Positions 1 through 64,000 of a stretch of DNA of 64,000 nucleotides are shown here, one piece after another. Origin of the DNA: Clostridia bacterium (GTDB lineage Bacteria; Bacillota; Clostridia; Oscillospirales; CAG-272); the NCBI GenBank assembly GCA_017631855.1, contig JAGBSP010000033.1, forward strand, positions 13,461-77,460. The letters are read 5' to 3'. Position 1 is the stretch's first letter, and each line of letters starts with the position of its first letter. A program made the position numbers and the translations under genes. The notes under the pieces are model-generated. The model had not been told where the DNA came from. It saw nothing but the letters and a program-made list of their open reading frames with translations, and ran no database searches.

Positions 1-330
1 CACTTCTTTGATATCAGACACATACTCTTTCTTTCCGTTTTTGATATTTTCCAAAGTATCTTTAATTTTTGTTGGTACATTTTGAACTGTACTAACTTGC
101 ACAAAGATTTGCTTATCTCTAGATAAAAGATCTACATACGGGTAATTGGGTATTTTTGTATTTAAATTTTGAAAAGACTGTCCAAACCAGAGTGCACAGA
201 CTTCTATAGCAAAAAGTTCAAACAGCTTTGCAGAATCAAATAAGCCATTTTTATTACATAATTTAATTTTTGATTCATAAGCAGCAATATATTCTGTTAT
301 GTATGAAACTCTTTCTGCCGATTCCATCAT
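1..330 (-). CDS. hypothetical protein, N-terminal fragment (gene runs off the left edge); SMEK-like conflict-system N-domain suspected
   Basis: Open on the minus strand from ATG 328-330 to position 1, with GGAGG at 339-343 and an 8-nt spacer. I hand-translated 110 codons: MMESAERVSYITEYIAAYESKIKLCNKNGLFDSAKLFELFAIEVCALWFGQSFQNLNTKIPNYPYVDLLSRDKQIFVQVSTVQNVPTKIKDTLENIKNGKKEYVSDIKEV. It is absent from the ORF track because the stop lies outside the window. The N-x-P-x-VDL ... VQVST ... K-I pattern resembles SMEK-domain N-termini (from memory, unverified). Confidence 0.55.
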   Translation of the reverse strand, partial: MMESAERVSYITEYIAAYESKIKLCNKNGLFDSAKLFELFAIEVCALWFGQSFQNLNTKIPNYPYVDLLSRDKQIFVQVSTVQNVPTKIKDTLENIKNGKKEYVSDIKEV

Positions 331-368
331 AATACTGTCCTCCTTTTTACTTTGCTTTAGACCTGATT

Positions 369-794
369 TTAGATTAATATACCATTACAATGATCCACCT
401 CATGCTGAATGATCTGTGCCGTCCAGCCGGTGAAGTTTTTCGTGCGCGTTTGCATTTCCAAGGTCTGATATTGTACCTTGATGGTCTTATAGCGTTTGCA
501 CTTACGGGGGCCGCCGAGAAGCGACAAACAGCCTTCCTCGGTGTCGTATGCGCCGTCCTTCTTGATGATCTCGGGATTGAGCATCACCGTGTACGTAGGT
601 GCTCGTCCACTCTCATCGAAAAAGGCGATGATGCGCTTGCGCTCTCCAATCATATTTGCCGCCATGCCGACACAGCTTTCTCTGTGCGCCATCAACGTAT
701 CCAGCAAATCCTGTGCGACCTGCAAATCTTCTTTCGCTGCGACCTCCGACTTCCCTGCAAGGAAAATGGGATCATGCATTAACTCTTTAACCAT
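369..794 (-). CDS. def: peptide deformylase, short form (141 aa)
   Basis: All three PDF motifs are present: GMAANMIG, EGCLS and HEVDHCNG (HExxH). The protein ends 6 residues after HEVDH, so it has no C-terminal extension. Confidence 0.93.
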   Translation of the reverse strand: MVKELMHDPIFLAGKSEVAAKEDLQVAQDLLDTLMAHRESCVGMAANMIGERKRIIAFFDESGRAPTYTVMLNPEIIKKDGAYDTEEGCLSLLGGPRKCKRYKTIKVQYQTLEMQTRTKNFTGWTAQIIQHEVDHCNGILI

Positions 795-797
795 CTA

Positions 798-1625
798 TTA
801 TTCCTTCCATTTCAACATTTGTGCGAAATACAAAAACGTTGACACTAAACCCAACGCCAACAGACCTATAGAACAAAACGCTACAATCAAGCACCATGTA
901 TCCGAAAGTGGAATCATACTAAACACTAACGGCAAAATGATATTAACTATTGAGAAAAGAACAAAAATCGCCAATCCTAATTTCATTCCCTTAGGTTTCT
1001 TAAGGCTCTTCAAATCCATTTCATAACGTTGTTCTTCTATATCCAACATTAGAGCCTGTGTATTTGCATTCAAGCTTTCTTGCTTAGCATTTTCATACCA
1101 TTCTCCACGAATTGTATATTCTGATTCTTCAAAGTATTCAGAAAATCCCCAGCGAGCATACATTGCATAGAAATGGAACGCAAATGAATCCTCTCCAGTC
1201 TCTTCGAGCAAATCAACAGGAATCATTTGATCATTGAAATCACATTTACCTTTACGAAGTCGATCATCAAATTTTGCTTTGTAAAGTTTAGCTTTGTTCC
1301 AATAAGGTAATAGTGTTTCGTATTCTATGTAATGTGGTTCATTTTCATCATATATGTTTTCCAATTCACATCCGGATACAAAAGCATCTGAATTTTCTTG
1401 GATATAGCAAAGCGCATCTGCCTCATCCATAGCAGTCTTATACATATTGCGCTGCTCCATAAACATAAGGTTCTTGAAATGTATTTCGGACAGCTTGTTT
1501 TTGCAAGATTCACGTTCTTGGTTAATAGATATTAACTTGGTAGCAATACATCCACCTAAAATAGCCACAAAGCTTGCTGATACACCCGCGATTGCAAATA
1601 ATAACGAAGAAATTTCGTTTGTCAT
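798..1625 (-). CDS. membrane protein of unknown function (1 N-terminal + 2 C-terminal predicted TM helices)
   Basis: 275-aa ORF. Hydrophobic stretches are SSLLFAIAGVSASFVAILGGCIA at the N-terminus and LGLAIFVLFSIVNIILPLVFSMI plus WCLIVAFCSIGLLALGLVSTFLYF at the C-terminus. They flank a ~180-aa acidic soluble region. The gene is AT-rich and lies 3 nt upstream of def. Confidence 0.7.
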   Translation of the reverse strand: MTNEISSLLFAIAGVSASFVAILGGCIATKLISINQERESCKNKLSEIHFKNLMFMEQRNMYKTAMDEADALCYIQENSDAFVSGCELENIYDENEPHYIEYETLLPYWNKAKLYKAKFDDRLRKGKCDFNDQMIPVDLLEETGEDSFAFHFYAMYARWGFSEYFEESEYTIRGEWYENAKQESLNANTQALMLDIEEQRYEMDLKSLKKPKGMKLGLAIFVLFSIVNIILPLVFSMIPLSDTWCLIVAFCSIGLLALGLVSTFLYFAQMLKWKE

Positions 1626-1638
1626 CTGTTACACTTCC

Positions 1639-2523
1639 TTAAAGATCTTCTTTATAAAATATAAATCCCTTATGAGAATTCTTCTCGATTTCTCTATTAA
1701 TAAACTGCACCTCCTCTAAAAGTAACCGCTTTGTAACGATCGTACAATTACCATCTTCACTGATTTCAGGGAAATCAAACACCCCTGGCCTTAATGTAAG
1801 CACATCTCTAGGGGTATGATCAACTCCTCTGCTAGCAATAATTATAGCTCGATTAGGCGAAATTGGGCAAACATCATAAAGCGGTAAGCGAAGGTGATCA
1901 CCGATAAATACGAGCGGATAGCAATCACCAAGTATAAAATCACCTTCTTTAGGTTCTACAACAATAATATACTTACCTAACAATGAGTTGGTGTCACGTA
2001 GCATAAACCATTTAATAGGCGGATCAATCTCTGTATGATTTGCCACATCCTGAATTGACCGGCATTTCACCAAATACCCCAAATTGCGTTTCCAAAAATC
2101 CTCAAGATCTTCATTTCTTTGAAAGTACTTGTAAAAACCTTTGAATTCTTTTGATGCTTTATCGCTAAATTGCTCTTTTGCATTTATATTCCTAAAAGAC
2201 ATAATAGCAAAAAACAATTTAATAGCGCTATCTTCTTCCTCTGTAAGCTCAATTTTGCGCTTATCAAGAAACTTTACTTTGATTAATTCAGCAACTTCCC
2301 TCTCATATACGGATAAATCATATTCTATTTGAACGGGCACATCCGCGTAATTTATTTCATCACGATAAAGATTTCGCTCCATGAACACTTCGCGTATTTC
2401 ACATTTTGAAATAGCTTGGGATTCCTTATCGTAATAACAAGCTACCTTTCTATCACTGTCGCAGGCAAAATTACGCAAAATAAACTGCGGTATGTAATGA
2501 TGCCGTATAGGTTCTTTTCGCAT
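1639..2523 (-). CDS. DUF4238 family protein
   Basis: The N-terminus, HHYIPQFILRNFA, matches the H-Y-(I/V)-P-Q-F-Y-L-R-x-F signature I associate with DUF4238. 294 aa, AT-rich. Confidence 0.82.
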   Translation of the reverse strand: MRKEPIRHHYIPQFILRNFACDSDRKVACYYDKESQAISKCEIREVFMERNLYRDEINYADVPVQIEYDLSVYEREVAELIKVKFLDKRKIELTEEEDSAIKLFFAIMSFRNINAKEQFSDKASKEFKGFYKYFQRNEDLEDFWKRNLGYLVKCRSIQDVANHTEIDPPIKWFMLRDTNSLLGKYIIVVEPKEGDFILGDCYPLVFIGDHLRLPLYDVCPISPNRAIIIASRGVDHTPRDVLTLRPGVFDFPEISEDGNCTIVTKRLLLEEVQFINREIEKNSHKGFIFYKEDL

Positions 2524-2549
2524 AATTCTCCCTCCTTAATGATTTTAAG

Positions 2550-3053
2550 TTATCTTCCGTACTTTTCAAATATTTTATCAGCTCGATCTCTCGTGAAAAG
2601 CCACTCTTCCGGGATTTTATCCGTCGTTCCATATGCCTGCGCGGTTGGACCCCACGTATGCTCCATATGCAAAACAGTATCACCGCAACCACCTCTTGCC
2701 TTTCGCAAGACTTCAGCTATTTCACTTGGAGTAGCCAAATACATCTTCGGCAGTTGCAAATCATTCACATTTTCAAACTGCACAAGACAAAATATGGTCT
2801 TTTTGTGGTGCTTGTTCAGCCATTCGTCAATCGCCTCGTGATAAGTACGTCCCTTCTTAAAGCTTTGGGTTAATCCCCAACCACCGTCTTTGCTACCTTT
2901 AACTGATATTTTGAGCATCTCATCCCCACGGCTTGCTATCAAATCATACTCGGGTTGATCTGCGCCATACTGCACAGAAACATCATATCCATATCGTGCA
3001 AATTGAGCTGCCGCCATTCCTTCGGCTGCAACACCTACATGCCAAGAATTCAT
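2550..3053 (-). CDS. hypothetical protein with PD-(D/E)xK nuclease-like core
   Basis: 167 aa. GVAAEGMAAAQFARYGYDVS ... EYDLIASRGDEMLKISVKGS fits the G-x-x-A-E ... D-(L/I)-I ... (K/Q)-(I/V)-x-V-K layout of small restriction-endonuclease-fold proteins. Confidence 0.6.
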   Translation of the reverse strand: MNSWHVGVAAEGMAAAQFARYGYDVSVQYGADQPEYDLIASRGDEMLKISVKGSKDGGWGLTQSFKKGRTYHEAIDEWLNKHHKKTIFCLVQFENVNDLQLPKMYLATPSEIAEVLRKARGGCGDTVLHMEHTWGPTAQAYGTTDKIPEEWLFTRDRADKIFEKYGR

Positions 3054-3066
3054 TATCGCACCTTCC

Positions 3067-3465
3067 TTATTTCACAATCTCATATTCCCAATCGATGATA
3101 CCGCCGAACTCCTTGACGTTGGTATATCCGAGCTTGACAAGCTCCTCGGCTGCAATTTTGCTTCTTCTACCGCTACGGCAATAAACAAGTATTAACTGAT
3201 TTTTGTCTGGGAGCTCCTTCTCGGCGCGTTCGGCAATTTCATATTCGGGGATCAGTATTGCGCTGGGGATATGCCCCTCATCGTATTCGGACTGCGTTCT
3301 CGCATCAATGATGATATATCCGCTCTCGCTATCCATCAACGCCTTCGCTTCCGCACCGCTGAACTGATCATAGGATGCAGAACCTCCATCCGAGCATCCA
3401 ACGCATCCCAACGGCAACGCGAGGGTGAGAAGCATGAGCAAAAATCGTTTATTTCTTTTCAACAT
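3067..3465 (-). CDS. rhodanese-like domain lipoprotein
   Basis: Lipobox signal LALPLGCVGC. Rhodanese signatures IIIDARTQSEYDEGHIPSAILIP and active-site loop VYCRSGRRS. Confidence 0.88.
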   Translation of the reverse strand: MLKRNKRFLLMLLTLALPLGCVGCSDGGSASYDQFSGAEAKALMDSESGYIIIDARTQSEYDEGHIPSAILIPEYEIAERAEKELPDKNQLILVYCRSGRRSKIAAEELVKLGYTNVKEFGGIIDWEYEIVK

Positions 3466-3826
3466 ATATCCTTATACCCTCCGAAGCAAACTCCGCAGTT
3501 CCTTCACCGTACTTGTCGATGTTCTTCTTGAATCGCTCATCGACAACGTACATCTTGCCAAGCCCTGCAAGGATCTCATCAGTACAGGTGTAGTAGTTGG
3601 CGGTGATATGTGCCTGAAGCTCGGCTACAAGTGCCTGTGCTTCGGTAGAATCGGCACTCGCACCGCTCGCCTTGCACGCGGCAAACTCAGCAAAGATCGC
3701 CATCAAGCCGTCATTTGCCTCTGCCCACTTCTCTTTTGTATAGTTATTTGTCTTCTGCTCGTGTTCGCGATAAGCATCGGTGTTGCCCCAACGAGAGCGA
3801 GCTTCTGTTTTATAATCGTTATTCAT
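3449..3826 (-). CDS. TipAS antibiotic-recognition domain protein (stand-alone, no MerR HTH)
   Basis: 125 aa. RWGNTDAYREHEQKTNNYTKEKWAE ... ELQAHITANYYTCTDEILAGLGKMYVVDERFKKNID is typical of TipAS/Mta C-terminal domains. Overlaps the rhodanese ORF by 17 nt. Confidence 0.8.
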   Translation of the reverse strand: MNNDYKTEARSRWGNTDAYREHEQKTNNYTKEKWAEANDGLMAIFAEFAACKASGASADSTEAQALVAELQAHITANYYTCTDEILAGLGKMYVVDERFKKNIDKYGEGTAEFASEGIRIYVEKK

Positions 3827-3854
3827 TCTTTACCTTCTCAAAAAGCATTTTATT

Positions 3855-5384
3855 TTAGATATTGTTCTGTTCTCCCATAAACTTAATTGACATTAATTTC
3901 TCGTACAATTCTGGATTGTTTATGACAATAATTTTCAGCTCATTAACAGCTCTAGTAAGTATTTGATATAGCATTCCTTTTAGACTGTAATAATTCTTTC
4001 TTGCTACCAATCTATTATTGTCTGCATATCTAAAATTAGAGTCCATTGCAAAAACAACCCTATCAAATTCTTGGCCTATTACACCATGTGCTTTTTGTTC
4101 ACAAAGACATGATAGTGAGTCAACCGGTTCCGAAGAATACTGCGATGGTGTAAATGTTATAGCCTTCCACTCACCTGAACAATCCAGATAGTTCAGATAA
4201 TCTTGAGCATCGCTAACATTACTAAAATACTCTATCGTTATACCTTCATAATCCATATTATCTTTACTACTGCCAAATTCCATCATATTGTGAATAAAAG
4301 AAGCCAACTTTTTATTGGTTCTAATCTTAGTAGTTAATTTGCGTATTTTTGATGTGTTTTGAGGATAAAGTGCCATTAAGTACTCATGGATATCTTTTTT
4401 CTCATTATCCTTAAAATATTGTTTAGTATCATATGAAAATATTGTGGCAATTTTTTGATCGTACATATATTGAACAAAAGAATCCAGCTGATGCTTTCGA
4501 ATGCGATGAGCTTCATCCACCACAATCAAATCAGGTTTTTTTATTACAGGATTAAGGTCTTTGGCCTCGAGCACACTTACACATTTAATCTTCCACCTAT
4601 AATTCTTGTTTAACTCCCATTGTCCTTCATTTAATGTAGCGCAATGCAACACCAACACGGATTTTTTGCACTCTTGATACGTTTTCGCAATGTCATATGT
4701 AAGCAATGTCTTGCCGGTACCTGCATCGGCAGATATACAAAAAAACAAATACTCACCGTTATCTATCGAGGTCAATATCTCCTTCTTTTTCTTTGCTTGA
4801 TCTGGCGTTAGGAAATACTCACCGGACATAAAACGGTCCACCTTGTTAAAAGGAGAAACGAGATAGTTTGAAGGTTTGAAAAGCTTGTCTGGATCTAACT
4901 CAAAATCCACATTTTGATTAGCTAGCGCATCAACTAAATGTTGAGGTTCAACATTCTCAACACAATTATTTTCAGCATCATAACAATAAAACCCATCGTC
5001 CTCAATATACGTATATATTTTTAAAGGCTTTTCCAGAAATTTTAGATAATAATGCTGTTTATGCATTTGAGTAATGATGGTTTCAATTTTGCTTTCTTCA
5101 GGCAGCTTGCCTTTTAGCTCAATATTCACAATATAGTCTGTTCCGAATCGAAGCAAATCAAACTCGTTGGCTATTTGAGGTATTGAAAATCCGACATAGT
5201 ATCCATCAAGAATTCGAAATGGAGCCGGCATATCCGCAGACAACAACTCGCACAGTTTCCTCAAAGACACAACTTCATTCTTTTTCAAAAGCAACTTTGA
5301 TTTGTCTATCTTTATTTTCCCTTCATAATGCGCTGCATGAGTTTGACAAACAGAAGGTAAATACTGCGGTTTCATATGCCTCAC
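3855..5384 (-). CDS. NERD/PD-(D/E)xK-like N-domain fused to SF1 (DUF2075/UvrD-C-like) P-loop helicase-like ATPase
   Basis: N-terminal FDLLRFGTDYIVNIELKG gives a D...E-x-K core. Walker A is CISADAGTGKTLL and Walker B is LIVVDEAHRI. The SF1 C-terminal signatures are HGVIGQEFDRVVF and LYQILTRAVNEL. The track start at 5384 is GTG. ATG at 5375 behind GGGGTGAGG is an alternative start. Confidence 0.85.
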   Translation of the reverse strand: MRHMKPQYLPSVCQTHAAHYEGKIKIDKSKLLLKKNEVVSLRKLCELLSADMPAPFRILDGYYVGFSIPQIANEFDLLRFGTDYIVNIELKGKLPEESKIETIITQMHKQHYYLKFLEKPLKIYTYIEDDGFYCYDAENNCVENVEPQHLVDALANQNVDFELDPDKLFKPSNYLVSPFNKVDRFMSGEYFLTPDQAKKKKEILTSIDNGEYLFFCISADAGTGKTLLTYDIAKTYQECKKSVLVLHCATLNEGQWELNKNYRWKIKCVSVLEAKDLNPVIKKPDLIVVDEAHRIRKHQLDSFVQYMYDQKIATIFSYDTKQYFKDNEKKDIHEYLMALYPQNTSKIRKLTTKIRTNKKLASFIHNMMEFGSSKDNMDYEGITIEYFSNVSDAQDYLNYLDCSGEWKAITFTPSQYSSEPVDSLSCLCEQKAHGVIGQEFDRVVFAMDSNFRYADNNRLVARKNYYSLKGMLYQILTRAVNELKIIVINNPELYEKLMSIKFMGEQNNI

Positions 5385-5401
5385 CCCATTTCATGATAAT
5401 T

Positions 5402-7207
5402 TTATTTCACCGCCTTGATATATTCCCTTAAATACTTGTATGGGAATGGGATAACCGTTAGTTGCCCATTCTTAACAAACGAAACGCTCATAAGTGGTAA
5501 CAATTGTTCAAAGAAGTCGGGAGCATCCTTATATTTGACAATTCGTCGAATATTGGTTGAATGACTAATGCTATTACGCATTCCCTCTCCTATCTCACCT
5601 ACAAAGTAGTATGTATCTCCCCCTTGTTCAAAACACTTGATGTCCAAACACGAAGTCAAGAGTTCATCTCGTTTGCTTCTACCACGTAGTTTATTGTTTC
5701 CTTCCAAAAGTTCTGCATCTATTGCAAAGAGTTCCGGTAGCGTTATCCAATCAGTTCCCTTTATAATATTGATTTTACCGTCGGAATTTTTCAAAATACC
5801 TTGAACATCTTCAGATTTTGCCTTAGCATTCTCAAAAATCTCCACACACTCATGGTACTGATCCATATTGAAAAAGTCCAACTTGGATTCTGTAAAAGTA
5901 AAGCTACCATCGGACTTGATATTCATAAAGAAATACCTATTTACGCCATTATCGCACTTTGTGCATCCAAAGCAAAAATCCTCTTGATAGCCAAGTGCAT
6001 TCCAATCGAACAATGTTATTTGACCACTTAAAATATCTTTTTTGATAAGTAGTTCATGAACGATTGTAGAGATTGCAAACTCGCACTTTCCGGAAAAATC
6101 TTCAAATGTTATATGCTGAACAGCCGCATCTTCATGCTTCTCTTTATAGGGATCTTCTATATCCTCATAGTATGCTGCATTGTGAATAACACATATATTC
6201 AAAGATCCTTTGGAAACGCGCTTTCCAACTGTGGCTTTTACGCCATATTTTTCAAGAAGCTTTTCTGCTACATCACGACAAAATCTATCCGAATATTCGT
6301 CACCTATCTGATCAACTATTTTAATATTTTGTGCCGAAAGCATCTCTTGGATTGCTTTCAAATTTTCTTTTTGAGCTCTCCTCGAATAATCAAGTGCGGT
6401 ATATTCTTTAATTGTGTCAAATTCAATTGATGCAAGTCCTGCGAATTCCATATTAAAGTTTGACACAACGGATGCAAGCATACCTACTTTGCTTTTACGA
6501 TATTTTCTTATGTCCTGAAGATCAACAAACGGAATATCTGTTTTCTTACCATCAAGCTGACGCATGATAAAGGCAGGCTCATCATCTTCTTTCAGCTTTC
6601 TTCTTAGTGTACTCTTTCGAGAAAATACATACTTGGGATACTCCTCGAATTTTCTGGCACCAAACGTTATTTTCTTTCTGAGCAGCTCAGATGTGAAGGT
6701 ATGCATAGACATACAAAGCTTCATGTCTTGAGTAATACGCAACTCTAAACACGGAACTTGCCAAATGATATTTTTCTCCGATTTTTTATCATGTCGCAAC
6801 CATTCGTTATGGAAACAATAAAAGTGTCCGGTAAGATTGTTGCATTTCAAAAACTCGGATTTTGGGCTGCTCATGCTATTCAACAAAAGCTGAAGGACTT
6901 CACTTTCTTTGAGCAACGATGCGTCCTCTTTTGAGAACGTAATTTTTTCTCCTTCCTCGTGTGAATCAAAGGTTCGCTTCAATGCATCAAAATTACCATC
7001 ATTACGATTCATTAAAACAAGAAAAGTTCTTCCTCTTTCAAACAGAACTGCGCGAACTGAATCGTTCAAGAATGGTGCATCAATTATATATGCTCCATTT
7101 TTGAAATATTTATCGTCAGTTTTTACACGAAATACATCATACTTTTCGTTGAAAGCCGATATGTCTACCTTAAAAATAACTTGATTCGTTCTAATCGGCG
7201 AATTCAT
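5402..7207 (-). CDS. hypothetical protein (601 aa), no recognisable domain
   Basis: Long AT-rich ORF with ATG at 7205-7207 behind AGAGGTG. It overlaps the upstream helicase gene by 17 nt and sits 17 nt before the downstream ATPase gene. The only notable motif is a CFGCTKC cysteine cluster. Confidence 0.8.
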   Translation of the reverse strand: MNSPIRTNQVIFKVDISAFNEKYDVFRVKTDDKYFKNGAYIIDAPFLNDSVRAVLFERGRTFLVLMNRNDGNFDALKRTFDSHEEGEKITFSKEDASLLKESEVLQLLLNSMSSPKSEFLKCNNLTGHFYCFHNEWLRHDKKSEKNIIWQVPCLELRITQDMKLCMSMHTFTSELLRKKITFGARKFEEYPKYVFSRKSTLRRKLKEDDEPAFIMRQLDGKKTDIPFVDLQDIRKYRKSKVGMLASVVSNFNMEFAGLASIEFDTIKEYTALDYSRRAQKENLKAIQEMLSAQNIKIVDQIGDEYSDRFCRDVAEKLLEKYGVKATVGKRVSKGSLNICVIHNAAYYEDIEDPYKEKHEDAAVQHITFEDFSGKCEFAISTIVHELLIKKDILSGQITLFDWNALGYQEDFCFGCTKCDNGVNRYFFMNIKSDGSFTFTESKLDFFNMDQYHECVEIFENAKAKSEDVQGILKNSDGKINIIKGTDWITLPELFAIDAELLEGNNKLRGRSKRDELLTSCLDIKCFEQGGDTYYFVGEIGEGMRNSISHSTNIRRIVKYKDAPDFFEQLLPLMSVSFVKNGQLTVIPFPYKYLREYIKAVK

Positions 7208-10200
7208 TTATACACCTCTTTATCATATCAAATGCTTTATGGATGGGTTGGTTAGGATTGTTCGAATCGATCAACGAAGGAATTTGCACAACGGTTATAT
7301 CTCCATAACTCGTCCTAATCGGCTCGGCAAATTGCTCAGACACTACGTTAATTACGATGATACATTTTGCATTACAAGTATCTGCTTTCGACTTGATTTT
7401 CTTGAGCATTTCCTCAGTACCAAATCGCGTTCTCTCGTGCCAATTCTTAAAGTCAATGAAAATATCAGTGTTTTCAATCTTATAATCGAACATCTCAAAC
7501 ACTTCGGAATCTTCGATTTCTGTCAATTTCAGTCTTAAATAGCTCCAAAGCAAAAATCTTCCGGCCATCTCTCCCAACGCACCCTTGTAAATGTTGTTAA
7601 ACAGCGGTGGAGAAAGAATAAAATCATTATAATCGAATGTAGTTGCCCATCCCTTACATTCAAAGAAGTTTCGGAGACTTTGATTTTTCATCAAAAGATC
7701 CAGCTTGGCTGTAGACGATGAAACTTCGTACGGGTACTCTTTTGTTTTTCCGAAACTAACAAGAACTTTATTGTAATCCGACTCCTGATTATAATAAATT
7801 GTGTTCATTGGTTTCGGTAATTTTACATACGTATTATGTGCCATAAAGCTACAGCTTTCTTCCAACGATGACAGTGTTGGATGCTGCAACGTGTACTCTC
7901 TAAGCATCTTCCACTGCGCCATACGAGACTCCGTCCAATCTTCTCGCAAAACGTTATTGATCATCTTGTTTACGCGAACAGACAATAACGATGCCTCATC
8001 AGCAAAATCTCCACCAGCATAAGCTTTTCTATGTTTTTCAATATGAGCAAGCAAAGCCCTAAACTCGGGATTCAAAAGTCTGTTTCCGTCATCGATGTCA
8101 AAATCAATGCTTTCGGAAATACGATAGTCCGCAAAAACATAAACTGTTTTTCTCTTTTGATTTGTTCTACAAATACGACCAATTGCCTGAATTATAGTAC
8201 GAGTAGACATTAAAACCACACTTTTAGTATCGTAAACCGATTTTGAGTCATCCCAATAAGGATGTCCCGTCAAAAATGTCTTAAATGCCTTTTTGACATG
8301 TTTTTTTGTTTCTTGTGGTGAAAGTTCAGCCCACTCTTGCAAAAATTCTACATAATAAAGATACTTTACGAAGTCCTCATCTGAAAGATTTTCACTTAAA
8401 TTCACAAAGATATTCGTAGGCTTGTCCAGATAGATCGCGTCAAAATCTTTTTCCCCTCTCGATTCTCGATCATTGCTACTTACCAATTGACCAATTAAAT
8501 TTTGAGGAATGCCATATTGCAAGTTTTGTCCTGCACCTATTGTTTGATATACAGAAATAACAAACAACTTTTCACCATGCTGCAACCTATCAATGATTAG
8601 CTCTTTGTTAATGTCAAATTCTTCGCCATCTAACAAGCAGACAGTATTTTTGTCAAATTTCTGACCTCTTTCTTTATGGATAAACTTGAATATTTCATAT
8701 AGCATATCCATATCAAGATACATATCGCCCGGACGAGGATGTTTGGTTAACACACACAGAAAAGACTGAATGTCGTCATGGCGCACAAATTGCTTATATG
8801 CCATAGCAATTCTAAAATATCTCTCTTTATTGTAATTATTCTTTTCTTGGCTCAGTGCCCTCTCTACTTTATCAAAAATATGTTGTGCAAGCTCAGTGTC
8901 GTTGAAAACGCCTTCCCATATTTTTTCGTGATAGACTTCTCCCAAAAGTTGAACATCAATCTCAACATCCTTATATCCGGAAATCGATCTTTCAAATTCA
9001 GTTCTGAGTCTACTCCTATCGGATTCTCTCACAACATTATATTTTGTCTGCATCTTTGCTCGCAGATACTTATAATCGAAGTTTCCAACAACAGTAGGAA
9101 CAGATGCTGTGGCAGATATTCCTATTACCTTAGCTTTTTCGCAAAATCTCAAAAGGATTTTTTCAGGTGTCACCTGAAAAGAATACATCATGATTTTTGA
9201 TTGCATATCATGCGCGTAATCATCTTCAAATGCATAATAACGGAATCCGTTTTCATAAAATGACAAATCAAAGTCCGCATTCTCTATATCGCCCTTCGGC
9301 TTGTGCGAAGAAATAAGAATTTGTGAAGTTATGTAGTCAATATGCTTGTCACTTAAACGGAATTCAGCCAAAATCGAACGGATTGCTGATTCCAACGAAA
9401 ACTCATCTTCTCCCGGTTTTCTTCGTTCTTCTCTGCACTGCATATAGTTATATGCAAGCATATTTATGCCGCCCGAAAAATATTTTATAAAACCTCTTAG
9501 TTTACCAAGCATCACTTGGATATTCCCATCCTCACTACTCGGCTTCTCGGAAGAAAACTGTATAGCATTTATTCTCTCAGTCGAGTCGCTGACAGTTGTG
9601 ATATAGGACTTATTTCCGTCCAAAATTGCATGGAACTGATGGTCTTGGAACAAAAAATTCCGTGATTCAGCATCTTCGTTGCTTACCGTCTTATGACTGA
9701 ATTGCAACGAATACTGACTATGAATAGCATCAGCCTTTTCTCGTATGTTGTCAACGATAAACTGAAGGTTTGAGTGTTTATAATTGTTTGCAGCCTGACG
9801 CTCTGTCCATTTTTTAGACGGTGCGGTCATTGCTTTCGGAAACTCGATAGTATGCAAGACGGAATAGATATCGTTAAACAGTTCTATATAATCGATTTTT
9901 TCTCTAAGTCCGTTGGAAATAATATTTCTCAGTATAGTTTCCTTGGTGGCATCAAACTCATCAATAAAAATGATCGCATTGTCGATTATTTTTGAGTTAT
10001 AAAACATATACGACGGTTCTACAATTGTAGCATTTCTCGCAAGGAATTTATCCATACTCATAAATATGATTTGCTTATCACTCGTAAATACAGCCGGATA
10101 CAACTCACCCAGCCACTGCCACTTTTCATCTGTCTTTATCGCATAAATTCGGTCTTTTACAGTTTTAAATTCGCGCGCCAAAATCGCCTGCACATATCGC

Positions 10201-10667
10201 CTAAATGCAGGTTCAGATCTTCCCATCAAATTTTCTTTGATGCTCGCAGCATAAGGTCTCAAGCTTTTTCCACCCGCGTTCTTTTGAGATTCTCTTAGGA
10301 AGCGAACATCGTTTCTCATTGCTTTGAATTCATCCGTTTTTCGAATTTCAACGGGAATTCTTTTTTCAAGTTCTTCTGTCAGATATTGAATTACACAATC
10401 GGCGTTTGAATCTATGAAAAGAAACTTTTCCTTAAACTCAGCTAAATGGCCGCCTTCTCTAAAGTGCTTCTCTAAATCTTCTTTAGGAAGATTCTTTTTC
10501 AAGGTGGTTACAAAGAAGAATTTGCGCTCAGCATTGGCTTCTTCCATAGATGCCTCGTATATGTATTTCAATACATTATAGGTTTTGCCAAAACCCGTAG
10601 GCATATCAAGCAACAAAAGCCCATTTTCAATTCCGTTAGAACAATAGTCCTTTATAGCTGTGTACAT
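7191..10667 (-). CDS. SF2 (DEAD/DEAH, type III restriction Res-like) helicase with C-terminal PD-(D/E)xK nuclease-like domain
   Basis: Helicase motifs: I DMPTGFGKTYN, II IFIDEFDATKE, III GISATAS, V-like YQTIGAGQNLQ, VI QAIGRICRTNQ. The C-terminus, GALGEMAG ... FEMFDYKIEN ... IFIDFKNW, looks like a D...D-x-K nuclease core. AGGAG precedes the ATG at 10665-10667. Confidence 0.88.
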   Translation of the reverse strand: MYTAIKDYCSNGIENGLLLLDMPTGFGKTYNVLKYIYEASMEEANAERKFFFVTTLKKNLPKEDLEKHFREGGHLAEFKEKFLFIDSNADCVIQYLTEELEKRIPVEIRKTDEFKAMRNDVRFLRESQKNAGGKSLRPYAASIKENLMGRSEPAFRRYVQAILAREFKTVKDRIYAIKTDEKWQWLGELYPAVFTSDKQIIFMSMDKFLARNATIVEPSYMFYNSKIIDNAIIFIDEFDATKETILRNIISNGLREKIDYIELFNDIYSVLHTIEFPKAMTAPSKKWTERQAANNYKHSNLQFIVDNIREKADAIHSQYSLQFSHKTVSNEDAESRNFLFQDHQFHAILDGNKSYITTVSDSTERINAIQFSSEKPSSEDGNIQVMLGKLRGFIKYFSGGINMLAYNYMQCREERRKPGEDEFSLESAIRSILAEFRLSDKHIDYITSQILISSHKPKGDIENADFDLSFYENGFRYYAFEDDYAHDMQSKIMMYSFQVTPEKILLRFCEKAKVIGISATASVPTVVGNFDYKYLRAKMQTKYNVVRESDRSRLRTEFERSISGYKDVEIDVQLLGEVYHEKIWEGVFNDTELAQHIFDKVERALSQEKNNYNKERYFRIAMAYKQFVRHDDIQSFLCVLTKHPRPGDMYLDMDMLYEIFKFIHKERGQKFDKNTVCLLDGEEFDINKELIIDRLQHGEKLFVISVYQTIGAGQNLQYGIPQNLIGQLVSSNDRESRGEKDFDAIYLDKPTNIFVNLSENLSDEDFVKYLYYVEFLQEWAELSPQETKKHVKKAFKTFLTGHPYWDDSKSVYDTKSVVLMSTRTIIQAIGRICRTNQKRKTVYVFADYRISESIDFDIDDGNRLLNPEFRALLAHIEKHRKAYAGGDFADEASLLSVRVNKMINNVLREDWTESRMAQWKMLREYTLQHPTLSSLEESCSFMAHNTYVKLPKPMNTIYYNQESDYNKVLVSFGKTKEYPYEVSSSTAKLDLLMKNQSLRNFFECKGWATTFDYNDFILSPPLFNNIYKGALGEMAGRFLLWSYLRLKLTEIEDSEVFEMFDYKIENTDIFIDFKNWHERTRFGTEEMLKKIKSKADTCNAKCIIVINVVSEQFAEPIRTSYGDITVVQIPSLIDSNNPNQPIHKAFDMIKRCINEFAD

Positions 10668-10685
10668 AAATTCTCCTTTTTCGTT

Positions 10686-11075
10686 TTAGAATCGTCTTGT
10701 GATTTCCTTTAATATTTCTTCGTCTGCTGGGCAGAACTCGTAGTTCGATATCTCGCTCGGCGTAATCCATTTGATATCGTTATGCTCCAACTTCTGTGGC
10801 TCGCCCTCGGTAATGGTCGCGGTAAAGAGCGTCAGATGCACCATCAAGTCGGGATATTCGTGGATAACATCCATAAACTCATCACCGACAGAAAGAAGAA
10901 CATTTAATTCTTCCTTGCACTCTCTAACGAGCGCCTGCTCTTTCGTCTCTCCCTGCTCAACCTTGCCGCCAACGAATTCCCATAGGAGTCCTCGCGCCTT
11001 GTGCGCCGGGCGCTGGCAGATCATAAATTTATCGCCCTGCCAAACGAGAGCAGCTACTACCTCAGTTATTTTCAT
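10686..11075 (-). CDS. Nudix hydrolase, MutT-like
   Basis: Nudix box GGKVEQGETKEQALVRECKEELNV. 129 aa. The start ATG overlaps the upstream stop (ATGA at 11072-11075). Confidence 0.9.
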   Translation of the reverse strand: MKITEVVAALVWQGDKFMICQRPAHKARGLLWEFVGGKVEQGETKEQALVRECKEELNVLLSVGDEFMDVIHEYPDLMVHLTLFTATITEGEPQKLEHNDIKWITPSEISNYEFCPADEEILKEITRRF

Positions 11076-13201
11076 ATTTCCTCAATCCCCAAACTCTTCA
11101 AGTACTGATATGTACCGTCATAAAATTCGGGCAAGCGGGTGCTATCTTCCCAAAATCCGCTAACTGTTTTATTCGGATTACCTTCAGGCACACAAATCAC
11201 CATTCCAGCTCTTGCGCGAGTAAGTAGAACACGATACGCATTCAGCATATATTTCATAAGCTCTTGTTTGCTTTCGGTGCTCCCTATTTGCTCAATCCAC
11301 TTGGTCTGTCCATTGAAACGATAGAAGCGCCACTTGCCGTCCTCATATCGCATATCGGCATCCCAAAGGAGACACGTATAGTCAAGTTCCAAGCCCTGAA
11401 CCTGAATTTCTGTAGCTGCATCCTCAAGATAATTTGACGATCTTACATCGGCTTTATCGTCAAGGAACCAGTGAACCGCATTTTCATCACCTGCTGGCAA
11501 TATATGTATGGCTAACGGCTTAAACCTCGCAGATTCTTTCGTTACCAAAACTCCGGTACGCTCAGTTCCTCTGACCTTATCGTGTAGCCATTTTCTCGCC
11601 TTTGCCATATCTCGAGTTAAAACAATCGGATACTTATCTTTGATTTCACTATACAGTGTCGATGCATTATCATCAAAAGACAAAAGCGAATGAACAAACG
11701 CCGAAAGTTTCTCTGCTCTGAACGAACGTAATGAAACACCCAAATGCAAGCTTTCAGCATAAGTTACATTGTGGTTATCTTTCAACAACTCATTAACTTT
11801 ACCCTCGGCATACTCTGCATCTGTCAATTTGGGAGAGATGTAAACGTTCCAATGTGGGAACTGTTCGTTTAGCGCCTTGATCCATTCGGATATTCCAGCC
11901 TCACCGGTGTTGATCTCCTGACCGCCGCCAACAAGGCAAACTATCGTTGCCCAGTCCTCGCGCTGATCAAGCGACCAAATCAAAAATGCCGCTTCTGATA
12001 ACGGGAAATTTGGAACTTTCAGTTTGTTACCATACGTTCCGCCTCGTTTCAAGTAATCAGCAAGTCTTTTGTGGGTCCAAGAGCGCTGTGCTTCATCAAA
12101 AATTGCTACGTGCTCAACCTCACCAAATCCGGCTTTTTCTAATTTTACAGCCTTTTCGGGATCGATTTCAAGAACGCCGTTCTCGACAGGGTTCTTTATT
12201 TTTGCCAACATGTTATCGCGATATCGGTGAATCATTTGAATTGACTTCGACACCTCACGACGAGAGTCGGTCATTTTCTTCTTTTCACCATTCGCTCTAC
12301 ACTTGCTGTAATTGTCCTGTGCAAGTGCTTCAGTCAATACCGCAACGAGAGGTCCATTACCCGATAGATAAACAGCACCCTCGTCCTTGACCGGCTCTTT
12401 ATTGCCCTGATATGTTTGCTTAATTGCAACATCAAGACCGACAAGCGTTTTGCCAGCTCCAGGAACACCGGTAACAAAACAAATGCTCTTTTTCTGATTT
12501 TGTTTGCTGTCTTTTATAACGTCTAAAATATAAGCGATGGTTCTATCTGTAGAAACCTTGTCCGCTTCATGTCGGGTAATGTTTTCAACAGAGTGATTTT
12601 CGTATAAGGTTTTAGCTGCCTCAATAATTGTCGGCGTTGGAGCGTATGGACTAATAATCCAGTTGTCATCGACAGGTGTTTCATTCGGAAACTCTTTGAG
12701 CACCTCAGCAATTAAATTCGCAACACCCGATTTTCCCGACATCAGCGGGTTAACCACTCTGTCATCATAAACAGACATTTGGATTTCAGTAGATACGTTA
12801 TGATAATTTGTTGCAATAAGGATCGGTACTATAAGATTATTCTGACTAAACTTATGAAAGTTTTTCAAGTCGAGCGCATAATCAAGTACCTGATCGACAT
12901 CTGCTTCTATTATTCTGGACTCTCCGACCTTAAACTCGAGGCAAAACACGATTCCCTTAAGAAGCAATACAACGTCAATTCGCTTACCAAGACGAGGAAT
13001 ATCGTATTCAAAGATGATTTTGCCGTCCTTGTTTGAAAACTCGGACAAAATCTCTTTCATAATCGAGATTTCCAATTTCCATGCCTCTCTTGTTGTAGTG
13101 AGAGCTTCCCCATGATATCTCTCGCACAAAGCACCAAATATTGAGTTTTCGCTTGTGGTAATAAATTCTGTAAAACTGCTATTATATAAACAACGGCTCA
13201 T
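11072..13201 (-). CDS. DUF2075-type protein: PD-(D/E)xK-like N-domain + SF1/Schlafen-group-3-like P-loop ATPase
   Basis: N-terminal IPRLGKRIDVVLLLKGIVFCLEFKVGE gives D...E-x-K. Walker A is FVTGVPGAGKTLVG and Walker B is VAIFDEAQRSW. The C-terminal LLTRARAGMVI matches the SF1 signature. AGGAG sits 8 nt before the ATG at 13201. Confidence 0.88.
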   Translation of the reverse strand: MSRCLYNSSFTEFITTSENSIFGALCERYHGEALTTTREAWKLEISIMKEILSEFSNKDGKIIFEYDIPRLGKRIDVVLLLKGIVFCLEFKVGESRIIEADVDQVLDYALDLKNFHKFSQNNLIVPILIATNYHNVSTEIQMSVYDDRVVNPLMSGKSGVANLIAEVLKEFPNETPVDDNWIISPYAPTPTIIEAAKTLYENHSVENITRHEADKVSTDRTIAYILDVIKDSKQNQKKSICFVTGVPGAGKTLVGLDVAIKQTYQGNKEPVKDEGAVYLSGNGPLVAVLTEALAQDNYSKCRANGEKKKMTDSRREVSKSIQMIHRYRDNMLAKIKNPVENGVLEIDPEKAVKLEKAGFGEVEHVAIFDEAQRSWTHKRLADYLKRGGTYGNKLKVPNFPLSEAAFLIWSLDQREDWATIVCLVGGGQEINTGEAGISEWIKALNEQFPHWNVYISPKLTDAEYAEGKVNELLKDNHNVTYAESLHLGVSLRSFRAEKLSAFVHSLLSFDDNASTLYSEIKDKYPIVLTRDMAKARKWLHDKVRGTERTGVLVTKESARFKPLAIHILPAGDENAVHWFLDDKADVRSSNYLEDAATEIQVQGLELDYTCLLWDADMRYEDGKWRFYRFNGQTKWIEQIGSTESKQELMKYMLNAYRVLLTRARAGMVICVPEGNPNKTVSGFWEDSTRLPEFYDGTYQYLKSLGIEEI

Positions 13202-13215
13202 AAGAGAAACTCCTA

Positions 13216-13428
13216 TTATTTATTATCAGGAACGATTTCCATGATCTCATCGACCGTACACTCAAGCGCTGTACAGATCTTAACCAACACATCGCTTGAA
13301 ACGGTCGCTCCGTCTTTTTTCATCTTCGCAAGTGTTGTGGGGCTAATCCCTGCCTGCGCAGCAAGGTCCTTACTTTTGATCTCGCGATCGATCATCAATT
13401 TGAATAGTTTCTTATAGCTTGCAGCCAT
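13216..13428 (-). CDS. XRE-family helix-turn-helix transcriptional regulator
   Basis: HTH segment LAAQAGISPTTLAKMKKDG. I take the start as the ATG at 13426-13428 (MAASYKKL) behind GAGGTG. The track start at 13440 lies upstream of that RBS. An extended -10 (TGGTATAAT) lies upstream on the minus strand. Confidence 0.85.
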   Translation of the reverse strand: MAASYKKLFKLMIDREIKSKDLAAQAGISPTTLAKMKKDGATVSSDVLVKICTALECTVDEIMEIVPDNK

Positions 13429-13660
13429 TTTACACCTCAAATAATTAAAGTATTATATATTTAATTATACCACTATTTTCACCACAAATCAACAATATTC
13501 TCAAATATTATTCGCGAAGTTGAAATTTATTTCATGTTTGCCAGCTGGCGTAAACATCGTTATGACCTTTTTTGCATGGTAGAGATCGTTTTACGTCAAT
13601 AATCTTTTCACATGATAAAATTTATTAAGCCTTCGGGCAATAAATTTTAAGGAGAAAAAC

Positions 13661-14836
13661 ATGGCAAACGTTATGCAAAAACCAAACGGAACCTATCTTG
13701 TGCGAATCTCTTGTGGAAGAGATATTATGACAGGTAAGCAAATTCTACGCGGACGCATCTTCAAACCGTCAAACCCCGATTTAAGTCAAGAAAGACTCCA
13801 GAAAGAGCTTAATGAATTTATCGAAGAGTTCACAGACGAACTACAATGCGAACGCAATAGAAAAAAGCCGGAGAACAAAACTGTTTCCGACTTTGCGAAG
13901 GAGTATCTTTCTATTCAAAAAACGTCCCTCTCGCCTGGCTCCTATAACTTTTATCAAAACATCATTGAAAAACATATTCTTCCTATGTTCGGGCGAATGC
14001 GCCTACGTGACATCAAAACCTATCACGTACAGGATTTTATTTTGCGCCTCAATTCTCTTTCCAGGAGCGACGGCAAACCCGGCCATATATCTCCATCTAC
14101 TGTCAAGCGCTATACAAGTGTTCTGCGCTCTATGCTAACAATGGCATATAAGTTATACTATATTGACGATGACATAGGCCTATCACGCCGTTTAACATTT
14201 CCTAAGGAGCGTTATCAAGAGGTTGACGTGTTCACCATAGAAGAAACAAAAGCAATCCTCACTGCCGCTAAAACAGAGCCAATTAATATACGCTTGCTGA
14301 TCGAACTTGCTCTTTTCACCGGCATGCGCCGTGGTGAGATCGTTGGACTTAAATGGTCTGATATCAATTTTGACAAGCAATGTCTGTCCATCAAGAGAAG
14401 CATTTATAAACCCAAAGGCGAGAAATCTATTGAGAAAGAACCGAAATCACATTCGAGCATTCGTACTATCGCTATTCCGAACTGTCTATGTGAAACACTC
14501 GCGGAGTACAAGGTCTGCCAAGAGCGGCATTCCCTGTCACTTGATACTTGGCAAAATCTCGATTACGTATTTACTGACGAGAACGGCAACGTAATGAATC
14601 CACAAACCCCCACAAAGCAATTCTCACATTTTCTTGCAAGACACAATATCCGACATCTGAAATTTCATTGTTTGAGACATACCTCTGCTACTCTTCTACT
14701 TTCCAACGGTTGCGACATCAAAACGGTTTCCGCGCGTCTCGGACATTCAAGCATAGATACTACAAATATCTACGTACACGTGCTTGAGAGTGTTGATAGA
14801 CAAGCTGCCACTACATTTGAAAATCTATGCAATTAA
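13661..14836 (+). CDS. int: tyrosine recombinase / phage-type integrase
   Basis: C-terminal catalytic region GMRRGEIVGLKW ... HCLRHTSATLLLSNGCDIKTVSARLGHSSIDTTNIYVHV supplies the R...H-x-x-R...H...Y residues. AAGGAG precedes the ATG at 13661. Confidence 0.95.
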   Translation: MANVMQKPNGTYLVRISCGRDIMTGKQILRGRIFKPSNPDLSQERLQKELNEFIEEFTDELQCERNRKKPENKTVSDFAKEYLSIQKTSLSPGSYNFYQNIIEKHILPMFGRMRLRDIKTYHVQDFILRLNSLSRSDGKPGHISPSTVKRYTSVLRSMLTMAYKLYYIDDDIGLSRRLTFPKERYQEVDVFTIEETKAILTAAKTEPINIRLLIELALFTGMRRGEIVGLKWSDINFDKQCLSIKRSIYKPKGEKSIEKEPKSHSSIRTIAIPNCLCETLAEYKVCQERHSLSLDTWQNLDYVFTDENGNVMNPQTPTKQFSHFLARHNIRHLKFHCLRHTSATLLLSNGCDIKTVSARLGHSSIDTTNIYVHVLESVDRQAATTFENLCN

Positions 14837-14840
14837 AACC

Positions 14841-14881
14841 GAAAAGCAATTTAACGACTAAAACTCGCTAAATTGCTTTTC
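14841..14881. terminator. bidirectional hairpin between convergent int and hipA-like genes
   Basis: 13-bp perfect stem GAAAAGCAATTTA (14841-14853) / TAAATTGCTTTTC (14869-14881), followed by TTTGTTTC. Confidence 0.7.
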
Positions 14882-14899
14882 TTTGTTTCTGTATGCGCC

Positions 14900-15952
14900 T
14901 TATTTGACTATTTGATTATATCTTCCCATAACCAAATCAATAATAACCTGTGATTTCACTTTCATATTCAGTTTTGCAATCACATCTCGTACCATCTCTT
15001 CGGTAACTTCGGGAATATATGACTTGTAATTCGGATACTCTTCCATAAGCGCATTAAACAATGAAATCAACATATCTTTGGCATCCGGCTTTGATGGATA
15101 TCCACGAGAAATCAATGCCATATTATTGTCAAAATTAGGAGCCAATCCTAATAGTTCACCGGTTTTAACATCACGCAATAATCCAAAATTATTTGTATGT
15201 CTGTCAGGGTTAGCACAGATTGTATCCAAAAAAATCATTCTAACATAATCTGGTATAGCTCGAGGACAAAGATTATTAAGTGCCTTTATTACATCAGAAT
15301 ATTCTTCATTGTCTCCCATAAAAGACGAAGCAGGCTCAAAATTCACAGAAGCTGCATTGGTAAAATCCAATGACATAATAAAATCAAAGCCTTGTTTATA
15401 TATAGCCATGTTAAAACCAAATTTTTTTCCCAATTCATATACAAACAATTCAGAAAACATTTCATCATTTGTTGCTCTTTTGTACATCCACCATTGGCCT
15501 TCTTTGAGTCGCCAACATTTTTCAAAACTTCCCAAATTAGTCAACTCAGGAGTGATAATTTTTTCGGATAAATTACGTTGAGCTGCTTCATTAAAACTGT
15601 TATAGCTTCCTTTTAATGCAAGCCATGAAAAATAGTTCTCATCAAATTTCACATCCGAATATGACAATTGTGATCCAATTGGACGAACCCAATAATTATC
15701 GGTTATTGTGGCTCCATTAACATGAATTACAGTTGAAACATCATCACGTTCTACCAATCGCAATGCTTTTTTTAACAATCTTGAATTAGAACGATGACTA
15801 TCTATAGCACGCGTTTCGAGCCAAAGATCCGCATTCTGAATTTTTTTCAAATACATAGGCAGCAAAGAATCATTAACGACAGTCAGCTTATTATCATTCC
15901 ATATAGCAACAAGCGTATCTCCACTGAATATCTCGTAATTTCTATCAGCCAT
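14900..15952 (-). CDS. hipA: HipA-like serine/threonine kinase toxin (HipA_C-type)
   Basis: C-terminal kinase core ICANPDRHTNNFGLLRD ... LGLAPNFDNNMAL matches D-R-H-x-x-N and the following aP-x-(Y/F)-D of HipA_C. Its start overlaps the XRE stop (TAATG). Confidence 0.8.
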   Translation of the reverse strand: MADRNYEIFSGDTLVAIWNDNKLTVVNDSLLPMYLKKIQNADLWLETRAIDSHRSNSRLLKKALRLVERDDVSTVIHVNGATITDNYWVRPIGSQLSYSDVKFDENYFSWLALKGSYNSFNEAAQRNLSEKIITPELTNLGSFEKCWRLKEGQWWMYKRATNDEMFSELFVYELGKKFGFNMAIYKQGFDFIMSLDFTNAASVNFEPASSFMGDNEEYSDVIKALNNLCPRAIPDYVRMIFLDTICANPDRHTNNFGLLRDVKTGELLGLAPNFDNNMALISRGYPSKPDAKDMLISLFNALMEEYPNYKSYIPEVTEEMVRDVIAKLNMKVKSQVIIDLVMGRYNQIVK

Positions 15953-16179
15953 TATTCGCTCCTCCCCTTCTCATCATCTTCAGGAATAAACTCCATTATA
16001 TCATCTAGTGTACAATTTAGAGCCTTGCAAATCTTGCCAAGCACTTCAACCGTTACGTTGTTACCCGAACTCATCTTGCTGATCGTAAAATTACTGATAC
16101 CGGCAAGTTGCGCGAGCTCCTTCTTTTTCATGTCTCTATCGATTAGTAATTTCCAAAGTTTCTTATAGCTAACAGCCAT
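15952..16179 (-). CDS. XRE-family HTH regulator (HipB-like antitoxin candidate)
   Basis: Paralogue of 13216-13428 (MAVSYKKLWKLLIDRDMKKKELAQLAGISNFTISKM). It has the same GAGGTG-N4-ATG leader and the same extended -10 TGGTATAAT upstream. The ATG at 16177-16179 is preferred over the track start at 16191. Confidence 0.85.
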   Translation of the reverse strand: MAVSYKKLWKLLIDRDMKKKELAQLAGISNFTISKMSSGNNVTVEVLGKICKALNCTLDDIMEFIPEDDEKGRSE

Positions 16180-16307
16180 TTTGCACCTCAAAATAGTATT
16201 ATCATTTTATGAGTCAATTATACCATAAAATTCTGCTGATGTCAACAATTTATTTTAGCGATTGCAAAATTATTTGTCCGTTTAATTCACAAAAATAGAT
16301 ATTTTAC

Positions 16308-16336
16308 TTGACAAATTGCTAAAACAGTGGTATAAT
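16308..16336 (+). promoter_or_regulatory. consensus sigma-70/SigA-type promoter with no downstream ORF
   Basis: TTGACA (16308-16313), a 17-nt spacer, then TATAAT (16331-16336). Confidence 0.6.
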
Positions 16337-16444
16337 ATAATCAGACCAAAGTCCTACAAAAACGTGAAGTACATAGTTTTTTGGTGCATACTTTTAGTGC
16401 ATACCCCTTAAAACTATGAACCAAATGTACATTTTCGAGGCACG

Positions 16445-16525
16445 ACGATATCACTCAAAAAGACCAAAATAACGTAAAATAGCCGACGATAACGTGAAAT
16501 AATCCACGATAATGACTAAAAACCC
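16445..16525 (+). repeat. four tandem degenerate ~20-nt direct repeats (ACGATAAyG..AAA.A..CC)
   Basis: The units are ACGATATCACTCAAAAAGACC, AAAATAACGTAAAATAGCCG, ACGATAACGTGAAATAATCC and ACGATAATGACTAAAAACCC. Units 2/3 and 3/4 each match at 14 of 20 positions by hand alignment. Confidence 0.5.
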
Positions 16526-16630
16526 CGGTTCATAGGGCAGTTGGGGTATTAGAGACCATAAGTTCAAGTTTTGTCACGCGTTGGGGGGAGATCTCGCAAG
16601 TTCAAATCTTGCCATTCTGACTATGCAAGA

Positions 16631-16664
16631 AAGCCTTGAAAGCATAAGTTTTCAAGGCTTTTTT
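16631..16664 (+). terminator. intrinsic terminator
   Basis: Stem AAGCCTTGAAA (16631-16641) / TTTCAAGGCTT (16650-16660) followed by a T-run. Confidence 0.75.
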
Positions 16665-16675
16665 ACGTATCGTTA

Positions 16676-17479
16676 TTATTTTTTCATATCTTTTTTATAC
16701 TGGGACGGGGTTTTACCAAAGTGCTTTTTGAAGCAGTGACAAAAGGTATTCAGTGAATTGTATCCTGCCTCATAGGCAATTTCGGTTAAGGTTTTGTCGC
16801 TGTTTTTTATTCTCGTTGCAACATACTCGCTTCTTACCGCGCCGAGATAAGTTCTGAAAGGTACCTTCAACTTATCACAAAAGAAATGAGCAATATAGGA
16901 CGGATGATAGCCGAATTCCTTTGCCAAATATGAAATGGTAAGGGGTTTCTCGAAATTATCGTGTATGTACGCGATCATTCGAGGTGCAAGATTCAATTCT
17001 TGCACTTCCTTCAACGGTTTTAGTTCAAGCACCGCTTGGATTCCCGCGATTGCAACGTATGCCCATCCGACCGATTCAAACTCGTTTTTGGCATCAACCA
17101 TTCCGCGAAACGCCAGAGCGGCGCTCTCGGGGATTCTCTCGGCCTTGATCAACGGGCATTCGGGCTGCATCGTTATAATTTGCGGCATATATTTTGTAAT
17201 TAAATCGGTGTTGCACATCACCGAAATACATTCAGTTTCCTCGTTCCCAGACGAATCGCCCAAAAGATACTCGTGAATCGTATTTGGAAAAATAACGATC
17301 GTATCTCCTGCCTTTAAGATATAGACCGTTTGATCGACCTTAATCTCTTGTATACCGGAAAAGCAATGTGCAATCTCAAGCTTATTATGAAAATGCGAAT
17401 CAAAGGAATGCGCACTTTTGTGATAATCAAAATAAATTTCCTTTTTACTGTTCTCGTAATATGGGTACATCTTTCTCAC
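16676..17479 (-). CDS. AraC-family transcriptional regulator (cupin N-domain + HTH_AraC)
   Basis: The C-terminal TLTEIAYEAGYNSLNTFCHCFKKHFGKTPSQY is a canonical AraC HTH. The N-terminal region is cupin-like. Divergent from the GH3 gene. Confidence 0.9.
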   Translation of the reverse strand: MRKMYPYYENSKKEIYFDYHKSAHSFDSHFHNKLEIAHCFSGIQEIKVDQTVYILKAGDTIVIFPNTIHEYLLGDSSGNEETECISVMCNTDLITKYMPQIITMQPECPLIKAERIPESAALAFRGMVDAKNEFESVGWAYVAIAGIQAVLELKPLKEVQELNLAPRMIAYIHDNFEKPLTISYLAKEFGYHPSYIAHFFCDKLKVPFRTYLGAVRSEYVATRIKNSDKTLTEIAYEAGYNSLNTFCHCFKKHFGKTPSQYKKDMKK

Positions 17480-17623
17480 CTCTGTCTTATTATCTTATTA
17501 TAACATATTTTTCTCGAAATGTAGCATATTTTCGTGAATATTTTGTGGAAAACTGCTTTTTTCTGTGACAAATAAATGCTATAATGATAATGAATGAATA
17601 TTTTACTACAAGGAGAAAACAAA

Positions 17624-19915
17624 ATGGCAACACTGAAAAAATGGACAAGAATCAACTATACTCCTTGCCTTCCGATTGGCAACAACAATTCAAAAATTAC
17701 GGGCTGCGAAGCACATATTGAGTTATCTCGCACTGCCGCAGGCGAAGGAGCCGTACTCTTGAAAAACAACGGCAATCTTCTTCCTCTGAACGCAGGCGCA
17801 AAGGTTGCGATTTTCGGAAACGCACAAATCGATTACGTGAAGGGCGGCGGCGGAAGCGGCAACGTTTTTTGCGAATACACGAGAAACATTTACGACGGTC
17901 TGAAACAGAAGGTCGGAAAGGTCGAGGTTTTTGACTCTCTTTCGCTCTACTACAAGGACTGCGTTGAAAAATTATATAAAGAGAATGAAAAACCCGGTAT
18001 GCTCCCCGAATCGGAGATCCCTGCCTCCTTACTTGTTGCCGCAAAGGAATTCACCGACACGGCGATCATCACCATCAACCGCTATTCCAGAGAGGAAGAG
18101 GACAGACGAAATGACGGAACCGATACCTATTTCGTTCTGAGTGCACAGGAAAAGAAGATGGTCGATGTCGTTTGCAATAATTTTGAAAAGGTCATCGTCA
18201 TTTTGAATACGGGTGCTATGATTGACACGTCTTGGTTCTCGGACAATGGCAAGATCTCCTCTGCGCTGATGGCATGGCAAGGCGGTATGGAAGGCGGACT
18301 CGCTGTAGCGGATATTCTCGTTGGCGACGTAAATCCGTCGGGCAAGCTGGTTGACACCTGCGTTTCCGGCTTTGAGGATTACCCCTCGTCGGAGGGCTTC
18401 CACGAATCGGAAGACTACGTCAAATATACCGAGGATATTTTCGTAGGCTACCGCTATTTTGAAACCGTACCCGGCAAAAAGTCCTGCGTTACGTATCCTT
18501 TCGGATTCGGTCTTTCTTATACGACCTTTGAGCTTTCCAATATGTCGGCAGTAGCTATTGGCGAAAAGATCATAGTCAGCGCCGACGTTAAAAACACGGG
18601 TAGCCGTGCCGGAAAAGAGGTCGTTCAGGTTTACTGCTCCGCTCCTGTTGGAAAAATAACCAAGCCGGCGATCGAGCTTTGCGCATTTGCCAAGACCAAG
18701 CTTCTCTCCCCCGGAGAAATCGAAACTCTCGTGATGTCGTTTGATATTTCCGATATGGCATCCTACGACGATATCGGCGACGTTCAAAAATCCGCTTATA
18801 TTCTCGAAGCGGGCGAATACAAAATCTTCGTCGGTAATTCGATACGAAACGTAACCGAGCTGGAATACAAGTACGTACTCACCGAGAACGTTATCACTCA
18901 GCAACTCACAGAATACTGCGCGCCCCAAAGTCTTGGAAAGCGCCTTACCGCCAGCGGTGAATATATCAGTGTTCCCGACAAAAAGATTACGCAAAAGAAG
19001 TTTGCTTGTGAATATCAGTGCGAGGAGAAGATTCCCGCCCCCGAGGAGATCAAGCCGCTGATGAGCGTGTATCTCGGCGAGATTTCTCTGGACGATTTTA
19101 TTGCACAGCTGACCGATGAGGAGATGATGAGACTTTTGATTGGAAAGCCGAGCAAGGGTGTTGCGCACACCGACGGTATGGGTGGACTTCCCAAATACGG
19201 CATTCCCGCACCGATGACCACCGACGGTCCTGCCGGTGTCCGTATTCACCGCACGATCGGACTCAAAACCACCGCATTCCCCGTGGCAACGATGCTTGCC
19301 TGTACTTGGAATACCGAGCTGATGGAAGAGATCGGTCACGCGGGCGCGCTTGAAGCAAAAGAAAACAATCTTTCGATCTGGCTGACTCCTGCGCTCAATA
19401 TTCACAGAAGCCCACTTTGCGGAAGAAACTTTGAGTATTTCTCCGAGGATCCGTTTGTTTCGGGTAAAATGGCTGCGGCAAAGGTCAGAGGAATTCAGTC
19501 GGTCGGCATCGCCGCGACCCTCAAGCACTTCGCCTGCAACAACAAGGAAACCAACCGTATGGAGTCGGATTCGATCGTTTCGGAGCGCGCGCTTCGCGAA
19601 ATCTACATCAAGGGCTTTGAAATTGCGGTAAAGGAATCCAAGCCGAAGCTCATTATGACCGCGTATAACGTAATCAACGGTACTCGCGCATCAGAAAATG
19701 CAGAGCTTATCACGGGTATTTTAAGAGGAGAATGGAAGTTCGACGGTCTTGTCACAACCGACTGGAGAAATCATGCTGACGCAGCAACCGAAAAGCTCGC
19801 AGGAAACGATATTCGCATGCCCGCGATGGACGACGGAATTGTTGAGGGTGTTGACAGAAATCAGCTTGCAATTTGCGTGAAACGCTTGCTTGAACTGATT
19901 TTGTGGCTTGAATAA
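17624..19915 (+). CDS. glycoside hydrolase family 3 (beta-glucosidase-like), permuted domain order
   Basis: The GH3 C-domain and Fn3-like signatures come first: LLKNNGNLLPL, GGGGSGNV, PFGFGLSYTTF. The N-domain signatures come last: KHFACNNKETNR, ALREIYIKGFE, GLVTTDW. The start is moved to the ATG at 17624 behind AGGAG; the track start is 17594. Confidence 0.9.
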   Translation: MATLKKWTRINYTPCLPIGNNNSKITGCEAHIELSRTAAGEGAVLLKNNGNLLPLNAGAKVAIFGNAQIDYVKGGGGSGNVFCEYTRNIYDGLKQKVGKVEVFDSLSLYYKDCVEKLYKENEKPGMLPESEIPASLLVAAKEFTDTAIITINRYSREEEDRRNDGTDTYFVLSAQEKKMVDVVCNNFEKVIVILNTGAMIDTSWFSDNGKISSALMAWQGGMEGGLAVADILVGDVNPSGKLVDTCVSGFEDYPSSEGFHESEDYVKYTEDIFVGYRYFETVPGKKSCVTYPFGFGLSYTTFELSNMSAVAIGEKIIVSADVKNTGSRAGKEVVQVYCSAPVGKITKPAIELCAFAKTKLLSPGEIETLVMSFDISDMASYDDIGDVQKSAYILEAGEYKIFVGNSIRNVTELEYKYVLTENVITQQLTEYCAPQSLGKRLTASGEYISVPDKKITQKKFACEYQCEEKIPAPEEIKPLMSVYLGEISLDDFIAQLTDEEMMRLLIGKPSKGVAHTDGMGGLPKYGIPAPMTTDGPAGVRIHRTIGLKTTAFPVATMLACTWNTELMEEIGHAGALEAKENNLSIWLTPALNIHRSPLCGRNFEYFSEDPFVSGKMAAAKVRGIQSVGIAATLKHFACNNKETNRMESDSIVSERALREIYIKGFEIAVKESKPKLIMTAYNVINGTRASENAELITGILRGEWKFDGLVTTDWRNHADAATEKLAGNDIRMPAMDDGIVEGVDRNQLAICVKRLLELILWLE

Positions 19916-20044
19916 TTAAAATTTTGCAGTGAACGCCGACGGCGTGATACAATAGAATTATCAACTCATTAATCTATATTATATCATAAAATCCGCTTTC
20001 TTTCACCTTTCTTCTATAAGCATAGTGCTGCGGGTTCGAATCAA

Positions 20045-20089
20045 AAAACACTGATGAGGGTTTCTCTCGATCCTCATCGGTGTTTTTTT
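20045..20089 (+). terminator. intrinsic terminator after GH3 gene
   Basis: AACACTGATGAGG ... CCTCATCGGTGTT followed by TTTTTTT. Confidence 0.7.
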
Positions 20090-20101
20090 ATCATTTTCAT
20101 C

Positions 20102-20767
20102 CTAATCCTTGAGTAATCGGAAGTAATTTTTTTTAAATTCCAATCGTCCCTCGTCGCGCATTTTGCAAAGCTCGTTTGACATTGCGCTTCGATCAACCGA
20201 CAGAAAATCCGCAAGCTGCTGACGGTTGAACGGAATGGTGAAGCTTGTGCTATTCTGCCGCTTTGCTTCCTCGGAAAGATAGGAGATCAGCTTTTCTCTC
20301 GTCGTGCGCTTGGAAATATGACCGAGCTTCTGCACCAGCGTCCGATTCTTTTCGGAAATCGCAAAAAACAAATTCTGCACCACCATAGAGTGAAATCTAC
20401 ACGCCGAGGAGCAGACGGTGATGATTCTTCGCACGTCAAAAAAAATTACCGCGCTATCCTCGACGGCAATCACGTCGTTGAGAAGCGCTCCGCTTTCGGG
20501 GGCAATATACGCCTCGCCGAACATCTCTCCCACGGCGATGCGGTTGACGATCGAGCGATTGCCCCAATAGTCATCTCTTTGAATATGAAGCTCTCCCGAC
20601 ACGAGTACCGTGATGTGATTCAAATGCTCGCCTTGGCGCAGAACGTATTCACCCTTTTTATATTCGCGAAGCCTTGCATCAAGACAAGAAAGCATCGCGC
20701 CGATTTCCTCATCGGCAACGCCTGCGAAGAGCTTTGTTTTTTTGAGTATGGAAATATATTTTTTCAT
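20102..20767 (-). CDS. Crp/Fnr-family transcriptional regulator
   Basis: cNMP-binding-like N-domain with FGE (MFGEAYI). The C-terminal HTH is REKLISYLSEEAK ... RQQLADFLSVDRSAMSNELCKM. Confidence 0.88.
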   Translation of the reverse strand: MKKYISILKKTKLFAGVADEEIGAMLSCLDARLREYKKGEYVLRQGEHLNHITVLVSGELHIQRDDYWGNRSIVNRIAVGEMFGEAYIAPESGALLNDVIAVEDSAVIFFDVRRIITVCSSACRFHSMVVQNLFFAISEKNRTLVQKLGHISKRTTREKLISYLSEEAKRQNSTSFTIPFNRQQLADFLSVDRSAMSNELCKMRDEGRLEFKKNYFRLLKD

Positions 20768-20864
20768 AAAGATCTCTTTTCTGTTGTAAAAACAACCGAC
20801 TTATTGCTTTTATTATAATATAATATGGGTGTAAAGTCAAGAACAACTGAAAAGGAGATCAATT

Positions 20865-21560
20865 ATGATTCGAAATATTATAAAGATTGATGAGGAAAAA
20901 TGCAATGGATGCGGAGCGTGTGCTGCCGCTTGTCACGAAGGTGCGATCGAGATGGTGAATGGCAAGGCTCGACTGATTCGCGAGGACTATTGCGACGGAC
21001 TTGGCGATTGTCTGCCCTCGTGCCCTACGGGAGCAATTACCTTTGAGGAGCGCGAAGCTCCTGCCTATAACGAGGAGGCCGTTCTTGCGGCAAAGAAAAG
21101 GCAGAGTGCGCCTCTGCCCTGCGGTTGTCCGGGAACAAATTCCAAAGCGATCAAACGCGATGCACAGGTTTGCTCGACCGTCAATACACCTGCGGTAAGC
21201 CAGCTTCAGCAATGGCCCGTTCAGATCAAGCTCGTGCCCGTGAATGCCCCCTATTTTGACGGCGCAAATCTTCTCGTTGCGGCAGATTGCACGGCGTATG
21301 CTTATGGAAATTTCCATAACGAGTTTATTCGCAATAAAATCACCTTGATCGGTTGCCCCAAGCTTGATAGCGTGGACTATACCGATAAACTGACGGCAAT
21401 TATTGCAAATAATAATATCAAGAGCGTGACCGTCGTGCGAATGGAAGTGCCTTGCTGCGGCGGTATTGAATATGCCGTGAAGAATGCTCTTCAGGCAAGT
21501 GGTAAATTTATTCCGTGGAGCGTTGTTACGATTTCTACGGATGGAAGAAGATTGGATTAA
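20865..21560 (+). CDS. 4Fe-4S dicluster domain protein
   Basis: Two ferredoxin-type cysteine motifs, CNGCGACAAAC and CDGLGDCLPSC, plus further Cys pairs (CGC, CC). AAGGAG precedes the ATG. Confidence 0.85.
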   Translation: MIRNIIKIDEEKCNGCGACAAACHEGAIEMVNGKARLIREDYCDGLGDCLPSCPTGAITFEEREAPAYNEEAVLAAKKRQSAPLPCGCPGTNSKAIKRDAQVCSTVNTPAVSQLQQWPVQIKLVPVNAPYFDGANLLVAADCTAYAYGNFHNEFIRNKITLIGCPKLDSVDYTDKLTAIIANNNIKSVTVVRMEVPCCGGIEYAVKNALQASGKFIPWSVVTISTDGRRLD

Positions 21561-21564
21561 CGAA

Positions 21565-21594
21565 GAAAAGCGGCTCACTGTTGAGCCGCTTTTC
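21565..21594. terminator. bidirectional terminator hairpin
   Basis: GAAAAGCGGCTCA (21565-21577) / TGAGCCGCTTTTC (21582-21594), between convergent genes. Confidence 0.75.
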
Positions 21595-21597
21595 GTT

Positions 21598-24156
21598 TTA
21601 TGCTGTTGTTCGGAAGGTATGAATTCCGGGGGCAACCTTACAGGTTTGTCCGTCGGGGAGAATGACGGTGGCGTTGCTGTTGCACGGAACTTCAAACGTA
21701 TAGAGAATTTCGTCGCCTTCGTATTTCCAAGCCGAGGAAATTTCACCCAAGGGAGAGAGATAGCTTCCCTTAGCAAAGCCAAGTCTGCGGTCGGGATAGG
21801 GGCGCAGAGTAATCGTTCCGTCCGCCACGACGATTCCCAGCACTCTGCTCATCATCCACGCGCTGACAGCGCCAAAGGAATAGTGATTATGAGAACCCTC
21901 GGGAATACCGTCCTTATCAATACCAAACCAGCTTTCCCAGATCGTGGTTGCTCCCTGACGCACCTCATAGAGCCACGATGGCTGCTCGGTTTGCAGAAGC
22001 AGATCGTAGGCAACCGACGAATATCCCCAATCGGTCAGGACATTGCACAAATAACACGTGGTCAAAAATCCCGTTCCAATTTTGTTTCCGTTATTGCGAA
22101 TCAACGTCACCAAATCTTCTGCCGCCGTCTTCTTTTCTTCCTCGGTGAGGAGCTCGTGAGCAATCGGACGAACGAAGTGGCATTGCCGCTCCGATTCAAT
22201 TCTGCCGTTCTTGACGTAGAGATAGCGGTAAGCCGCCTTGGTCTTTTCATAGGCATCTCGAAAGAACTCCGCGTCCTCGCAAAGTCCTTGGCGCTCTGCC
22301 ATCTCTTGCATCAGAAGACAGCCTTGTGCCAAGAATGCCGTGGCAATCTCGGCGTGTCCCGTCGCTTTTCCTTCCTCTGCATAATCTACGGGGGCTCTGC
22401 CCGGTTCGCACCATTCGCCCCAGTTGGTCGCAGTATCGAGAATATAGTCGCGAAACTCTTGAGGAATATTTTCGTTTTCGGGGCGCGTCTGCTTTGCTCT
22501 TTCCAGATTATACAGCATCCACCGCTTGATTGCGGGATAAAGCTCCTCGACGAGACGAGGAGAATTCAAGCGCTTCATCATATAGTAAGGCACGAGCTGA
22601 AAAGCATCGCACCAACCTGCCGAGCCATCATTCCCTACCCCGAATTTGCTTGGCTTTGCCTCTTTCCGAGGAACGACCTGAGGAATACAACCGTCTTCGT
22701 ATTGCGCAGACGCCACCTCACGCAGCCAACGCTCGAGGACGGGATACGAATCCATCAAATAGAGTGCCGCCTCGGTAAAGACCTGACAGTCGCCCGTAAA
22801 TCCAAGCTTTTCACGGTGCGGGCAATCGGTGGGAATATCCAGAAAATTGCTCTTCATACTCCAAAGAATATTTTGGAAGAGTCGATTCACTTCTGCGTTT
22901 CCGCAAGTAAAGAACGAGATTTGCTCCATATCGGAATAGACCGCAACGCCCGTAAATTCTTCGCCCGTGATTTCAAGCTCAGTTTCTACCAAAACGTAAC
23001 GGAATCCGTAATAGCACTTAGTCTGATGATAGAGATTTCTGCCCGCTTTACAGGTATATTCGATCCTCTGACGGCAGAGGGGCGAGTCGGGATTTTGGAA
23101 ATTCTCGTTTTGGAAATTGCCGTCCTTGTCCAAGACCTCACCGTGGGTCAGTACGATTTTCTCTCCCCCCTTGGCGACAAGATCAAGCTGCACGTAGCCT
23201 GCAAAGTTCTGTCCGAAATCAAGCAACTTCTGCCCATTCGGCGTGGTCAGAAGCGTTGCGGAAAATTGCTCGTGAGGCGTGATGGGAAGACAGGTACCGA
23301 CGAGCATTCCGTATCCGAAGTCCGCTTGCTTTACGCTATGCCAATCGCTGATTTCCTTTTGAGCATCGTAACGCTCAAGGCGCATCGTATCATTTTCCTG
23401 CAACGGGCCGTTTTGGCTTGCTTGCCACGTATCGTCAGATCGAACCGCAACACGTCCGTCGATCTCCAACTGACACAGAAGTGCGAGATCGGTACCAAAG
23501 CAATAACGGCGCATACTCCAGCCGTGACTTCCACGCCACCATCCTTCACCGATGCTGACAAGGATCTCATTGCGACCCTCGTGAAGCTCGCGAGCAACGT
23601 CGTAAGTCTGCACCTGAATACGGTGATCGTAGTCGCTGGTTCCGGGTGCCATATAATAACCGTCGATATGCTGACCGTTCACCCACACGTCATACACACC
23701 GTGCGCGGTGATATACAGTCTTGCTTTTTCAAAATTCGCAAGATCGAATTCTTTTCTCAAATAGCTGGCAACGTTGAGCGGAGCGCCGTATCTTGCGCGC
23801 TCACTGTACTCGGGAGAGTTTAGCTCGGGATCGATCCACTGAGCCTCCCAGTCGTTCTCTGCCAAACCGGTTTCAAATTCCATACAGACAGCCTCTCCGA
23901 GAGAGTCTGCTTCGTCCCAAAGCGTCACCGACCAAGTGACCTGCGTTTTCGATGGGATCTCGAGGGGGAGCAAATATCTTGCCTCGGACGACATTACCTT
24001 TCCGCTATCGAATACGGCTTGTCCGTCATACGCCAAAGCAACTTGAAATGCGCTCTGATACATTCCGCCAACGGGAATCCAAGACAAAACCACACGACCG
24101 GGATCAATTCCCATCGAGTGGGAAAGATCATTCGTTTTCAAATTCGAAGCAATCAT
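21598..24156 (-). CDS. alpha-L-rhamnosidase (glycoside hydrolase family 78)
   Basis: 852 aa. The N-terminal LSWIPVGGMYQSAFQVALAYDG ... and the central/C-terminal six-hairpin region (FLDIPTDCPHREKLGFTGD, TIWESW) are typical of GH78. Confidence 0.88.
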   Translation of the reverse strand: MIASNLKTNDLSHSMGIDPGRVVLSWIPVGGMYQSAFQVALAYDGQAVFDSGKVMSSEARYLLPLEIPSKTQVTWSVTLWDEADSLGEAVCMEFETGLAENDWEAQWIDPELNSPEYSERARYGAPLNVASYLRKEFDLANFEKARLYITAHGVYDVWVNGQHIDGYYMAPGTSDYDHRIQVQTYDVARELHEGRNEILVSIGEGWWRGSHGWSMRRYCFGTDLALLCQLEIDGRVAVRSDDTWQASQNGPLQENDTMRLERYDAQKEISDWHSVKQADFGYGMLVGTCLPITPHEQFSATLLTTPNGQKLLDFGQNFAGYVQLDLVAKGGEKIVLTHGEVLDKDGNFQNENFQNPDSPLCRQRIEYTCKAGRNLYHQTKCYYGFRYVLVETELEITGEEFTGVAVYSDMEQISFFTCGNAEVNRLFQNILWSMKSNFLDIPTDCPHREKLGFTGDCQVFTEAALYLMDSYPVLERWLREVASAQYEDGCIPQVVPRKEAKPSKFGVGNDGSAGWCDAFQLVPYYMMKRLNSPRLVEELYPAIKRWMLYNLERAKQTRPENENIPQEFRDYILDTATNWGEWCEPGRAPVDYAEEGKATGHAEIATAFLAQGCLLMQEMAERQGLCEDAEFFRDAYEKTKAAYRYLYVKNGRIESERQCHFVRPIAHELLTEEEKKTAAEDLVTLIRNNGNKIGTGFLTTCYLCNVLTDWGYSSVAYDLLLQTEQPSWLYEVRQGATTIWESWFGIDKDGIPEGSHNHYSFGAVSAWMMSRVLGIVVADGTITLRPYPDRRLGFAKGSYLSPLGEISSAWKYEGDEILYTFEVPCNSNATVILPDGQTCKVAPGIHTFRTTA

Positions 24157-24194
24157 TTGTGCACCTCCAAAATGCCTGTTTTCTACTATTTAAA

Positions 24195-24223
24195 AGTATA
24201 CCATAGCAGAGATTGTATGTCAA
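24195..24223 (-). promoter_or_regulatory. SigA-type promoter for the rhamnosidase gene
   Basis: On the minus strand: TTGACA (24218-24223), a 17-nt spacer, then TATACT (24195-24200) with an upstream TG. Confidence 0.55.
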
Positions 24224-24464
24224 GATTTCTCGTCCTTTTAAACCACCTTGCACAAAAGAACAAGGCAACTCTCTTTTGTGGTCACCTTTTATGCCGCAAC
24301 AAATCCAAATTGCATCTATAACTATTCGAATCATCTGTTGTACACCATGCAACTTTGTTGAACAAATAGGTTTTCACTTTGTATATTCCTTCTATTCAAA
24401 AGCATTATCCAAACGCCGAAATATTGTATTCTTTCTTGGCTATCCTTTTCCTTACAATCACTTT

Positions 24465-25256
24465 TTACGGCGCATAATCCTTTATAATTTCCATAATATC
24501 GTTCCTATACACATTTCCGCCGAGAACGTCGCCGTTAGGCTCGAACGACACGCAACGCACGTCGCACGGATCCTCCACGTACGGATTTTCAGGAAGTTTG
24601 TCCGCAAAATACTCAGCGAGGTATTTTAGTGCATTGCCTTCGGGAAAAATGATATTTCCCTCTCCCTCGGGAATCTCCATATCCCCAAAACTATCAAGAA
24701 TTTTTCTTGTTTTTTGGTTGTACGGATTGTCGTCTGTCGCGCTCGTAAGCCACGCAGGTTGAAGGCGTATCGGTATGCCGCACTTCTTTGCTTCTGCGGC
24801 AAACTGCTTCACTACGTCAAGCGGTATCGTTTCCTGATGAAACGCATCCACCGACAAAAGCAGATCATTCACGCCGCACTCGGCAAGTTGCTCCGCGACC
24901 TCGCTAAGTCTATCGGCATTCTTTGAAAAATAGCCGTTGGTGATCACCTGCCGTTTGGGAATATTCAGTTCCTTTGCGGCAGTCATAATCCCATAAACCG
25001 CATCGGCATACAAAAGCGGTTCGCCGCCAAAGGTCATCACAGTTTTGATGTTATACTCCGCCGCGATTTTCCTCACCGCATCTGCGGCAATTTGCGGATC
25101 AATTCGCTCACCATAAGCAGCGTGATCGCCCTCGGAACAGTGCTTGCACCGACCCGTACAGGCGTAGGTCACGACAAATTCGATTTTGTTTAGTTTTTTC
25201 AGATATTGGTTCAATTCGCGCCACCCGCTGATTTTTCGATCCAACTCTTGGACCAC
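24465..25256 (-). CDS. radical SAM protein
   Basis: CTGRCKHCS (CxxxCxxC) near the N-terminus. The track start is GTG at 25256, which overlaps the upstream gene by 46 nt. TTG at 25212-25214, overlapping the upstream TGA, is an alternative start. Confidence 0.85.
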   Translation of the reverse strand: MVQELDRKISGWRELNQYLKKLNKIEFVVTYACTGRCKHCSEGDHAAYGERIDPQIAADAVRKIAAEYNIKTVMTFGGEPLLYADAVYGIMTAAKELNIPKRQVITNGYFSKNADRLSEVAEQLAECGVNDLLLSVDAFHQETIPLDVVKQFAAEAKKCGIPIRLQPAWLTSATDDNPYNQKTRKILDSFGDMEIPEGEGNIIFPEGNALKYLAEYFADKLPENPYVEDPCDVRCVSFEPNGDVLGGNVYRNDIMEIIKDYAP

Positions 25257-25882
25257 AAAAACAATACCTCTGACATTTCATTGAATTCGATCTTTCCACC
25301 GTTTTTAAGACGCAGAAATCCTTCCATAATCACTCGATCGTCCGAAGAAAGAATTTCGAGCAGATCCTTTTGACGGCTGATATATCTTCCCGTCTGCCGG
25401 AAAGCGATCGCCTGCACAACAAAGGACGCGGATTTATATAATCCTCTGACGATATCATCACTTTTTTCGTGGAGCATATTATGCACACAGCCGTGAAAGA
25501 TATTGCAAGCGCCGATCTTTATTGCTCTTTCAACATCAGCATCATCGATCAGAGACAGCAATTCTTCAAGGCTGCCCTTTATCGGATGCGTATCATAATA
25601 AAACTGAAAAAGATCGGAAGGCTCCCAATGAAGAAGCTCACTTTTCCCCGAAAGAAAACCGCAAATCAGTTCTCTGTGCGGCAAGGTATCGAGCATCATA
25701 TCATAGGCTTCGATATCAATTGCGGACAGCTCATCAAGTATTACCACGACATCAATATCGCTTGAATCAGTTGCTTCACCTCGCCCATAACTTCCCTGCA
25801 AGCCGACAAACCATACACGATTTCCAAATTTTTCGCTTAAAGCCTTCAAAAATCGATCCATCCAACCGGTAATTTCTATCAT
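25211..25882 (-). CDS. nucleotidyltransferase-domain protein (ANT/KNT-like)
   Basis: GSYGRGEATDSSDIDVVVIL is the G-S-x(n)-D-x-D polymerase-beta-fold NTase motif. The track start at 25891 is GTG. I prefer the ATG at 25880-25882 behind GAGGTGA. Confidence 0.82.
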   Translation of the reverse strand: MIEITGWMDRFLKALSEKFGNRVWFVGLQGSYGRGEATDSSDIDVVVILDELSAIDIEAYDMMLDTLPHRELICGFLSGKSELLHWEPSDLFQFYYDTHPIKGSLEELLSLIDDADVERAIKIGACNIFHGCVHNMLHEKSDDIVRGLYKSASFVVQAIAFRQTGRYISRQKDLLEILSSDDRVIMEGFLRLKNGGKIEFNEMSEVLFLWSKSWIEKSAGGAN

Positions 25883-25887
25883 TTCAG

Positions 25888-26046
25888 TCACCTCGTAAAA
25901 TTACAGTATATGTCTATCGCCAGTAAGCCCTCGGTTGCTTCAGTCCACTTCTCTTTTGTATCATTCTTCGTTTTCTTCTCGTACTCACGATAAGCGTCAG
26001 TGTTTCTCCAATCCTCGCAAGCTTCGGATTCGTAAGACTTGTTCAT
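25888..26046 (-). pseudogene. 5' remnant of a TipAS-domain gene (52 codons)
   Basis: The hand translation MNKSYESEACEDWRNTDAYREYEKKTKNDTKEKWTEATEGLLAI-DIYCNFTR* aligns with the first ~44 residues of the intact TipAS protein at 3449-3826. It then diverges and stops at the start of the NTase gene. Confidence 0.6.
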
Positions 26047-26592
26047 TTACTTCACCATACCGTACCCACCGGCGTATTTACTAACCTCGTCTACAACAAC
26101 AAAAACGTTGTTTTGGCAAATTTTCCGTATTTGTTTCAAAACTGGAAGTGCATCACGCCTCGGAAGTACGATCATTATCATATTCATCTTATCCGTAGAT
26201 CCATAGCCGTCAAAAACAGTATATCCACGAGAATTTTCCTGAAGATATTGGATAATCTTCGCCGTATTTTCCTCGTTTGCAATCAGCTGAAGGCTTGATG
26301 TTCCAAGTGCGATTTTGCTTTCAAGTGTTGAACCAAGAAAGAGTCCTGTTGCATATCCAACGCAATAAAACGCAAGAAGGAATAAATTGTCTCCAAGCGT
26401 TCCTATGATCGTTGAAATTACAAGACCCCATATAGCGCATTCAAGGAAGCCAAGTCCCGCCGCTTTCAACCGCTGTCCCTTGACCATCATACAGGTTTTC
26501 AACGACTGAATTGTAATTTCAATGATCTTTGCAGCGCATACAATAAAGCATACTACCACGGGGGGAATGGACGATAAAAATTCTGACATCAT
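26047..26592 (-). CDS. UPF0316 (DUF5698/DUF2179, YebE-like) membrane protein
   Basis: TM-rich N-half and a C-terminal GYTVFDGYGSTDKMNMIMIVLPRRD ... VFVVVDEVSKYAGGYG, typical of the family. The start is moved to the ATG at 26590-26592 behind AGGAG; the track start is 26697. Confidence 0.82.
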   Translation of the reverse strand: MMSEFLSSIPPVVVCFIVCAAKIIEITIQSLKTCMMVKGQRLKAAGLGFLECAIWGLVISTIIGTLGDNLFLLAFYCVGYATGLFLGSTLESKIALGTSSLQLIANEENTAKIIQYLQENSRGYTVFDGYGSTDKMNMIMIVLPRRDALPVLKQIRKICQNNVFVVVDEVSKYAGGYGMVK

Positions 26593-26734
26593 TTTATTCT
26601 CCTTAAATATCTTTTTTTCATTATACCACTTTTTTCGTTCGCAATCAAGTGAAAAAAGCACAAAAACAGTTCTTATAAAACATAATTGAAAATCCATCGG
26701 AATATACTATCTAAAAAAGTTTGTAGGTGGATTT

Positions 26735-27259
26735 ATGAAACGATCAATAGGACTTTGGAATCTGATCGGCTTTGCTGTGACATCGCTATCGGGTACTCTG
26801 TTGCACTTTTTATATGAATGGACGGGGAAAGCGGTTTTTGTCGCGCCCTTTTCGGGAGTGAACGAATCGACTTGGGAGCATATGAAGCTCCTGTTCTTTC
26901 CTATGTTCATCTTTGCTATCATTCAGAGCTTTTTCTTCAAGGACAGAGAAGAATTTTGGTGTGTAAAACTGAAAGGCACGTTGCTCGGACTAGTGCTGAT
27001 TCCCGTGCTTTTTTACACCTACAACGGTGTCATTGGAAGCTCGCCTGACTGGATCAACATTGCGATTTTCTTCATCTCGGCGGCGATTGCGTATATTTAC
27101 GAAACGAGGCAATTTAACAATAAAACGACTTTTTGCAAGAAACCTACGCTTGCTATTACCGTACTTTGCGTGATTGCCGTTCTGTTCGTAATATTTACGT
27201 TTGCCACACCTGAGATTGGAATTTTTAAAGATCCCATGACGGGGACTTACGGAATATAA
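26735..27259 (+). CDS. multi-pass membrane protein (DUF6512-like)
   Basis: 174 aa with ~5 hydrophobic helices. The N-terminus is LWNLIGFAVTSLSGTLLHFLYEW. Confidence 0.7.
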   Translation: MKRSIGLWNLIGFAVTSLSGTLLHFLYEWTGKAVFVAPFSGVNESTWEHMKLLFFPMFIFAIIQSFFFKDREEFWCVKLKGTLLGLVLIPVLFYTYNGVIGSSPDWINIAIFFISAAIAYIYETRQFNNKTTFCKKPTLAITVLCVIAVLFVIFTFATPEIGIFKDPMTGTYGI

Positions 27260-27372
27260 CCAATAAAAGAAGCTTCGAAAACTTTCTACGGAGCTTCTTT
27301 TCATCTTGAACTATTTACAATTTTGTGGTATAATATTCTCACATCACAGATTGAATTTTTCGAGGTGTTACT

Positions 27373-28026
27373 ATGGAAAATATAACAATTCGTTTGGAAA
27401 CAGAAAAGGACTACCGAGCGGTTGAAGAGCTGACGCGCGAGGCGTTTTGGAACGTCTACGTGCCGGGAGCTTCCGAGCATTATTACGTTCACATGATGCG
27501 AAATCATCCCGACTTCATCCCAGAGCTTGCGTTCGTGCTTGAAAAGAACGGCGAGATTATCGGCAACATCATGTACACGAAAGCGTGGCTTGAGGACGAG
27601 CACGGCGAGAGGAAGGAAATTCTTTCCTTCGGGCCGCTTTGCGTTGCGCCCGAATACCAAAGGCAGAAGCTCGGCAAAATGCTGATAGAGCATTCCTTTG
27701 ATGTGGCACGAAAGATGGGATACGACGTGAACATCAACTTCGGCAATCCTGCAAACTACGTTGGACGCGGATTTGTGAGCTGCAAAAAGAAGAATGTCAG
27801 CTTTGTCGTGGACGGAAATTTCCCGACAGCACTTCTCGTATGCGAGCTTGTGCCGGGCGCTCTTGACGGCAGAAAGTGGATGTATATCGCTTCAACCGCC
27901 GCTGATTGCTGCGATGACACCGCCGCCGTCGAATCCTTCGATGCTACCTTCCCACCAAAAGAAAAGGCGTGGAGACCGAGCCAAGAGGAATTCTATATCT
28001 ATAGGCATTCTTCGGTAGTAAGATAA
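27373..28026 (+). CDS. GNAT-family N-acetyltransferase
   Basis: Acetyl-CoA-binding segment CVAPEYQRQKLGKMLIEHS (Q/R-x-x-G-x-G/A-like). Confidence 0.85.
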   Translation: MENITIRLETEKDYRAVEELTREAFWNVYVPGASEHYYVHMMRNHPDFIPELAFVLEKNGEIIGNIMYTKAWLEDEHGERKEILSFGPLCVAPEYQRQKLGKMLIEHSFDVARKMGYDVNINFGNPANYVGRGFVSCKKKNVSFVVDGNFPTALLVCELVPGALDGRKWMYIASTAADCCDDTAAVESFDATFPPKEKAWRPSQEEFYIYRHSSVVR

Positions 28027-28035
28027 TCGTAACTC

Positions 28036-28073
28036 GCCGATGAGGAATCTCACGAAACCTCATCGGCTTTTTC
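28036..28073 (+). terminator. intrinsic terminator
   Basis: GCCGATGAGG (28036-28045) / CCTCATCGGC (28058-28067) followed by TTTTT. Confidence 0.75.
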
Positions 28074-28175
28074 TGATGATTTTTGACAAAATGTTGCAAT
28101 ACAGCCATAACCAGTAGCCGTGCTGGTGGTTATAGCTCAACTATTAAAAAATTGATCTTTTCTTTTTTATTTTTA

Positions 28176-28204
28176 TTGACTTTTTTTCAAATATTTGCTA
28201 TAAT
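28176..28204 (+). promoter_or_regulatory. SigA-type promoter of the marR-ABC operon
   Basis: TTGACT (28176-28181), a 17-nt spacer, then TATAAT (28199-28204). Confidence 0.6.
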
Positions 28205-28255
28205 AGTTGCATACGAAACTGTTGCAGCCGCAACGATATGACAAGAGGTGCGAAT

Positions 28256-28696
28256 ATGTCAAAATTTATGAAGATGCTGAATAATATCAGCCGTTCGCAA
28301 GCCATTTATCGGCACTCAAAGATCTCCGCAAAGGATCTGCCGTCGGGACACTATGCCTTTGCCTTGGCGATCTGCCGTGAGCCGGGACGTTCTCAGGAGG
28401 AACTTGCGCGCGAGCTTTGTATCAACAAAAGCACTGTGGCAAGGCATCTGACCTGTCTTGAGGAAAAAGGGTATATTTCGAGAGTTCCCTTACCGAATGA
28501 TAAGCGACAGTTTTCGGTCTATCCGACTGAAAAAATGCTCTCTGTTCTTCCCGAGATCAAACAGGCGTCACTTGAGTGGATGACTCTTCTCTCCGAAGGA
28601 ATCCCCCAGGATGAGCTTGCCGTTTTCGATTCGGTACTTGAACGTATGCAGACCCGTGCTAGAGAGATCATTGAGAAGCAAGAGGAAACAAAATGA
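28256..28696 (+). CDS. MarR-family transcriptional regulator
   Basis: Winged-HTH segment SQEELARELCINKSTVARHLTCLEEKGYISR. The start is taken at the ATG at 28256 behind AGAGGTG; the track start is 28238. Confidence 0.88.
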   Translation: MSKFMKMLNNISRSQAIYRHSKISAKDLPSGHYAFALAICREPGRSQEELARELCINKSTVARHLTCLEEKGYISRVPLPNDKRQFSVYPTEKMLSVLPEIKQASLEWMTLLSEGIPQDELAVFDSVLERMQTRAREIIEKQEETK

Positions 28697-30411
28697 AGTG
28701 GGTATTAATGTATTTAAAGCCGTTGCGCGCAAGGATCACGCTGGGAACCGTGATCAAAATCATCGGCACTCTGGCGGAGCTGATGATTCCCTTTTTACTC
28801 AGCTATATTCTTGAGCACGTCATACATACCAACGACGTAAAAAAAATTCTGTTTTATGGCGCTCTGATGGCAGCTTGCGCTCTGATTGCCTGTCTTGGCA
28901 ACATTATCGCGAACAGAATGGCGGCAAAAACAACGATGATCTTCTCGACGCAAATGAGAAAGGATCTCTTTGCCAACACGCTTCATCTGTCGGCAAGAAG
29001 CACCGACCATTTTACCATCCCTTCTCTCGAATCAAGAATCACGTCCGATACCTATAACGTGCAAAATTTTATCGGAATGATGCAGAGAATGGGAATTCGA
29101 GCGCCGATCCTTCTGCTCGGCGGAACTCTCATTACGATGCTGATGGACCAAAAGCTGGCGCTCGTGATGTTAGCTACGCTTCCGCTGATCTTTATTGTCG
29201 TATACAGCATTTCGCGGATGGGCGTACCGCTATACTCCAAGGTTCAGCAATCGGTGGACGGAATGGTGCGAGTTGTTCGTGAGGATGCGCAAGGAATTCG
29301 CGTAATCAAGGCACTCTCGAAAGTCGATTATGAAAATTCGCGTTATGACAAGGCAAATATGACGCTCCGTCGCAACGAAACCAAAGCGGGAATCATTATG
29401 GGCGTAGTCAATCCCATTATGACGCTCCTAATGAATATGGGCATCGTTGCCGTCATTGCGGTCAGTGCGTATTTCGTGTCAAACAAAACATCCTCTGCGA
29501 CTACCGTCATTGCCTTTATGCAATATTTCACGCTGATCTCGATGGCGATGATGTCGCTTTCCCGAATGTTCGTTATGTACACGAAGTGCGCCGCCTCTGC
29601 CAAGCGAATTTCGCTGGTGATGGAGTGTGAAAGTGAGCTTACGCTGTGTCCTGACAACGGAAAGGGCGATTCCTCTCTTCACATTTGCTTTGAGAAAGTT
29701 AGCTTTTCCTATCTTGGCAAAAAGAACAACCTCAAGGATATTTCTTTTTCCTTGAAAAAAGGACAAAGTCTCGGTATTATCGGAGCTACAGGTAGCGGTA
29801 AATCCACACTTTTGCGCCTTTTGATGCGTTTCTACGACGCAAATTCGGGAACGGTGCGCATTCACGGAAAAGACGTTCGATCCTATTCTCCCGAAGAGTT
29901 AACCGCGATGTTTGGTGTCGTATTCCAAAACGACTTTCTGTATGCCGATTCGATTGAGGAAAACATCCGCTTCGGGCGTGATCTCTCCAAGGACGAGATC
30001 GTTGCGGCGGCAAAAATTGCTCAAGCACACGACTTTATCTCTTCCTTTTCCGACGGCTACGATCACGCGGTATCGGCGGGCGGAACCAATCTGTCGGGCG
30101 GTCAGCGTCAGCGCGTACTGATTTCCCGTGCCATTGCGGGCAAACCCGACATTTTGATTCTTGACGACTCATCCTCGGCGCTGGACTACAAAACCGACGC
30201 AAATCTGCGTCGTGCGCTTTCCGAGGCGCTTCCCGAATCGACGATCATCACGGTGGCACAAAGAGTCAGCTCGGTGAAAAACTGCAATCTCATTCTCGTC
30301 ATCGAAGACGGCGTAATCATCGGCTACGGCAAGCACGAGGAGCTGCTTGAGCGCTGCTTGGAATACAAAGAAATCAGCGATTCTCAGATGGGAGGTGCTT
30401 TCCTTGACTGA
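28693..30411 (+). CDS. ABC transporter, fused permease/ATP-binding protein (exporter type)
   Basis: N-terminal 6-TM domain. Walker A is GATGSGKST, the signature is LSGGQRQR and Walker B is ILILDDSSSALD. The start overlaps the marR stop (ATGA). Confidence 0.9.
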   Translation: MKWVLMYLKPLRARITLGTVIKIIGTLAELMIPFLLSYILEHVIHTNDVKKILFYGALMAACALIACLGNIIANRMAAKTTMIFSTQMRKDLFANTLHLSARSTDHFTIPSLESRITSDTYNVQNFIGMMQRMGIRAPILLLGGTLITMLMDQKLALVMLATLPLIFIVVYSISRMGVPLYSKVQQSVDGMVRVVREDAQGIRVIKALSKVDYENSRYDKANMTLRRNETKAGIIMGVVNPIMTLLMNMGIVAVIAVSAYFVSNKTSSATTVIAFMQYFTLISMAMMSLSRMFVMYTKCAASAKRISLVMECESELTLCPDNGKGDSSLHICFEKVSFSYLGKKNNLKDISFSLKKGQSLGIIGATGSGKSTLLRLLMRFYDANSGTVRIHGKDVRSYSPEELTAMFGVVFQNDFLYADSIEENIRFGRDLSKDEIVAAAKIAQAHDFISSFSDGYDHAVSAGGTNLSGGQRQRVLISRAIAGKPDILILDDSSSALDYKTDANLRRALSEALPESTIITVAQRVSSVKNCNLILVIEDGVIIGYGKHEELLERCLEYKEISDSQMGGAFLD

Positions 30412-30415
30412 TCAA

Positions 30416-32203
30416 ATGATAAAACCCGAAAAAAAGAAGTCAAAAAAAGGCATCTTCATTCGCCTGAGCAAATACGTTTTGCGTCAATGGCCCTTGTTTA
30501 TTTTCGCTTTACTTTTGACTCTCGGAGCAAATCAGCTCTCTTTGATGGGACCGAGATACTCAGGTGCGGCAATCGACGCGATCGAGTTTGCAGGCGGTGT
30601 AGACTTCCCTACCGTTTGGAAAAATGTGCTCTTTATGCTGGGCTGTTACGTCATTTCGGCTCTGCTTTCTTATGCGCTTTCGGTGGTGATGATCCACCTG
30701 AGTCAGCGAATCATCTACAAAATGCGAAAGCAGGTCTTTGAGAAACTGACCACCCTTCCCGTAAATTATTTCGATACGCACGCAACGGGAGATATCATCA
30801 GCCATCTGTCCTACGATATCGATACCATCAATGCCACCCTCTCTCACGATCTCATTCAGGTGATGACAAGTATTTATACCGTAGTCGGCTCGCTCATCTT
30901 TATGTGGCAGATATCAAAGCCTATGATTCTGATCTTTGTCCTGACTGTTCCAATCTCGATTCTCTTTACACGCTACCGCTCCAAGACCGTCCGTCCGCTT
31001 TTCCGCAAGCGAGCAAAAAAATACGGTGAGCTGAACGGATTTGCGGAAGAAATGCTGACCGGCTCTCGTACGATCTCAGCGTATGGACGGCAAGACGTCA
31101 TATCCTCTCGCTTCAATAAAATCAACGATGAGGCGATGGATTCCTTCTACAAGGCGGAATATCAAGGTGCTCTGCTCTTCCCAACCATCAATTTCATCAA
31201 CAATATCTCGCTTACACTTGTAGCAATGATGGGTGGAGTTCTCTATATGTACTCGCAAAACGGTACCTTCCTTGCTACTTCCATCTTTTTTATCACGTTG
31301 GGCGGTGTGGCGCAGTTTGTGCAGTATTCCAGAAAATTTGCAGGGCCGATCAACGAGTTTTCCAATATTCTTCACGAGTTTCAATCCGCCTTTTCTGCGG
31401 CAGAGCGTGTCTTTGCCATTCTTGACGAGCAACCCGAAAAGGTCGACGCTCCCGATGCCAAGGCTCTCTGCGACGTGAAGGGCGACGTTTCGTTACAAAA
31501 CGTAACCTTTGGCTACACCGAGGACAGAACCATCCTAAAAAACGTTTCTGTCCACGCAAAGAAGGGGCAGACGGTCGCAATCGTCGGACCTACGGGTGCG
31601 GGAAAAACCACCATTATCAATCTCCTGATGCGCTTCTACGATCAGCAAAGCGGTGAGATCCGTATTGACGGAATGGAATCGGTCGATCTCAAGCGCACCG
31701 ATCTGCGCCTTGCCTTCACGATGGTGCTTCAGGACACATGGCTTTTCTACGGTACGATCTACGACAATATCGTATACGGAAGAGAGGATGCCACCCCCGA
31801 AGAGGTCTATGCAGCGGCAAGATCCGCAAAGATCGCCTCGTATATCGAAAGTCTTCCCGACGGATATGACACAATGCTCTCAGACGACGGAGTAAATATC
31901 TCCAAGGGACAAAAACAGTTGATTACCATTGCACGCGCTTTTCTCTCCAAAGCTCCGATCCTCATTCTCGACGAGGCGACCTCGAACGTAGACTCTAGTA
32001 CCGAGATGCAGATCCAGACCGCGATGACCGAGCTGATGAAAAATAAAACCTGCTTTATCATTGCGCACCGACTTTCCACAATTCAGAATGCGGATACCAT
32101 TCTCGTTGTTAAGGATGGCGCAATCATCGAGCAAGGAAATCACGATCAGCTTCTGGGGCTTGGCGGATTCTACTCTTCTCTATATCATTCACAGTTCCAT
32201 TAA
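30416..32203 (+). CDS. ABC transporter, fused permease/ATP-binding protein (heterodimer partner)
   Basis: Walker A is GPTGAGKTT, the signature is ISKGQKQL and Walker B is ILILDEATSNVD. The track start at 30347 lies inside the upstream gene. Realistic starts are the ATG at 30416 or the TTG at 30404, 8 nt after GGAGG. Confidence 0.88.
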   Translation: MIKPEKKKSKKGIFIRLSKYVLRQWPLFIFALLLTLGANQLSLMGPRYSGAAIDAIEFAGGVDFPTVWKNVLFMLGCYVISALLSYALSVVMIHLSQRIIYKMRKQVFEKLTTLPVNYFDTHATGDIISHLSYDIDTINATLSHDLIQVMTSIYTVVGSLIFMWQISKPMILIFVLTVPISILFTRYRSKTVRPLFRKRAKKYGELNGFAEEMLTGSRTISAYGRQDVISSRFNKINDEAMDSFYKAEYQGALLFPTINFINNISLTLVAMMGGVLYMYSQNGTFLATSIFFITLGGVAQFVQYSRKFAGPINEFSNILHEFQSAFSAAERVFAILDEQPEKVDAPDAKALCDVKGDVSLQNVTFGYTEDRTILKNVSVHAKKGQTVAIVGPTGAGKTTIINLLMRFYDQQSGEIRIDGMESVDLKRTDLRLAFTMVLQDTWLFYGTIYDNIVYGREDATPEEVYAAARSAKIASYIESLPDGYDTMLSDDGVNISKGQKQLITIARAFLSKAPILILDEATSNVDSSTEMQIQTAMTELMKNKTCFIIAHRLSTIQNADTILVVKDGAIIEQGNHDQLLGLGGFYSSLYHSQFH

Positions 32204-32230
32204 AACCTTTTGATTACTTCTTACAAAAAC

Positions 32231-32270
32231 AAAAACCGCCGATGAGGGTTCATCCTCATCGGCGGTTTTT
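32231..32270. terminator. bidirectional terminator between ABC operon and ilvE
   Basis: AAAAACCGCCGATGAGG / CCTCATCGGCGGTTTTT, flanked by A/T runs. Confidence 0.8.
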
Positions 32271-32290
32271 AGCATATATACTAAGATATA

Positions 32291-33322
32291 TTATTTTACC
32301 TTGATCTCACGGATCCATCCTTCGGGCGCTTCAATTCTACCCATCTGGATACCGGTTAAAGTGTCGTACAGCTTCTTGGTAACGGGACCCATTTCGGTCA
32401 TTCCGCTCGGGAAGCAGATCTCCGTGCCGTGGTCAACCACTTTTCCTACGGGAGAAATAACTGCCGCGGTACCGCAAAGGCCGCATTCTGCGAAATCCTT
32501 GATCTCTTCGAGAAGCACTTCTCTCTCTTCCACTTCCATACCGAGATATTCCTTTGCTACGTAGCAGAGCGAACGTCTGGTGATCGAGGGGAGAATGGTT
32601 TCGGACTTCGGCGTTACGAGCTTTCCGTCCTTAGTGACAAAGAGGAAGTTTGCGCCACCGGTCTCTTCTACCTTGGTTCTGGTTGCGGAATCAAGATACA
32701 TATTTTCATCGTATCCCTGATGGTGCGCATCTACGATTGCGTGCAAGCTCATTGCATAGTTAAGTCCTGCCTTGATATGACCCGTTCCGCGGGGAGCGGC
32801 ACGGTCAAAATCACAAACGCGAAGCGTCAGAGGCTTTGCACCGCCCTTGAAGTAAGGACCTACAGGCGTAGCAAAAATACGGAACTGATATTCGGTTGCG
32901 GGCTTTACACCGATGACGGGGTTGCTTCCGAACATATAAGGACGGAGGTACATCGTAGCACCCGAGCCGTAGGGGGGAACGAAATCTGCGTTTGCCGCAA
33001 CAACTGCCTCAACTGCTTCGATAAACTTATCTTCGGGGTAGGCGGGCATTTCAAGTCTTCTTGCGCTATCAGCCAAACGCTGTGCGTTGAGGTCGGGACG
33101 GAAGGTAACGATGCGTCCGTCTTCCGTGCGGTATGCCTTCAGACCCTCAAAAACGGTCTGCGCATACTGAAATACGCCTGCGCACTCATTCAAGGTAACG
33201 TTGGCATCCTCAGTCAGAAATCCCTCTTCCCAAGCGCCATCCTTAAAGTTTGCAACGTATCTCTTATCGGTCTGAATATAGCCAAAGCCCAAATTCGACC
33301 AATCCAACTGCTTGTTACTCAT
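32291..33322 (-). CDS. ilvE: branched-chain amino acid aminotransferase
   Basis: Class IV aminotransferase of the long BCAT type: VFEGLKAY, YLRPYMFG, GHIKAGLNYA, EETGGANFLFV. The start is moved to the ATG at 33320-33322 behind AGGAG. Confidence 0.9.
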   Translation of the reverse strand: MSNKQLDWSNLGFGYIQTDKRYVANFKDGAWEEGFLTEDANVTLNECAGVFQYAQTVFEGLKAYRTEDGRIVTFRPDLNAQRLADSARRLEMPAYPEDKFIEAVEAVVAANADFVPPYGSGATMYLRPYMFGSNPVIGVKPATEYQFRIFATPVGPYFKGGAKPLTLRVCDFDRAAPRGTGHIKAGLNYAMSLHAIVDAHHQGYDENMYLDSATRTKVEETGGANFLFVTKDGKLVTPKSETILPSITRRSLCYVAKEYLGMEVEEREVLLEEIKDFAECGLCGTAAVISPVGKVVDHGTEICFPSGMTEMGPVTKKLYDTLTGIQMGRIEAPEGWIREIKVK

Positions 33323-33343
33323 TGTATATTCTCCTTGCAAAAA

Positions 33344-33883
33344 TTATTTCTTATAATTTTTTCCGAGGCTGAGTGCCTTCATATTCAAATCCTTGAGCGC
33401 CGCCTTCTTGGGGGGGACAAGCTTGTCTACCACCGTTTCAGCACCGTCAAAGGAAAGCTCGGGATGATTTTCGAGGAGATGTCCTACGATAATCATATTT
33501 GCAAGCGTTGCAATACCCTCTTCCTTTGCAATCTGCGTTGCGGGAATGTAAAATACCTCTACGTCGTCTCTCTCGACCTTCAGATCGATCAGAGAAGAAT
33601 CTACGTAGATCTGTCCGCCTGCAACAACCGAGTCAACGTACTTCTCAAGCGAAGGAAGGTTCATTGCGATCAGTACGTTCGGAGCCGTGATAATCGGCGA
33701 GCCAACGGGCGTGTCGGAGAGAATTACGTTACAGTTTGCGGTACCTCCGCGCATTTCGGGGCCGTAAGAAGGAAGCCAGGAAACCTGAAGCTCTTCCAAA
33801 AGTCCCTTATAAGCCAAGAACTTTCCCGAGAAAAGAATGCCCTGACCGCCAAAGCCTGCAATCAAAATTTCTGTGGTTTTCAT
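33344..33883 (-). CDS. 2-oxoacid:ferredoxin oxidoreductase, gamma subunit
   Basis: [21 protein letters not shown] ... [13 protein letters not shown] is typical of the gamma subunit. Its ATG overlaps the beta-subunit stop (ATGA at 33880-33883). Confidence 0.9.
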
Positions 33884-34638
33884 TCTGCTGCGTCCTCCTT
33901 CGCGGATCTGTCCTTGTATACGCCGATGGGATAGTAAGGAAGCATATCGCTCTCGATCCACTCCAGCGCCTGCTTAGGCGTCATACCCCAGTTGGTCGGG
34001 CAAGCCGAAACAACCTCAACCAGCGAGAAGCCCTTGCCCTCGATCTGATTTTGGAACGCCTTCTTAATTGCCTTCTTTGCGTTTCTTACGTTCTTTACGT
34101 TATTGACGGCAACACGCGTGATGTACTCAGGTCCCTCAAGGGTTGCAAGCATCTCGCTGACACGGATCGGCCAACCGCAGTGGTTGACGTCACGTCCGTA
34201 GGGAGAGGTCTGCGTTACCTGACCGGGAAGGCTCGTAGGAGCCATCTGTCCGCCCGTCATACCGTAAATCGCGTTATTGACGAAAATGACGGTAATATTC
34301 TCGTTTCTTGCAGCAGCATGAACCGTTTCTGCCATACCGATCGACGCAAGGTCTCCATCACCCTGATAGGTGAAAACGATATTGTCGGGACGGCAACGCT
34401 TGATACCCGTTGCAACAGCGGGAGCTCTTCCGTGTGCCGCTTCAATCATATCGCAAGCGAAATAATCATATGCCATAACTGCGCATCCAACAGGAGCTAC
34501 GCCGATGGCCTTTCCTTCGATGCCAAGCTCATCCATCGTCTCGGCAACCAAACGGTGAATAATACCGTGAGGGCATCCGGGACAGTAATGAAAGGGTGCA
34601 TCGGTCAATGCTTTCGGTTTTTCAAATACGATCGCCAT
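33880..34638 (-). CDS. 2-oxoacid:ferredoxin oxidoreductase, beta (TPP-binding) subunit
   Basis: [21 protein letters not shown] (TPP G-D-G motif) and [11 protein letters not shown]. Confidence 0.9.
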
Positions 34639-34640
34639 AA

Positions 34641-35702
34641 TTAGAACTCTCCTTTCTCTGCCTTCTGAATTGCAGAAAGTACCTCATCAGGGGTAGGAAT
34701 CATACCGCCTGCACGATTACACAGCGTCACAGGCTTTTTGCTTTCGGTTGCAAGCTTTACGTCCTCGATCATCTGACCCATGCTAAGCTCAACAGAGATA
34801 AATGCTTTTACCTTATCTGCAGCAGCTCTGAGTACCTCGGTCGGGAACGGCCACAGGGTGATCGGACGAATCAAACCAACCTTAATGCCTGCTTTTCTTG
34901 CTTCCGCAACTGCGTTTTTCGCAATTCTCGAGGTAATACCGAAGGCAACGACGCAGATCTCTGCATCCTCCATCATGTATTCCTCCCACATTGCTTCGTT
35001 CTTCTCGATTTCAGCATACTTTTCGAAACGCTCGAAATTCTTCTTTTCAAGCTCATCGGGCTTGAGGTAGAGCGAGTTAACAACGTTGTGCTTTCTCTTG
35101 CACTCGGTACCGGTCAGCGCCCAAGGCTTTTCATATACAGTAGGTTCAGCGTCCTCAAAGGTAATCGGCTCCATCATCTGACCGATGGTTCCGTCCGCCA
35201 GAATCATCGTGGTCATCGAATACTTGTCTGCAAGATCAAAGCCCTTGATCGTAAGGCTTGCCATCTCCTGCACCGAAGCGGGAGCAAGAACGATCATACG
35301 ATAGTCACCGTGACCGCCGCCCTTGGTTGCCTGGAAGTAATCCGACTGCGAGGGCTGAATACCGCCAAGTCCGGGTCCGCCGCGCTGTACGTTAACAACG
35401 AGTGCGGGAATATCCGATCCTGCGATGTAGCTAAGACCCTCTGCCTTCAGCGAAATTCCGGGGCTCGAAGAGGACGTCATAACGCGAAGTCCTGCTGCCG
35501 ATGCGCCGTATACCATATTAATCGAAGCGATCTCACTCTCTGCCTGAAGAAATACGCCGCCGATTTTCGGCATTTTCTTTGCCATATATGCGGCAATTTC
35601 CGTTTGAGGCGTGATGGGATATCCAAAATAGTGACGGCAGCCTGCTCTGATCGCAGCCTCCGCAATCGCCTCGTTACCCTTCATTAAAATTCTTTCTGCC
35701 AT
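34641..35702 (-). CDS. 2-oxoacid:ferredoxin oxidoreductase, alpha subunit
   Basis: [30 protein letters not shown] ... [19 protein letters not shown]. The start is moved to the ATG at 35700-35702 behind GGAG. Confidence 0.9.
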
Positions 35703-35743
35703 TATTTTCTCCATTCCGTTACCGTTTGGTAACTGCAAAAATC

Positions 35744-35950
35744 TTACTTTTCAACCGTGATAATGCAATCGGGACACATTGTTGCGCAGAAGGCACAACC
35801 GATACATTTTTCCTGATCCTTCATATATGCGGGAGAATATCCCTTCGGATTCAGCTTGTCCTGTGCGATTGCCAGACACTGCTTGGGGCACGCGTCAACA
35901 CACAAGCCGCATCCCTTACACATATCCGTGTTAAACGTTACTTTTGCCAT
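35744..35950 (-). CDS. 2-oxoacid:ferredoxin oxidoreductase, delta subunit (2x[4Fe-4S] ferredoxin)
   Basis: CKGCGLCVDAC and CIGCAFCATMC. The start is taken at the ATG at 35948-35950 behind GGAGGA. Confidence 0.85.
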   Translation of the reverse strand: MAKVTFNTDMCKGCGLCVDACPKQCLAIAQDKLNPKGYSPAYMKDQEKCIGCAFCATMCPDCIITVEK

Positions 35951-35992
35951 TTTTGTTCCTCCTATTTCCATGACTTTCCTTTGACGTTTCTG

Positions 35993-36685
35993 TCATTGGG
36001 GTAAATCAAAGTATTTCTTTTGAAGCGTCAAGGGTAAGATCGGAAGCTCCGAAAGTTCCCCTGATATGCTTTGTTCGACGGTATGAAGCCAGATCGGAAG
36101 TCCCGTTGCAAGGCTGACTGCCTCGGCATACGCAACCGAATCAAGCACGGTCTCGCGCGTTGTTTCAAAACCGATATTCGAATTGTTCACGATACACGTA
36201 AACTGAATTCCGCACGCCGTCTCGATTTCCTTCATAATTTCCAGCGTATCCTCTACGGTAGAGGTCAGCGGTCTGTGCCGATTGATGACGAACGCCATAC
36301 GGTAATCGCCCTCTGCCTTGATCGCATCCGCAAAACGACCAAGCGCATACGCGCCTCTGTCGTCTCCGCCAATATCGACTACGCCGAAGATCGAACGATC
36401 CTGAACGAGTCGGTAGCTCTCAGCGGGAATGGCGGGAAGATCGACGTTCGTATTTGCATAACGCGAAGAGATCAAATCGATTCCGTGCGCGGAAAGCTCT
36501 TTTTCGCTATCCTTGGTTCTGAAATACGGATTGACGATATCCAGATCGGCAATACAGACCTTCTTACCTTCCTCTGCAAGACGAACTGCGTAGTTCACGG
36601 CAATGTTGGTTTTGCCGCTACCGTAATGTCCTGCAAAGAGTGTTAATCTTTTATGTTCCATAGCGATTGTTTCAGCTTTTTTCAT
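35993..36685 (-). CDS. MinD/ParA-class (SIMIBI) P-loop NTPase of unknown role
   Basis: N-terminal Walker A is GHYGSGKTN and the switch-like segment is VVDIGGDDRG. The ATG at 36683-36685 overlaps the upstream TGA (TGATG). The ATG at 36661 (MEHKRL) is an alternative start. Confidence 0.8.
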   Translation of the reverse strand: MKKAETIAMEHKRLTLFAGHYGSGKTNIAVNYAVRLAEEGKKVCIADLDIVNPYFRTKDSEKELSAHGIDLISSRYANTNVDLPAIPAESYRLVQDRSIFGVVDIGGDDRGAYALGRFADAIKAEGDYRMAFVINRHRPLTSTVEDTLEIMKEIETACGIQFTCIVNNSNIGFETTRETVLDSVAYAEAVSLATGLPIWLHTVEQSISGELSELPILPLTLQKKYFDLPQ

Positions 36686-38958
36686 CAAAGCTTCTTTCTG
36701 ATGATCTTTCCACTCGTCGTCTTAGGCAGACTCTCGTGGAATTCTACGATTCTCGGGTACTTATAGGGTGCCGTACGAGACTTGACGTAGTTCTGAATTT
36801 CCTTCTTCAACTCGTCCGTACCCTCGGTACCCTGAACAAGCACGATGCTTGCCTTAACCACCTGGCCGCGAATCTCATCGGGTGCTGCGGAAACGCCGCA
36901 CTCGAGAACGTAAGGAAGCTCCATAATAACGTTTTCGATCTCAAACGGACCGATTCTGTAGCCCGACGACTTAATGACGTCGTCCGCACGTCCTACGTAC
37001 CAGAGGAAGCCGTCCTCATCGCACCAAGCAAGGTCGCCCGTGTGATAATAACCGTCGCGCCAAGTTTCTGCCGTGACCTCGGGATTACCCTCATACGCAT
37101 ACGCAAGACCGCAAGGAAGTCCCTTCGAGATATCGATACAGATCTCACCGCTCTCACCTGCCTCAACCTTTTCGCCCTCGGGGCTCAGCAAGCAGACCTT
37201 ATACAGCGGTACAGGCTTACCCATCGAACCGATCTTGTGGCTTCCGCCTGCAAGGTTACCGATGATCAGCGTACTCTCGGACTGACCGAAGCCTTCCATA
37301 ATCTGAAGTCCCGTATGCTTTTCAAACTGACGGAATACCTCGGGATTGAGTGCCTCGCCTGCCGTCGATGCGTGCTCGATGCTGGAAAGATCGAAGCGAG
37401 AAAGATCCTGCTTAATGAGCATTCTGTACATCGTAGGCGGTGCGCAGAAGGTAGTGATATTGTACTTTTTAAAGAGCGGAAGAATCTGCTCTGCGTCAAA
37501 GCGATCGAAGTCGTAAACAAAGGTTGCCGCCTCACACAGCCACTGACCGTAGAGCTTACCCCACATTGCCTTTGCCCAACCCGTGTCGGAGATGGTCAGA
37601 TGCAATCCGTCGGGGTTGACCTGATGCCAATACTTCGCGGTAATAAAGTGCCCGAGCGGATACTTGTGATTATGCGCCGCAATCTTCGGATAACCCGAGG
37701 TACCCGAGGTGAAGAACATCAGCATGGGATCATTGCCGCAAGGAGCATCCTCGGTGCGCTCGTAGTGACTGCTGTAGAGGCTGTATTCCTCATCAAAGTT
37801 ACGCCAACCGTCGCGATTTCCGCCAACGAGAATCTTGTGCGTAAGATTCGGGGATTTTTCTGCCGCCGCGTCGACCGCATTTGCCACGTCACCGTCTGCG
37901 GTACAAACGATCGCCTTAATGCCGCCTGCGTTGAATCTGTATTCAAAATCCTTTTCAAGCAACTGATTCGGTGCGGGAATTGCCACGGCACCGAGTTTAT
38001 TCAAAGCTAACATCGAGAACCAGAACTGATAGTGGCGCTTCAGTACCAGCATCACGCGGTCGCCTCTTTGAATACCGATCGATTTAAAGTAGTTAGCAAC
38101 TCTTGCGGATTCCTTTTTCATATCCTGGAAAGTAAATTTCCGTTCTGTTCCGTCACCGCTAATATGAAGCATCGCCAGCTTATTCGGCTTACGTCTGCCG
38201 AGCTCGTCCACTACGTCAAACGCAAAGTTGAAACGATCCTCGTTTTGGAACGCAATTTCCGTCAGAATACCGTCTTTTTCAGTAGGAAGAATAAAGTCCT
38301 GATAAATTCTCTGCTGATTGTCCTCGTCGCGACGCTTGGTGACCGTCGAGGAAGCAGCTACCTGCTCACCCTCTCTTGCCGCCTGGTTGCGAAGCACGAT
38401 CGCATAGAAGGAGCAATCCGCTCCTCCCACGGCGATCATTCCGTGAGGCATACCCGAATCGTAGTAGATACAATCTCCGGGATTGAGGGTTTCGGTATGA
38501 TCACCGATCTGAATTTTCATCTGACCGCTGATAACGATATCACATTCCTGACCCTCGTGCGTAACCATCTCGATCTTCTCGTTTTCCGCTCCATTGTGGT
38601 ACTTCATCTCCATATAAAGCGGAAGTGCGATACGGTTGCGGAATCCGGAAGCGAGGTTATATCCCACCATATGATGGGCTTCCTCAATTCTCTGTCCTTC
38701 CCCTCTTCTGGTCAGGGCGTACGAGCGAAGCTTCGGGCTTTTACCCTCAAGAATATCGCTCATATCCACGCCGAAGTTAAGCGCACAGTGATATAAGAAC
38801 GCAATACTAAGATTTTTGGTACCGTTCTCACACGCTTCGTACTCGCTCTCGTCCATTCCCGTCCGTTCCGCCATTTCGGCAATCGACAGGCCCGTAATCA
38901 GACGCAACTCGCGAACACGGTCGGCGATTTGTTTTAATTTATGCTCCATAATGTCCAT
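36685..38958 (-). CDS. HTH_XRE + cupin N-terminal module fused to AMP-forming (ACSM/Macs-like) acyl-CoA synthetase
   Basis: HTH is GLSIAEMAERTGMDESEYEACENG and the cupin is HEGQECDIVISGQMKIQIGD ... GMPHGM. The adenylate-forming core has FFTSGTSGYPK, GYYHTGDLA, GRADDVIKSSGYRIGPFEIE and the terminal PKTTSGKIIR. Confidence 0.9.
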   Translation of the reverse strand: MDIMEHKLKQIADRVRELRLITGLSIAEMAERTGMDESEYEACENGTKNLSIAFLYHCALNFGVDMSDILEGKSPKLRSYALTRRGEGQRIEEAHHMVGYNLASGFRNRIALPLYMEMKYHNGAENEKIEMVTHEGQECDIVISGQMKIQIGDHTETLNPGDCIYYDSGMPHGMIAVGGADCSFYAIVLRNQAAREGEQVAASSTVTKRRDEDNQQRIYQDFILPTEKDGILTEIAFQNEDRFNFAFDVVDELGRRKPNKLAMLHISGDGTERKFTFQDMKKESARVANYFKSIGIQRGDRVMLVLKRHYQFWFSMLALNKLGAVAIPAPNQLLEKDFEYRFNAGGIKAIVCTADGDVANAVDAAAEKSPNLTHKILVGGNRDGWRNFDEEYSLYSSHYERTEDAPCGNDPMLMFFTSGTSGYPKIAAHNHKYPLGHFITAKYWHQVNPDGLHLTISDTGWAKAMWGKLYGQWLCEAATFVYDFDRFDAEQILPLFKKYNITTFCAPPTMYRMLIKQDLSRFDLSSIEHASTAGEALNPEVFRQFEKHTGLQIMEGFGQSESTLIIGNLAGGSHKIGSMGKPVPLYKVCLLSPEGEKVEAGESGEICIDISKGLPCGLAYAYEGNPEVTAETWRDGYYHTGDLAWCDEDGFLWYVGRADDVIKSSGYRIGPFEIENVIMELPYVLECGVSAAPDEIRGQVVKASIVLVQGTEGTDELKKEIQNYVKSRTAPYKYPRIVEFHESLPKTTSGKIIRKKL

Positions 38959-38988
38959 AGGTTGTTTATACTACCTCTCTTTTACGAA

Positions 38989-41256
38989 TTAAAGCTTATT
39001 ACGAATAATCTTACCGCTGATCGTCTTGGGCAATTCCTTACGGAATTCGACAATTCTCGGGTATTTGTAAGGAGCCGTGTGAAGCTTGACGTAATTCTGA
39101 ATATCCTTTTTGAGCTCATCCGTAGCCTCAGTACCGGGGACAAGAACGATACAAGCCTTAACGACCTGACCTCTGACCTCGTCGGGGGCTGCACATACTC
39201 CGCACTCAAGAACGTACGGAAGTTCCATAATCGTAGATTCGATCTCAAACGGACCGATACGGTAGCCCGAGGACTTGATGACGTCATCCGCACGTCCGAC
39301 GTACCAATAATATCCGTCCTCATCGCGCCACGCAAGGTCGCCCGTGTGATACAAGCCATCGTGCCAAACGCTTGCCGTTGCCTCCTCGTTCAGATAGTAT
39401 CCAAGGAAGAGTCCGCAGCTTGCTTTCGGCTCGGTGTGGATCACGATCTCTCCGTTCACACCGTCCGGCACGGGATTACCGTCGGGATCCGCAAGGTCGA
39501 TACCGTATCCGGGAATGGGCTTACCCATCGCACCGGGCTTGAGCTGAGTTCCGCGAAGATTGCCGATACCAAGCGTCATCTCGGTCTGACCGAAGCCCTC
39601 TGCGATACGAAGTCCGGTGGATTTTTCAAACTGGTAGAATACCTCGGGGTTGAGTGCCTCGCCCGCGGTCGTTGCGTGTCGAATCGAGGAAAGGTCAAAG
39701 CGACTGATATCCTGCTTGATGAGCATTCTGTACATCGTAGGCGGTGCACAGAATGTAGTAATGTTATATTGCTTAAAGAGCGGAAGAATCTTCTCCGCAT
39801 CGAAACGATCGAAATCGTATACGAATACCGCGCACTCACACAGCCACTGTCCGTAGAGCTTGCCCCACAGAGCCTTACCCCAACCGGTTTCCGAGATGGT
39901 AAAATGGAGTCCGTCCTTCTCACACAGATGCCAATATTTTGCCGTAACGAAATGTCCAAGCGCATATTTATACGAATGCATTGCCATCTTCGGATAACCC
40001 GTCGTTCCAGAAGTAAAGAGCATCAGCATCGGATCGTTGCCGCAAGGAGCATCCTCCGTACGGAGATAACGGCGGCTGAAGAGCGAATATTCCGCATCAA
40101 AATTGCGCCATCCGTCTCTCGATCCTCCCACAAGAACCTTCGTCAGTGAGAGATCAGATGCCTTCTCTGCCAACTCGATCTGATGCGCGGTATCTCCATC
40201 CGCAGTACATACGACCGCGCTAACGCCTGCCGCTTTAAAACGATAAGTAAAGTCGTGCTCGAGAAGCTGATTGGTTGCAGGAATCGCGATAGCACCGATC
40301 TTATGCAGACCGAGAATTGCGAACCAGAACTGATAATGACGCTTAAGTACCAAAAGGACTCGGTCGCCTCTCTGAATACCGAGCGACTTGAAGTAGTTTG
40401 CGCTCTGCGAGGAAGCATCCTTGATATCCTTAAAGGTAAATTTGCGTGCGGTCATATCGTTTGATACGTGAACCATTGCAATTTTGTTCGGCTCTTTGCG
40501 CGCGATCTCGTCTACCGTATCAAACGCAAAGTTGTATTGATCTTCGTTGGTGTAACCGACGTCGAGGAGAACTCCGTTTTCATCCTCCTTCGTCTGGATA
40601 AATTTCTCACACAGAAGCGGCGCGTTCTCTGCCGTCTGCAGACCCGAACCAATGTACATCGGCTGGTCGGTAGCATCACTCGCCATAACAACAGAGAGGA
40701 AGACGCAATCCTGATTGTCGATTGCGATCATTCCGTGAGGTGTCGAAGACTTGAAGAAAATGCTATCCCCCTCGTGCAAAATCTCCTCATGCTCTCCGAT
40801 GCGGAAGCGCAACGATCCCTTGATTACCATATCAAATTCCTGACCTGAGTGCGTTACCGTACTGATGGGCATCTTTTGGAGCTCGTCCGAATACTGATAG
40901 GTAACCCAATAGGGTGTCGCAAGCTTTTTACGGAACTGCGATGCAATTGCCTGAATCGTGATACCGTCCTCTGCCGCAGTAGTGAGACCCTCACCCTTTC
41001 GCGTCACGGTATATCCCGAGAGCTTTGCGCTATGCCCCTCAAGAAGATCGGTAATCTCAATTCCATATGCCTTAGCACACTTATGTATAAAGGTAAAGGG
41101 CAGATCAATGCTACCAGTTTCATACGAGCAATAAAGCTCTTCGGAAACCTCAGTCAACTCTGCCATCTGCGCAGATGTATAGCCCATAATCTGACGCATC
41201 TCGCGTATACGCAACGCGACCTTTTCAAGTTGATTGACATCTGATTGATTTGTCAT
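38989..41256 (-). CDS. HTH_XRE + cupin + AMP-forming acyl-CoA synthetase (tandem paralogue)
   Basis: Same architecture and motifs: LFTSGTTGYPK, GLYHTGDLA, GRADDVIKSSGYRIGPFEIE, PKTISGKIIR. The track start at 41292 is TTG inside the T-box terminator. The ATG at 41254-41256 (MTNQSD) behind AGGAG is preferred. Confidence 0.9.
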   Translation of the reverse strand: MTNQSDVNQLEKVALRIREMRQIMGYTSAQMAELTEVSEELYCSYETGSIDLPFTFIHKCAKAYGIEITDLLEGHSAKLSGYTVTRKGEGLTTAAEDGITIQAIASQFRKKLATPYWVTYQYSDELQKMPISTVTHSGQEFDMVIKGSLRFRIGEHEEILHEGDSIFFKSSTPHGMIAIDNQDCVFLSVVMASDATDQPMYIGSGLQTAENAPLLCEKFIQTKEDENGVLLDVGYTNEDQYNFAFDTVDEIARKEPNKIAMVHVSNDMTARKFTFKDIKDASSQSANYFKSLGIQRGDRVLLVLKRHYQFWFAILGLHKIGAIAIPATNQLLEHDFTYRFKAAGVSAVVCTADGDTAHQIELAEKASDLSLTKVLVGGSRDGWRNFDAEYSLFSRRYLRTEDAPCGNDPMLMLFTSGTTGYPKMAMHSYKYALGHFVTAKYWHLCEKDGLHFTISETGWGKALWGKLYGQWLCECAVFVYDFDRFDAEKILPLFKQYNITTFCAPPTMYRMLIKQDISRFDLSSIRHATTAGEALNPEVFYQFEKSTGLRIAEGFGQTEMTLGIGNLRGTQLKPGAMGKPIPGYGIDLADPDGNPVPDGVNGEIVIHTEPKASCGLFLGYYLNEEATASVWHDGLYHTGDLAWRDEDGYYWYVGRADDVIKSSGYRIGPFEIESTIMELPYVLECGVCAAPDEVRGQVVKACIVLVPGTEATDELKKDIQNYVKLHTAPYKYPRIVEFRKELPKTISGKIIRNKL

Positions 41257-41292
41257 AATTACTAAAACTCCTTTCAGGAAATCATAAAACAA

Positions 41293-41548
41293 AAAAACGT
41301 CTCAAGAAGAAAATCTTGAGACGAGCATAAACTACTCGCGGTACCACTCAAATTACGGAAAACCGCCACTTAGAACCCTTATAAGTTCTTACCCTTAACG
41401 CGGGAAACGTGAAACCCTAACCATTGCTCGGATTCCCGACTCGGAAGTGATGGGTAGCTCGACTTTTTGCAATCGGCTCGCACCAAACGCCGACTCTCTG
41501 AATGCTCATTATGCCCTACCGTCTTCGTCACAGTTTTTTCTTTATATC
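41293..41548 (-). promoter_or_regulatory. T-box riboswitch leader (inferred specifier AUC, Ile)
   Basis: Minus-strand elements: AGAGAG (41494-41499), GGTGCGAG, the conserved T-box TGAGTGGTACCGCGAG (core 41337-41350), and terminator CGTCTCAAGA/TCTTGAGACG (41298-41323) plus T7. The specifier AUC-A at 41449-41451 is inferred from alignment with the sister leader. Confidence 0.85.
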
Positions 41549-41555
41549 ATACTAT

Positions 41556-41584
41556 ATTTTATCATTTCTTCGCAAAAAAGTCAA
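41556..41584 (-). promoter_or_regulatory. SigA-type promoter of the minus-strand T-box operon
   Basis: On the minus strand: TTGACT (41579-41584), a 17-nt spacer, then TAAAAT (41556-41561). Confidence 0.55.
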
Positions 41585-41678
41585 ACATTTTCTTTCACAA
41601 AAATGCACAAACTTTCAAAATTATTAAATTGTTTTTTGTATATTATCATCAAATATCACATTTTTTTGTATTTTGCAC

Positions 41679-41707
41679 TTGACAAAACGAAAATTTAATG
41701 GTTAAAT
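41679..41707 (+). promoter_or_regulatory. SigA-type promoter of the plus-strand T-box operon
   Basis: TTGACA (41679-41684), a 17-nt spacer, then TTAAAT (41702-41707). Confidence 0.5.
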
Positions 41708-41714
41708 ATATATA

Positions 41715-41990
41715 AAAATAAGAAAGACACTGACGTAAATTTTACCCCGTATTCGAATGCAACACAGAGGCGGCGTTTGGTGCGAGCCGATGCAAACGTT
41801 TTGGGTGTACTCATTCCCGAGTCGGTCTTGTCAACGCGAAAGCAAGTAATGAGACACGGTAGCCCCCGTTACAGGGCAAGGCCTTTCTTTGGGCTTTTGA
41901 GTGATTTCCCTTCTTGGGGGGTAATCAGGGTGGTACCACGAATATGATTCGTCCCTGAAGCCGTACGAGCGGCTCGGGGATTTTTTTATT
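41715..41990 (+). promoter_or_regulatory. T-box riboswitch leader (inferred specifier CUC, Leu)
   Basis: CAGAGG ... TTTGGTGCGAGCC in Stem I, a T-box core GGGTGGTACCACG (41928-41940), and a terminator at 41952-41980 plus T7 (41981-41987). The CUC-A at 41810-41812 aligns with the AUC-A of the divergent leader. AAAGGAG and the ATG at 42010 follow. Confidence 0.85.
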
Positions 41991-42009
41991 TGAAAGGAGT
42001 TATCTACAA

Positions 42010-43419
42010 ATGATGAGACAAATTGTAATCAGCGACGCAACGATGAAACAGACCTCTGAAGATCTGCGCCTTACGTTTAAGGAAAAAATTGAGCTTTGCA
42101 AGCTTTTGGACAAAATCGGTGTCGATTTGATCGAGCTTGACGGGATCAAATCGCCTCGAATTGATTCGCTTTTAATCAAATCAATCGTAGCCGCTGTTCA
42201 TCACAGCCGCGTCGCCGTTCCCGTAGAGCTCTTGAATGACGAAAATATCGAACGAACCTGGGCAGCTCTGAAAAACGCAAAAAAACCTCGTCTTCAGGTT
42301 TGTGCTCCCACAAGCGCCGTGTAAATAGAATATCTGTTCCACCAAAAGCCGGAGGCAATGATCGAATCGATCCGTCAAACAGTCGCGGCCTGCCGTGAGC
42401 TGTGCGATGACGTAGAGTTCGTTGCGGGCGACGCCACACGTAGCGAGAGCGACTTTCTCGGAAAGGCTGTAGAGGCTGCCGTTTCCGCAGGCGCAACCAC
42501 CGTAACGCTTTGCGATACGGCAGGAACGATGCTCCCCTCCGAGTTTGCTGAATTTATCCGCCGTCAGTATAGCGCGATCCCCTGTCTTTCCGAGGTCACT
42601 CTCGGTGTCTGCTGCGCCAACACCATCGCAATGGCGGACGCTTGCGCTATGATGGCAATTGCGGAGGGTGCAGGACAAATTCGTGCGGCAGCTTACACAA
42701 TCTCTGAGGCATCTCTTTCCACCGTTACTCGAATTCTTACGGCAAAGGCAGACTCGCTGAATGCGTGCATTGGCGTGAAAGCAACGCAGCTGAGCAGAAT
42801 CATCTCGCAAATCGACTGGCTCTGCCACACCGGAAAGAGTCAACCCGCTACCACCGAATCCGAGCAAGACGATGACGTGTTCCTCACGGCACACGACACG
42901 GAGGAAGCGGTTTCAGCAGCCACGGTAAGACTCGGATACGATCTCTCCGACGAGGATGCACAGAAGGTATATGCGGCATTCCGTCAGATCGCAGACAAGA
43001 AAGAAAAGGTCACCTTCAAGGAGCTTGATGCCATCGTGGCATCCTCTGCGATGCAGGTACCCTCTACTTACAAGCTCGATACCTACGTGATCACCTCCGG
43101 AAACACGATCTCGGCTACCGCTCATATTAAACTCGTCAAAAACGGAACTCCCGTGGAGGGTGTTTACATTGGTGACGGCTCAATCGACGCGGCTTTCCAG
43201 GCGATCGAGAAAATCACCGGTTGTCACTACGAGCTCGACGACTTCCAGCTTCAGGCAGTCACCGAGGGACGTGAGGCAATGGGACAAACCGTCGTCAAGC
43301 TTCGCGCGGGCAACAAGGTTTATTCGGGCAGAGGTATCTCTACCGACATCGTTGGCGCAGGAATTCAAGCCTATCTGAGCGCCTTAAATAAAATTGTTTA
43401 CGAGGAGGAAATCGAATGA
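42010..43419 (+). pseudogene. LeuA/HMGL-like protein with degenerate catalytic motifs, interrupted by one in-frame TAA (42322-42324)
   Basis: ORFs 42010-42324 and 42358-43419 are in the same frame. Homology continues across the stop: ...CAPTSAV*IEYLFHQKPEAM, compare LeuA ...TSPIHxEYKL. DTTLRDGEQ is replaced by SDATMKQTSE and H-x-H by CCANT. The C-terminal LeuA-dimer/regulatory domain looks intact (GSIDAAFQAIEKI ... TDIVGAGIQAYLSALNKI). Confidence 0.7.
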
Positions 43420-45926
43420 AACTTTCCTTTTCCACAAGAGGATGGCCAAATCTTTCTTTTGAGGAAATGCTTGAGGTCGCCCTGGATATGGGATTTTCTG
43501 GCGTTGAGGTATACAATCTCGCAAAATTTGATCCGTTGATGGAAAAAGGCGGTCCCTTCCATAAGTACAACACCGCCGCCACAGTTCGTCAGCTCAGAGA
43601 GAGAGGACTCTCGATTCCTTGCTTTGACACCTCTCTTGATATCTCGTGCGATAACACCGCGATATCGACGATAAAAAATCTGCTTGAGATCGCGCACAAT
43701 GCAAGAGTTCCCTACGTCGTGGTATGCGCATTACGCGACGACGAGGAGGCGGTATATTCCGCACTCACCGAGCTTTTGCCAATTGCCGCCGAGAAAAAAG
43801 TAAGTATCCTGATCAAAACCAGCGGAATTTACGCAGACACCCTCCGCCTTCGCGCGATGCTCGACAGCTTTGCCAGCGACCATCTCGCAGCACTGTGGGA
43901 TGTTCATCATCCGTATAGAGATCACGGAGAATCTGGAGATCAAACCATCAAAAATCTCGGTGCTTACGTTGCGCACGTCCATATGCGCGACTCGGATGAT
44001 GACGGCGCATATCAGCTGATCGGTGAAGGAACGATGCCCATCGAAGACGTAATGCGCGCACTTTCTTCGGTCAACTACGACGCGTTTATCTCCCTCGAAT
44101 GGAAGCCAGAATGGCTCGATGATCTTCAAGATCCCGAAATTATTTTCCCCCATTTTGTCAACTATATGTCGCATTTTCATTCCACGAGGGATATGAAAAA
44201 GAGTCTTTACTTCAACCACGACGGCACGGGACAGTACGTTTGGAAAAAGGACGAGCTCATCGACCTGACCTTCTCCGAGGTACTCGACAGAGTAGCAGAC
44301 GAGTTTCCCGATCAGTACTGTTTCAAGTACACGACGCTCGATTATACCCGCACCTACTCGCAGTTCCGCGAGGACGTAGACCGTTTTGCCAGAGCGCTTG
44401 TTTCTCTCGGTGTCAAGGCGGGCTCTAAGGTTGCTGTCTGGGCAACCAATCTTCCCGCGTGGTATATCACCTTCTGGGCAACCACCAAGATCGGTGCCGT
44501 TCTCGTTACCGTCAACACGGCATATAAGATCCACGAGGCGGAATATCTGCTCCGTCAATCCGACACGCATACGCTCGTGATGATCGAGAGCTGTCTTGAC
44601 TCGAATTACAAGGAAATCATCAACACCCTTTGCCCCGAACTGAAGAACACCGTCCCCGGAGAGCCTCTCCACGCAAAAAAGCTTCCCTTCCTTCGCAACG
44701 TCATCACCGTTGGATTTAAACAGGAAGGATCGCTCACCTTCGAGGAAGCAATGACACGTTATAAACTCGTCAGCCGCGAGCAGGTTGCCAGAATGGCGGC
44801 AGCCGTCAAGCCGAGCGACGTTTGCAATATGCAGTACACCTCGGGTACGACAGGCTTTCCAAAGGGCGTAATGCTCACGCACTACAACGTTGTCAACAAC
44901 GGAAAATGTATTGGTGACCGTATGGGACTTTCCACAGCGGACCGAATGATGATCCATGTTCCAATGTTCCACTGCTTCGGTATGACACTCTCGATGACCT
45001 CGTCGATGACGCACGGTGCTACAATGTGTCCAATGCCCTATTTCTCCGCAAAATCCTCTCTGGCGTGTATCAATCAAGAGAAGATTACCTGCTTTAACGG
45101 CGTACCGACGATGTTTATCGCAATGTTCAATCACCCGAACTACCGCAATACTGACTTCTCGCATATGAGAACGGGAATTATGGCAGGATCAGGCTGTCCC
45201 CCCGAATTGATGAAGCGCGCCGCACGTCCCGACGAGATGAATATGACGGGAATCGTCAGCGTTTACGGACAAACCGAATGCGCGCCCGGTAATACGATGA
45301 GCTCGTGGACCGATCCGCTGGACGTCCGAACCGAAACGGTAGGATCCGCATTCCCACACGTCATGTGTAAAATTATTGATCCTGAAACAGGAACCGAAGT
45401 TGGTCCCGGTGTCAACGGCGAATTCTGTGCCAAGGGATATAACACAATGAAGGGCTACTATAAAATGCCAGATGCCACCAAGGAAACGATTGATGAGGAC
45501 GGATGGCTCCACTCGGGCGACCTCGCTTGCCGTGATGAGAACGGAAATTATAAAATTACCGGACGTCTTAAGGATATGATCATCCGCGGCGGTGAAAATA
45601 TTTACCCCAAGGAAATCGAGGAATTTATTTATACCCACCCGATGACAAAAGACGTTCAGGTCATCGGCGTTCCCGATAAAAAATACGGCGAGGAGATTAT
45701 GGCTTGCATTATCCTCAAGGAACCGGGAAGCGTCACGGTGGAGGAGATGAGTGCCTATATTAAATCCAGCATGGCGCGCCATAAAGTTCCGAAGTATATC
45801 GAATTTGTGGACAGCTTCCCGATGAACGCGGCAGGCAAAGTGCTCAAATATAAGATGCGACAGGACGCCGCAGAGCGCCTCGGACTTGTTGGCGACGGTG
45901 CCGATACAGCAGGTCCCCAAAAATAA
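43416..45926 (+). CDS. xylose-isomerase-like TIM-barrel domain fused to AMP-forming acyl-CoA ligase (FadD-like)
   Basis: The N-terminal ~260 aa resemble sugar-phosphate isomerase/epimerase (AP_endonuc_2-like): LSFSTRGWP ... GFSGVEVY ... HVHMRD ... ISLEW. The C-terminal ligase has MQYTSGTTGFPKGV, GWLHSGDLA, GRLKDMIIRGGENIYPKEIE and NAAGKVLK. Its start overlaps the upstream stop (ATGA). Confidence 0.88.
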   Translation: MKLSFSTRGWPNLSFEEMLEVALDMGFSGVEVYNLAKFDPLMEKGGPFHKYNTAATVRQLRERGLSIPCFDTSLDISCDNTAISTIKNLLEIAHNARVPYVVVCALRDDEEAVYSALTELLPIAAEKKVSILIKTSGIYADTLRLRAMLDSFASDHLAALWDVHHPYRDHGESGDQTIKNLGAYVAHVHMRDSDDDGAYQLIGEGTMPIEDVMRALSSVNYDAFISLEWKPEWLDDLQDPEIIFPHFVNYMSHFHSTRDMKKSLYFNHDGTGQYVWKKDELIDLTFSEVLDRVADEFPDQYCFKYTTLDYTRTYSQFREDVDRFARALVSLGVKAGSKVAVWATNLPAWYITFWATTKIGAVLVTVNTAYKIHEAEYLLRQSDTHTLVMIESCLDSNYKEIINTLCPELKNTVPGEPLHAKKLPFLRNVITVGFKQEGSLTFEEAMTRYKLVSREQVARMAAAVKPSDVCNMQYTSGTTGFPKGVMLTHYNVVNNGKCIGDRMGLSTADRMMIHVPMFHCFGMTLSMTSSMTHGATMCPMPYFSAKSSLACINQEKITCFNGVPTMFIAMFNHPNYRNTDFSHMRTGIMAGSGCPPELMKRAARPDEMNMTGIVSVYGQTECAPGNTMSSWTDPLDVRTETVGSAFPHVMCKIIDPETGTEVGPGVNGEFCAKGYNTMKGYYKMPDATKETIDEDGWLHSGDLACRDENGNYKITGRLKDMIIRGGENIYPKEIEEFIYTHPMTKDVQVIGVPDKKYGEEIMACIILKEPGSVTVEEMSAYIKSSMARHKVPKYIEFVDSFPMNAAGKVLKYKMRQDAAERLGLVGDGADTAGPQK

Positions 45927-45928
45927 CA

Positions 45929-45970
45929 AAAAAACCGCTTGCTCTCCACGGAGTAAGCGGTTTTCTTTTT
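45929..45970. terminator. bidirectional terminator
   Basis: AAAACCGCTTGCTC / GAGTAAGCGGTTTT, between convergent genes. Confidence 0.7.
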
Positions 45971-45972
45971 GG

Positions 45973-46200
45973 TTATTTCAATTTTTTCATTTCCAGATAC
46001 CGACAAACGTCACCGACCGTAACAAACTTCACAGGCTCTGTAAAACGGAAGCCAAACGCCGCCTCGATCTCCATCGCAAACAGCATAATCGAAAGCGAAT
46101 CCAAGGCGAGGTCCTCGATCAGTCGAGTATCCTCGTTCACCTCGTCCATTTTAATATTCTGATTAACCTTCGCCAAAATTTCCTTTAATTGATCCAACAT
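45973..46200 (-). CDS. acyl carrier protein-like (phosphopantetheine-binding)
   Basis: 75 aa with LALDSLSIMLFAMEIE, which contains the D-S-L attachment motif. Confidence 0.8.
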   Translation of the reverse strand: MLDQLKEILAKVNQNIKMDEVNEDTRLIEDLALDSLSIMLFAMEIEAAFGFRFTEPVKFVTVGDVCRYLEMKKLK

Positions 46201-46203
46201 TGT

Positions 46204-47358
46204 TCAGTCCTCCGTTTTGATGTTTTTAAGGGTTTTGAGATAGGAACGACGCTTCTTGTGTTGCTCCGCGTCAAAATATTTCCACTGTGCCATCACCTGC
46301 GTATTGGTTTCGAGATTGAGATTAGTTTCAAAGTGCTCAATCTCTCCGCTTTCTAAATACTCGGTCATTTTTTGCAGCATCACTGCGTTGATGCCTGCCG
46401 ACTGATATTCAGGGAGGATCGCCACCAGCGCAAGATCCACAACCTTTGGCTTTCTGACCAGACGCAAAAGTCTGCAAAGCGTTGCGGGAGTAAGGCGTCC
46501 GCCGCTCTTTCTAAGTGCTTCGCCAAAGGACGGAATGCACAGAGCAAAAGAAACGACTCTGTCGGTTTCGTCACAGATCACGATCAGATATTTTTTGTTG
46601 ATCACCAGCATAAACTGATCAATCAGCTGCTGTTTCATACTCTCGGTAAAGGGGACCGTGCCGTAAAGATGGCAATAGCAGAGGTCAATACACTCAAAGA
46701 CGCCGTCCTTGTAGCGATCGATATATTCCCTTTTGCTCATCTTGTCCGAATCGACCACGTGAAGCCGGCTGAGCTCCAGCGCGCGCTCTGCGACTCTTGC
46801 GAGCATTTCGTTTTTGACCTTCGGTGCTTTGAGTGCAAACTCCAGCCAATCGATCTCTTTCGCGTAGCCACAAGCCTCAATCAGCCTCGGATAGTACTCG
46901 TAATTATACTGCTCCTCAAAGGTTGAAAGATGCTCAAATCCCTCGATCAGAAGACCTTCTCGCTCAAGGTCGCTGTAGCCGAGGGGGCCGCAAACGGTAT
47001 CCATCCCCTGCTTTTCCGCCCAATTCTCCAGCGCCCCAAAGAGCGCTTTTGCCACTTCGACGTCATCCACAGCGTCAAATCGGGTAAAGCGAACTCGTTT
47101 TTCGGCGTGAAGCTCGTTGAACTGCTTTTGTAAAATTCCTTGAATTCTTCCCACCGTTTTTCTATCTTGTACCGCAAGAAAAAAGACACTTTCGCAGGTA
47201 TCTGCATAGGCGTTTTTTGTGGTGAAAATTTTCATTTCATCACCGTAAAGCGGTGGAACAAACTGGGAACATCCTTTGTAAAGTCTGATGGAAAATCGAA
47301 CGAACTCTCTCTGCTCCGCTTTTGTCTTTACTTCGACAATTTTAACATTTTTCATCAC
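46204..47358 (-). CDS. GNAT-like acyltransferase, function unknown
   Basis: 384 aa. The C-terminal LALVAILPEYQSAGINAVML resembles the GNAT acyl-CoA-binding beta4-alpha3 segment. It is immediately followed by the ACP gene. Confidence 0.65.
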   Translation of the reverse strand: MMKNVKIVEVKTKAEQREFVRFSIRLYKGCSQFVPPLYGDEMKIFTTKNAYADTCESVFFLAVQDRKTVGRIQGILQKQFNELHAEKRVRFTRFDAVDDVEVAKALFGALENWAEKQGMDTVCGPLGYSDLEREGLLIEGFEHLSTFEEQYNYEYYPRLIEACGYAKEIDWLEFALKAPKVKNEMLARVAERALELSRLHVVDSDKMSKREYIDRYKDGVFECIDLCYCHLYGTVPFTESMKQQLIDQFMLVINKKYLIVICDETDRVVSFALCIPSFGEALRKSGGRLTPATLCRLLRLVRKPKVVDLALVAILPEYQSAGINAVMLQKMTEYLESGEIEHFETNLNLETNTQVMAQWKYFDAEQHKKRRSYLKTLKNIKTED

Positions 47359-48264
47359 TCAGTCCTCAAGGGCTTCATCCTCTCGGCGAAGGAAAGCAAG
47401 TCCGTATCCGGCAAGCCAAGGTCCGCAGTGACAACCGCTGACGGGAGACACGATCATCGGCTCATGGTTAGGTTCAATTCCGTATTGCTTTTCGATCTCC
47501 ATCTGCTGCTCGACGAGCGACGTACCCGTGTACATACGCCAGAGCACGTAGTCCTCGGGAGAACGGTCTCCGATCATTTCCTTCACGATCATGCATTCCT
47601 GATGCAATGCCTTTTTGAGGGTTCTGACGCTCTGCAAGGAACAGATTTCCCCCTCGTGCGTAAAATGAAGTACGGGGCAAACGCTGAGCATTTTGCCCAT
47701 CAACGCCTTTCCTCCCTTGAGTCTTCCGTTGTAAATAAGATAATCCAATTTTCCCACAACGCCGATAAATTCCTGACGCTTCATCATCCAGGCAATCTCC
47801 TTAAGAATGGTTTCGGTAGGAATATCCTTCTGCACCATTTCCGCCGCCTTGATGGCAAGAAGTCCCTCGCCAAAGCAAGCGATTTTGGAGTCAACGACCG
47901 TAATTTTAATACGGTCGGAGAATTCCTCGGCGATCAAACGAATGAGATTGTAGGTTCCGCCAAGGTACGAGCTCAGAGCAATCACGATGACCTCGTCGTA
48001 TCCGTCGGCACACGCCTTTTCGAACTGGGACATAATCTCTTCTCTCGTTGGCATCGAGGTGTAGGGCAAATGATTCTGAGGATCTTCGAGAACCTCCAGC
48101 TGACGGTAAAATTCTACGGGATCAAGGTCCAATCCCTCGCGATATTCCTTTCCCTGAAAATGAACGTGAACGCGGATAAAGTCAATATCGTATGTTCTGT
48201 AACGTTCGGGAGCATACTCAATGCAACCCGTGGAGGTACATATAATTTTTCTCTTGTTTGCCAT
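47359..48264 (-). CDS. DegV-family fatty-acid-binding protein (FakB-like)
   Basis: KIICTSTGCIEY ..., SSYLGGTYN, and the C-terminal VSPVSGCHCGPW, typical of DegV. Confidence 0.88.
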   Translation of the reverse strand: MANKRKIICTSTGCIEYAPERYRTYDIDFIRVHVHFQGKEYREGLDLDPVEFYRQLEVLEDPQNHLPYTSMPTREEIMSQFEKACADGYDEVIVIALSSYLGGTYNLIRLIAEEFSDRIKITVVDSKIACFGEGLLAIKAAEMVQKDIPTETILKEIAWMMKRQEFIGVVGKLDYLIYNGRLKGGKALMGKMLSVCPVLHFTHEGEICSLQSVRTLKKALHQECMIVKEMIGDRSPEDYVLWRMYTGTSLVEQQMEIEKQYGIEPNHEPMIVSPVSGCHCGPWLAGYGLAFLRREDEALED

Positions 48265-48289
48265 TGTCTTTCTCCTTTATTCTCTTCGT

Positions 48290-49273
48290 TTATCTATGAT
48301 CTCTGCCTTCAAACAGAGTTTGATTTTTTGCCATATTCAAAAGCATCGACGAGGTGTTTTTGATCGAGTCTGCGTTTGCCGTTCCTCTTGCTTTGAGGAT
48401 CGGCTTTCCAACGCCAAGAATGATTGCGCCACCCAGCGCGCTGAAGTCATACAGCCCCATCAGATACGCCACCAGCTTCATCATCTCGGGATTGCCCGTT
48501 TTCTTTGCGTATTTGACGATGTCGGTAATGATGCGGCGGGCAATTCCCTCCGAGTTCTTAAAGACCTGATTTCCCGCAAAGCCGTCGCAAACGAGGACGT
48601 CGCAATCGCCTGAAAGTGCGCGATTTCCCTCGATATTTCCGATAAAATTGAGCTCCGTCTCCAGCTTCAAGCGCGCGTGCGTTTCCTTGACGAGCTTATT
48701 TCCCTTCGTTGCCTCGGCGCCATTGGAAAGCAGACCGATGCGGGGAGATTCGATGCCGTAAAATTCCTTCATAAATTCCGATCCCATATGCGCGAAGGCA
48801 ACCAGCTGATCGGCAGTACAGTCAATATTTGCGCCCGTGTCGCAAAGACAGGTAAATCCGCCCTGCTCTGCAGGAAGAATTGCCGCAAGCGCGGGACGCT
48901 TGAGCTCCTTTGCCGGAACGTAGCGAAGCGATCCTGCCAAAAGCGCCCCCGTACTACCCGCATTAATCAAACCGACGAGATCCTCTTGCTCTCCCAGTGC
49001 GACGAGTGCCTTGACGAGCGAAGAATCGTTTTTACGGAAGATCGCCTCCATCGGATTGTCGTAATTGGTGATCACCTCCGATGCGTGAACGATTTCAATG
49101 CGTGCACGGTCACAATCGATTTCACTTAGCTTTTTTTCAAGGATTCCGGCGTCACCGAACAGCACCACCGAAAGATCCTCGTGCTCACGGAGCGCCTGTA
49201 CCGCTCCCTCCACCAACAGCTCGGGGCCGTGGTCGCTTCCCATGACATCAATGGCAATTTTATAGGTTTTCAT
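48290..49273 (-). CDS. plsX: phosphate acyltransferase PlsX
   Basis: IAIDVMGSDHGP, NAGSTGALLA and GNIEGNR motifs. Confidence 0.92.
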   Translation of the reverse strand: MKTYKIAIDVMGSDHGPELLVEGAVQALREHEDLSVVLFGDAGILEKKLSEIDCDRARIEIVHASEVITNYDNPMEAIFRKNDSSLVKALVALGEQEDLVGLINAGSTGALLAGSLRYVPAKELKRPALAAILPAEQGGFTCLCDTGANIDCTADQLVAFAHMGSEFMKEFYGIESPRIGLLSNGAEATKGNKLVKETHARLKLETELNFIGNIEGNRALSGDCDVLVCDGFAGNQVFKNSEGIARRIITDIVKYAKKTGNPEMMKLVAYLMGLYDFSALGGAIILGVGKPILKARGTANADSIKNTSSMLLNMAKNQTLFEGRDHR

Positions 49274-49284
49274 CTCAATTCTCC

Positions 49285-50946
49285 TTATTCTACGGCAATC
49301 AGATAATCGTATATTTTTTGTCCACCGAGATAGACCTCGACAACGTGGTCTTCAAAACGCTCCTCAAGCGCCTCACTCATTGCCACGCGATCCTCCTCGG
49401 ACACGGATTCTCCGACAAAAAGGGTAATCAGCTCACGGTCGGAAAGATCCTCAATGCGCTCGATCATATCTCCGAGTGCCGTGATGGGATCGACGTTCGA
49501 CGTAAGCAATTCTCCGTCCAAAATACCGATATATTCTCCCTCTCTGACCGATACGCCGCCAATGACCGTATCACGCACAGCAACCGTCAATTCTCCCGAC
49601 ACCACGGCATCCTTTGCCGCGATAAGATCGTCAACCTGATCGTCGGGGTCGGTCACGGACGGATTGAATACCGACAGTGCCGCATATCCCTGGGGTAGGG
49701 TTTTGGTGGGAATAACCCGTACGGGGGCACCTCCCCAAAGCTCCGCCGCCTGCTGTGCCGTCAGGAGGATATTTCCGTTATTGGGGAACACAAAAATGTA
49801 ATCTACGTTCAATGCTTCAAACGCCGAAAGAAACTGCTCGGCAGAAGGATTGCCCGTTTGTCCACCGTCGATGATAACGTCCGCACCGAGCGAAGTGAAG
49901 AGCGCCTTCATTCCCGCCCCCGTAGCCACCGTGACAACGCCGTAACGCTTGTGCGGCGTTTTCTTTTTTTGTGGCTCGGCGAGCTTTTTTTCGGAATGCT
50001 GAAGGGACATATTTTCGATCTTCACACTCAGAAATTCACCGTAGATCTGACAAAGTGTCAGGACGTCTGAGGGTGTGAGCGTATGCGCGTGCACCTTGAG
50101 AAGATCCCCCTCACGGATCGCCACAATCGAGTCGCATCCAAGGTTTTCCAAACGGTCGCTGAACACCTTGACGTCAAGAGCTTCTCTCTCAAGCTTTGCT
50201 CTCTGCAAACGCACCATACACTCGGTACAGTAACCGTAAGTCAATGTACTGTCTGTGGTAAAAAGATCGTAATTGATCTCGGCACTTGCCGTTTCCTCTC
50301 TCTTCGGCAAGAGACTCTTTTCTTCTTCGCAAAGCGCGGCATACATTCCTTTTGCGATATACAGATATCCCGCGCCACCACTGTCGACCACGTCAGCTTC
50401 GCTCAATACGGGAAGGATATCCTTGGTCCGCGCAAGTGAGCGCTCAGCCTCCTCGATATTCAGCTTTAAAAACTCCTCCAGCGTGCTATCCTCCGCCAAA
50501 TGAGATTTCGCATACTCGGCGCTTTCGCGCACGACAGTCAAAATTGTTCCCTCCACGGGCGTTACCACAGCAGAATACGAGCGTTTCACGCCATGCAGAT
50601 ACGCCGCGGAAAGCTCCGCAATGCTTGCACTTTCCTGCTGTTTCTTGGAAAGCTCCTCGCAGATTCCCGCAAAGAACTGCGACAAAATGACGCCTGAATT
50701 TCCTCTTGCGCCAAAGAGCGAACCCTTGGCAAAATTGCTTGCCGCCGCAGAAAGTGTCGCGGCATCGTTTTCCATCATTTTGAACACGCCGCTTTCGATC
50801 GTTTTGGTCATATTGGTTCCCGTATCTCCGTCAGGAACGGGAAATACATTTAGATCGTTGATCTCTTCCATATGTAAGCGAATTCCGTTGGCTCCGCCGC
50901 AGAGAATCCGCTGAAAGGTTTTTCCGTCAAGTCTTGTAATTTCCAT
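49285..50946 (-). CDS. fakA: DAK2-domain fatty acid kinase subunit (FakA / YloV-like)
   Basis: LNVFPVPDGDTGTNM and GARGNSGVILSQ (DAK2 domain), plus a C-terminal DegV-like/EDD-fold region. The start is moved to the ATG at 50944-50946 behind GGAGAG. Confidence 0.88.
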   Translation of the reverse strand: MEITRLDGKTFQRILCGGANGIRLHMEEINDLNVFPVPDGDTGTNMTKTIESGVFKMMENDAATLSAAASNFAKGSLFGARGNSGVILSQFFAGICEELSKKQQESASIAELSAAYLHGVKRSYSAVVTPVEGTILTVVRESAEYAKSHLAEDSTLEEFLKLNIEEAERSLARTKDILPVLSEADVVDSGGAGYLYIAKGMYAALCEEEKSLLPKREETASAEINYDLFTTDSTLTYGYCTECMVRLQRAKLEREALDVKVFSDRLENLGCDSIVAIREGDLLKVHAHTLTPSDVLTLCQIYGEFLSVKIENMSLQHSEKKLAEPQKKKTPHKRYGVVTVATGAGMKALFTSLGADVIIDGGQTGNPSAEQFLSAFEALNVDYIFVFPNNGNILLTAQQAAELWGGAPVRVIPTKTLPQGYAALSVFNPSVTDPDDQVDDLIAAKDAVVSGELTVAVRDTVIGGVSVREGEYIGILDGELLTSNVDPITALGDMIERIEDLSDRELITLFVGESVSEEDRVAMSEALEERFEDHVVEVYLGGQKIYDYLIAVE

Positions 50947-50976
50947 AATCTCTCCGTCATTCAAGATCAATATATT

Positions 50977-51513
50977 TTAGTTCGTCGGTGCTACCGATAC
51001 TGCCTCGAGAAGCCGCACGGTGGAATGGATTACCTGATCAATATCGTACTTTTTATTTAAAAACAGAAAATCTCTTACAACCCGTACAAATCCACCGATC
51101 GCAAAAGAAATTTTGATGTGATCTTCTACGGGCTTTACGGTAGGATTGTATAGTGCGTGAAGTCGCTCCTCGAGCCTTGCGCACAGGATCTCCTGTTTAC
51201 CGCGGAAAATGATCCGAAGATCCTCGGACTGCTTTTCCAGCGAACAAAGAAGTCCCACAATATATGCCCTTGGGTTATCAAACATCTGATCGCATTCCAC
51301 GAAATCCATCATCACCAAATCAATCGCGGAATCCTCGATCTCCCTGGAAAGCTCGTTTGAGTCAGTATAATGGTGATAAAAGGTTGTCTTATTGATCTGC
51401 GCCATTTCACAGATATCCTTGACCTTGATTTTTTCGGGCATCAAGCGCTCTCTAAGTGACAAAAAAGCGGTTTTGATCTGCCCTCGCGTTTTGACCATTC
51501 GTAAATCCATCAA
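50977..51513 (-). CDS. TetR-family transcriptional regulator
   Basis: N-terminal HTH KVKDICEMAQINKTTFYHHY. Confidence 0.85.
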   Translation of the reverse strand: MMDLRMVKTRGQIKTAFLSLRERLMPEKIKVKDICEMAQINKTTFYHHYTDSNELSREIEDSAIDLVMMDFVECDQMFDNPRAYIVGLLCSLEKQSEDLRIIFRGKQEILCARLEERLHALYNPTVKPVEDHIKISFAIGGFVRVVRDFLFLNKKYDIDQVIHSTVRLLEAVSVAPTN

Positions 51514-51658
51514 ATCTCCCCCTGCTGTTACTATATTCCGATCGTTCCAAAATAATCAACTTTAGTTGCATAATCATATTATAGTCGTTTTTTGTCGAAA
51601 AGTCAATAGCTTTCAAAGAAAAATGCTTGGCAAGAAAATTCTTCTTCCCAAGCATTGT

Positions 51659-52876
51659 TTAATCATCTTCACGATACGGCTCTCCGTACTTCGCCTCATA
51701 CGCCTCGTTTTCTCGGATCATCCACAAAGGAAGGTCGGACGGCGTTGGCTCACGCGCTATACACGCAAAGAAATCGTCCAGATATTGCGTTGGATGCAGT
51801 GAAAAATTCAACACCGAAGCAACACGCATCAAACGTCCCTTTTCATCCAAAAGTTCAAGATTTTCATCCTGAACCCGTATGCTTTTTCCGCACTCGATCG
51901 GATATTGCGCCGTCGGATCCATTGGATCGGAGGCGTGCGAAAGAATGCGCTGAAGCTGTCGATATATACGATAATCGCGTTCTGAAGTAATATGAAAGAG
52001 CTCGTAGGTCTTCTGAGCATTCATCAGCAAAAACATATTCGTATATTTGGGAGCAAATACGCCCTCGTCCTGAATTTCAATAGGCGAAGAAAGCCGTTTC
52101 CATTCCTTGACCCGAAAAAGATAATAGTCCTCTTCCCCGTTCTGTCTTCGAACTCCAAAGCGGATCTTCTTTCTCTTCACGCGCCGAATTGCCGTCACTG
52201 CGCCGTAATAACAGATCCCCGATTCCGAAAAACGCGCCGACTGATACAGCGCCACATAACGGATGGGAAAACAAGTCGGATCAAAGTGCCGTTCGGGAGC
52301 GTAATAATACTTCTTTGCCAGATTGTGTCGGAATTGCTCCTCCGAGCCAAACGAGCCAACCAAAACGTCGCGCTCCAACCAATTCACCTCTGAAAGACGG
52401 ATCTCGATCTCGGCTTCCATCTCGGCCAGTGCGTCTTTCAAAATCACGTACGAATTGTACAGCGCCCGATCATAGACGGAACTCTGGACAATCTCCTTGA
52501 TTTTCATTGCGTTTTCAAACACTCTCTGCCAATGCGGATGCGTGCTTAGCGTCGCAAGCTTTGAGAAGAGGTGCCCCCAAAGCTCTTCTGCGCTTTCGTC
52601 GATCGAATAGTGCGATTTGAGGTCGTCAAAGTGCTTCAAGATCGACCGAATCAAATAGCAAATCCATCGATTTTCCTTGGTATCGTATAGCAAAGAAAAA
52701 GAAACATTTTCGGGAGACAAAGAAATCGATTGTTTTCCTTTGAGCACGCGGAGTGTTCGATCAGCTCGGCAAGTTTTTCGCGCGGGATTTTTCATAAGAC
52801 GCTCTGCTTCTGCAACAAAGTCCTCCCATGGTTTCTGAAGCCGCTGAAGTTCTTCCAAATGGATCGTGTTCGGCAA
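51659..52876 (-). CDS. hypothetical protein (405 aa)
   Basis: Long ORF with backbone-like composition. I could not recognise any motif. Confidence 0.65.
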   Translation of the reverse strand: MPNTIHLEELQRLQKPWEDFVAEAERLMKNPARKTCRADRTLRVLKGKQSISLSPENVSFSLLYDTKENRWICYLIRSILKHFDDLKSHYSIDESAEELWGHLFSKLATLSTHPHWQRVFENAMKIKEIVQSSVYDRALYNSYVILKDALAEMEAEIEIRLSEVNWLERDVLVGSFGSEEQFRHNLAKKYYYAPERHFDPTCFPIRYVALYQSARFSESGICYYGAVTAIRRVKRKKIRFGVRRQNGEEDYYLFRVKEWKRLSSPIEIQDEGVFAPKYTNMFLLMNAQKTYELFHITSERDYRIYRQLQRILSHASDPMDPTAQYPIECGKSIRVQDENLELLDEKGRLMRVASVLNFSLHPTQYLDDFFACIAREPTPSDLPLWMIRENEAYEAKYGEPYREDD

Positions 52877-52998
52877 TCCTATCCGCCCCCTTTCCTCATT
52901 TTTTTATCCTTTACCGTCATTCTATCATATTCTCTTCGATTTTTCAAGAAAAAAAGCAAAAAAACAAGTTTTTTGGCAAGAGAAATTTCAAATATGAA

Positions 52999-53027
52999 TT
53001 GACAAAAAAAGGTTTTCGTGCTACAAT
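52999..53027 (+). promoter_or_regulatory. SigA-type promoter of the paaK-iorAB operon
   Basis: TTGACA (52999-53004), a 17-nt spacer, then TACAAT (53022-53027). Confidence 0.6.
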
Positions 53028-53068
53028 GAAATATATTATTTTTTATATAAAAAAGGTAAAGAGATAAA

Positions 53069-54367
53069 ATGATTTGGTCAAAAGAAGAAACATTACCCAG
53101 AGAAGAACTTGAAAAATTACAGTTGGAGCGCTTGCAGGAAACCGTCCACCGCGTTTACGCCAAGGTTGCTCCCTACCGCGCAAAAATGGATGCGGCAGGT
53201 GTCAAGCCTGAGGATATTCAATCTCTTGCGGATCTGAAAAAGCTTCCCTTCGTTACGAAGCAGGATATGCGTGATACTTATCCCTTTGGTCTGTTTGCCG
53301 TCGATCGCGACGAGCTCGTAAGAATTCACGCCTCGAGCGGAACGACGGGCAAGCCGACCGTTGTCGGTTATACGAAAAAGGATCTGGAAATCTGGACCGA
53401 ATGCGTTTCGCGTATCGCTTGTATGGGCGGCGCGTCCTCGCACGACGTAGCACAGATCTGCTTCGGTTACGGAATGTTTACGGGTGCGCTCGGTCTGCAC
53501 TACGGCTTGGAAAATATCGGAGCCGTCATCGTGCCCTCTTCGACAGGAAATTCCGAAAAGCAAATTATGTACATGCAGGATTTTGAAACCTCGCTGCTCG
53601 TTGCCACCCCCTCGTACGCACTGCGTCTTGCCGAGGTTGCAAGAGAGATGGGCGTGGATCCCATCAAGGATCTGAAGGTCAAGATCGCCCTCGTCGGAAG
53701 CGAAATGCTCACCGACGCGATGCGTGAGGAAATGCATAAATATTGGGGCAAGGATCTGCTCATCACCTCGAACTACGGTATGAGTGAGCTGATGGGTCCC
53801 GGCGTTTCGGGTGAATGTACCGAGCTTTGCGGTATGCACATCAACGAGGACTACTTCCTCCCCGAAATCATCGATCCCGCCACGGGAGAGGTTCTTCCCG
53901 CAGGAGAAAAGGGCGAACTCGTCATCACCTGCATCAAAAAGGAAGGAATTCCGCTCATCCGTTACCGCACCAAGGATATTACCAGACTCTTCTACGAGCC
54001 CTGTAAGTGCGGAAGAACCTTCTGCCGTATGGAAAATCTTTCGGGCAGAAGCGACGACATGCTCAAGATCCGCGGTGTCAACGTCTTCCCGAGTCAGATC
54101 GAAGAGGTCATTCTCGGTGTTGAAGAACTCGGACCTCACTACGAGATCATTCTTGAGCGCGACGGCTACCTCGACAAGATGACCATCAAGGTCGAGCTTG
54201 CGCAAAGCACCGACTCTTTCTCGGTATTGGAGCGAATTTCCACTACCGTAAGGAATAAATTAAGGGTGATTCTGGGACTTGATGCTAAGGTTCTTCTGGT
54301 ATCGCCCAACACCCTTCAGCGCTTTGAGGGCAAAGCAAAACGAGTAAAGGATTTAAGAAACAAATAA
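53069..54367 (+). CDS. paaK: phenylacetate-CoA ligase family (PaaK-like) adenylate-forming enzyme
   Basis: [22 protein letters not shown], and RYRTKDIT ... CKCGRTFCRM ... [20 protein letters not shown]. Confidence 0.9.
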   Translation: MIWSKEETLPREELEKLQLERLQETVHRVYAKVAPYRAKMDAAGVKPEDIQSLADLKKLPFVTKQDMRDTYPFGLFAVDRDELVRIHASSGTTGKPTVVGYTKKDLEIWTECVSRIACMGGASSHDVAQICFGYGMFTGALGLHYGLENIGAVIVPSSTGNSEKQIMYMQDFETSLLVATPSYALRLAEVAREMGVDPIKDLKVKIALVGSEMLTDAMREEMHKYWGKDLLITSNYGMSELMGPGVSGECTELCGMHINEDYFLPEIIDPATGEVLPAGEKGELVITCIKKEGIPLIRYRTKDITRLFYEPCKCGRTFCRMENLSGRSDDMLKIRGVNVFPSQIEEVILGVEELGPHYEIILERDGYLDKMTIKVELAQSTDSFSVLERISTTVRNKLRVILGLDAKVLLVSPNTLQRFEGKAKRVKDLRNK

Positions 54368-54379
54368 GGAGTAAATACC

Positions 54380-56119
54380 ATGGCAAAGAAAACCATTATG
54401 CTTGGAAATGAAGCCATCGCAAGAGGCGCATTTGAAGCAGGCGTCAAGGTTTCGAGCGCGTACCCCGGTACCCCCTCGACCGAGATCAGCGAATATCTTG
54501 CAAAATACGAAGAAGTTTATACCGAATGGGCACCCAACGAAAAGGTTGCCGCTGAGGTTGCCATCGGCGCGTCGATCGCAGGCGTAAGAAGTATGGCTTG
54601 TATGAAGCACGTCGGACTGAACGTTGCGGCAGACCCTCTCTACACCTTTGCTTATACGGGTGTTGGCGGCGGCTCGGTCATCGTCGTTGCAGACGATCCC
54701 GGTCTTGCCAGCTCGCAGAACGAGCAGGATACGAGAATGATCGCCCGTGCGGCACACGTTCCCGTACTCGAGCCCTCGGATTCTCAGGAAGCCAAGGACT
54801 TTATGAAGTATGCTTACGAGCTGAGTGAAGCATACGATACCCCCGTCATTCTTCGCACCACCACCAAGCTTGCACACTCTCAGAGCACCGTGGAGCTTTG
54901 TGATCGCGTAGAGGTTGAAACCAAAAAATACGAGCGTAGCGTTCCGAAGTTCGTTATGATGCCCGCCTCTGCAATTGGACGTCACCTCGTTGTCGAGGAT
55001 CGCGAAAACCGTATGGCAAAGGATGCCGCTTCCTTCCCCATCAACCGTATGGAAATGGGAGACACCGAGATCGGCTTTATTACCTGCGGTATTGCATATC
55101 AGTACGTCAAGGAGGTCTGCCCGAACGCAAGCGTGCTCAAGCTTGGTCTGGTCAATCCGATCTCCCGTGAGCTCGTTGAGGAATTTTGCGGCAAGGTAAA
55201 GACGGTTTACGTCTTTGAGGAGCTTGAGCCCGTCATCGAGGAGCAGGTCCGCGCTTGGGGCTTCTCTGTCAAGGGCAAGGAGTGCTTCACCCGTCAGGGC
55301 GAATACAGCGCAAATCTTCTCAAAAAGGTACTCTACGGAGCTGACGACGCGGTATTTGCCAAGGCAGATACGCCCAACCGTCCTCCGATTCTCTGCCCCG
55401 GTTGTCCCCACAGAAGCGTATTCTCGGTACTGAACAAGCTGAAGATCCACGCTGCTGGCGACATCGGCTGCTACACGCTCGGAGCGGTCGCTCCCCTGAG
55501 CGTCATTGATACGACGATCTGTATGGGCGCAAGTATTTCCACCCTGCACGGTATGGAAAAGGCATGCGGCGAGGGATACGTAAAGAACTGGGTTGCCGTC
55601 ATCGGTGACTCGACCTTCTTACATACGGGTATCAATTCTCTGATCAATATGGTCTACAACAAGGCGACCGGCACCGTAATGATTCTCGACAACCGCACGA
55701 CGGGTATGACGGGACATCAGGAGCACGCCGCAACGGGTAAGACGCTCAAGGGCGAAGACACGAATGCCGTGGATCTCGCTGAGCTTTGTCACGCCGTCGG
55801 CGTCAAGAACGTCATTGAGGTCAATGCCTTTGACGTTGTCGAGCTTGAGCGCATCGTCAAGGAAAGCGTCGCAAGCGATACGCTGACCGTCATTATCACG
55901 AAATCGCCCTGCGTGCTTCTCAAGGGACAGAAGTTCCCGAACCGCTGTGCCGTCAATCCCGACGCTTGCCGCAAGTGCGGTGCTTGTATGAAGATCGGAT
56001 GCCCCGCAATGACGCGTGGCGAGGACGGAAAGGTCCGCATTGACGAAACGATGTGTAACGGCTGCGGACTCTGCAAAAACTATTGTAAATTCAACGCAAT
56101 CGAAACGGTGGTGAGATAA
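54380..56119 (+). CDS. iorA: indolepyruvate:ferredoxin oxidoreductase, alpha subunit
   Basis: MLGNEAIARGAFEAGV ... YPGTPSTEI, CPGCPHRS, the TPP motif GDSTFLHTG, and C-terminal 2x[4Fe-4S] CRKCGACMKIGC / CNGCGLCKNYC. Confidence 0.9.
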   Translation: MAKKTIMLGNEAIARGAFEAGVKVSSAYPGTPSTEISEYLAKYEEVYTEWAPNEKVAAEVAIGASIAGVRSMACMKHVGLNVAADPLYTFAYTGVGGGSVIVVADDPGLASSQNEQDTRMIARAAHVPVLEPSDSQEAKDFMKYAYELSEAYDTPVILRTTTKLAHSQSTVELCDRVEVETKKYERSVPKFVMMPASAIGRHLVVEDRENRMAKDAASFPINRMEMGDTEIGFITCGIAYQYVKEVCPNASVLKLGLVNPISRELVEEFCGKVKTVYVFEELEPVIEEQVRAWGFSVKGKECFTRQGEYSANLLKKVLYGADDAVFAKADTPNRPPILCPGCPHRSVFSVLNKLKIHAAGDIGCYTLGAVAPLSVIDTTICMGASISTLHGMEKACGEGYVKNWVAVIGDSTFLHTGINSLINMVYNKATGTVMILDNRTTGMTGHQEHAATGKTLKGEDTNAVDLAELCHAVGVKNVIEVNAFDVVELERIVKESVASDTLTVIITKSPCVLLKGQKFPNRCAVNPDACRKCGACMKIGCPAMTRGEDGKVRIDETMCNGCGLCKNYCKFNAIETVVR

Positions 56120-56120
56120 A

Positions 56121-56696
56121 ATGACGAAAAATATTATGATTGTCGGTGTTGGCGGACAAGGTACGCTTCTCACCAGCAGAATTATCGGAAAGACCGCAAT
56201 GGAGATGGGACTTGACGTCAAGATCTCCGAGGTGCACGGAATGGCACAGCGCGGCGGAAGCGTCGTTACCTTCGTTCGCTTTGGCGAGAAGGTATACGAA
56301 CCTGTCGTTGAAGAAGGTCAGGCAGACGTCATCATCGCATTTGAGCGTTTGGAGGCACTCCGCTATGCTCATTTCCTCAAGAAGGACGGCGTTCTCGTCG
56401 TCAACGATTGCCGCATTGATCCGATGACCGTCGTCATCGGCGCAAAGCAGTATCCCGCCGAGATCCTTGAAGGATTGAAGCAAGAGCACGAGCTCTACGC
56501 GATTGACGGTCAGTCGATTGCCAAGGAGCTTGGAAACGCCAAGGTGCTCAACTCGGTGGTTCTCGGCTATGCCGCAAAATTCATCGGCTTTGAAAAGGAT
56601 ACGTGGCTTGACGTTATCGCGTCTACCGTTCCTCAAAAGACCATTGAAATCAACCAAAATGCATTTTTAAAGGGTTACGACTCCCATCAGGCATAA
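56121..56696 (+). CDS. iorB: indolepyruvate:ferredoxin oxidoreductase, beta subunit
   Basis: MIVGVGGQGTLLTSRIIG ... VHGMAQRGGSV. Confidence 0.9.
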   Translation: MTKNIMIVGVGGQGTLLTSRIIGKTAMEMGLDVKISEVHGMAQRGGSVVTFVRFGEKVYEPVVEEGQADVIIAFERLEALRYAHFLKKDGVLVVNDCRIDPMTVVIGAKQYPAEILEGLKQEHELYAIDGQSIAKELGNAKVLNSVVLGYAAKFIGFEKDTWLDVIASTVPQKTIEINQNAFLKGYDSHQA

Positions 56697-56724
56697 CCCC
56701 GCATCATCCTAAAGGAGAAGAACC

Positions 56725-58023
56725 ATGATTTGGAATGAAACAAAAGAATGTATGAGTCGGGACGAAATGTCCAACCTGCAAAGCGCAAGACTCGTCAAGC
56801 TCGTCGACTACGTATATCACAACGTAGAATTCTATCGCAAAAAAATGCAAGCCGTCGACCTGATGCCCGGGGACATCAAGAGCATCGAGGATCTCTCGAA
56901 GCTTCCCTTCACCACCAAGGACGATCTGCGCGACAACTATCCCTTTGGACTCTTTGCCGTACCCAATTCCGAGATCGTACGTATTCACGCATCGAGCGGA
57001 ACGACGGGCAAGGCAACCGTTGTAGGCTATACCCGCCACGACCTTGAAATTTGGTCGGAATGTGTGGCAAGATGCCTTACGATGGCAAACGTAGGAAAGG
57101 ATGACGTCATTCAGATCGCTTACGGCTACGGACTCTTTACGGGCGGTCTTGGCGCACACAGCGGTGCGGAAAAGATCGGAGCCACCGTCGTTCCGATGAG
57201 CACGGGTAACTCCAAGAAGCTGACGACGATGATGATCGACTTCGGCGCCACCGCGATTGCTTGTACTCCATCGTATCTCTTACATATCTCCGAAGTGCTT
57301 GCCGAGGAAAAGCTCCTTGACAAGATCAAGCTCAAATCCGCAATCTGCGGTGCTGAGCCTTGGACCGAAAAAATGCGTCACGAGATCGAATCCCGTCTGA
57401 ACATCAAGGCGTACGACATTTACGGCTTGAGCGAGGTCATGGGTCCCGGTGTTGCCTGCGACTGTGAATATCACAAGGGTCTGCACGTCTGTGAGGATCA
57501 CTTCTATCCCGAGGTTCTCAACTCCGCAACGCTTACGGCGGTTGCTCCCGGAGAAACGGGTGAGCTTGCCTTCACAACGCTGACCAAGGAAGGAATTCCG
57601 CTGATCCGTTACAGAACCAAGGATCTGACGAGCATCAGCTACGACACCTGCGAATGCGGCAGAACCAGCGCAAGAATTTCGCGCTTCAAGGGACGCGTGG
57701 ACGATATGCTCATCATCCGCGGCGTCAATGTCTTCCCGAGCCAGATCGAGGCGGCGCTCGTTGAGGTAGAGGAGGTTACTCCTCACTATATGATGATCGT
57801 TGACCGTGTCAACAATCTCGATACGCTCGAGGTTCAGGTGGAGCTCGATCCGAAGTATTACACCGACGAGATCCGCACACTTCAGTTGCTCAACAAAAAG
57901 ATCGCGCACGTCATTCAGCAGGCACTCGGCATCAGCGCAAAGGTCAAGATCGTAGAGCCGCAAACCCTCGTTCGCAGCGAAGGAAAAGCAGTTCACGTCA
58001 TCGATAACCGCAAATTATATTGA
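56725..58023 (+). CDS. paaK: phenylacetate-CoA ligase family enzyme (second paralogue)
   Basis: [22 protein letters not shown], and RYRTKDLT ... [10 protein letters not shown] ... [20 protein letters not shown]. Confidence 0.9.
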
Positions 58024-58041
58024 TTTTCAGGAGGAATTATC

Positions 58042-58473
58042 ATGCTTGCAAAACAGTTAACGGTATTTATTGAAAACAGAACCGGTCGTCTTTGTGAGGT
58101 TCTCAACGTATTGAAGCAGAACAAGGTCAATATTCTCTCGCTCAGCCTTGCGGACACCACCGAATACGGCTTGCTCCGTCTGATCGTGGATCAGCCTGCG
58201 CTCGGCAAAGAAAAGCTGACCGAAAACGGTTTTTCTTCCCTGCTCTCCGAGGTTTCGATCATCAAGATTCCGCACAAAGCAGGAAGCTTGCAGGAGCTTC
58301 TCAAGGCGATCGAAGAGGGCGGTGTCAATATCGAATATATGTACGGTCTTTCGATTGAGGATGACGAGGCATACGTCGTGCTCAAGGCATCCGATGCGGC
58401 AAAGATCGAAGAAATCTTCGCGGATTACGAAATCACGACCGTCTCTAGCGAACATCTGCATGGCTTGAACTAA
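58042..58473 (+). CDS. tandem ACT-domain (amino-acid-binding) protein
   Basis: 143 aa. QLTVFIENRTGRLCEVLNVLKQNKVNILSLS and IIKIPHKAGSLQELLKAIEEGGVNIEYMY are two ACT-like beta-alpha-beta units. Confidence 0.82.
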   Translation: MLAKQLTVFIENRTGRLCEVLNVLKQNKVNILSLSLADTTEYGLLRLIVDQPALGKEKLTENGFSSLLSEVSIIKIPHKAGSLQELLKAIEEGGVNIEYMYGLSIEDDEAYVVLKASDAAKIEEIFADYEITTVSSEHLHGLN

Positions 58474-58492
58474 AACAAGACAACGATAAAAA

Positions 58493-59305
58493 ATGATGAT
58501 TGATTTTCATACACACGTTTTTCCCGATAAAATTGCGGAACGAACGGTAGCACTTCTTGCGAAGCAAGGTGGTTTTCCTACGTTTTCCAACGGCTTTGTT
58601 TCGGGACTTCTTGAAAAAATGGAGGAAGCCGACGTTGATCTCTCGGTCAACCTTCCCGTCATGACAAGCCCCTCGCAGTTTGACAGCCTCAACCGCTTTG
58701 CTGCCGAGCTCAACCAAACCTTTGCAGACAAGGAACGCCGCATCATTTCCTTTGCCGGAATTCATCCGATGTGCGAAGACCTTGAGGCAAAGATGAAGTG
58801 GATCAAGGAGCAAGGATTTCTCGGCGTTAAGATCCATCCCGATTATCAGGACACCTATATCAACGCCGAGCCCTATGTGAGAATTCTCCGCGCGGCAAAG
58901 GAAGAGGATCTGATCGTCGTAACCCACGCAGGTGTCGACGACGGCTATCCGCACTCCCCCGTACACTGCACCCCCGAACGAACGATGGATCTGATCCGCA
59001 AGGTACGGCACTCCAAGTTTGTTCTGGCGCATTACGGCGGAAACCGTATGCCCGAGGACGTATTTGATATTCTTGCGGGAGAGGACGTTTATTTCGATAC
59101 GGCGTACCTTCTCCGCTTCCTTAAAAAAGAAGATTTTCTCCGCATTCTGGAAAAGCACGGCGACGATCGCATTCTGTTTGCCAGCGACTCTCCGTGGAGC
59201 GATATTCGCGGGGATATTGAAATTATTCGCTCTTATGCGTTACCGACAAGCACCGAGCAAAAGATTCTTTCTGAGAATGCAAAAAAATTGCTTGGGCTAA
59301 ATTAA
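58493..59305 (+). CDS. amidohydrolase-family (TIM-barrel metal-dependent hydrolase) protein
   Basis: N-terminal IDFHTHVFP (H-x-H metal motif), then later HAG.. and FASDSPW. Confidence 0.8.
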   Translation: MMIDFHTHVFPDKIAERTVALLAKQGGFPTFSNGFVSGLLEKMEEADVDLSVNLPVMTSPSQFDSLNRFAAELNQTFADKERRIISFAGIHPMCEDLEAKMKWIKEQGFLGVKIHPDYQDTYINAEPYVRILRAAKEEDLIVVTHAGVDDGYPHSPVHCTPERTMDLIRKVRHSKFVLAHYGGNRMPEDVFDILAGEDVYFDTAYLLRFLKKEDFLRILEKHGDDRILFASDSPWSDIRGDIEIIRSYALPTSTEQKILSENAKKLLGLN

Positions 59306-59316
59306 GGGGATCTATT

Positions 59317-60513
59317 ATGGCTTATAATCAAAAAATGTTTGCGCTTGGCTCCAAGCGATCGATCATTCGTGAAATTTTCGAATACAGCAAGACACGTGCC
59401 GCCGAAATCGGTGCGGAAAACGTCTATGATTTCAGCTTGGGTAACCCAAGCGTTCCCGCCCCTCGCGAGGTGGGCGAAACGATCCGCGAGCTGCTTGATA
59501 CCGAAAGCTCGGTGCTTCTGCACGGCTACACCTCGGCACAGGGAGATCTCGGCGTTCGTACGAAAATTGCGGACTCCATCAAAGCTCGTTTTGGCATCCA
59601 GACGATAACTCCCAATCATATCTATATGACTTGTGGTGCCGCCGCTTCGCTTTCGATCTGTCTGAAGGCGGTCATCGAGGAAGGTGCCGACGACGAGTGC
59701 ATCGTCTTTGCTCCCTTCTTTACCGAATACCGAGTATTCATTGAGAATGCAGGCGGTAAAATCGTGGTCAGCCAGCCGATGGAAAAGACCTTTGCTGTGG
59801 ATATTTCCGACTTTGAGGCAAAGATCAACGAGCACACGAAGGCGGTCATCGTCAACTCGCCCAACAACCCAAGCGGCGTGGTCTATACCGAGGAAACCAT
59901 CAAGGCTCTCTGCGAGGTGCTTCGCAGAAAATCGGCAGAATACGGACACGTGATCTATCTGATCGCCGACGAGCCCTACCGTGAGCTCGTATATTCCGAC
60001 GTTAGCGTTCCTTATTTGATGAACTACTACGAGAACACGCTGGTTTGCTACTCCTACTCGAAATCACTGTCGCTCCCCGGTGAGCGAATCGGCTATATTG
60101 CCGTTTCCCCCGAGATGCAGGACGGCACAAACATCTACCTTGCCGTCTGCGGTGCAGGTCGCTCGCTCGGCTACGTTTGCGCACCGAGTATGTTCCAGCA
60201 GGTCATCGCGCGTTGCATTGACGCGAAGGTCGATATTGAGATCTACCGCGAAAACCGCGATCTGCTCTACAACAATCTGACCTCCTACGGTTATGAATGC
60301 GTCAAGCCCGACGGAGCCTTCTATCTCTTTGTCAAGGCGCTTGAGGATGACGCGACGGCGTTCTACGAAAGAGCCAAGGCACACGAGCTTCTCGTGGTTC
60401 CCTGCGACGATTTCGGTGTCAAGGGCTACGTCAGAATTGCATACTGCGTAGACAAGCAAAGAGTTCTCAATGCACTTCCCGCATTCGAAGCACTTGCAAA
60501 AGAATACAAATAA
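59317..60513 (+). CDS. pyridoxal-phosphate-dependent aminotransferase, class I/II
   Basis: NFSLGNPSVP, VNSPNNPSG, and YSYSKSLSLPGERIGY, where S-K is the PLP lysine. Confidence 0.9.
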   Translation: MAYNQKMFALGSKRSIIREIFEYSKTRAAEIGAENVYDFSLGNPSVPAPREVGETIRELLDTESSVLLHGYTSAQGDLGVRTKIADSIKARFGIQTITPNHIYMTCGAAASLSICLKAVIEEGADDECIVFAPFFTEYRVFIENAGGKIVVSQPMEKTFAVDISDFEAKINEHTKAVIVNSPNNPSGVVYTEETIKALCEVLRRKSAEYGHVIYLIADEPYRELVYSDVSVPYLMNYYENTLVCYSYSKSLSLPGERIGYIAVSPEMQDGTNIYLAVCGAGRSLGYVCAPSMFQQVIARCIDAKVDIEIYRENRDLLYNNLTSYGYECVKPDGAFYLFVKALEDDATAFYERAKAHELLVVPCDDFGVKGYVRIAYCVDKQRVLNALPAFEALAKEYK

Positions 60514-60555
60514 AAAAAGAAATCCATCGGCGATGCCGATGGATTTCTTTTTTTA
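60513..60555. terminator. bidirectional terminator
   Basis: AGAAATCCATCGGC / GCCGATGGATTTCT, flanked by A7 and T7. Confidence 0.8.
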
Positions 60556-60559
60556 TGAT

Positions 60560-62041
60560 TTACTGAAGATCGTCTTTGTTCTTTCCAAACTTCGTCAGAG
60601 TTACAACCATACCGCCGAGCGCGAAGAGCGCAATTGCGTTGGGCAGAACCATCAGATAGTTTGCAAGGTCGGTCAGCTCCCAAACGAGGTCGTTCTGGAA
60701 TGCCGAGCCAAGGAATACGAATACGATCGCGATGATCGAGTAGATGGTAACCGACTTCTTACCGAAGAGGTTCATAAAGTTCACCTTACCGAAGTAGTTC
60801 CAGCTCAGGATCGTCGAGAATGCGAAGAAGAGCAGACATACGGCAACGAAAATATTACCGATCATCGTACCTGCGCTCTCACCAAAGAGCTTTGCAAAGG
60901 TCATACCGAATGCGCTCTGCGCCATGGTTGCGTTAGAAATACCTGCGTTACCAAGCGCGTAGGTATCGGGAGTGATCGTACCGTTGCAGTAAAGCGTCGA
61001 GATAACGACGAGAGCCGTCATGGTCAGAACGACGAAGGTGTCGATGAACACACCGATCATTGCGGTGGTACCCTGGTCGTGAGGCTTCTTTACGTTTGCA
61101 AGAGCATGTGCGTGAGGCGTCGAACCCATACCTGCTTCGTTGGAGAACAGACCTCTCTTTGCACCCTGCGTGATCGCCTTAGCGATTGCCGCACCGAATG
61201 CACCGCCGATCAGTGCCTGAGGCTGGAATGCATACTTGAAGATCATACCGAATGCAGCGGGAACGTCCGTGATGTTGATTGCGAGAACGAACAGACCGCC
61301 AACGATGTAGAGAAGAGCCATGATCGGAACGAGCTTCTCGGTAACAGACGCAAGACGCTGTACACCGCCAAGAAGAACGAAGCCTGCAACTGCGGCAACG
61401 ATTGCACCAACGAGCAGCATAATCCAGTTGAGCTCCAGACCTGCAAAGGTGAAGGAAGCGTCAACGCCTGCCGTGCTGAATACGTTTGCAAAGTTCGAAG
61501 CAATCGAGTTGGACTGAACCATTGCACCGACAAAGCCGAGTGCGATCACGGTTGCGATCGAGAAGAATACGGCAAGGAACTTACCGAATTTGCCCTTGAA
61601 TGCTGCCTTGATATAGTTTACAGGACCGCCTTCGATCGAGCCGTCTGCATTGACGACACGCGTCTTCTGAGCGAGAACTGCCTCCGCGTAAATCGTTGCC
61701 ATGCCGAGGAATGCGATGATCCACATCCAGAAGATCGCACCGGGACCGCCAACGAGGATTGCGCCGCAGGCACCGACGATGTTACCCGTACCGACCTGAG
61801 CCGCAATTGCGGTAGCAAGCGCCTGGAACGAAGACATACCGCTTTCATTCTTAGCGCCCTTGAACTTGATGTTACCAAAAACGTTCTTCATTCCTTCGCC
61901 AAAGCAGCGAACCTGTACAAATTTCGTACGAATGGTGAAGAACAGACCTACGCCGACCAAAAGAATGATCAGAACGTAGTTGGATAAGTAAGTGTTGATT
62001 GTCACTACGACATTGTAGAGAGCATCCATAAACTTGTCCAT
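60560..62041 (-). CDS. sodium:alanine/glycine symporter (AGCS family)
   Basis: Multi-TM protein with GTGNIVG and FSNEAGMGSTPHAHA signatures. The start is moved to the ATG at 62039-62041 (MDKFMDALYN). The upstream 106 codons of the track ORF cover the riboswitch. Confidence 0.9.
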   Translation of the reverse strand: MDKFMDALYNVVVTINTYLSNYVLIILLVGVGLFFTIRTKFVQVRCFGEGMKNVFGNIKFKGAKNESGMSSFQALATAIAAQVGTGNIVGACGAILVGGPGAIFWMWIIAFLGMATIYAEAVLAQKTRVVNADGSIEGGPVNYIKAAFKGKFGKFLAVFFSIATVIALGFVGAMVQSNSIASNFANVFSTAGVDASFTFAGLELNWIMLLVGAIVAAVAGFVLLGGVQRLASVTEKLVPIMALLYIVGGLFVLAINITDVPAAFGMIFKYAFQPQALIGGAFGAAIAKAITQGAKRGLFSNEAGMGSTPHAHALANVKKPHDQGTTAMIGVFIDTFVVLTMTALVVISTLYCNGTITPDTYALGNAGISNATMAQSAFGMTFAKLFGESAGTMIGNIFVAVCLLFFAFSTILSWNYFGKVNFMNLFGKKSVTIYSIIAIVFVFLGSAFQNDLVWELTDLANYLMVLPNAIALFALGGMVVTLTKFGKNKDDLQ

Positions 62042-62074
62042 AGTTTTCTTTCCTTTCTTTGATAAAAAATAAAA

Positions 62075-62255
62075 TTGTAAATAAAATGAAAAAGTCACCG
62101 ACAAAATCGGTGGCTCTGAAAATAAGAAATTGGCAGTCATACGCAAAATAGCGTCGTTTCCGCCTCTGTCCTCTTGCCTGAGAGATTCGGTCAGCTTACG
62201 CCGGCCTTGCACCTTCGGCACCCACTTAAGGGATTCTCCAGAGCTCCTCGGTAAA
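62075..62255 (-). promoter_or_regulatory. glycine riboswitch (single aptamer) with terminator
   Basis: The minus strand reads CTCTGGAGAATCCC ... GGGTGCCGAAGGTGCAAG ... ATCTCTCAGGCAAGAGGACAGAGG, matching the GGAGA / ACCGAAGGxGCAA / CUCAGGCAAxAGGAC consensus. Hairpin CACCGA/TCGGTG (62096-62112) is followed by a T-rich tract. Confidence 0.8.
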
Positions 62256-62317
62256 CGGTTTTGGTGGATGTGATCCAATTCCGCATACGTCATGGGAAAA
62301 TATTCAATAACAGAGTT

Positions 62318-62346
62318 ATTATAACACATAAAAAACCAAAAAGCAA
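62318..62346 (-). promoter_or_regulatory. SigA-type promoter of the riboswitch-symporter unit
   Basis: On the minus strand: TTGCTT (62341-62346), a 17-nt spacer, then TATAAT (62318-62323). Confidence 0.55.
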
Positions 62347-62361
62347 TACCTTTTTGCATAT

Positions 62362-62399
62362 TTTTTCAAAAAAAATTGCCGTTTTTTGCGGCAATTTTT
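62362..62399 (-). terminator. intrinsic terminator after the nitroreductase gene
   Basis: AAAAATTGCCG / CGGCAATTTTT, followed by a T-run on the minus strand. Confidence 0.75.
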
Positions 62400-62405
62400 G
62401 TTTTT

Positions 62406-62942
62406 TTATTCTTCTCCGACAAATTTGATCAGTTCGGAACACTCTTTTCTCTTTTTGGGACGCAAGCGATCTCCCTCTTTGGCATAGCCAAGGGTAATCA
62501 CAAGACGCACTTTTTGCTCAAGGCCGCAGATCTCACGGATTTTTTCGTCGTCGAGCCATCCGAGGATACACGTACCGAGCCCCTGCGCGGTTGCCTCTGC
62601 CGTCAGATACGCCGCCACGATACCGATATCGATGGAACGGTAGTCGTTCTTCTTCACCTTTGCACCGAGTGCCGCCGTCGGAACGTACGCCTCCTCGGAA
62701 ATGACGATCATCACGGGCGCGTCGGCGGCAAATTTATTCATTCCCATTCCCATCACCGCGGATGCCACTTCCCTTGCCTTTTCGCCATAGCAAACCGTCA
62801 GAGCATACGGCTGACCGTTGCACGCCGACGGCGCGATGCGCGCCGAGGCAAGAATGGCGTCGATTTTCTCCTTTTCGACCTTCTTTGTCGCGTCATAGCT
62901 TCGGCAGGACTGCCGATGTTCTGCAATTTCTGTAAAATTCAT
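62406..62942 (-). CDS. nitroreductase-family protein
   Basis: RQSCRSYD, APSACNGQP and GLGTCILGW. The start is moved to the ATG at 62940-62942 behind GAGGAA. Confidence 0.88.
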   Translation of the reverse strand: MNFTEIAEHRQSCRSYDATKKVEKEKIDAILASARIAPSACNGQPYALTVCYGEKAREVASAVMGMGMNKFAADAPVMIVISEEAYVPTAALGAKVKKNDYRSIDIGIVAAYLTAEATAQGLGTCILGWLDDEKIREICGLEQKVRLVITLGYAKEGDRLRPKKRKECSELIKFVGEE

Positions 62943-62958
62943 TCGTTTTTCCTCATTT

Positions 62959-63837
62959 CTATCGTAATTTCTGATATATATTCTCTGCGATGTGTGCAAT
63001 CCTTGCCCGTTCCTCTGGACTTGCCGTCCTGAGTTTTTTCTTTTTGGGAAGCCCCCACACGTCAAAAAGTCTGGGTCCGATCCATTCATCGGACGAGCAC
63101 TTCTCATACACGCCCAAAAGGATCGAAAGGCAGGCGTGCTTCGGCTTCATAAAGATCACCTTCATCGGATGCTTGATGAGAGCGAAAATCAGTTTTGGAT
63201 AATGCGCGGTAATGTTGGTGAAGCTAATGCCCGGATGCGCAACACAAACATCCACTCCCTCCTCTTGTTCGGCAAGCGACAAAAGACTGTAGGTCAGATA
63301 GCGTTTGGCATTTCCGTATACCTTCGAGGCTTTGGTTCGGGTAGAAAAATCAACGTCATCGGGATCGATTTTTGAATAATTATGCGCAATGCTTCCCACG
63401 GCGACAGCTCTTCCGCCGCGAGCACGAAGATTTGGCAAAAGCTCTCGGATCATATAATAGGGCGACACGAAATTGATCTGAAACACGTTATCATATCCCG
63501 TATCACAAATTTTTCTCGGAATACTGTACGCCCCCGCGTTATGAAGAAAACAGTCAATCTCTCTTTGCTTCAATTCTTCAGTGGCTCGCCTTACCGAAGA
63601 AAAGTCAGAAAGATCCACCGAAATACATTCGATCGATCGTCCATCAAACTCCCCCAAAAGCTCCTCTCGAAAGGCATTTGATCGCTCCGCGTTGCGATCC
63701 AGCAGGATCAGATCTGCACCAAGCAAGGCAAGATCGCGGCACAGCTCGCGCCCAAGACCGCCCGTGCTCCCCGTGATGGCAATACGTTTCCCATGCAAGG
63801 GTTTTGTGTTACGCCGAAGCCATGTTTTTGTTGTCAC
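62959..63837 (-). CDS. short-chain dehydrogenase/reductase (SDR)
   Basis: Rossmann motif ITGSTGGLGRE, NNAG-like HNAGAY, and catalytic Y-x-x-x-K (YGNAKRY). The GTG start overlaps the upstream stop (GTGA). Confidence 0.88.
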   Translation of the reverse strand: MTTKTWLRRNTKPLHGKRIAITGSTGGLGRELCRDLALLGADLILLDRNAERSNAFREELLGEFDGRSIECISVDLSDFSSVRRATEELKQREIDCFLHNAGAYSIPRKICDTGYDNVFQINFVSPYYMIRELLPNLRARGGRAVAVGSIAHNYSKIDPDDVDFSTRTKASKVYGNAKRYLTYSLLSLAEQEEGVDVCVAHPGISFTNITAHYPKLIFALIKHPMKVIFMKPKHACLSILLGVYEKCSSDEWIGPRLFDVWGLPKKKKLRTASPEERARIAHIAENIYQKLR

Positions 63838-64000
63838 TCTTCCCTCTCCCCCTTGTGTGGCAAGACCAGCACACCTTCCTTTTTCTTTTGCGCCCGATAT
63901 TCGCTGGGCGTCATTCCCATTTGCTTCAAAAATGCACGATTAAAGGTACGAAGCGTATTAAAACCGACCGATTCGCTGATCTGCGTCACGCTAAGGTCAC
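63834..64000 (-). CDS. AraC-family regulator, C-terminal fragment (gene runs off the right edge)
   Basis: The hand translation of the minus strand gives VTLSVTQISESVGFNTLRTFNRAFLKQMGMTPSEYRAQKKK..., a canonical second AraC HTH. The stop TGA is at 63834-63836. Confidence 0.75.
   Translation of the reverse strand, partial: DLSVTQISESVGFNTLRTFNRAFLKQMGMTPSEYRAQKKKEGVLVLPHKGEREE

Follow-up and report, generated by a model that had tools for sequence, protein, structure and literature searches.

What is an isoleucine T-box doing in front of genes for two acyl-CoA ligases, a ferredoxin-dependent 2-oxoacid oxidoreductase (OFOR) and a branched-chain aminotransferase? The window, by which we mean the whole 64,000 bp stretch of Clostridia bacterium DNA that was analysed, contains such an arrangement, and an original prediction made from its letters held that the genes form a salvage pathway to branched-chain amino acids that is switched on by starvation. 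We favor the same reading, at a probability of roughly 70%: the operon would be induced by amino-acid starvation and would convert the branched short-chain fatty acids that abound in the gut and rumen to branched-chain amino acids.

The T-box leader and its operon

Eight open reading frames lie in the same direction on the minus strand behind the Ile T-box (Table 1); their positions and domain matches agree with those first read, and they encode two Macs/MbcS-type AMP-forming ligases, a P-loop NTPase, a four-subunit VorB-type OFOR and IlvE. The close spacing that had been described is also borne out by the coordinates, with gaps of 2 to about 41 nt: lig1 and lig2 are 30 nt apart, lig2 and the P-loop gene overlap at TGATG, 21 nt separate the latter from vorD, about 41 nt lie between vorD and vorA and 2 nt between vorA and vorB, vorB and vorG overlap at ATGA, and ilvE follows vorG after at most 21 nt. 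The stem at the end of the unit (32271-32230) has T-runs on both sides, as expected of the bidirectional terminator that had been proposed, and it closes both the eight-gene operon and the convergent ABC-transporter genes. The operon itself encodes no source of reduced ferredoxin, and it contains no ptb/buk, ADP-forming ACS or CoA-transferase genes.

Table 1. Coordinates of the operon, its control elements and the divergent Leu unit
Feature	Position	Strand	Details
Intrinsic terminator	32230..32271	.	18-bp stem, T-runs on both strands
IlvE	32291..33322	-	class IV branched-chain amino acid aminotransferase (type II); PRK13357, TIGR01123
OFOR gamma (vorG)	33344..33883	-	
OFOR beta (vorB)	33880..34638	-	thiamine pyrophosphate-binding
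OFOR alpha (vorA)	34641..35702	-	VorB type; NF005507 VorB, 552.6 bits vs cut-off 399
OFOR delta (vorD)	35744..35971	-	two [4Fe-4S] ferredoxin motifs, 75 aa
P-loop NTPase	35993..36685	-	SIMIBI class, annotated hypothetical, 222-230 aa; weak matches CbiA, ParA, ArsA, Mrp
lig2	36685..38958	-	lig1 paralogue with same domain fusion, 757 aa
lig1	38989..41256	-	XRE-HTH + Cupin_2 + Macs/MbcS-type AMP-forming acyl-CoA ligase, 755 aa
Ile T-box leader	41288..41548	-	RF00230; Stem I with specifier AUC-A at 41451-41449
Promoter	41556..41584	-	sigma-70-type, TTGACT-17-TAAAAT + TG extension; directly 5' of Ile T-box
Leu T-box	41721..41959	+	specifier CUC; 101.9 bits; divergent from operon
leuA-like gene	42010..43419	+	HMGL-like + LeuA_dimer; in-frame TAA 42322-42324
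lig3	43416..45926	+	xylose-isomerase-like TIM barrel + ANL-family acyl-CoA ligase, 836 aa

The leader was identified as an Ile T-box as follows: In a permissive scan the minus strand matches RF00230 at 41314-41540 with 92.6 bits (E 8.6e-21) and full coverage (model positions 1-219), a score that is 0.4 bits short of the curated Rfam gathering score of 93; with default settings the scan reports just the divergent T-box of the plus strand (41721-41959). Alignment to the model places AUC (Ile), followed by A, at the specifier; the T-box core AAUUUGAGUGGUACCGCG lies at 41353-41336, the UGGU bulge is present, and the leader terminator is a 10-bp stem (41323-41298) followed by a U-run. In 50 orthologous leaders the ATC specifier and the T-box core are invariant, and 27 of the 43 consensus pairs have compensatory changes. 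The leader has its own promoter, as had been claimed; it matches 10 of 12 positions, is the top match of the region, and is placed alike in related loci.

Correspondence of specifier and gene in relatives

The gene order is kept in 80 related Oscillospirales loci, and the family is common in genomes of that order (at least 590 confirmed stretches; among the matches listed, the sources are mostly ruminant and gut metagenome-assembled genomes). Across 168 T-boxes the specifier agrees without exception with the gene that follows: it is ATC before lig1 in 78 of 78 scorable cases, GTA (35) or GTC (8) in all 43 T-boxes before lig2, where one is present, and CTC (23) or CTG (19) in all 42 before the leuA-like gene and lig3. 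These presumably match the specifiers of known branched-chain amino acid T-boxes (AUC for Ile, GUA/GUC for Val, CUC/CUG for Leu).

Does one Ile T-box govern all eight genes, as originally proposed? In the window it probably does, and also in its closest relatives, which have no Val T-box before lig2, and therefore all eight genes stand behind the Ile switch; most related loci, however, carry a separate Val T-box before lig2 with its own promoter, which is near consensus (34 of 43 match at least 11 of 12 positions). The unit behind that Val T-box comprises lig2, the P-loop gene, vorDABG and the aminating enzyme, so that Ile starvation alone would induce only lig1 in those relatives. By the same reading of the leaders, lig2 in the window could not be induced by Val starvation. 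Twelve other loci have no lig2. The last operon gene in relatives is either another IlvE (class IV aminotransferase) or an ELFV-family Leu/Val dehydrogenase, the latter in the closest relatives; this is a non-orthologous replacement at exactly the step between branched 2-oxoacid and amino acid.

The first reading did not include the divergent unit of Leu T-box, leuA-like gene and lig3. Three arrangements occur among the 42 related cases in which the operon has a linked Leu T-box (CTC or CTG), and in related loci lig3 is always 3' of the leuA-like gene behind it. The leuA-like gene is intact in 49 of 49 relatives, which have Gln at the codon that matches the window's TAA. Lig3 is a candidate isovalerate-CoA ligase; the Leu T-box is the one basis for this, the weakest of our assignments. 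The relatives' arrangement is thus a predicted three-part regulon (Ile T-box with lig1, Val T-box with the lig2 unit, Leu T-box with the leuA-like gene and lig3), with one T-box and one putative activating enzyme for each branched-chain amino acid.

The encoded proteins

Lig1 and lig2 are 60% identical, and their catalytic domains align end to end with M. acetivorans Macs (PDB 3etc), with scores of 604 and 612 bits. The Macs-like family assignment therefore stands; what had been missed is an N-terminal module of about 230 aa (XRE-type HTH plus Cupin_2) in both proteins, the fusion of which accounts for their length of about 755 aa and which is absent from Macs and MbcS. The best NCBIfam model for both is MbcS, with a score of 428 against an equivalog cut-off of 850, and specificity is therefore not transferable by family membership. 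The closest characterised enzymes are nevertheless Macs and MbcS, two activators of 2-methylbutyrate/isobutyrate. Macs Trp259 is conserved in both ligases, as are W237, W254, K256, C298 and G351, which we take to be Macs pocket residues. In the pocket segment lig1 has GWGKALW (Gly as in Macs) and lig2 has GWAKAMW, and the sole catalytic-domain residue that strictly discriminates the two is Macs position 255 inside this segment, which is Gly in 77 of 77 lig1 proteins and Ala in 47 of 47 lig2 proteins (Ala462, invariant). The change from Gly to Ala would agree with lig2 having the smaller substrate, and the likely activities are 2-methylbutyrate-CoA ligase for lig1 and isobutyrate-CoA ligase for lig2. 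Macs carries out its full two-step reaction preferentially with 2-methylbutyrate, as the original prediction had supposed, and it adenylates propionate (PMC10455477); MbcS is selective for 2-methylbutyrate and isobutyrate, poor with isovalerate, and does not use acetate (PMC10026030). By analogy, this poor use of isovalerate would fit a separate ligase family for Leu. The context of MbcS is lipid synthesis, whereas that of lig1 and lig2 would be amino-acid synthesis.

The VOR-type and IlvE assignments hold as well: the alpha subunit passes the VorB cut-off (Table 1), and IlvE passes both equivalog cut-offs (PRK13357, 459 vs 307; TIGR01123, 381 vs 250). NF005507 is a subfamily model, and sequence does not allow the specificity of an OFOR to be predicted; among PDB sequences the alpha subunit comes closest to 1yd7, its counterpart in the 2-keto acid:ferredoxin oxidoreductase of P. 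furiosus, and the solved structures nearest to it belong to 2-oxoglutarate OFORs and a generic 2-keto acid OFOR. The enzyme shares its alpha, beta, gamma and delta composition and the VorB model with the four-subunit VOR of methanogens and Thermococcales, but it comes from a bacterium, and its genes share an operon with those for dedicated ligases, a P-loop NTPase and an aminating enzyme. In methanogens VOR is anabolic.

The HTH-cupin modules and the P-loop NTPase are conserved parts of the system. The module has the two-domain fold and Pfam domains of XRE-HTH plus cupin regulators (PuuR-type, V. cholerae 1y9q) and of HppE; unlike them it is joined to an acyl-CoA ligase. Its predicted structure is of modest quality (pLDDT 62), it had no match among PDB sequences, and its conserved His136, Glu140 and His174 presumably resemble the HppE metal triad. 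The P-loop gene is in every related locus long enough to show it; the AlphaFold model of its product (pLDDT 72.8) resembles SRP54/FtsY, ATPase-type HypB and Mrp-like folds at TM 0.5-0.6, and the protein may help in maturation or assembly of the OFOR.

The proposed pathway and its alternatives

T-box-controlled genes are induced by the uncharged cognate tRNA. Here a constitutive-looking promoter would drive the leader, the anticodon (GAU) of uncharged tRNA-Ile would pair with the AUC specifier and its free 3' end with UGGU in the T-box bulge, and this pairing would favor the antiterminator at the expense of the terminator (41323-41298) and let RNA polymerase read into the eight genes. Lig1 and lig2 would then convert 2-methylbutyrate and isobutyrate, respectively, to their CoA thioesters (ATP to AMP and PPi), a type of reaction that is effectively irreversible; the OFOR, with reduced ferredoxin and CO2, would reductively carboxylate these to 3-methyl-2-oxopentanoate and 2-oxoisovalerate, and IlvE would transaminate them to Ile and Val. 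Every available computational test supports this salvage interpretation, and a return of branched short-chain fatty acids to Ile and Val is most likely what the genes accomplish; we infer the substrates, the direction of the reactions and the induction.

Could the acid be propionate instead? Ile is made from propionate by reductive carboxylation in Clostridium sporogenes and methanogens, and the Ile specifier fits equally well with a route in which lig1 or both ligases activate propionate, the OFOR is a 2-oxobutyrate synthase, and IlvBN, IlvC and IlvD act before IlvE. We consider this unlikely: it gives the Val T-boxes before lig2 orthologues no rationale, and ilvB, ilvC and ilvD are linked in none of the 80 loci. 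Macs does adenylate propionate, but it prefers 2-methylbutyrate for the full reaction (PMC10455477), and MbcS has no use of acetate (PMC10026030). Slightly less probable still is the production of branched-chain fatty acid primers, in which the ligases, like S. aureus MbcS, make branched acyl-CoA starters for membrane lipids when amino-acid precursors are scarce, with oxidative VOR and IlvE as an alternative source. MbcS is the ligases' best family match (PMC10026030), and the fatty-acid/phospholipid genes fakA, plsX and degV are a few kb away; but oxidative flux through IlvE and VOR under Ile starvation would use up the scarce amino acid, the co-transcribed aminating enzyme is conserved even through non-orthologous replacement, and each of the three ligases is paired with a T-box specific for a different amino acid.

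Fermentation of branched-chain amino acids to branched short-chain fatty acids by IlvE, VOR and a CoA-ester step is very improbable. The same enzyme classes do run oxidatively in organisms that ferment amino acids, reportedly by way of porA or vor in gut bacteria, and Leu dehydrogenase is catabolic in Bacillus. However, AMP-forming ligases conserve no energy and do not serve to release acids, the operon has none of the ptb/buk, ADP-forming ACS or CoA-transferase genes listed above, and a T-box activates its genes in response to a lack of the amino acid.

The starvation-induced salvage operon that we favor shares with the T-boxes of Firmicutes branched-chain amino acid genes (the B. subtilis ilv-leu operon, ileS/valS/leuS) the riboswitch class RF00230 and the terminator/antiterminator logic. 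Those T-boxes control aminoacyl-tRNA synthetase, transporter and classical ilv/leu genes, whereas this one controls acyl-CoA ligases and a ferredoxin-dependent 2-oxoacid oxidoreductase. We found no paper tying a T-box to either of the latter kinds of gene, nor, in agreement with the original prediction, any published description of a T-box-controlled ligase/OFOR/IlvE operon. Rumen bacteria reportedly carboxylate branched acids to Ile, Val and Leu, according to labelling work of Allison and co-workers, and the same chemistry has been invoked for Methanobrevibacter ruminantium (PMC2812497). The chemistry predicted here (Val from isobutyrate, Ile from 2-methylbutyrate, Leu from isovalerate) and the habitat are those of the Allison and Bryant studies; that work was physiology without genes or regulation, whereas the present loci offer a candidate gene set with its regulatory logic.

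The operon and its isoleucine T-box leader

Open reading frames and family scans agree with the original prediction that eight co-directional genes occupy the minus strand from 41256 down to 32291: two AMP-forming acyl-CoA ligases of the Macs/MbcS type (lig1 and lig2), a P-loop protein, the four subunits of a 2-oxoacid:ferredoxin oxidoreductase (OFOR; vorDABG) and a branched-chain aminotransferase (IlvE). The tight spacing that it described shows in gaps of 2 to ~41 nt and in overlaps of the TGATG and ATGA kind, and its bidirectional terminator at the end of the unit is an 18-bp hairpin with T-runs on either strand. IlvE exceeds the NCBIfam cut-offs of PRK13357 (459 bits vs 307) and TIGR01123 (380.8 bits vs 250). 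No tRNA gene was found within the 64,000-nt window. Positions 1-16000 of the window are a likely mobile or defence island, with a phage-type integrase (13661-14836), two Schlafen-like helicases, a HipA-like protein, a DUF4238 protein and large ORFs without a family match.

Features of the operon, its leader, the divergent Leu unit and the last gene of related loci (L numbers)
Feature	Coordinates	Strand	Remarks
Promoter TTGACT-17-TAAAAT	41584-41556	-	top match in region
Ile specifier AUC-A	41451-41449	-	RF00230 model alignment
T-box core with UGGU bulge	41353-41336	-	
Leader terminator	41323-41298	-	10-bp stem and U-run
lig1	38989-41256	-	755 aa
lig2	36685-38958	-	757 aa; 60% identity to lig1
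P-loop protein	35993-36685	-	
OFOR delta	35744-35971	-	Fer4, two motifs
OFOR alpha	34641-35702	-	VorB subfamily model
OFOR beta	33880-34638	-	TPP_enzyme_C
OFOR gamma	33344-33883	-	POR
IlvE	32291-33322	-	NCBIfam equivalog cut-offs passed
Operon terminator hairpin	32271-32230		18-bp stem; T-runs on both strands
Leu T-box, specifier CUC	41721-41959	+	Rfam default scan
lig3	43416-45926	+	TIM barrel fused to AMP-binding domain
Leu/Val dehydrogenase as last gene, L002	13585-14616		
Leu/Val dehydrogenase as last gene, L007	18214-19245		
Leu/Val dehydrogenase as last gene, other loci			L003, L008-L011, L013, L026

Uncharged tRNA stabilises the antiterminator of a T-box. The curated gathering score of the Rfam T-box model RF00230 is 93 bits, and a default scan at gathering thresholds reports a T-box on the plus strand only, together with a glycine riboswitch (an RF00504 aptamer of 57.7 bits is located at 62156-62251 on the minus strand). 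The minus-strand leader is absent from that scan and appears in a permissive scan of 41200-42100 as a match at 41314-41540 that covers the full model (positions 1-219) and scores 92.6 bits (E 8.6e-21). In the model alignment the specifier position is taken by AUC with A after it, which bears out the Ile-type specifier claimed earlier, and the region's best promoter match lies ahead of the leader, where a promoter of its own had been proposed. Stem I carries UGA...GAG, AGAGAG and GGUGCGAG motifs, the specifier loop has a codon followed by a purine, and the sequence CGUCUCA is common to the terminator and the 3' strand of the antiterminator, making the two structures mutually exclusive. Across 50 orthologous Ile leaders the T-box sequence AAUUUGAGUGGUACCGCG is invariant, and RNAalifold gives 43 pairs, 27 of which (Stem I pairs among them) show compensatory changes. 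Because the pairs covary while neither ATC nor the T-box core varies, the Ile specifier has been held constant against a varying background. These features support an Ile-specifier T-box with mutually exclusive terminator and antiterminator ahead of the operon, for which the sequence predicts tRNA-dependent antitermination. The single T-box of the original prediction thus stands, but a divergent plus-strand T-box with a CUC (Leu) specifier, which precedes a third ligase (lig3) and a leuA-like gene, had been overlooked.

Three T-box specificities and three ligases in related loci

Relatives were collected by scanning one genome per GTDB species, which gave at least 590 confirmed stretches, and the best 80 of these (L001-L080; 65-87% identical, with ±10 kb flanks) were compared with the window. 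Gut and rumen assemblies are rich in the HTH-cupin-ligase family, and the best 80 of the at least 590 loci are all from Oscillospiraceae, Acutalibacteraceae, Ruminococcus, Faecousia or similar metagenome-assembled genomes, mostly ruminant. When these 80 were searched by tblastn with the window proteins, every locus that is long enough proved to carry lig1, the P-loop gene and vorD-A-B-G, and usually lig2 as well; lig2 is absent from 12 of them, and an aminating enzyme is usually next after the vor genes. This last gene is a class IV aminotransferase in most of the compared loci (35-42% identity to the window IlvE), IlvE precedes the P-loop gene in four, and among the matches listed a 343-aa Leu/Val dehydrogenase of the ELFV family takes the position of IlvE in the closest relatives whose sequence extends to this point. 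Since the last gene swaps between non-orthologous enzymes, the step that is kept is the interconversion of branched 2-oxoacid and amino acid. L018-L021 end with a carbon-nitrogen hydrolase and then IlvE; the hydrolase is omega-amidase-like, lies between vorG and ilvE (15538-16323 in L018, the same place in L019-L021) and could pull glutamine-dependent transamination towards amino-acid synthesis.

T-boxes were located with a regular expression and then with an nhmmer profile made from the leaders, and the specifier column was read after hmmalign. The window and the best 80 of the at least 590 loci together contain 168 T-boxes, whose specifier codon tracks the downstream gene without exception: ATC precedes lig1 in 78/78 scorable leaders (one more match is a partial leader), GTA (35) or GTC (8) precedes lig2, and CTC (23) or CTG (19) precedes the leuA-like gene, while the downstream sequence of four further GTA leaders is incomplete. 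The Val T-box occupies a lig1-lig2 spacer of 350-490 nt (for example, about 12270-12620 in L007), and most have a near-consensus promoter of their own (34 of 43 score at least 11/12). Most relatives among L006-L080 have this element, and in most species of the best 80 loci the vor genes are behind the Val T-box only. It is missing from the window, where the lig1-lig2 spacer is only 30 nt, and from its nearest relatives among the matches listed (L001-L004, L008, L010, L012, L013, L016 and L026), so in these all operon genes depend on the Ile T-box and Val starvation cannot induce the operon in the window. The 12 loci without lig2 have the same single-Ile-T-box layout, reached by another route.

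Wherever it occurs in the best 80 of the at least 590 loci, the unit of Leu T-box, leuA-like gene and lig3 is linked to the operon, whether divergent, tandem upstream or tandem downstream, and this constant linkage argues for functional coupling and not chance adjacency. The leuA-like gene of the window has an in-frame TAA at 42322-42324 (+), where all relatives compared (49/49) are intact with Gln; a nonsense mutation (CAA to TAA) or else a sequencing error accounts for it. The DegV, PlsX and FakA genes (exogenous fatty acid uptake and phospholipid synthesis) are found at 47359-50970 (-), ~1.4 kb downstream of lig3.

Predicted substrates of the ligases and the oxidoreductase

The catalytic domains of lig1 and lig2 match PDB 3etc, the Macs of M. 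acetivorans, over the whole domain with 604 and 612 bits, compared with ~335 bits for ACSM2A, and MbcS is the top NCBIfam model for both (428.8 and 426.5 bits, below the NF047394 equivalog cut-off of 850). Alignment to 3etc, in which chain numbering is Macs numbering + 23, shows that W259 and also W237, W254, K256, C298 and G351, which Meng et al. 2010 reportedly place in the Macs pocket, are all conserved in both ligases. Each has the ANL fold with the alternate Macs acyl pocket (Trp259 and its neighbours, with Gly replacing the Acs Trp), Trp259 being a described pocket residue of Macs (PMC10455477). Macs adenylates C3-C8 acids and carries out the full reaction preferentially with 2-methylbutyrate (PMC10455477), and MbcS shows selectivity for 2-methylbutyrate and isobutyrate, using isovalerate and butyrate poorly and acetate not at all (PMC10026030). 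Because MbcS activates both C2-branched acids, these map onto the two Macs/MbcS-type paralogues and the Ile and Val T-boxes. Comparison of 77 lig1 with 47 lig2 sequences gave five discriminating positions (at least 90% conserved within a group and different between groups), one in the pocket segment and four in the N-terminal module. The pocket position, Macs 255, is Gly in 77/77 lig1 (GWGKALW, as in Macs) and Ala in 47/47 lig2 (GWAKAMW), the direction of change that would be predicted for a lig2 substrate one carbon shorter. The T-box specifiers and this Gly/Ala difference together suggest that lig1 prefers 2-methylbutyrate and lig2 isobutyrate. The C3-branched isovalerate would need another enzyme, for which lig3, behind the Leu T-box, is a candidate; lig3 has generic ANL-family matches only and falls in an ANL subfamily other than that of lig1 and lig2, and this assignment is the weakest link of the scheme.

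The OFOR subunit set is complete on adjacent genes (Pfam TPP_enzyme_C in beta, POR in gamma, two Fer4 motifs in delta). Alpha scores 552.6 bits against the cut-off of 399 of the NCBIfam VorB subfamily model NF005507, and beta, gamma and delta reach no NCBIfam equivalog cut-off. The nearest solved sequences are the P. furiosus 2-keto acid OFOR and 2-oxoglutarate OFORs, so substrate specificity rests on context: the Ile and Val T-boxes and the IlvE or LeuDH neighbours point to branched 2-oxoacids and acyl-CoAs. For the P-loop protein NCBI has a 100% identical entry, 'hypothetical protein J6Q82_04595', and sequence searches give only weak CbiA, ParA, ArsA and Mrp matches. Its AlphaFold model (pLDDT 72.8) resembles SIMIBI NTPases with TM 0.5-0.6 (SRP54/FtsY, ATPase-type HypB, Mrp-like). 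A role as an Mrp/NBP35-type Fe-S carrier is not supported, as the CXXC motif is absent; that the protein serves OFOR maturation or assembly is our guess.

In the proposed pathway lig1 would form 2-methylbutyryl-CoA and lig2 isobutyryl-CoA, the OFOR would reductively carboxylate both branched acyl-CoAs, and IlvE would then yield Ile and Val. AMP-forming ligases push acid activation irreversibly. Operation of the operon in the catabolic direction is at odds with the use of such ligases and with the logic of T-box control, and we consider it very improbable. The ligases might instead supply branched acyl-CoA primers for membrane lipids, which is quite unlikely since it leaves the conserved aminating enzyme unexplained. 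Conversion of propionate to 2-oxobutyrate is another reading of the same enzymes that we regard as unlikely, in that the Val T-box on lig2 would have no explanation. Synthesis of branched-chain amino acids from branched acids by reductive carboxylation is the reading that we prefer.

Another run of genes at 53069-60513 (+) encodes a PaaK-like aryl-acetate-CoA ligase, IorA, IorB, a second PaaK-like ligase, an amidohydrolase and a class I/II aminotransferase. It has the same ligase, OFOR and aminotransferase layout as the operon, and a route by reductive carboxylation from phenylacetate or indoleacetate to aromatic amino acids would fit it; the nhmmer T-box profile found no T-box in this run.

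The HTH+cupin module and implications

The ligase families originally assigned hold for the catalytic domains, but both proteins also have an N-terminal module of ~230 aa, XRE-type HTH plus Cupin_2, that had been missed. Cupin_2 scores 47.7 and 48.6 bits in the two ligases (Pfam threshold 27.2), and HTH_19 scores 37.1 bits in lig2, above the threshold of 30.2, and 26.6 in lig1, below it. The module (40552-41256 in lig1 and 38254-38958 in lig2, minus strand) has no match in a PDB sequence search. Its AlphaFold model is of moderate quality (pLDDT 62), and Foldseek matches it to two-domain HTH+cupin proteins that include both regulators and enzymes, among them the V. cholerae HTH_3 regulator 1y9q and the Fe(II) enzymes HppE and HEPD. 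Cupin residues His136, Glu140 and His174 (lig1 numbering) are invariant and spaced like a 2-His-1-carboxylate metal site, and they resemble the HppE metal triad. The module residues that separate the groups are H58, E96, I99 and Y116 in lig1, compared with Y, A, M and L in lig2. Inspection by eye of the promoter regions revealed no operator conserved across the compared loci. The close clade alone (the window, L001-L013 and L027) has a TTTGCACAAAA-like motif between its two divergent promoters, which reads TTTGTGCA in the window at ~41590-41610. The motif does not persist in tandem arrangements; a regulator may bind there.

We tentatively suggest that the module could be a paralogue-specific sensor, which would make each ligase a BirA-like bifunctional enzyme-regulator and add a second layer of control to that of the T-box. 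The ligand may be the cognate branched acid, the acyl-adenylate or the end-product amino acid, possibly bound with a His-Glu-His metal site, and the sensor would act either as a DNA-binding autoregulator or to make the ligase a feedback-inhibited first step.

Since the 1960s it has been known that rumen and gut anaerobes need branched short-chain fatty acids and that label passes from these into Ile, Val and Leu; labelling work of the Allison era reportedly showed that the route is reductive carboxylation. T-boxes are well known as regulators. To our knowledge the bacterial genes for the carboxylation route have never been pinned down. The same chemistry has been invoked for M. ruminantium (PMC2812497). 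In line with the earlier belief that the gene set and its control were undescribed, full-text literature searches yielded no T-box over acyl-CoA ligases and OFOR, no three-specifier regulon and no HTH-cupin-ligase fusion, a mention in Vitreschak 2008 or Shah 2009 being possible; these three, for which we found no description, are what appears new here.

The result adds a concrete gene set, conserved widely, in which each amino acid has its own ligase, and the three T-box specificities are a regulatory read-out that assigns genes to amino acids without experiment, making the 1960s question about branched acids directly testable. It also flags two uncharacterised conserved parts, the HTH-cupin-ligase fusion and the OFOR-tied SIMIBI NTPase. 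Metabolic models of Oscillospirales, in which these organisms could otherwise be called branched-chain amino acid auxotrophs or the VOR read as catabolic, would change; the pathway would account for the benefit of branched-chain volatile fatty acid supplements to fibre-degrading communities and would extend the T-box regulon to ferredoxin-dependent CO2-fixing chemistry. If the sensor reading of the HTH+cupin module is true, the pathway would be active only if a shortage of the amino acid coincides with a supply of the precursor acid, and with the three T-boxes this would constitute a cross-feeding regulon by which many uncultured Oscillospirales rely on the branched acids of their neighbours.

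Follow-up and report, generated by a model that had tools for sequence, protein, structure and literature searches.

The intergenic region examined here, within a window of 64,000 nucleotides of Clostridia bacterium DNA (the whole stretch that was analysed), contains two genuine T-box riboswitches that face away from each other and present different specifier triplets, AUC (Ile) on the minus strand and CUC (Leu) on the plus strand. We consider it quite probable that these two leaders, homologous in the sense in which all T-boxes are, gate separate arms of a pathway that salvages branched acids for amino acid synthesis. What the analysis establishes is the RNA family and structure of the leaders, their specifier triplets and conservation, and the content of the regulated genes. 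The assignment to the T-box family is based on full-model covariance matches, on terminators that compete with the antiterminators and run into U-runs, and on the retention of both leaders in all eight congeners that carry the locus. The elements of the intergenic region are the following.

41291..41540, minus strand: Ile-type T-box leader with stem I, stem IIA/B including CGCGUUA, stem III, T-box antiterminator and terminator
41449..41451, minus strand: AUC specifier triplet for Ile; A41448 comes next, then the CUUC strand of the basal helix (covariance-model alignment)
41343..41346, minus strand: UGGU of the T-box bulge of the Ile leader, read from the covariance-model alignment; GAGUGGUACCGCG fits the T-box consensus
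41323-41298 (stem) and 41297-41291 (U-run), minus strand: terminator of the Ile leader (terminator scan and folding; -20.1 kcal/mol, z -4.4)
41556..41584, minus strand: promoter of the Ile leader, TTGACT (41584-41579), 17-nt spacer and TG-extended TAAAAT (promoter scan, 10/12 matches)
41679..41707, plus strand: promoter of the Leu leader, TTGACA (41679-41684), 17-nt spacer and TGgTTAAAT (read from the sequence)
41721..41987, plus strand: Leu-type T-box leader with stem I, stem IIA/B including CCCCGUUA, stem III, T-box antiterminator and terminator
41810..41812, plus strand: CUC specifier triplet for Leu; A41813 comes next, then the UUCC strand of the basal helix (covariance-model alignment)
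41931..41934, plus strand: UGGU of the T-box bulge of the Leu leader, read from the sequence and the covariance-model alignment
41953-41979 (stem) and 41981-41987 (U-run), plus strand: terminator of the Leu leader (folding; -23.9 kcal/mol, z -2.8)

A sequence-only reading of this DNA had proposed two divergent T-box leaders, and the Rfam model RF00230 recovers both. The plus-strand leader (41721-41959) matches with 101.9 bits, above the gathering score of 93, and the minus-strand leader (41540-41314), accepted by the E-value threshold, matches with 92.6 bits (E 8e-21), 0.4 bits below that score; each match covers model positions 1-219, and orthologues of the Ile leader score between 72 and 92 bits. 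In both leaders the covariance-model alignment shows a stem I with the base UGA...GAG and the distal elements CAGAG(A)G ... UUUGGUGCGAG, so that a K-turn base, a specifier loop and a distal AG bulge with its loop (AGAGA ... GGUGNRA) are all present. Stem I is 103 nt long in each, with equal specifier geometry, and its basal, inner and distal helices covary (RNAalifold). The T-box sequences, GGGUGGUACCACG and GAGUGGUACCGCG, carry the UGGN bulge, and the 3' strand of each antiterminator overlaps the 5' strand of a G+C-rich terminator hairpin that is followed by a U-run, giving competing folds. In place of a custom covariance model, nhmmer was run with an HMM of 18 leaders and a geometric rule, and the results were checked against the Rfam alignment and RNAalifold.

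The covariance-model alignment places CUC of the plus leader and AUC of the minus leader in one model column, each followed by an A and a 4-bp basal helix. This agrees with the earlier right-alignment of the two leaders, which had set AUC-A opposite CUC-A, and the same specifiers for Ile and Leu are obtained from structure-based alignment and the covariation of the flanking helices. When 24 Leu-type and 25 Ile-type diverse stem I sequences were folded with RNAalifold, compensatory changes were found in 9 of 16 and 15 of 20 pairs, respectively, and a single nucleotide separated the triplet from the basal helix that lies 3' of it. Among Ile-type sequences the GAAG/CUUC and GGYN/NRCC helices covary and leave only N-AUC-N unpaired on the 3' side; pairing of GGUA with UACC makes the specifier loop compact, 2 nt facing 5 nt. 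The Leu-type loop has 5-6 nt on its 3' side, ending in CUN-N, and its flanking helices also covary. An S-turn motif (AGUA/GAA) was not recognisable by covariance-model alignment in the specifier loop of either leader. Both the S-turn and a purine 3' of the specifier are common features of T-boxes and neither is universal.

The specifiers were also followed through 80 loci with relatives of the HTH-cupin ligase (see below), drawn from Oscillospiraceae, 'Faecousia', Acutalibacteraceae and related metagenome-assembled genomes of the ruminant and human gut, with triplets that the script failed to parse read by eye; the divergent arrangement was collected from eight genomes of the genus as well. 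The Ile leader is kept in 76 of the 80 loci and the Leu leader in 55. The leader of the first ligase reads AUC in 73/76 cases, and the divergent leader carries Leu codons only (55/55; CUC about 29, CUG about 22 and CUU 5). Within nine genomes of the genus CUC is invariant while its flanks vary. Variation restricted to synonymous triplets is the behaviour expected of a specifier and supports this placement. The base 3' of the specifier is A in both leaders of the window, as had been noted, and the sequence-only reading took it for a conserved purine; among relatives it is A in 33, C in 35 and G in 5 Ile-type leaders and may be A, U, C or G in the Leu type, so this part did not hold. The unrecognised S-turn and the variable base after the specifier are thus atypical details of the T-boxes in the window. 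The claim that each of the two operons is tied to an amino-acid signal of its own is supported, since AUC and CUC are placed by structure-based alignment between covarying helices and vary almost only synonymously over the 80 loci; Ile and Leu would be the signals.

Complementarity with the genome's own tRNAs, which the earlier reading had put forward as a check, could be followed on one side. A tRNA-Leu(GAG) with A73 and an encoded CCA lies on contig C6 of the genome and fits the UGGU of the Leu leader, and the UGGU bulge of either leader suits a discriminator A73. Aragorn returned no tRNA-Ile(GAU) across the 85.5%-complete assembly, and a pattern search of five congeners matched only tRNA-Asn; the gene probably lies in unassembled rRNA operons. 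Since it is absent from the assembly, the pairing of the Ile leader with tRNA-Ile draws on general knowledge of the bacterial tRNA-Ile.

The two -35 boxes, previously placed at 41579-41584 (minus) and 41679-41684 (plus), are TTGACT and TTGACA and are conserved in relatives. For the Ile-leader promoter the GTCAA and ATTTTATCA blocks are kept, and for the Leu-leader promoter all 16 aligned loci have TTGACA, with the extended -10 kept too. The promoter scan omitted the latter promoter, which has T at position 2 of its -10. The leader starts, earlier put some 130 nt apart, are separated by about 165-180 nt. An inverted repeat between the promoters, TGCACAAA-N23-TTTGTATA (41604-41642), was considered as a conserved operator and rejected, being kept only in the closest relatives (4/55 loci by strict pattern).

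Behind the leaders stand the following genes.

38989..41256, minus strand: ligase 1, XRE-HTH, cupin and AMP-forming acyl-CoA ligase, at the head of the Ile operon (Pfam)
36685..38958, minus strand: ligase 2, a paralogue of ligase 1, 61% identical (Pfam and comparison)
32291..36688, minus strand: rest of the Ile operon (Pfam), comprising the next six entries
35993-36688, minus strand: P-loop NTPase (Pfam)
35744-35971, minus strand: 2-oxoacid:ferredoxin oxidoreductase, delta subunit (open reading frame with two 4Fe-4S motifs)
34641-35738, minus strand: 2-oxoacid:ferredoxin oxidoreductase, alpha subunit (Pfam)
33880-34638, minus strand: 2-oxoacid:ferredoxin oxidoreductase, beta subunit (Pfam)
33344-33961, minus strand: 2-oxoacid:ferredoxin oxidoreductase, gamma subunit (Pfam)
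32291-33340, minus strand: class IV aminotransferase, IlvE-like (Pfam)
42010..43419, plus strand: LeuA-like gene (HMGL-like and LeuA_dimer domains), behind the Leu leader (Pfam)
43416..45926, plus strand: fusion of a xylose-isomerase-like TIM barrel with an AMP-forming ligase (Pfam), overlapping the stop codon of the LeuA-like gene

The predicted specificities of the leaders, AUC and CUC, match the amino acids to which the regulated genes (IlvE and the LeuA-like gene) would belong. The oxidoreductase and IlvE are found behind the Ile leader only. Ligase 2 begins 30 nt past ligase 1 and has no leader of its own in the window. The LeuA-like gene has an in-frame TAA at 42322-42324 in this assembly, a codon that is CAG or CAA (Gln) in 52 of 55 relatives.

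The related loci place this arrangement in a larger system of three leaders. The divergent leader precedes a LeuA-like gene in 55/55 loci, and a third T-box is found between ligase 1 and ligase 2, before ligase 2, in 48 of the 80. The specifier of this third leader is always a Val codon (GUA 37, GUC 11; n=48). The clade of the window lacks the Val leader, which is why both HTH-cupin ligases stand behind the Ile leader in this lineage.

The distribution of the classical pathway within the genus provides a second line of evidence. Among 61 sampled genomes, 17 have the divergent-leader locus and 44 do not. Sixteen of the 17 lack both KARI_C (ilvC) and ILVD_EDD_N (ilvD), and completeness reaches 95-97% in four of these; the one genome that breaks the pattern is a 3.1-Mb bin whose contamination is 6%. 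KARI_C is found in 40 of the 44 genomes without the locus, the remaining four being 55-82% complete. In congeners without the locus, ilvA is preceded by an Ile (AUC) T-box and ilvB by a Leu (CUC) one. The near-perfect complementarity of locus and ilvC/ilvD suggests that the bacteria with the locus need branched acids from fermentation to make their branched-chain amino acids, although the distribution may represent a single evolutionary event, since the holders may be one subclade.

We suggest that the intergenic region works as two independent transcription-attenuating T-boxes, transcribed outward from two conserved sigma-70-type promoters. The minus leader would present AUC to uncharged tRNA-Ile(GAU), the free 3' end of which would pair with UGGU and stabilise the antiterminator, allowing read-through into the two HTH-cupin ligases, the P-loop NTPase, the four-subunit oxidoreductase and IlvE. 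The plus leader would present CUC, and tRNA-Leu(GAG) would act likewise on expression of the LeuA-like protein and the TIM-barrel-ligase fusion. Both operons would then be arms of a conserved Oscillospirales system in which Ile, Val and Leu T-boxes each gate another acid-activating enzyme, and in which a branched short-chain acid would be converted to its acyl-CoA, then by reductive carboxylation to a 2-oxoacid, and then to the amino acid. We infer the response to tRNA, the substrates of the ligases and the direction of the pathway from these features together. Rumen microbes are known to convert branched-chain volatile fatty acids to Leu, Ile and Val by reductive carboxylation, with isovalerate, 2-methylbutyrate and isobutyrate as the respective precursors (PMC7356843). 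Given the Ile/Val/Leu pattern of the leaders and this use of 2-methylbutyrate, isobutyrate and isovalerate as Ile, Val and Leu precursors in the rumen, the most likely function of the locus, as judged from its genes and leaders, is a tRNA-gated conversion of branched acids into branched-chain amino acids. Like the rumen route, the locus combines AMP-forming ligases, a VOR-type oxidoreductase and a branched-chain aminotransferase, and its hosts are Oscillospirales of the ruminant and human gut; the biochemical literature, however, assigns to that route neither these genes nor control by tRNA sensing, and the substrates given here are predictions (PMC7356843).

A few observations weigh against this account as a whole. 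The nonsense codon of this assembly falls in the first gene of the Leu operon, and the account offers no evident means by which starvation for Leu alone would raise the oxidoreductase and IlvE steps, which lie behind the Ile leader. To these may be added the position of the Ile leader just under the gathering score, the unrecognised S-turn, the variable base after the specifier, and the tRNA-Ile(GAU) that the searches described above did not find.

A stronger proposal, on which we are evenly divided, is that in part of the genus ilvC and ilvD have been replaced by a tRNA-gated salvage pathway with 2-methylbutyrate, isobutyrate and isovalerate as the sole sources of Ile, Val and Leu, that the specifier of each leader labels the substrate of its ligase, and that with the loss of the Val switch in the lineage of the window the ligase of the Val arm now answers to Ile starvation. 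The RNA elements themselves are ordinary T-boxes, and their worth lies in specifiers that may serve as labels of the amino acid served: Ile for ligase 1, Val for the orthologues of ligase 2 in relatives, and Leu for the arm of the LeuA-like protein and TIM-barrel ligase. Read in this way, a pathway of the rumen and gut for which biochemistry was the sole source of knowledge becomes a set of testable predictions that link genes to substrates.

A Leu-class T-box stands before the ilv-leu operon of Bacillus subtilis. The Leu leader of the window resembles that class, including the leader of ilvB in congeners, in the K-turn base and the distal AG bulge and loop of stem I, in a CUC one nucleotide before the basal helix, in the F-box/stem IIA-B, stem III, UGGU bulge and competing terminator, and in its control of genes for leucine supply. 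It differs in that it controls a LeuA-like gene and a fusion of a TIM barrel with an acyl-CoA ligase, not ilv or leu enzymes, and in its lack of a recognisable S-turn and of a conserved purine after the specifier. The Ile leader shares with the Ile-class T-boxes of ileS and ilvA the AUC triplet, the UGGU that suits A73 and the logic of terminator and antiterminator, but it stands before acyl-CoA ligases, a 2-oxoacid:ferredoxin oxidoreductase and IlvE, and its specifier loop is very compact. The leaders are thus members of the T-box family, and the genes that they regulate are unusual for it. A 2008 survey of T-box-regulated genes has no occurrence of 'CoA' or 'oxidoreductase' (PMC2494555), and a search of the full-text literature, of partial coverage, found no description of T-box control at acyl-CoA ligase/oxidoreductase loci.

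The history of the two leaders is less simple than was first supposed. The sequence-only reading called them clear paralogues that had duplicated and diverged by one base in the specifier, and it pointed to long identical stretches, which are indeed present: a 21-nt exact match, CGGCGTTTGGTGCGAGCCGAT, forms an inverted self-match between 41771-41791 (plus) and 41492-41472 (minus), and CCGAGTCGG is also common to both. The 21-mer spans the distal helix and loop of stem I with part of the AG bulge, and no other of the 21 pairs formed by the seven T-boxes of the genome has an exact match of that length. A local inverted duplication followed by a single A-to-C change (or the reverse) at the first specifier position would account for this unique stretch, for the shared CCGAGUCGG and for the equal stem I length and specifier geometry, and the same process is seen elsewhere in the family, as described below. 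Over their full length, however, the Ile and Leu leaders are 67% identical, the same value as the unrelated trpB/valS and pheS/cysES pairs of this genome, so that only the 21-mer of distal stem I stands out from the T-box background. That region consists of family-wide conserved stem I distal motifs, where T-boxes in general are most conserved, and the match decays in other clades to 16-22 of 30 positions. The basal helix is GGAA/UUCC in the Leu type and GAAG/CUUC in the Ile type, and the T-box flanks differ too, throughout 55 loci. Maximum-likelihood trees of 43, 125 and 135 T-boxes separate the main Leu-type clade (97/92) from a clade of Ile, Val and 'HTHlig3' leaders (95/92; HTHlig3 being the leader of a third ligase); aspS and pheS leaders fall between these two clades, which are not sisters, and neither are the two leaders of the window. 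Forcing the Leu, Ile, Val and HTHlig3 leaders into one clade costs 10.4 log-likelihood units, and such joint monophyly is not rejected (AU p=0.265), but any duplication would predate the split of Oscillospiraceae and Acutalibacteraceae, with far more than one base diverged since. Direct paralogy of the pair is, in our judgement, unlikely.

Gene conversion between the two inverted leaders, a form of concerted evolution, might instead maintain the high identity of distal stem I. In the clade of the window both leaders have the helix UCGGC/GCCGA, and in several genomes (that of the window, L011 and L014) the variable loop bases are common to both as well; over a 30-nt segment, identity is 21.6 within genomes and 21.2 between them, with a permutation p of about 0.05. 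This amounts to 0.4 nt in 30, the p-value is overstated as the genomes are related and some are near-duplicates, the helices of the Faecousia-like clade differ consistently (CCGGC versus UCGGC, UUGGC and others), and Ile-Val and Leu-Val pairs give no signal (p 0.52 and 0.94). With a difference so small among genomes that are not independent, gene conversion was rejected, and we regard it as very improbable. It is also quite unlikely that the Leu leader and LeuA-like gene are a relic of a classical T-box-controlled ilv-leu operon, of an origin unrelated to that of the Ile leader, even though the T-boxes before ilvB and ilvA in congeners without the locus, the LeuA regulatory domain retained in the LeuA-like gene, and the loss of ilvC and ilvD in locus holders would all suit such a descent. 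In a tree that also included the T-boxes upstream of ilvA and ilvB in congeners, the Leu-type leaders did not group with the ilvB Leu leaders, though the deep nodes have 10-31% support; moreover, Leu leader and LeuA-like gene also occur together well beyond the genus, in other families. The reading that we prefer is still that of two T-boxes, for Ile and for Leu, related as T-boxes in general are; a common origin of the Leu- and Ile/Val-type leaders is neither supported nor rejected by the trees and, if real, would be old.

A switch of specifier after duplication is real elsewhere in this leader family, as the trees and identities show. The Val-type clade (100/99) is nested inside the Ile-type clade, indicating that Val leaders arose from Ile leaders. 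Four Acutalibacteraceae Leu leaders with CUC (L112, L116, L117 and L120) are 66-72% identical to Ile and Val leaders, as close as Ile and Val leaders are to one another, and only 58-59% identical to the main Leu-type leaders. T-boxes that duplicated and then changed their amino-acid specificity have been described (Wels et al., 2008; PMC2494555). The Val-type and these few Leu leaders, derived from the Ile/Val type with a changed specifier, resemble that process, whereas for the pair in the window the trees neither support nor reject such an origin. The family as a whole offers clean natural examples of specifier switching after duplication, from Ile to Val and from the Ile/Val type to Leu.

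In the genus sample (G000-G036 and G061-G084, G000 being the genome of the window itself), the locus with divergent Ile-type (AUC, minus strand) and Leu-type (CUC, plus strand) T-box leaders was compared in its distribution with the classical branched-chain pathway genes. Neither ilvC nor ilvD was found in 16 of the 17 sampled genomes that hold the locus, whereas ilvC is present in 40 of the 44 that lack it. In congeners that lack the locus, ilvA is preceded by an AUC T-box and ilvB by a CUC T-box, with ilvC and ilvD lying downstream.

Sites of the AUC T-box-ilvA and CUC T-box-ilvB arrangement in congeners (genome:contig:positions)
G003:C62:7081-9354
G024:C6:82328-84595
G030:C11:152665-155016
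G033:C6:30760-33039
G077:C3:29373-31654

The leaders themselves vary among relatives. In some congeners an additional T-box with an AUC specifier precedes a third HTH-type ligase gene (HTHlig3), and this leader is nested within the Ile-type clade; no HTHlig3 T-box was seen in G000. At four Acutalibacteraceae loci, the CUC (Leu) leader before the LeuA-like gene has an Ile/Val-type architecture, with the leader apparently replaced and its specifier then switched. In 48 of 80 related Oscillospirales loci (range L073-L137), a third leader, a T-box with a Val specifier (GUA in 37, GUC in 11), lies between the two paralogous HTH-cupin ligases, ligase 1 and ligase 2. The corresponding gap in the window (38959-38988) is without a Val T-box, as in the nearest relatives, and ligase 2 would thus be co-transcribed behind the Ile leader.

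Leader variants in relatives
G008:C1:6205-6450, AUC T-box before HTHlig3
G012:C199:5706-5954, AUC T-box before HTHlig3
G023:C24:75907-76157, AUC T-box before HTHlig3
L112, L116, L117 and L120, about 675-1020, divergent leaders, Leu leader of Ile/Val-type architecture
L117:3857-4121, example of the Val T-box

Between the two -35 boxes of the window lies an inverted repeat, TGCACAAA-N23-TTTGTATA (41604-41611 and 41635-41642), whose perfect form, TGCACAAA/TTTGTGCA or TGTACAAA/TTTGTACA, occurs only in the nearest relatives. This repeat could be an operator, and the HTH-cupin domains of the ligases are perhaps conceivable binders of the candidate site (41604-41642). Within the LeuA-like gene (42010-43419, plus strand), an in-frame TAA occupies 42322-42324, where 52 of 55 relatives have a Gln codon (CAG or CAA), which points to a single C-to-T nonsense change or else to an assembly error in the MAG.

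Elsewhere in the window, a glycine riboswitch aptamer was identified at 62156-62251 (minus strand; 57.7 bits). Outside it, a third T-box of the same genome (G000:C53:5740-5990) precedes a 529-aa AMP-binding enzyme, and its specifier, read by GAAA/UUUC helix geometry, is UAC (Tyr), suggesting that an aromatic acid ligase is likewise tRNA-gated. A GUC-specifier T-box at a contig end (G000:C56:10959-11182) is probably a valS leader, as it clusters with congener valS leaders in trees.
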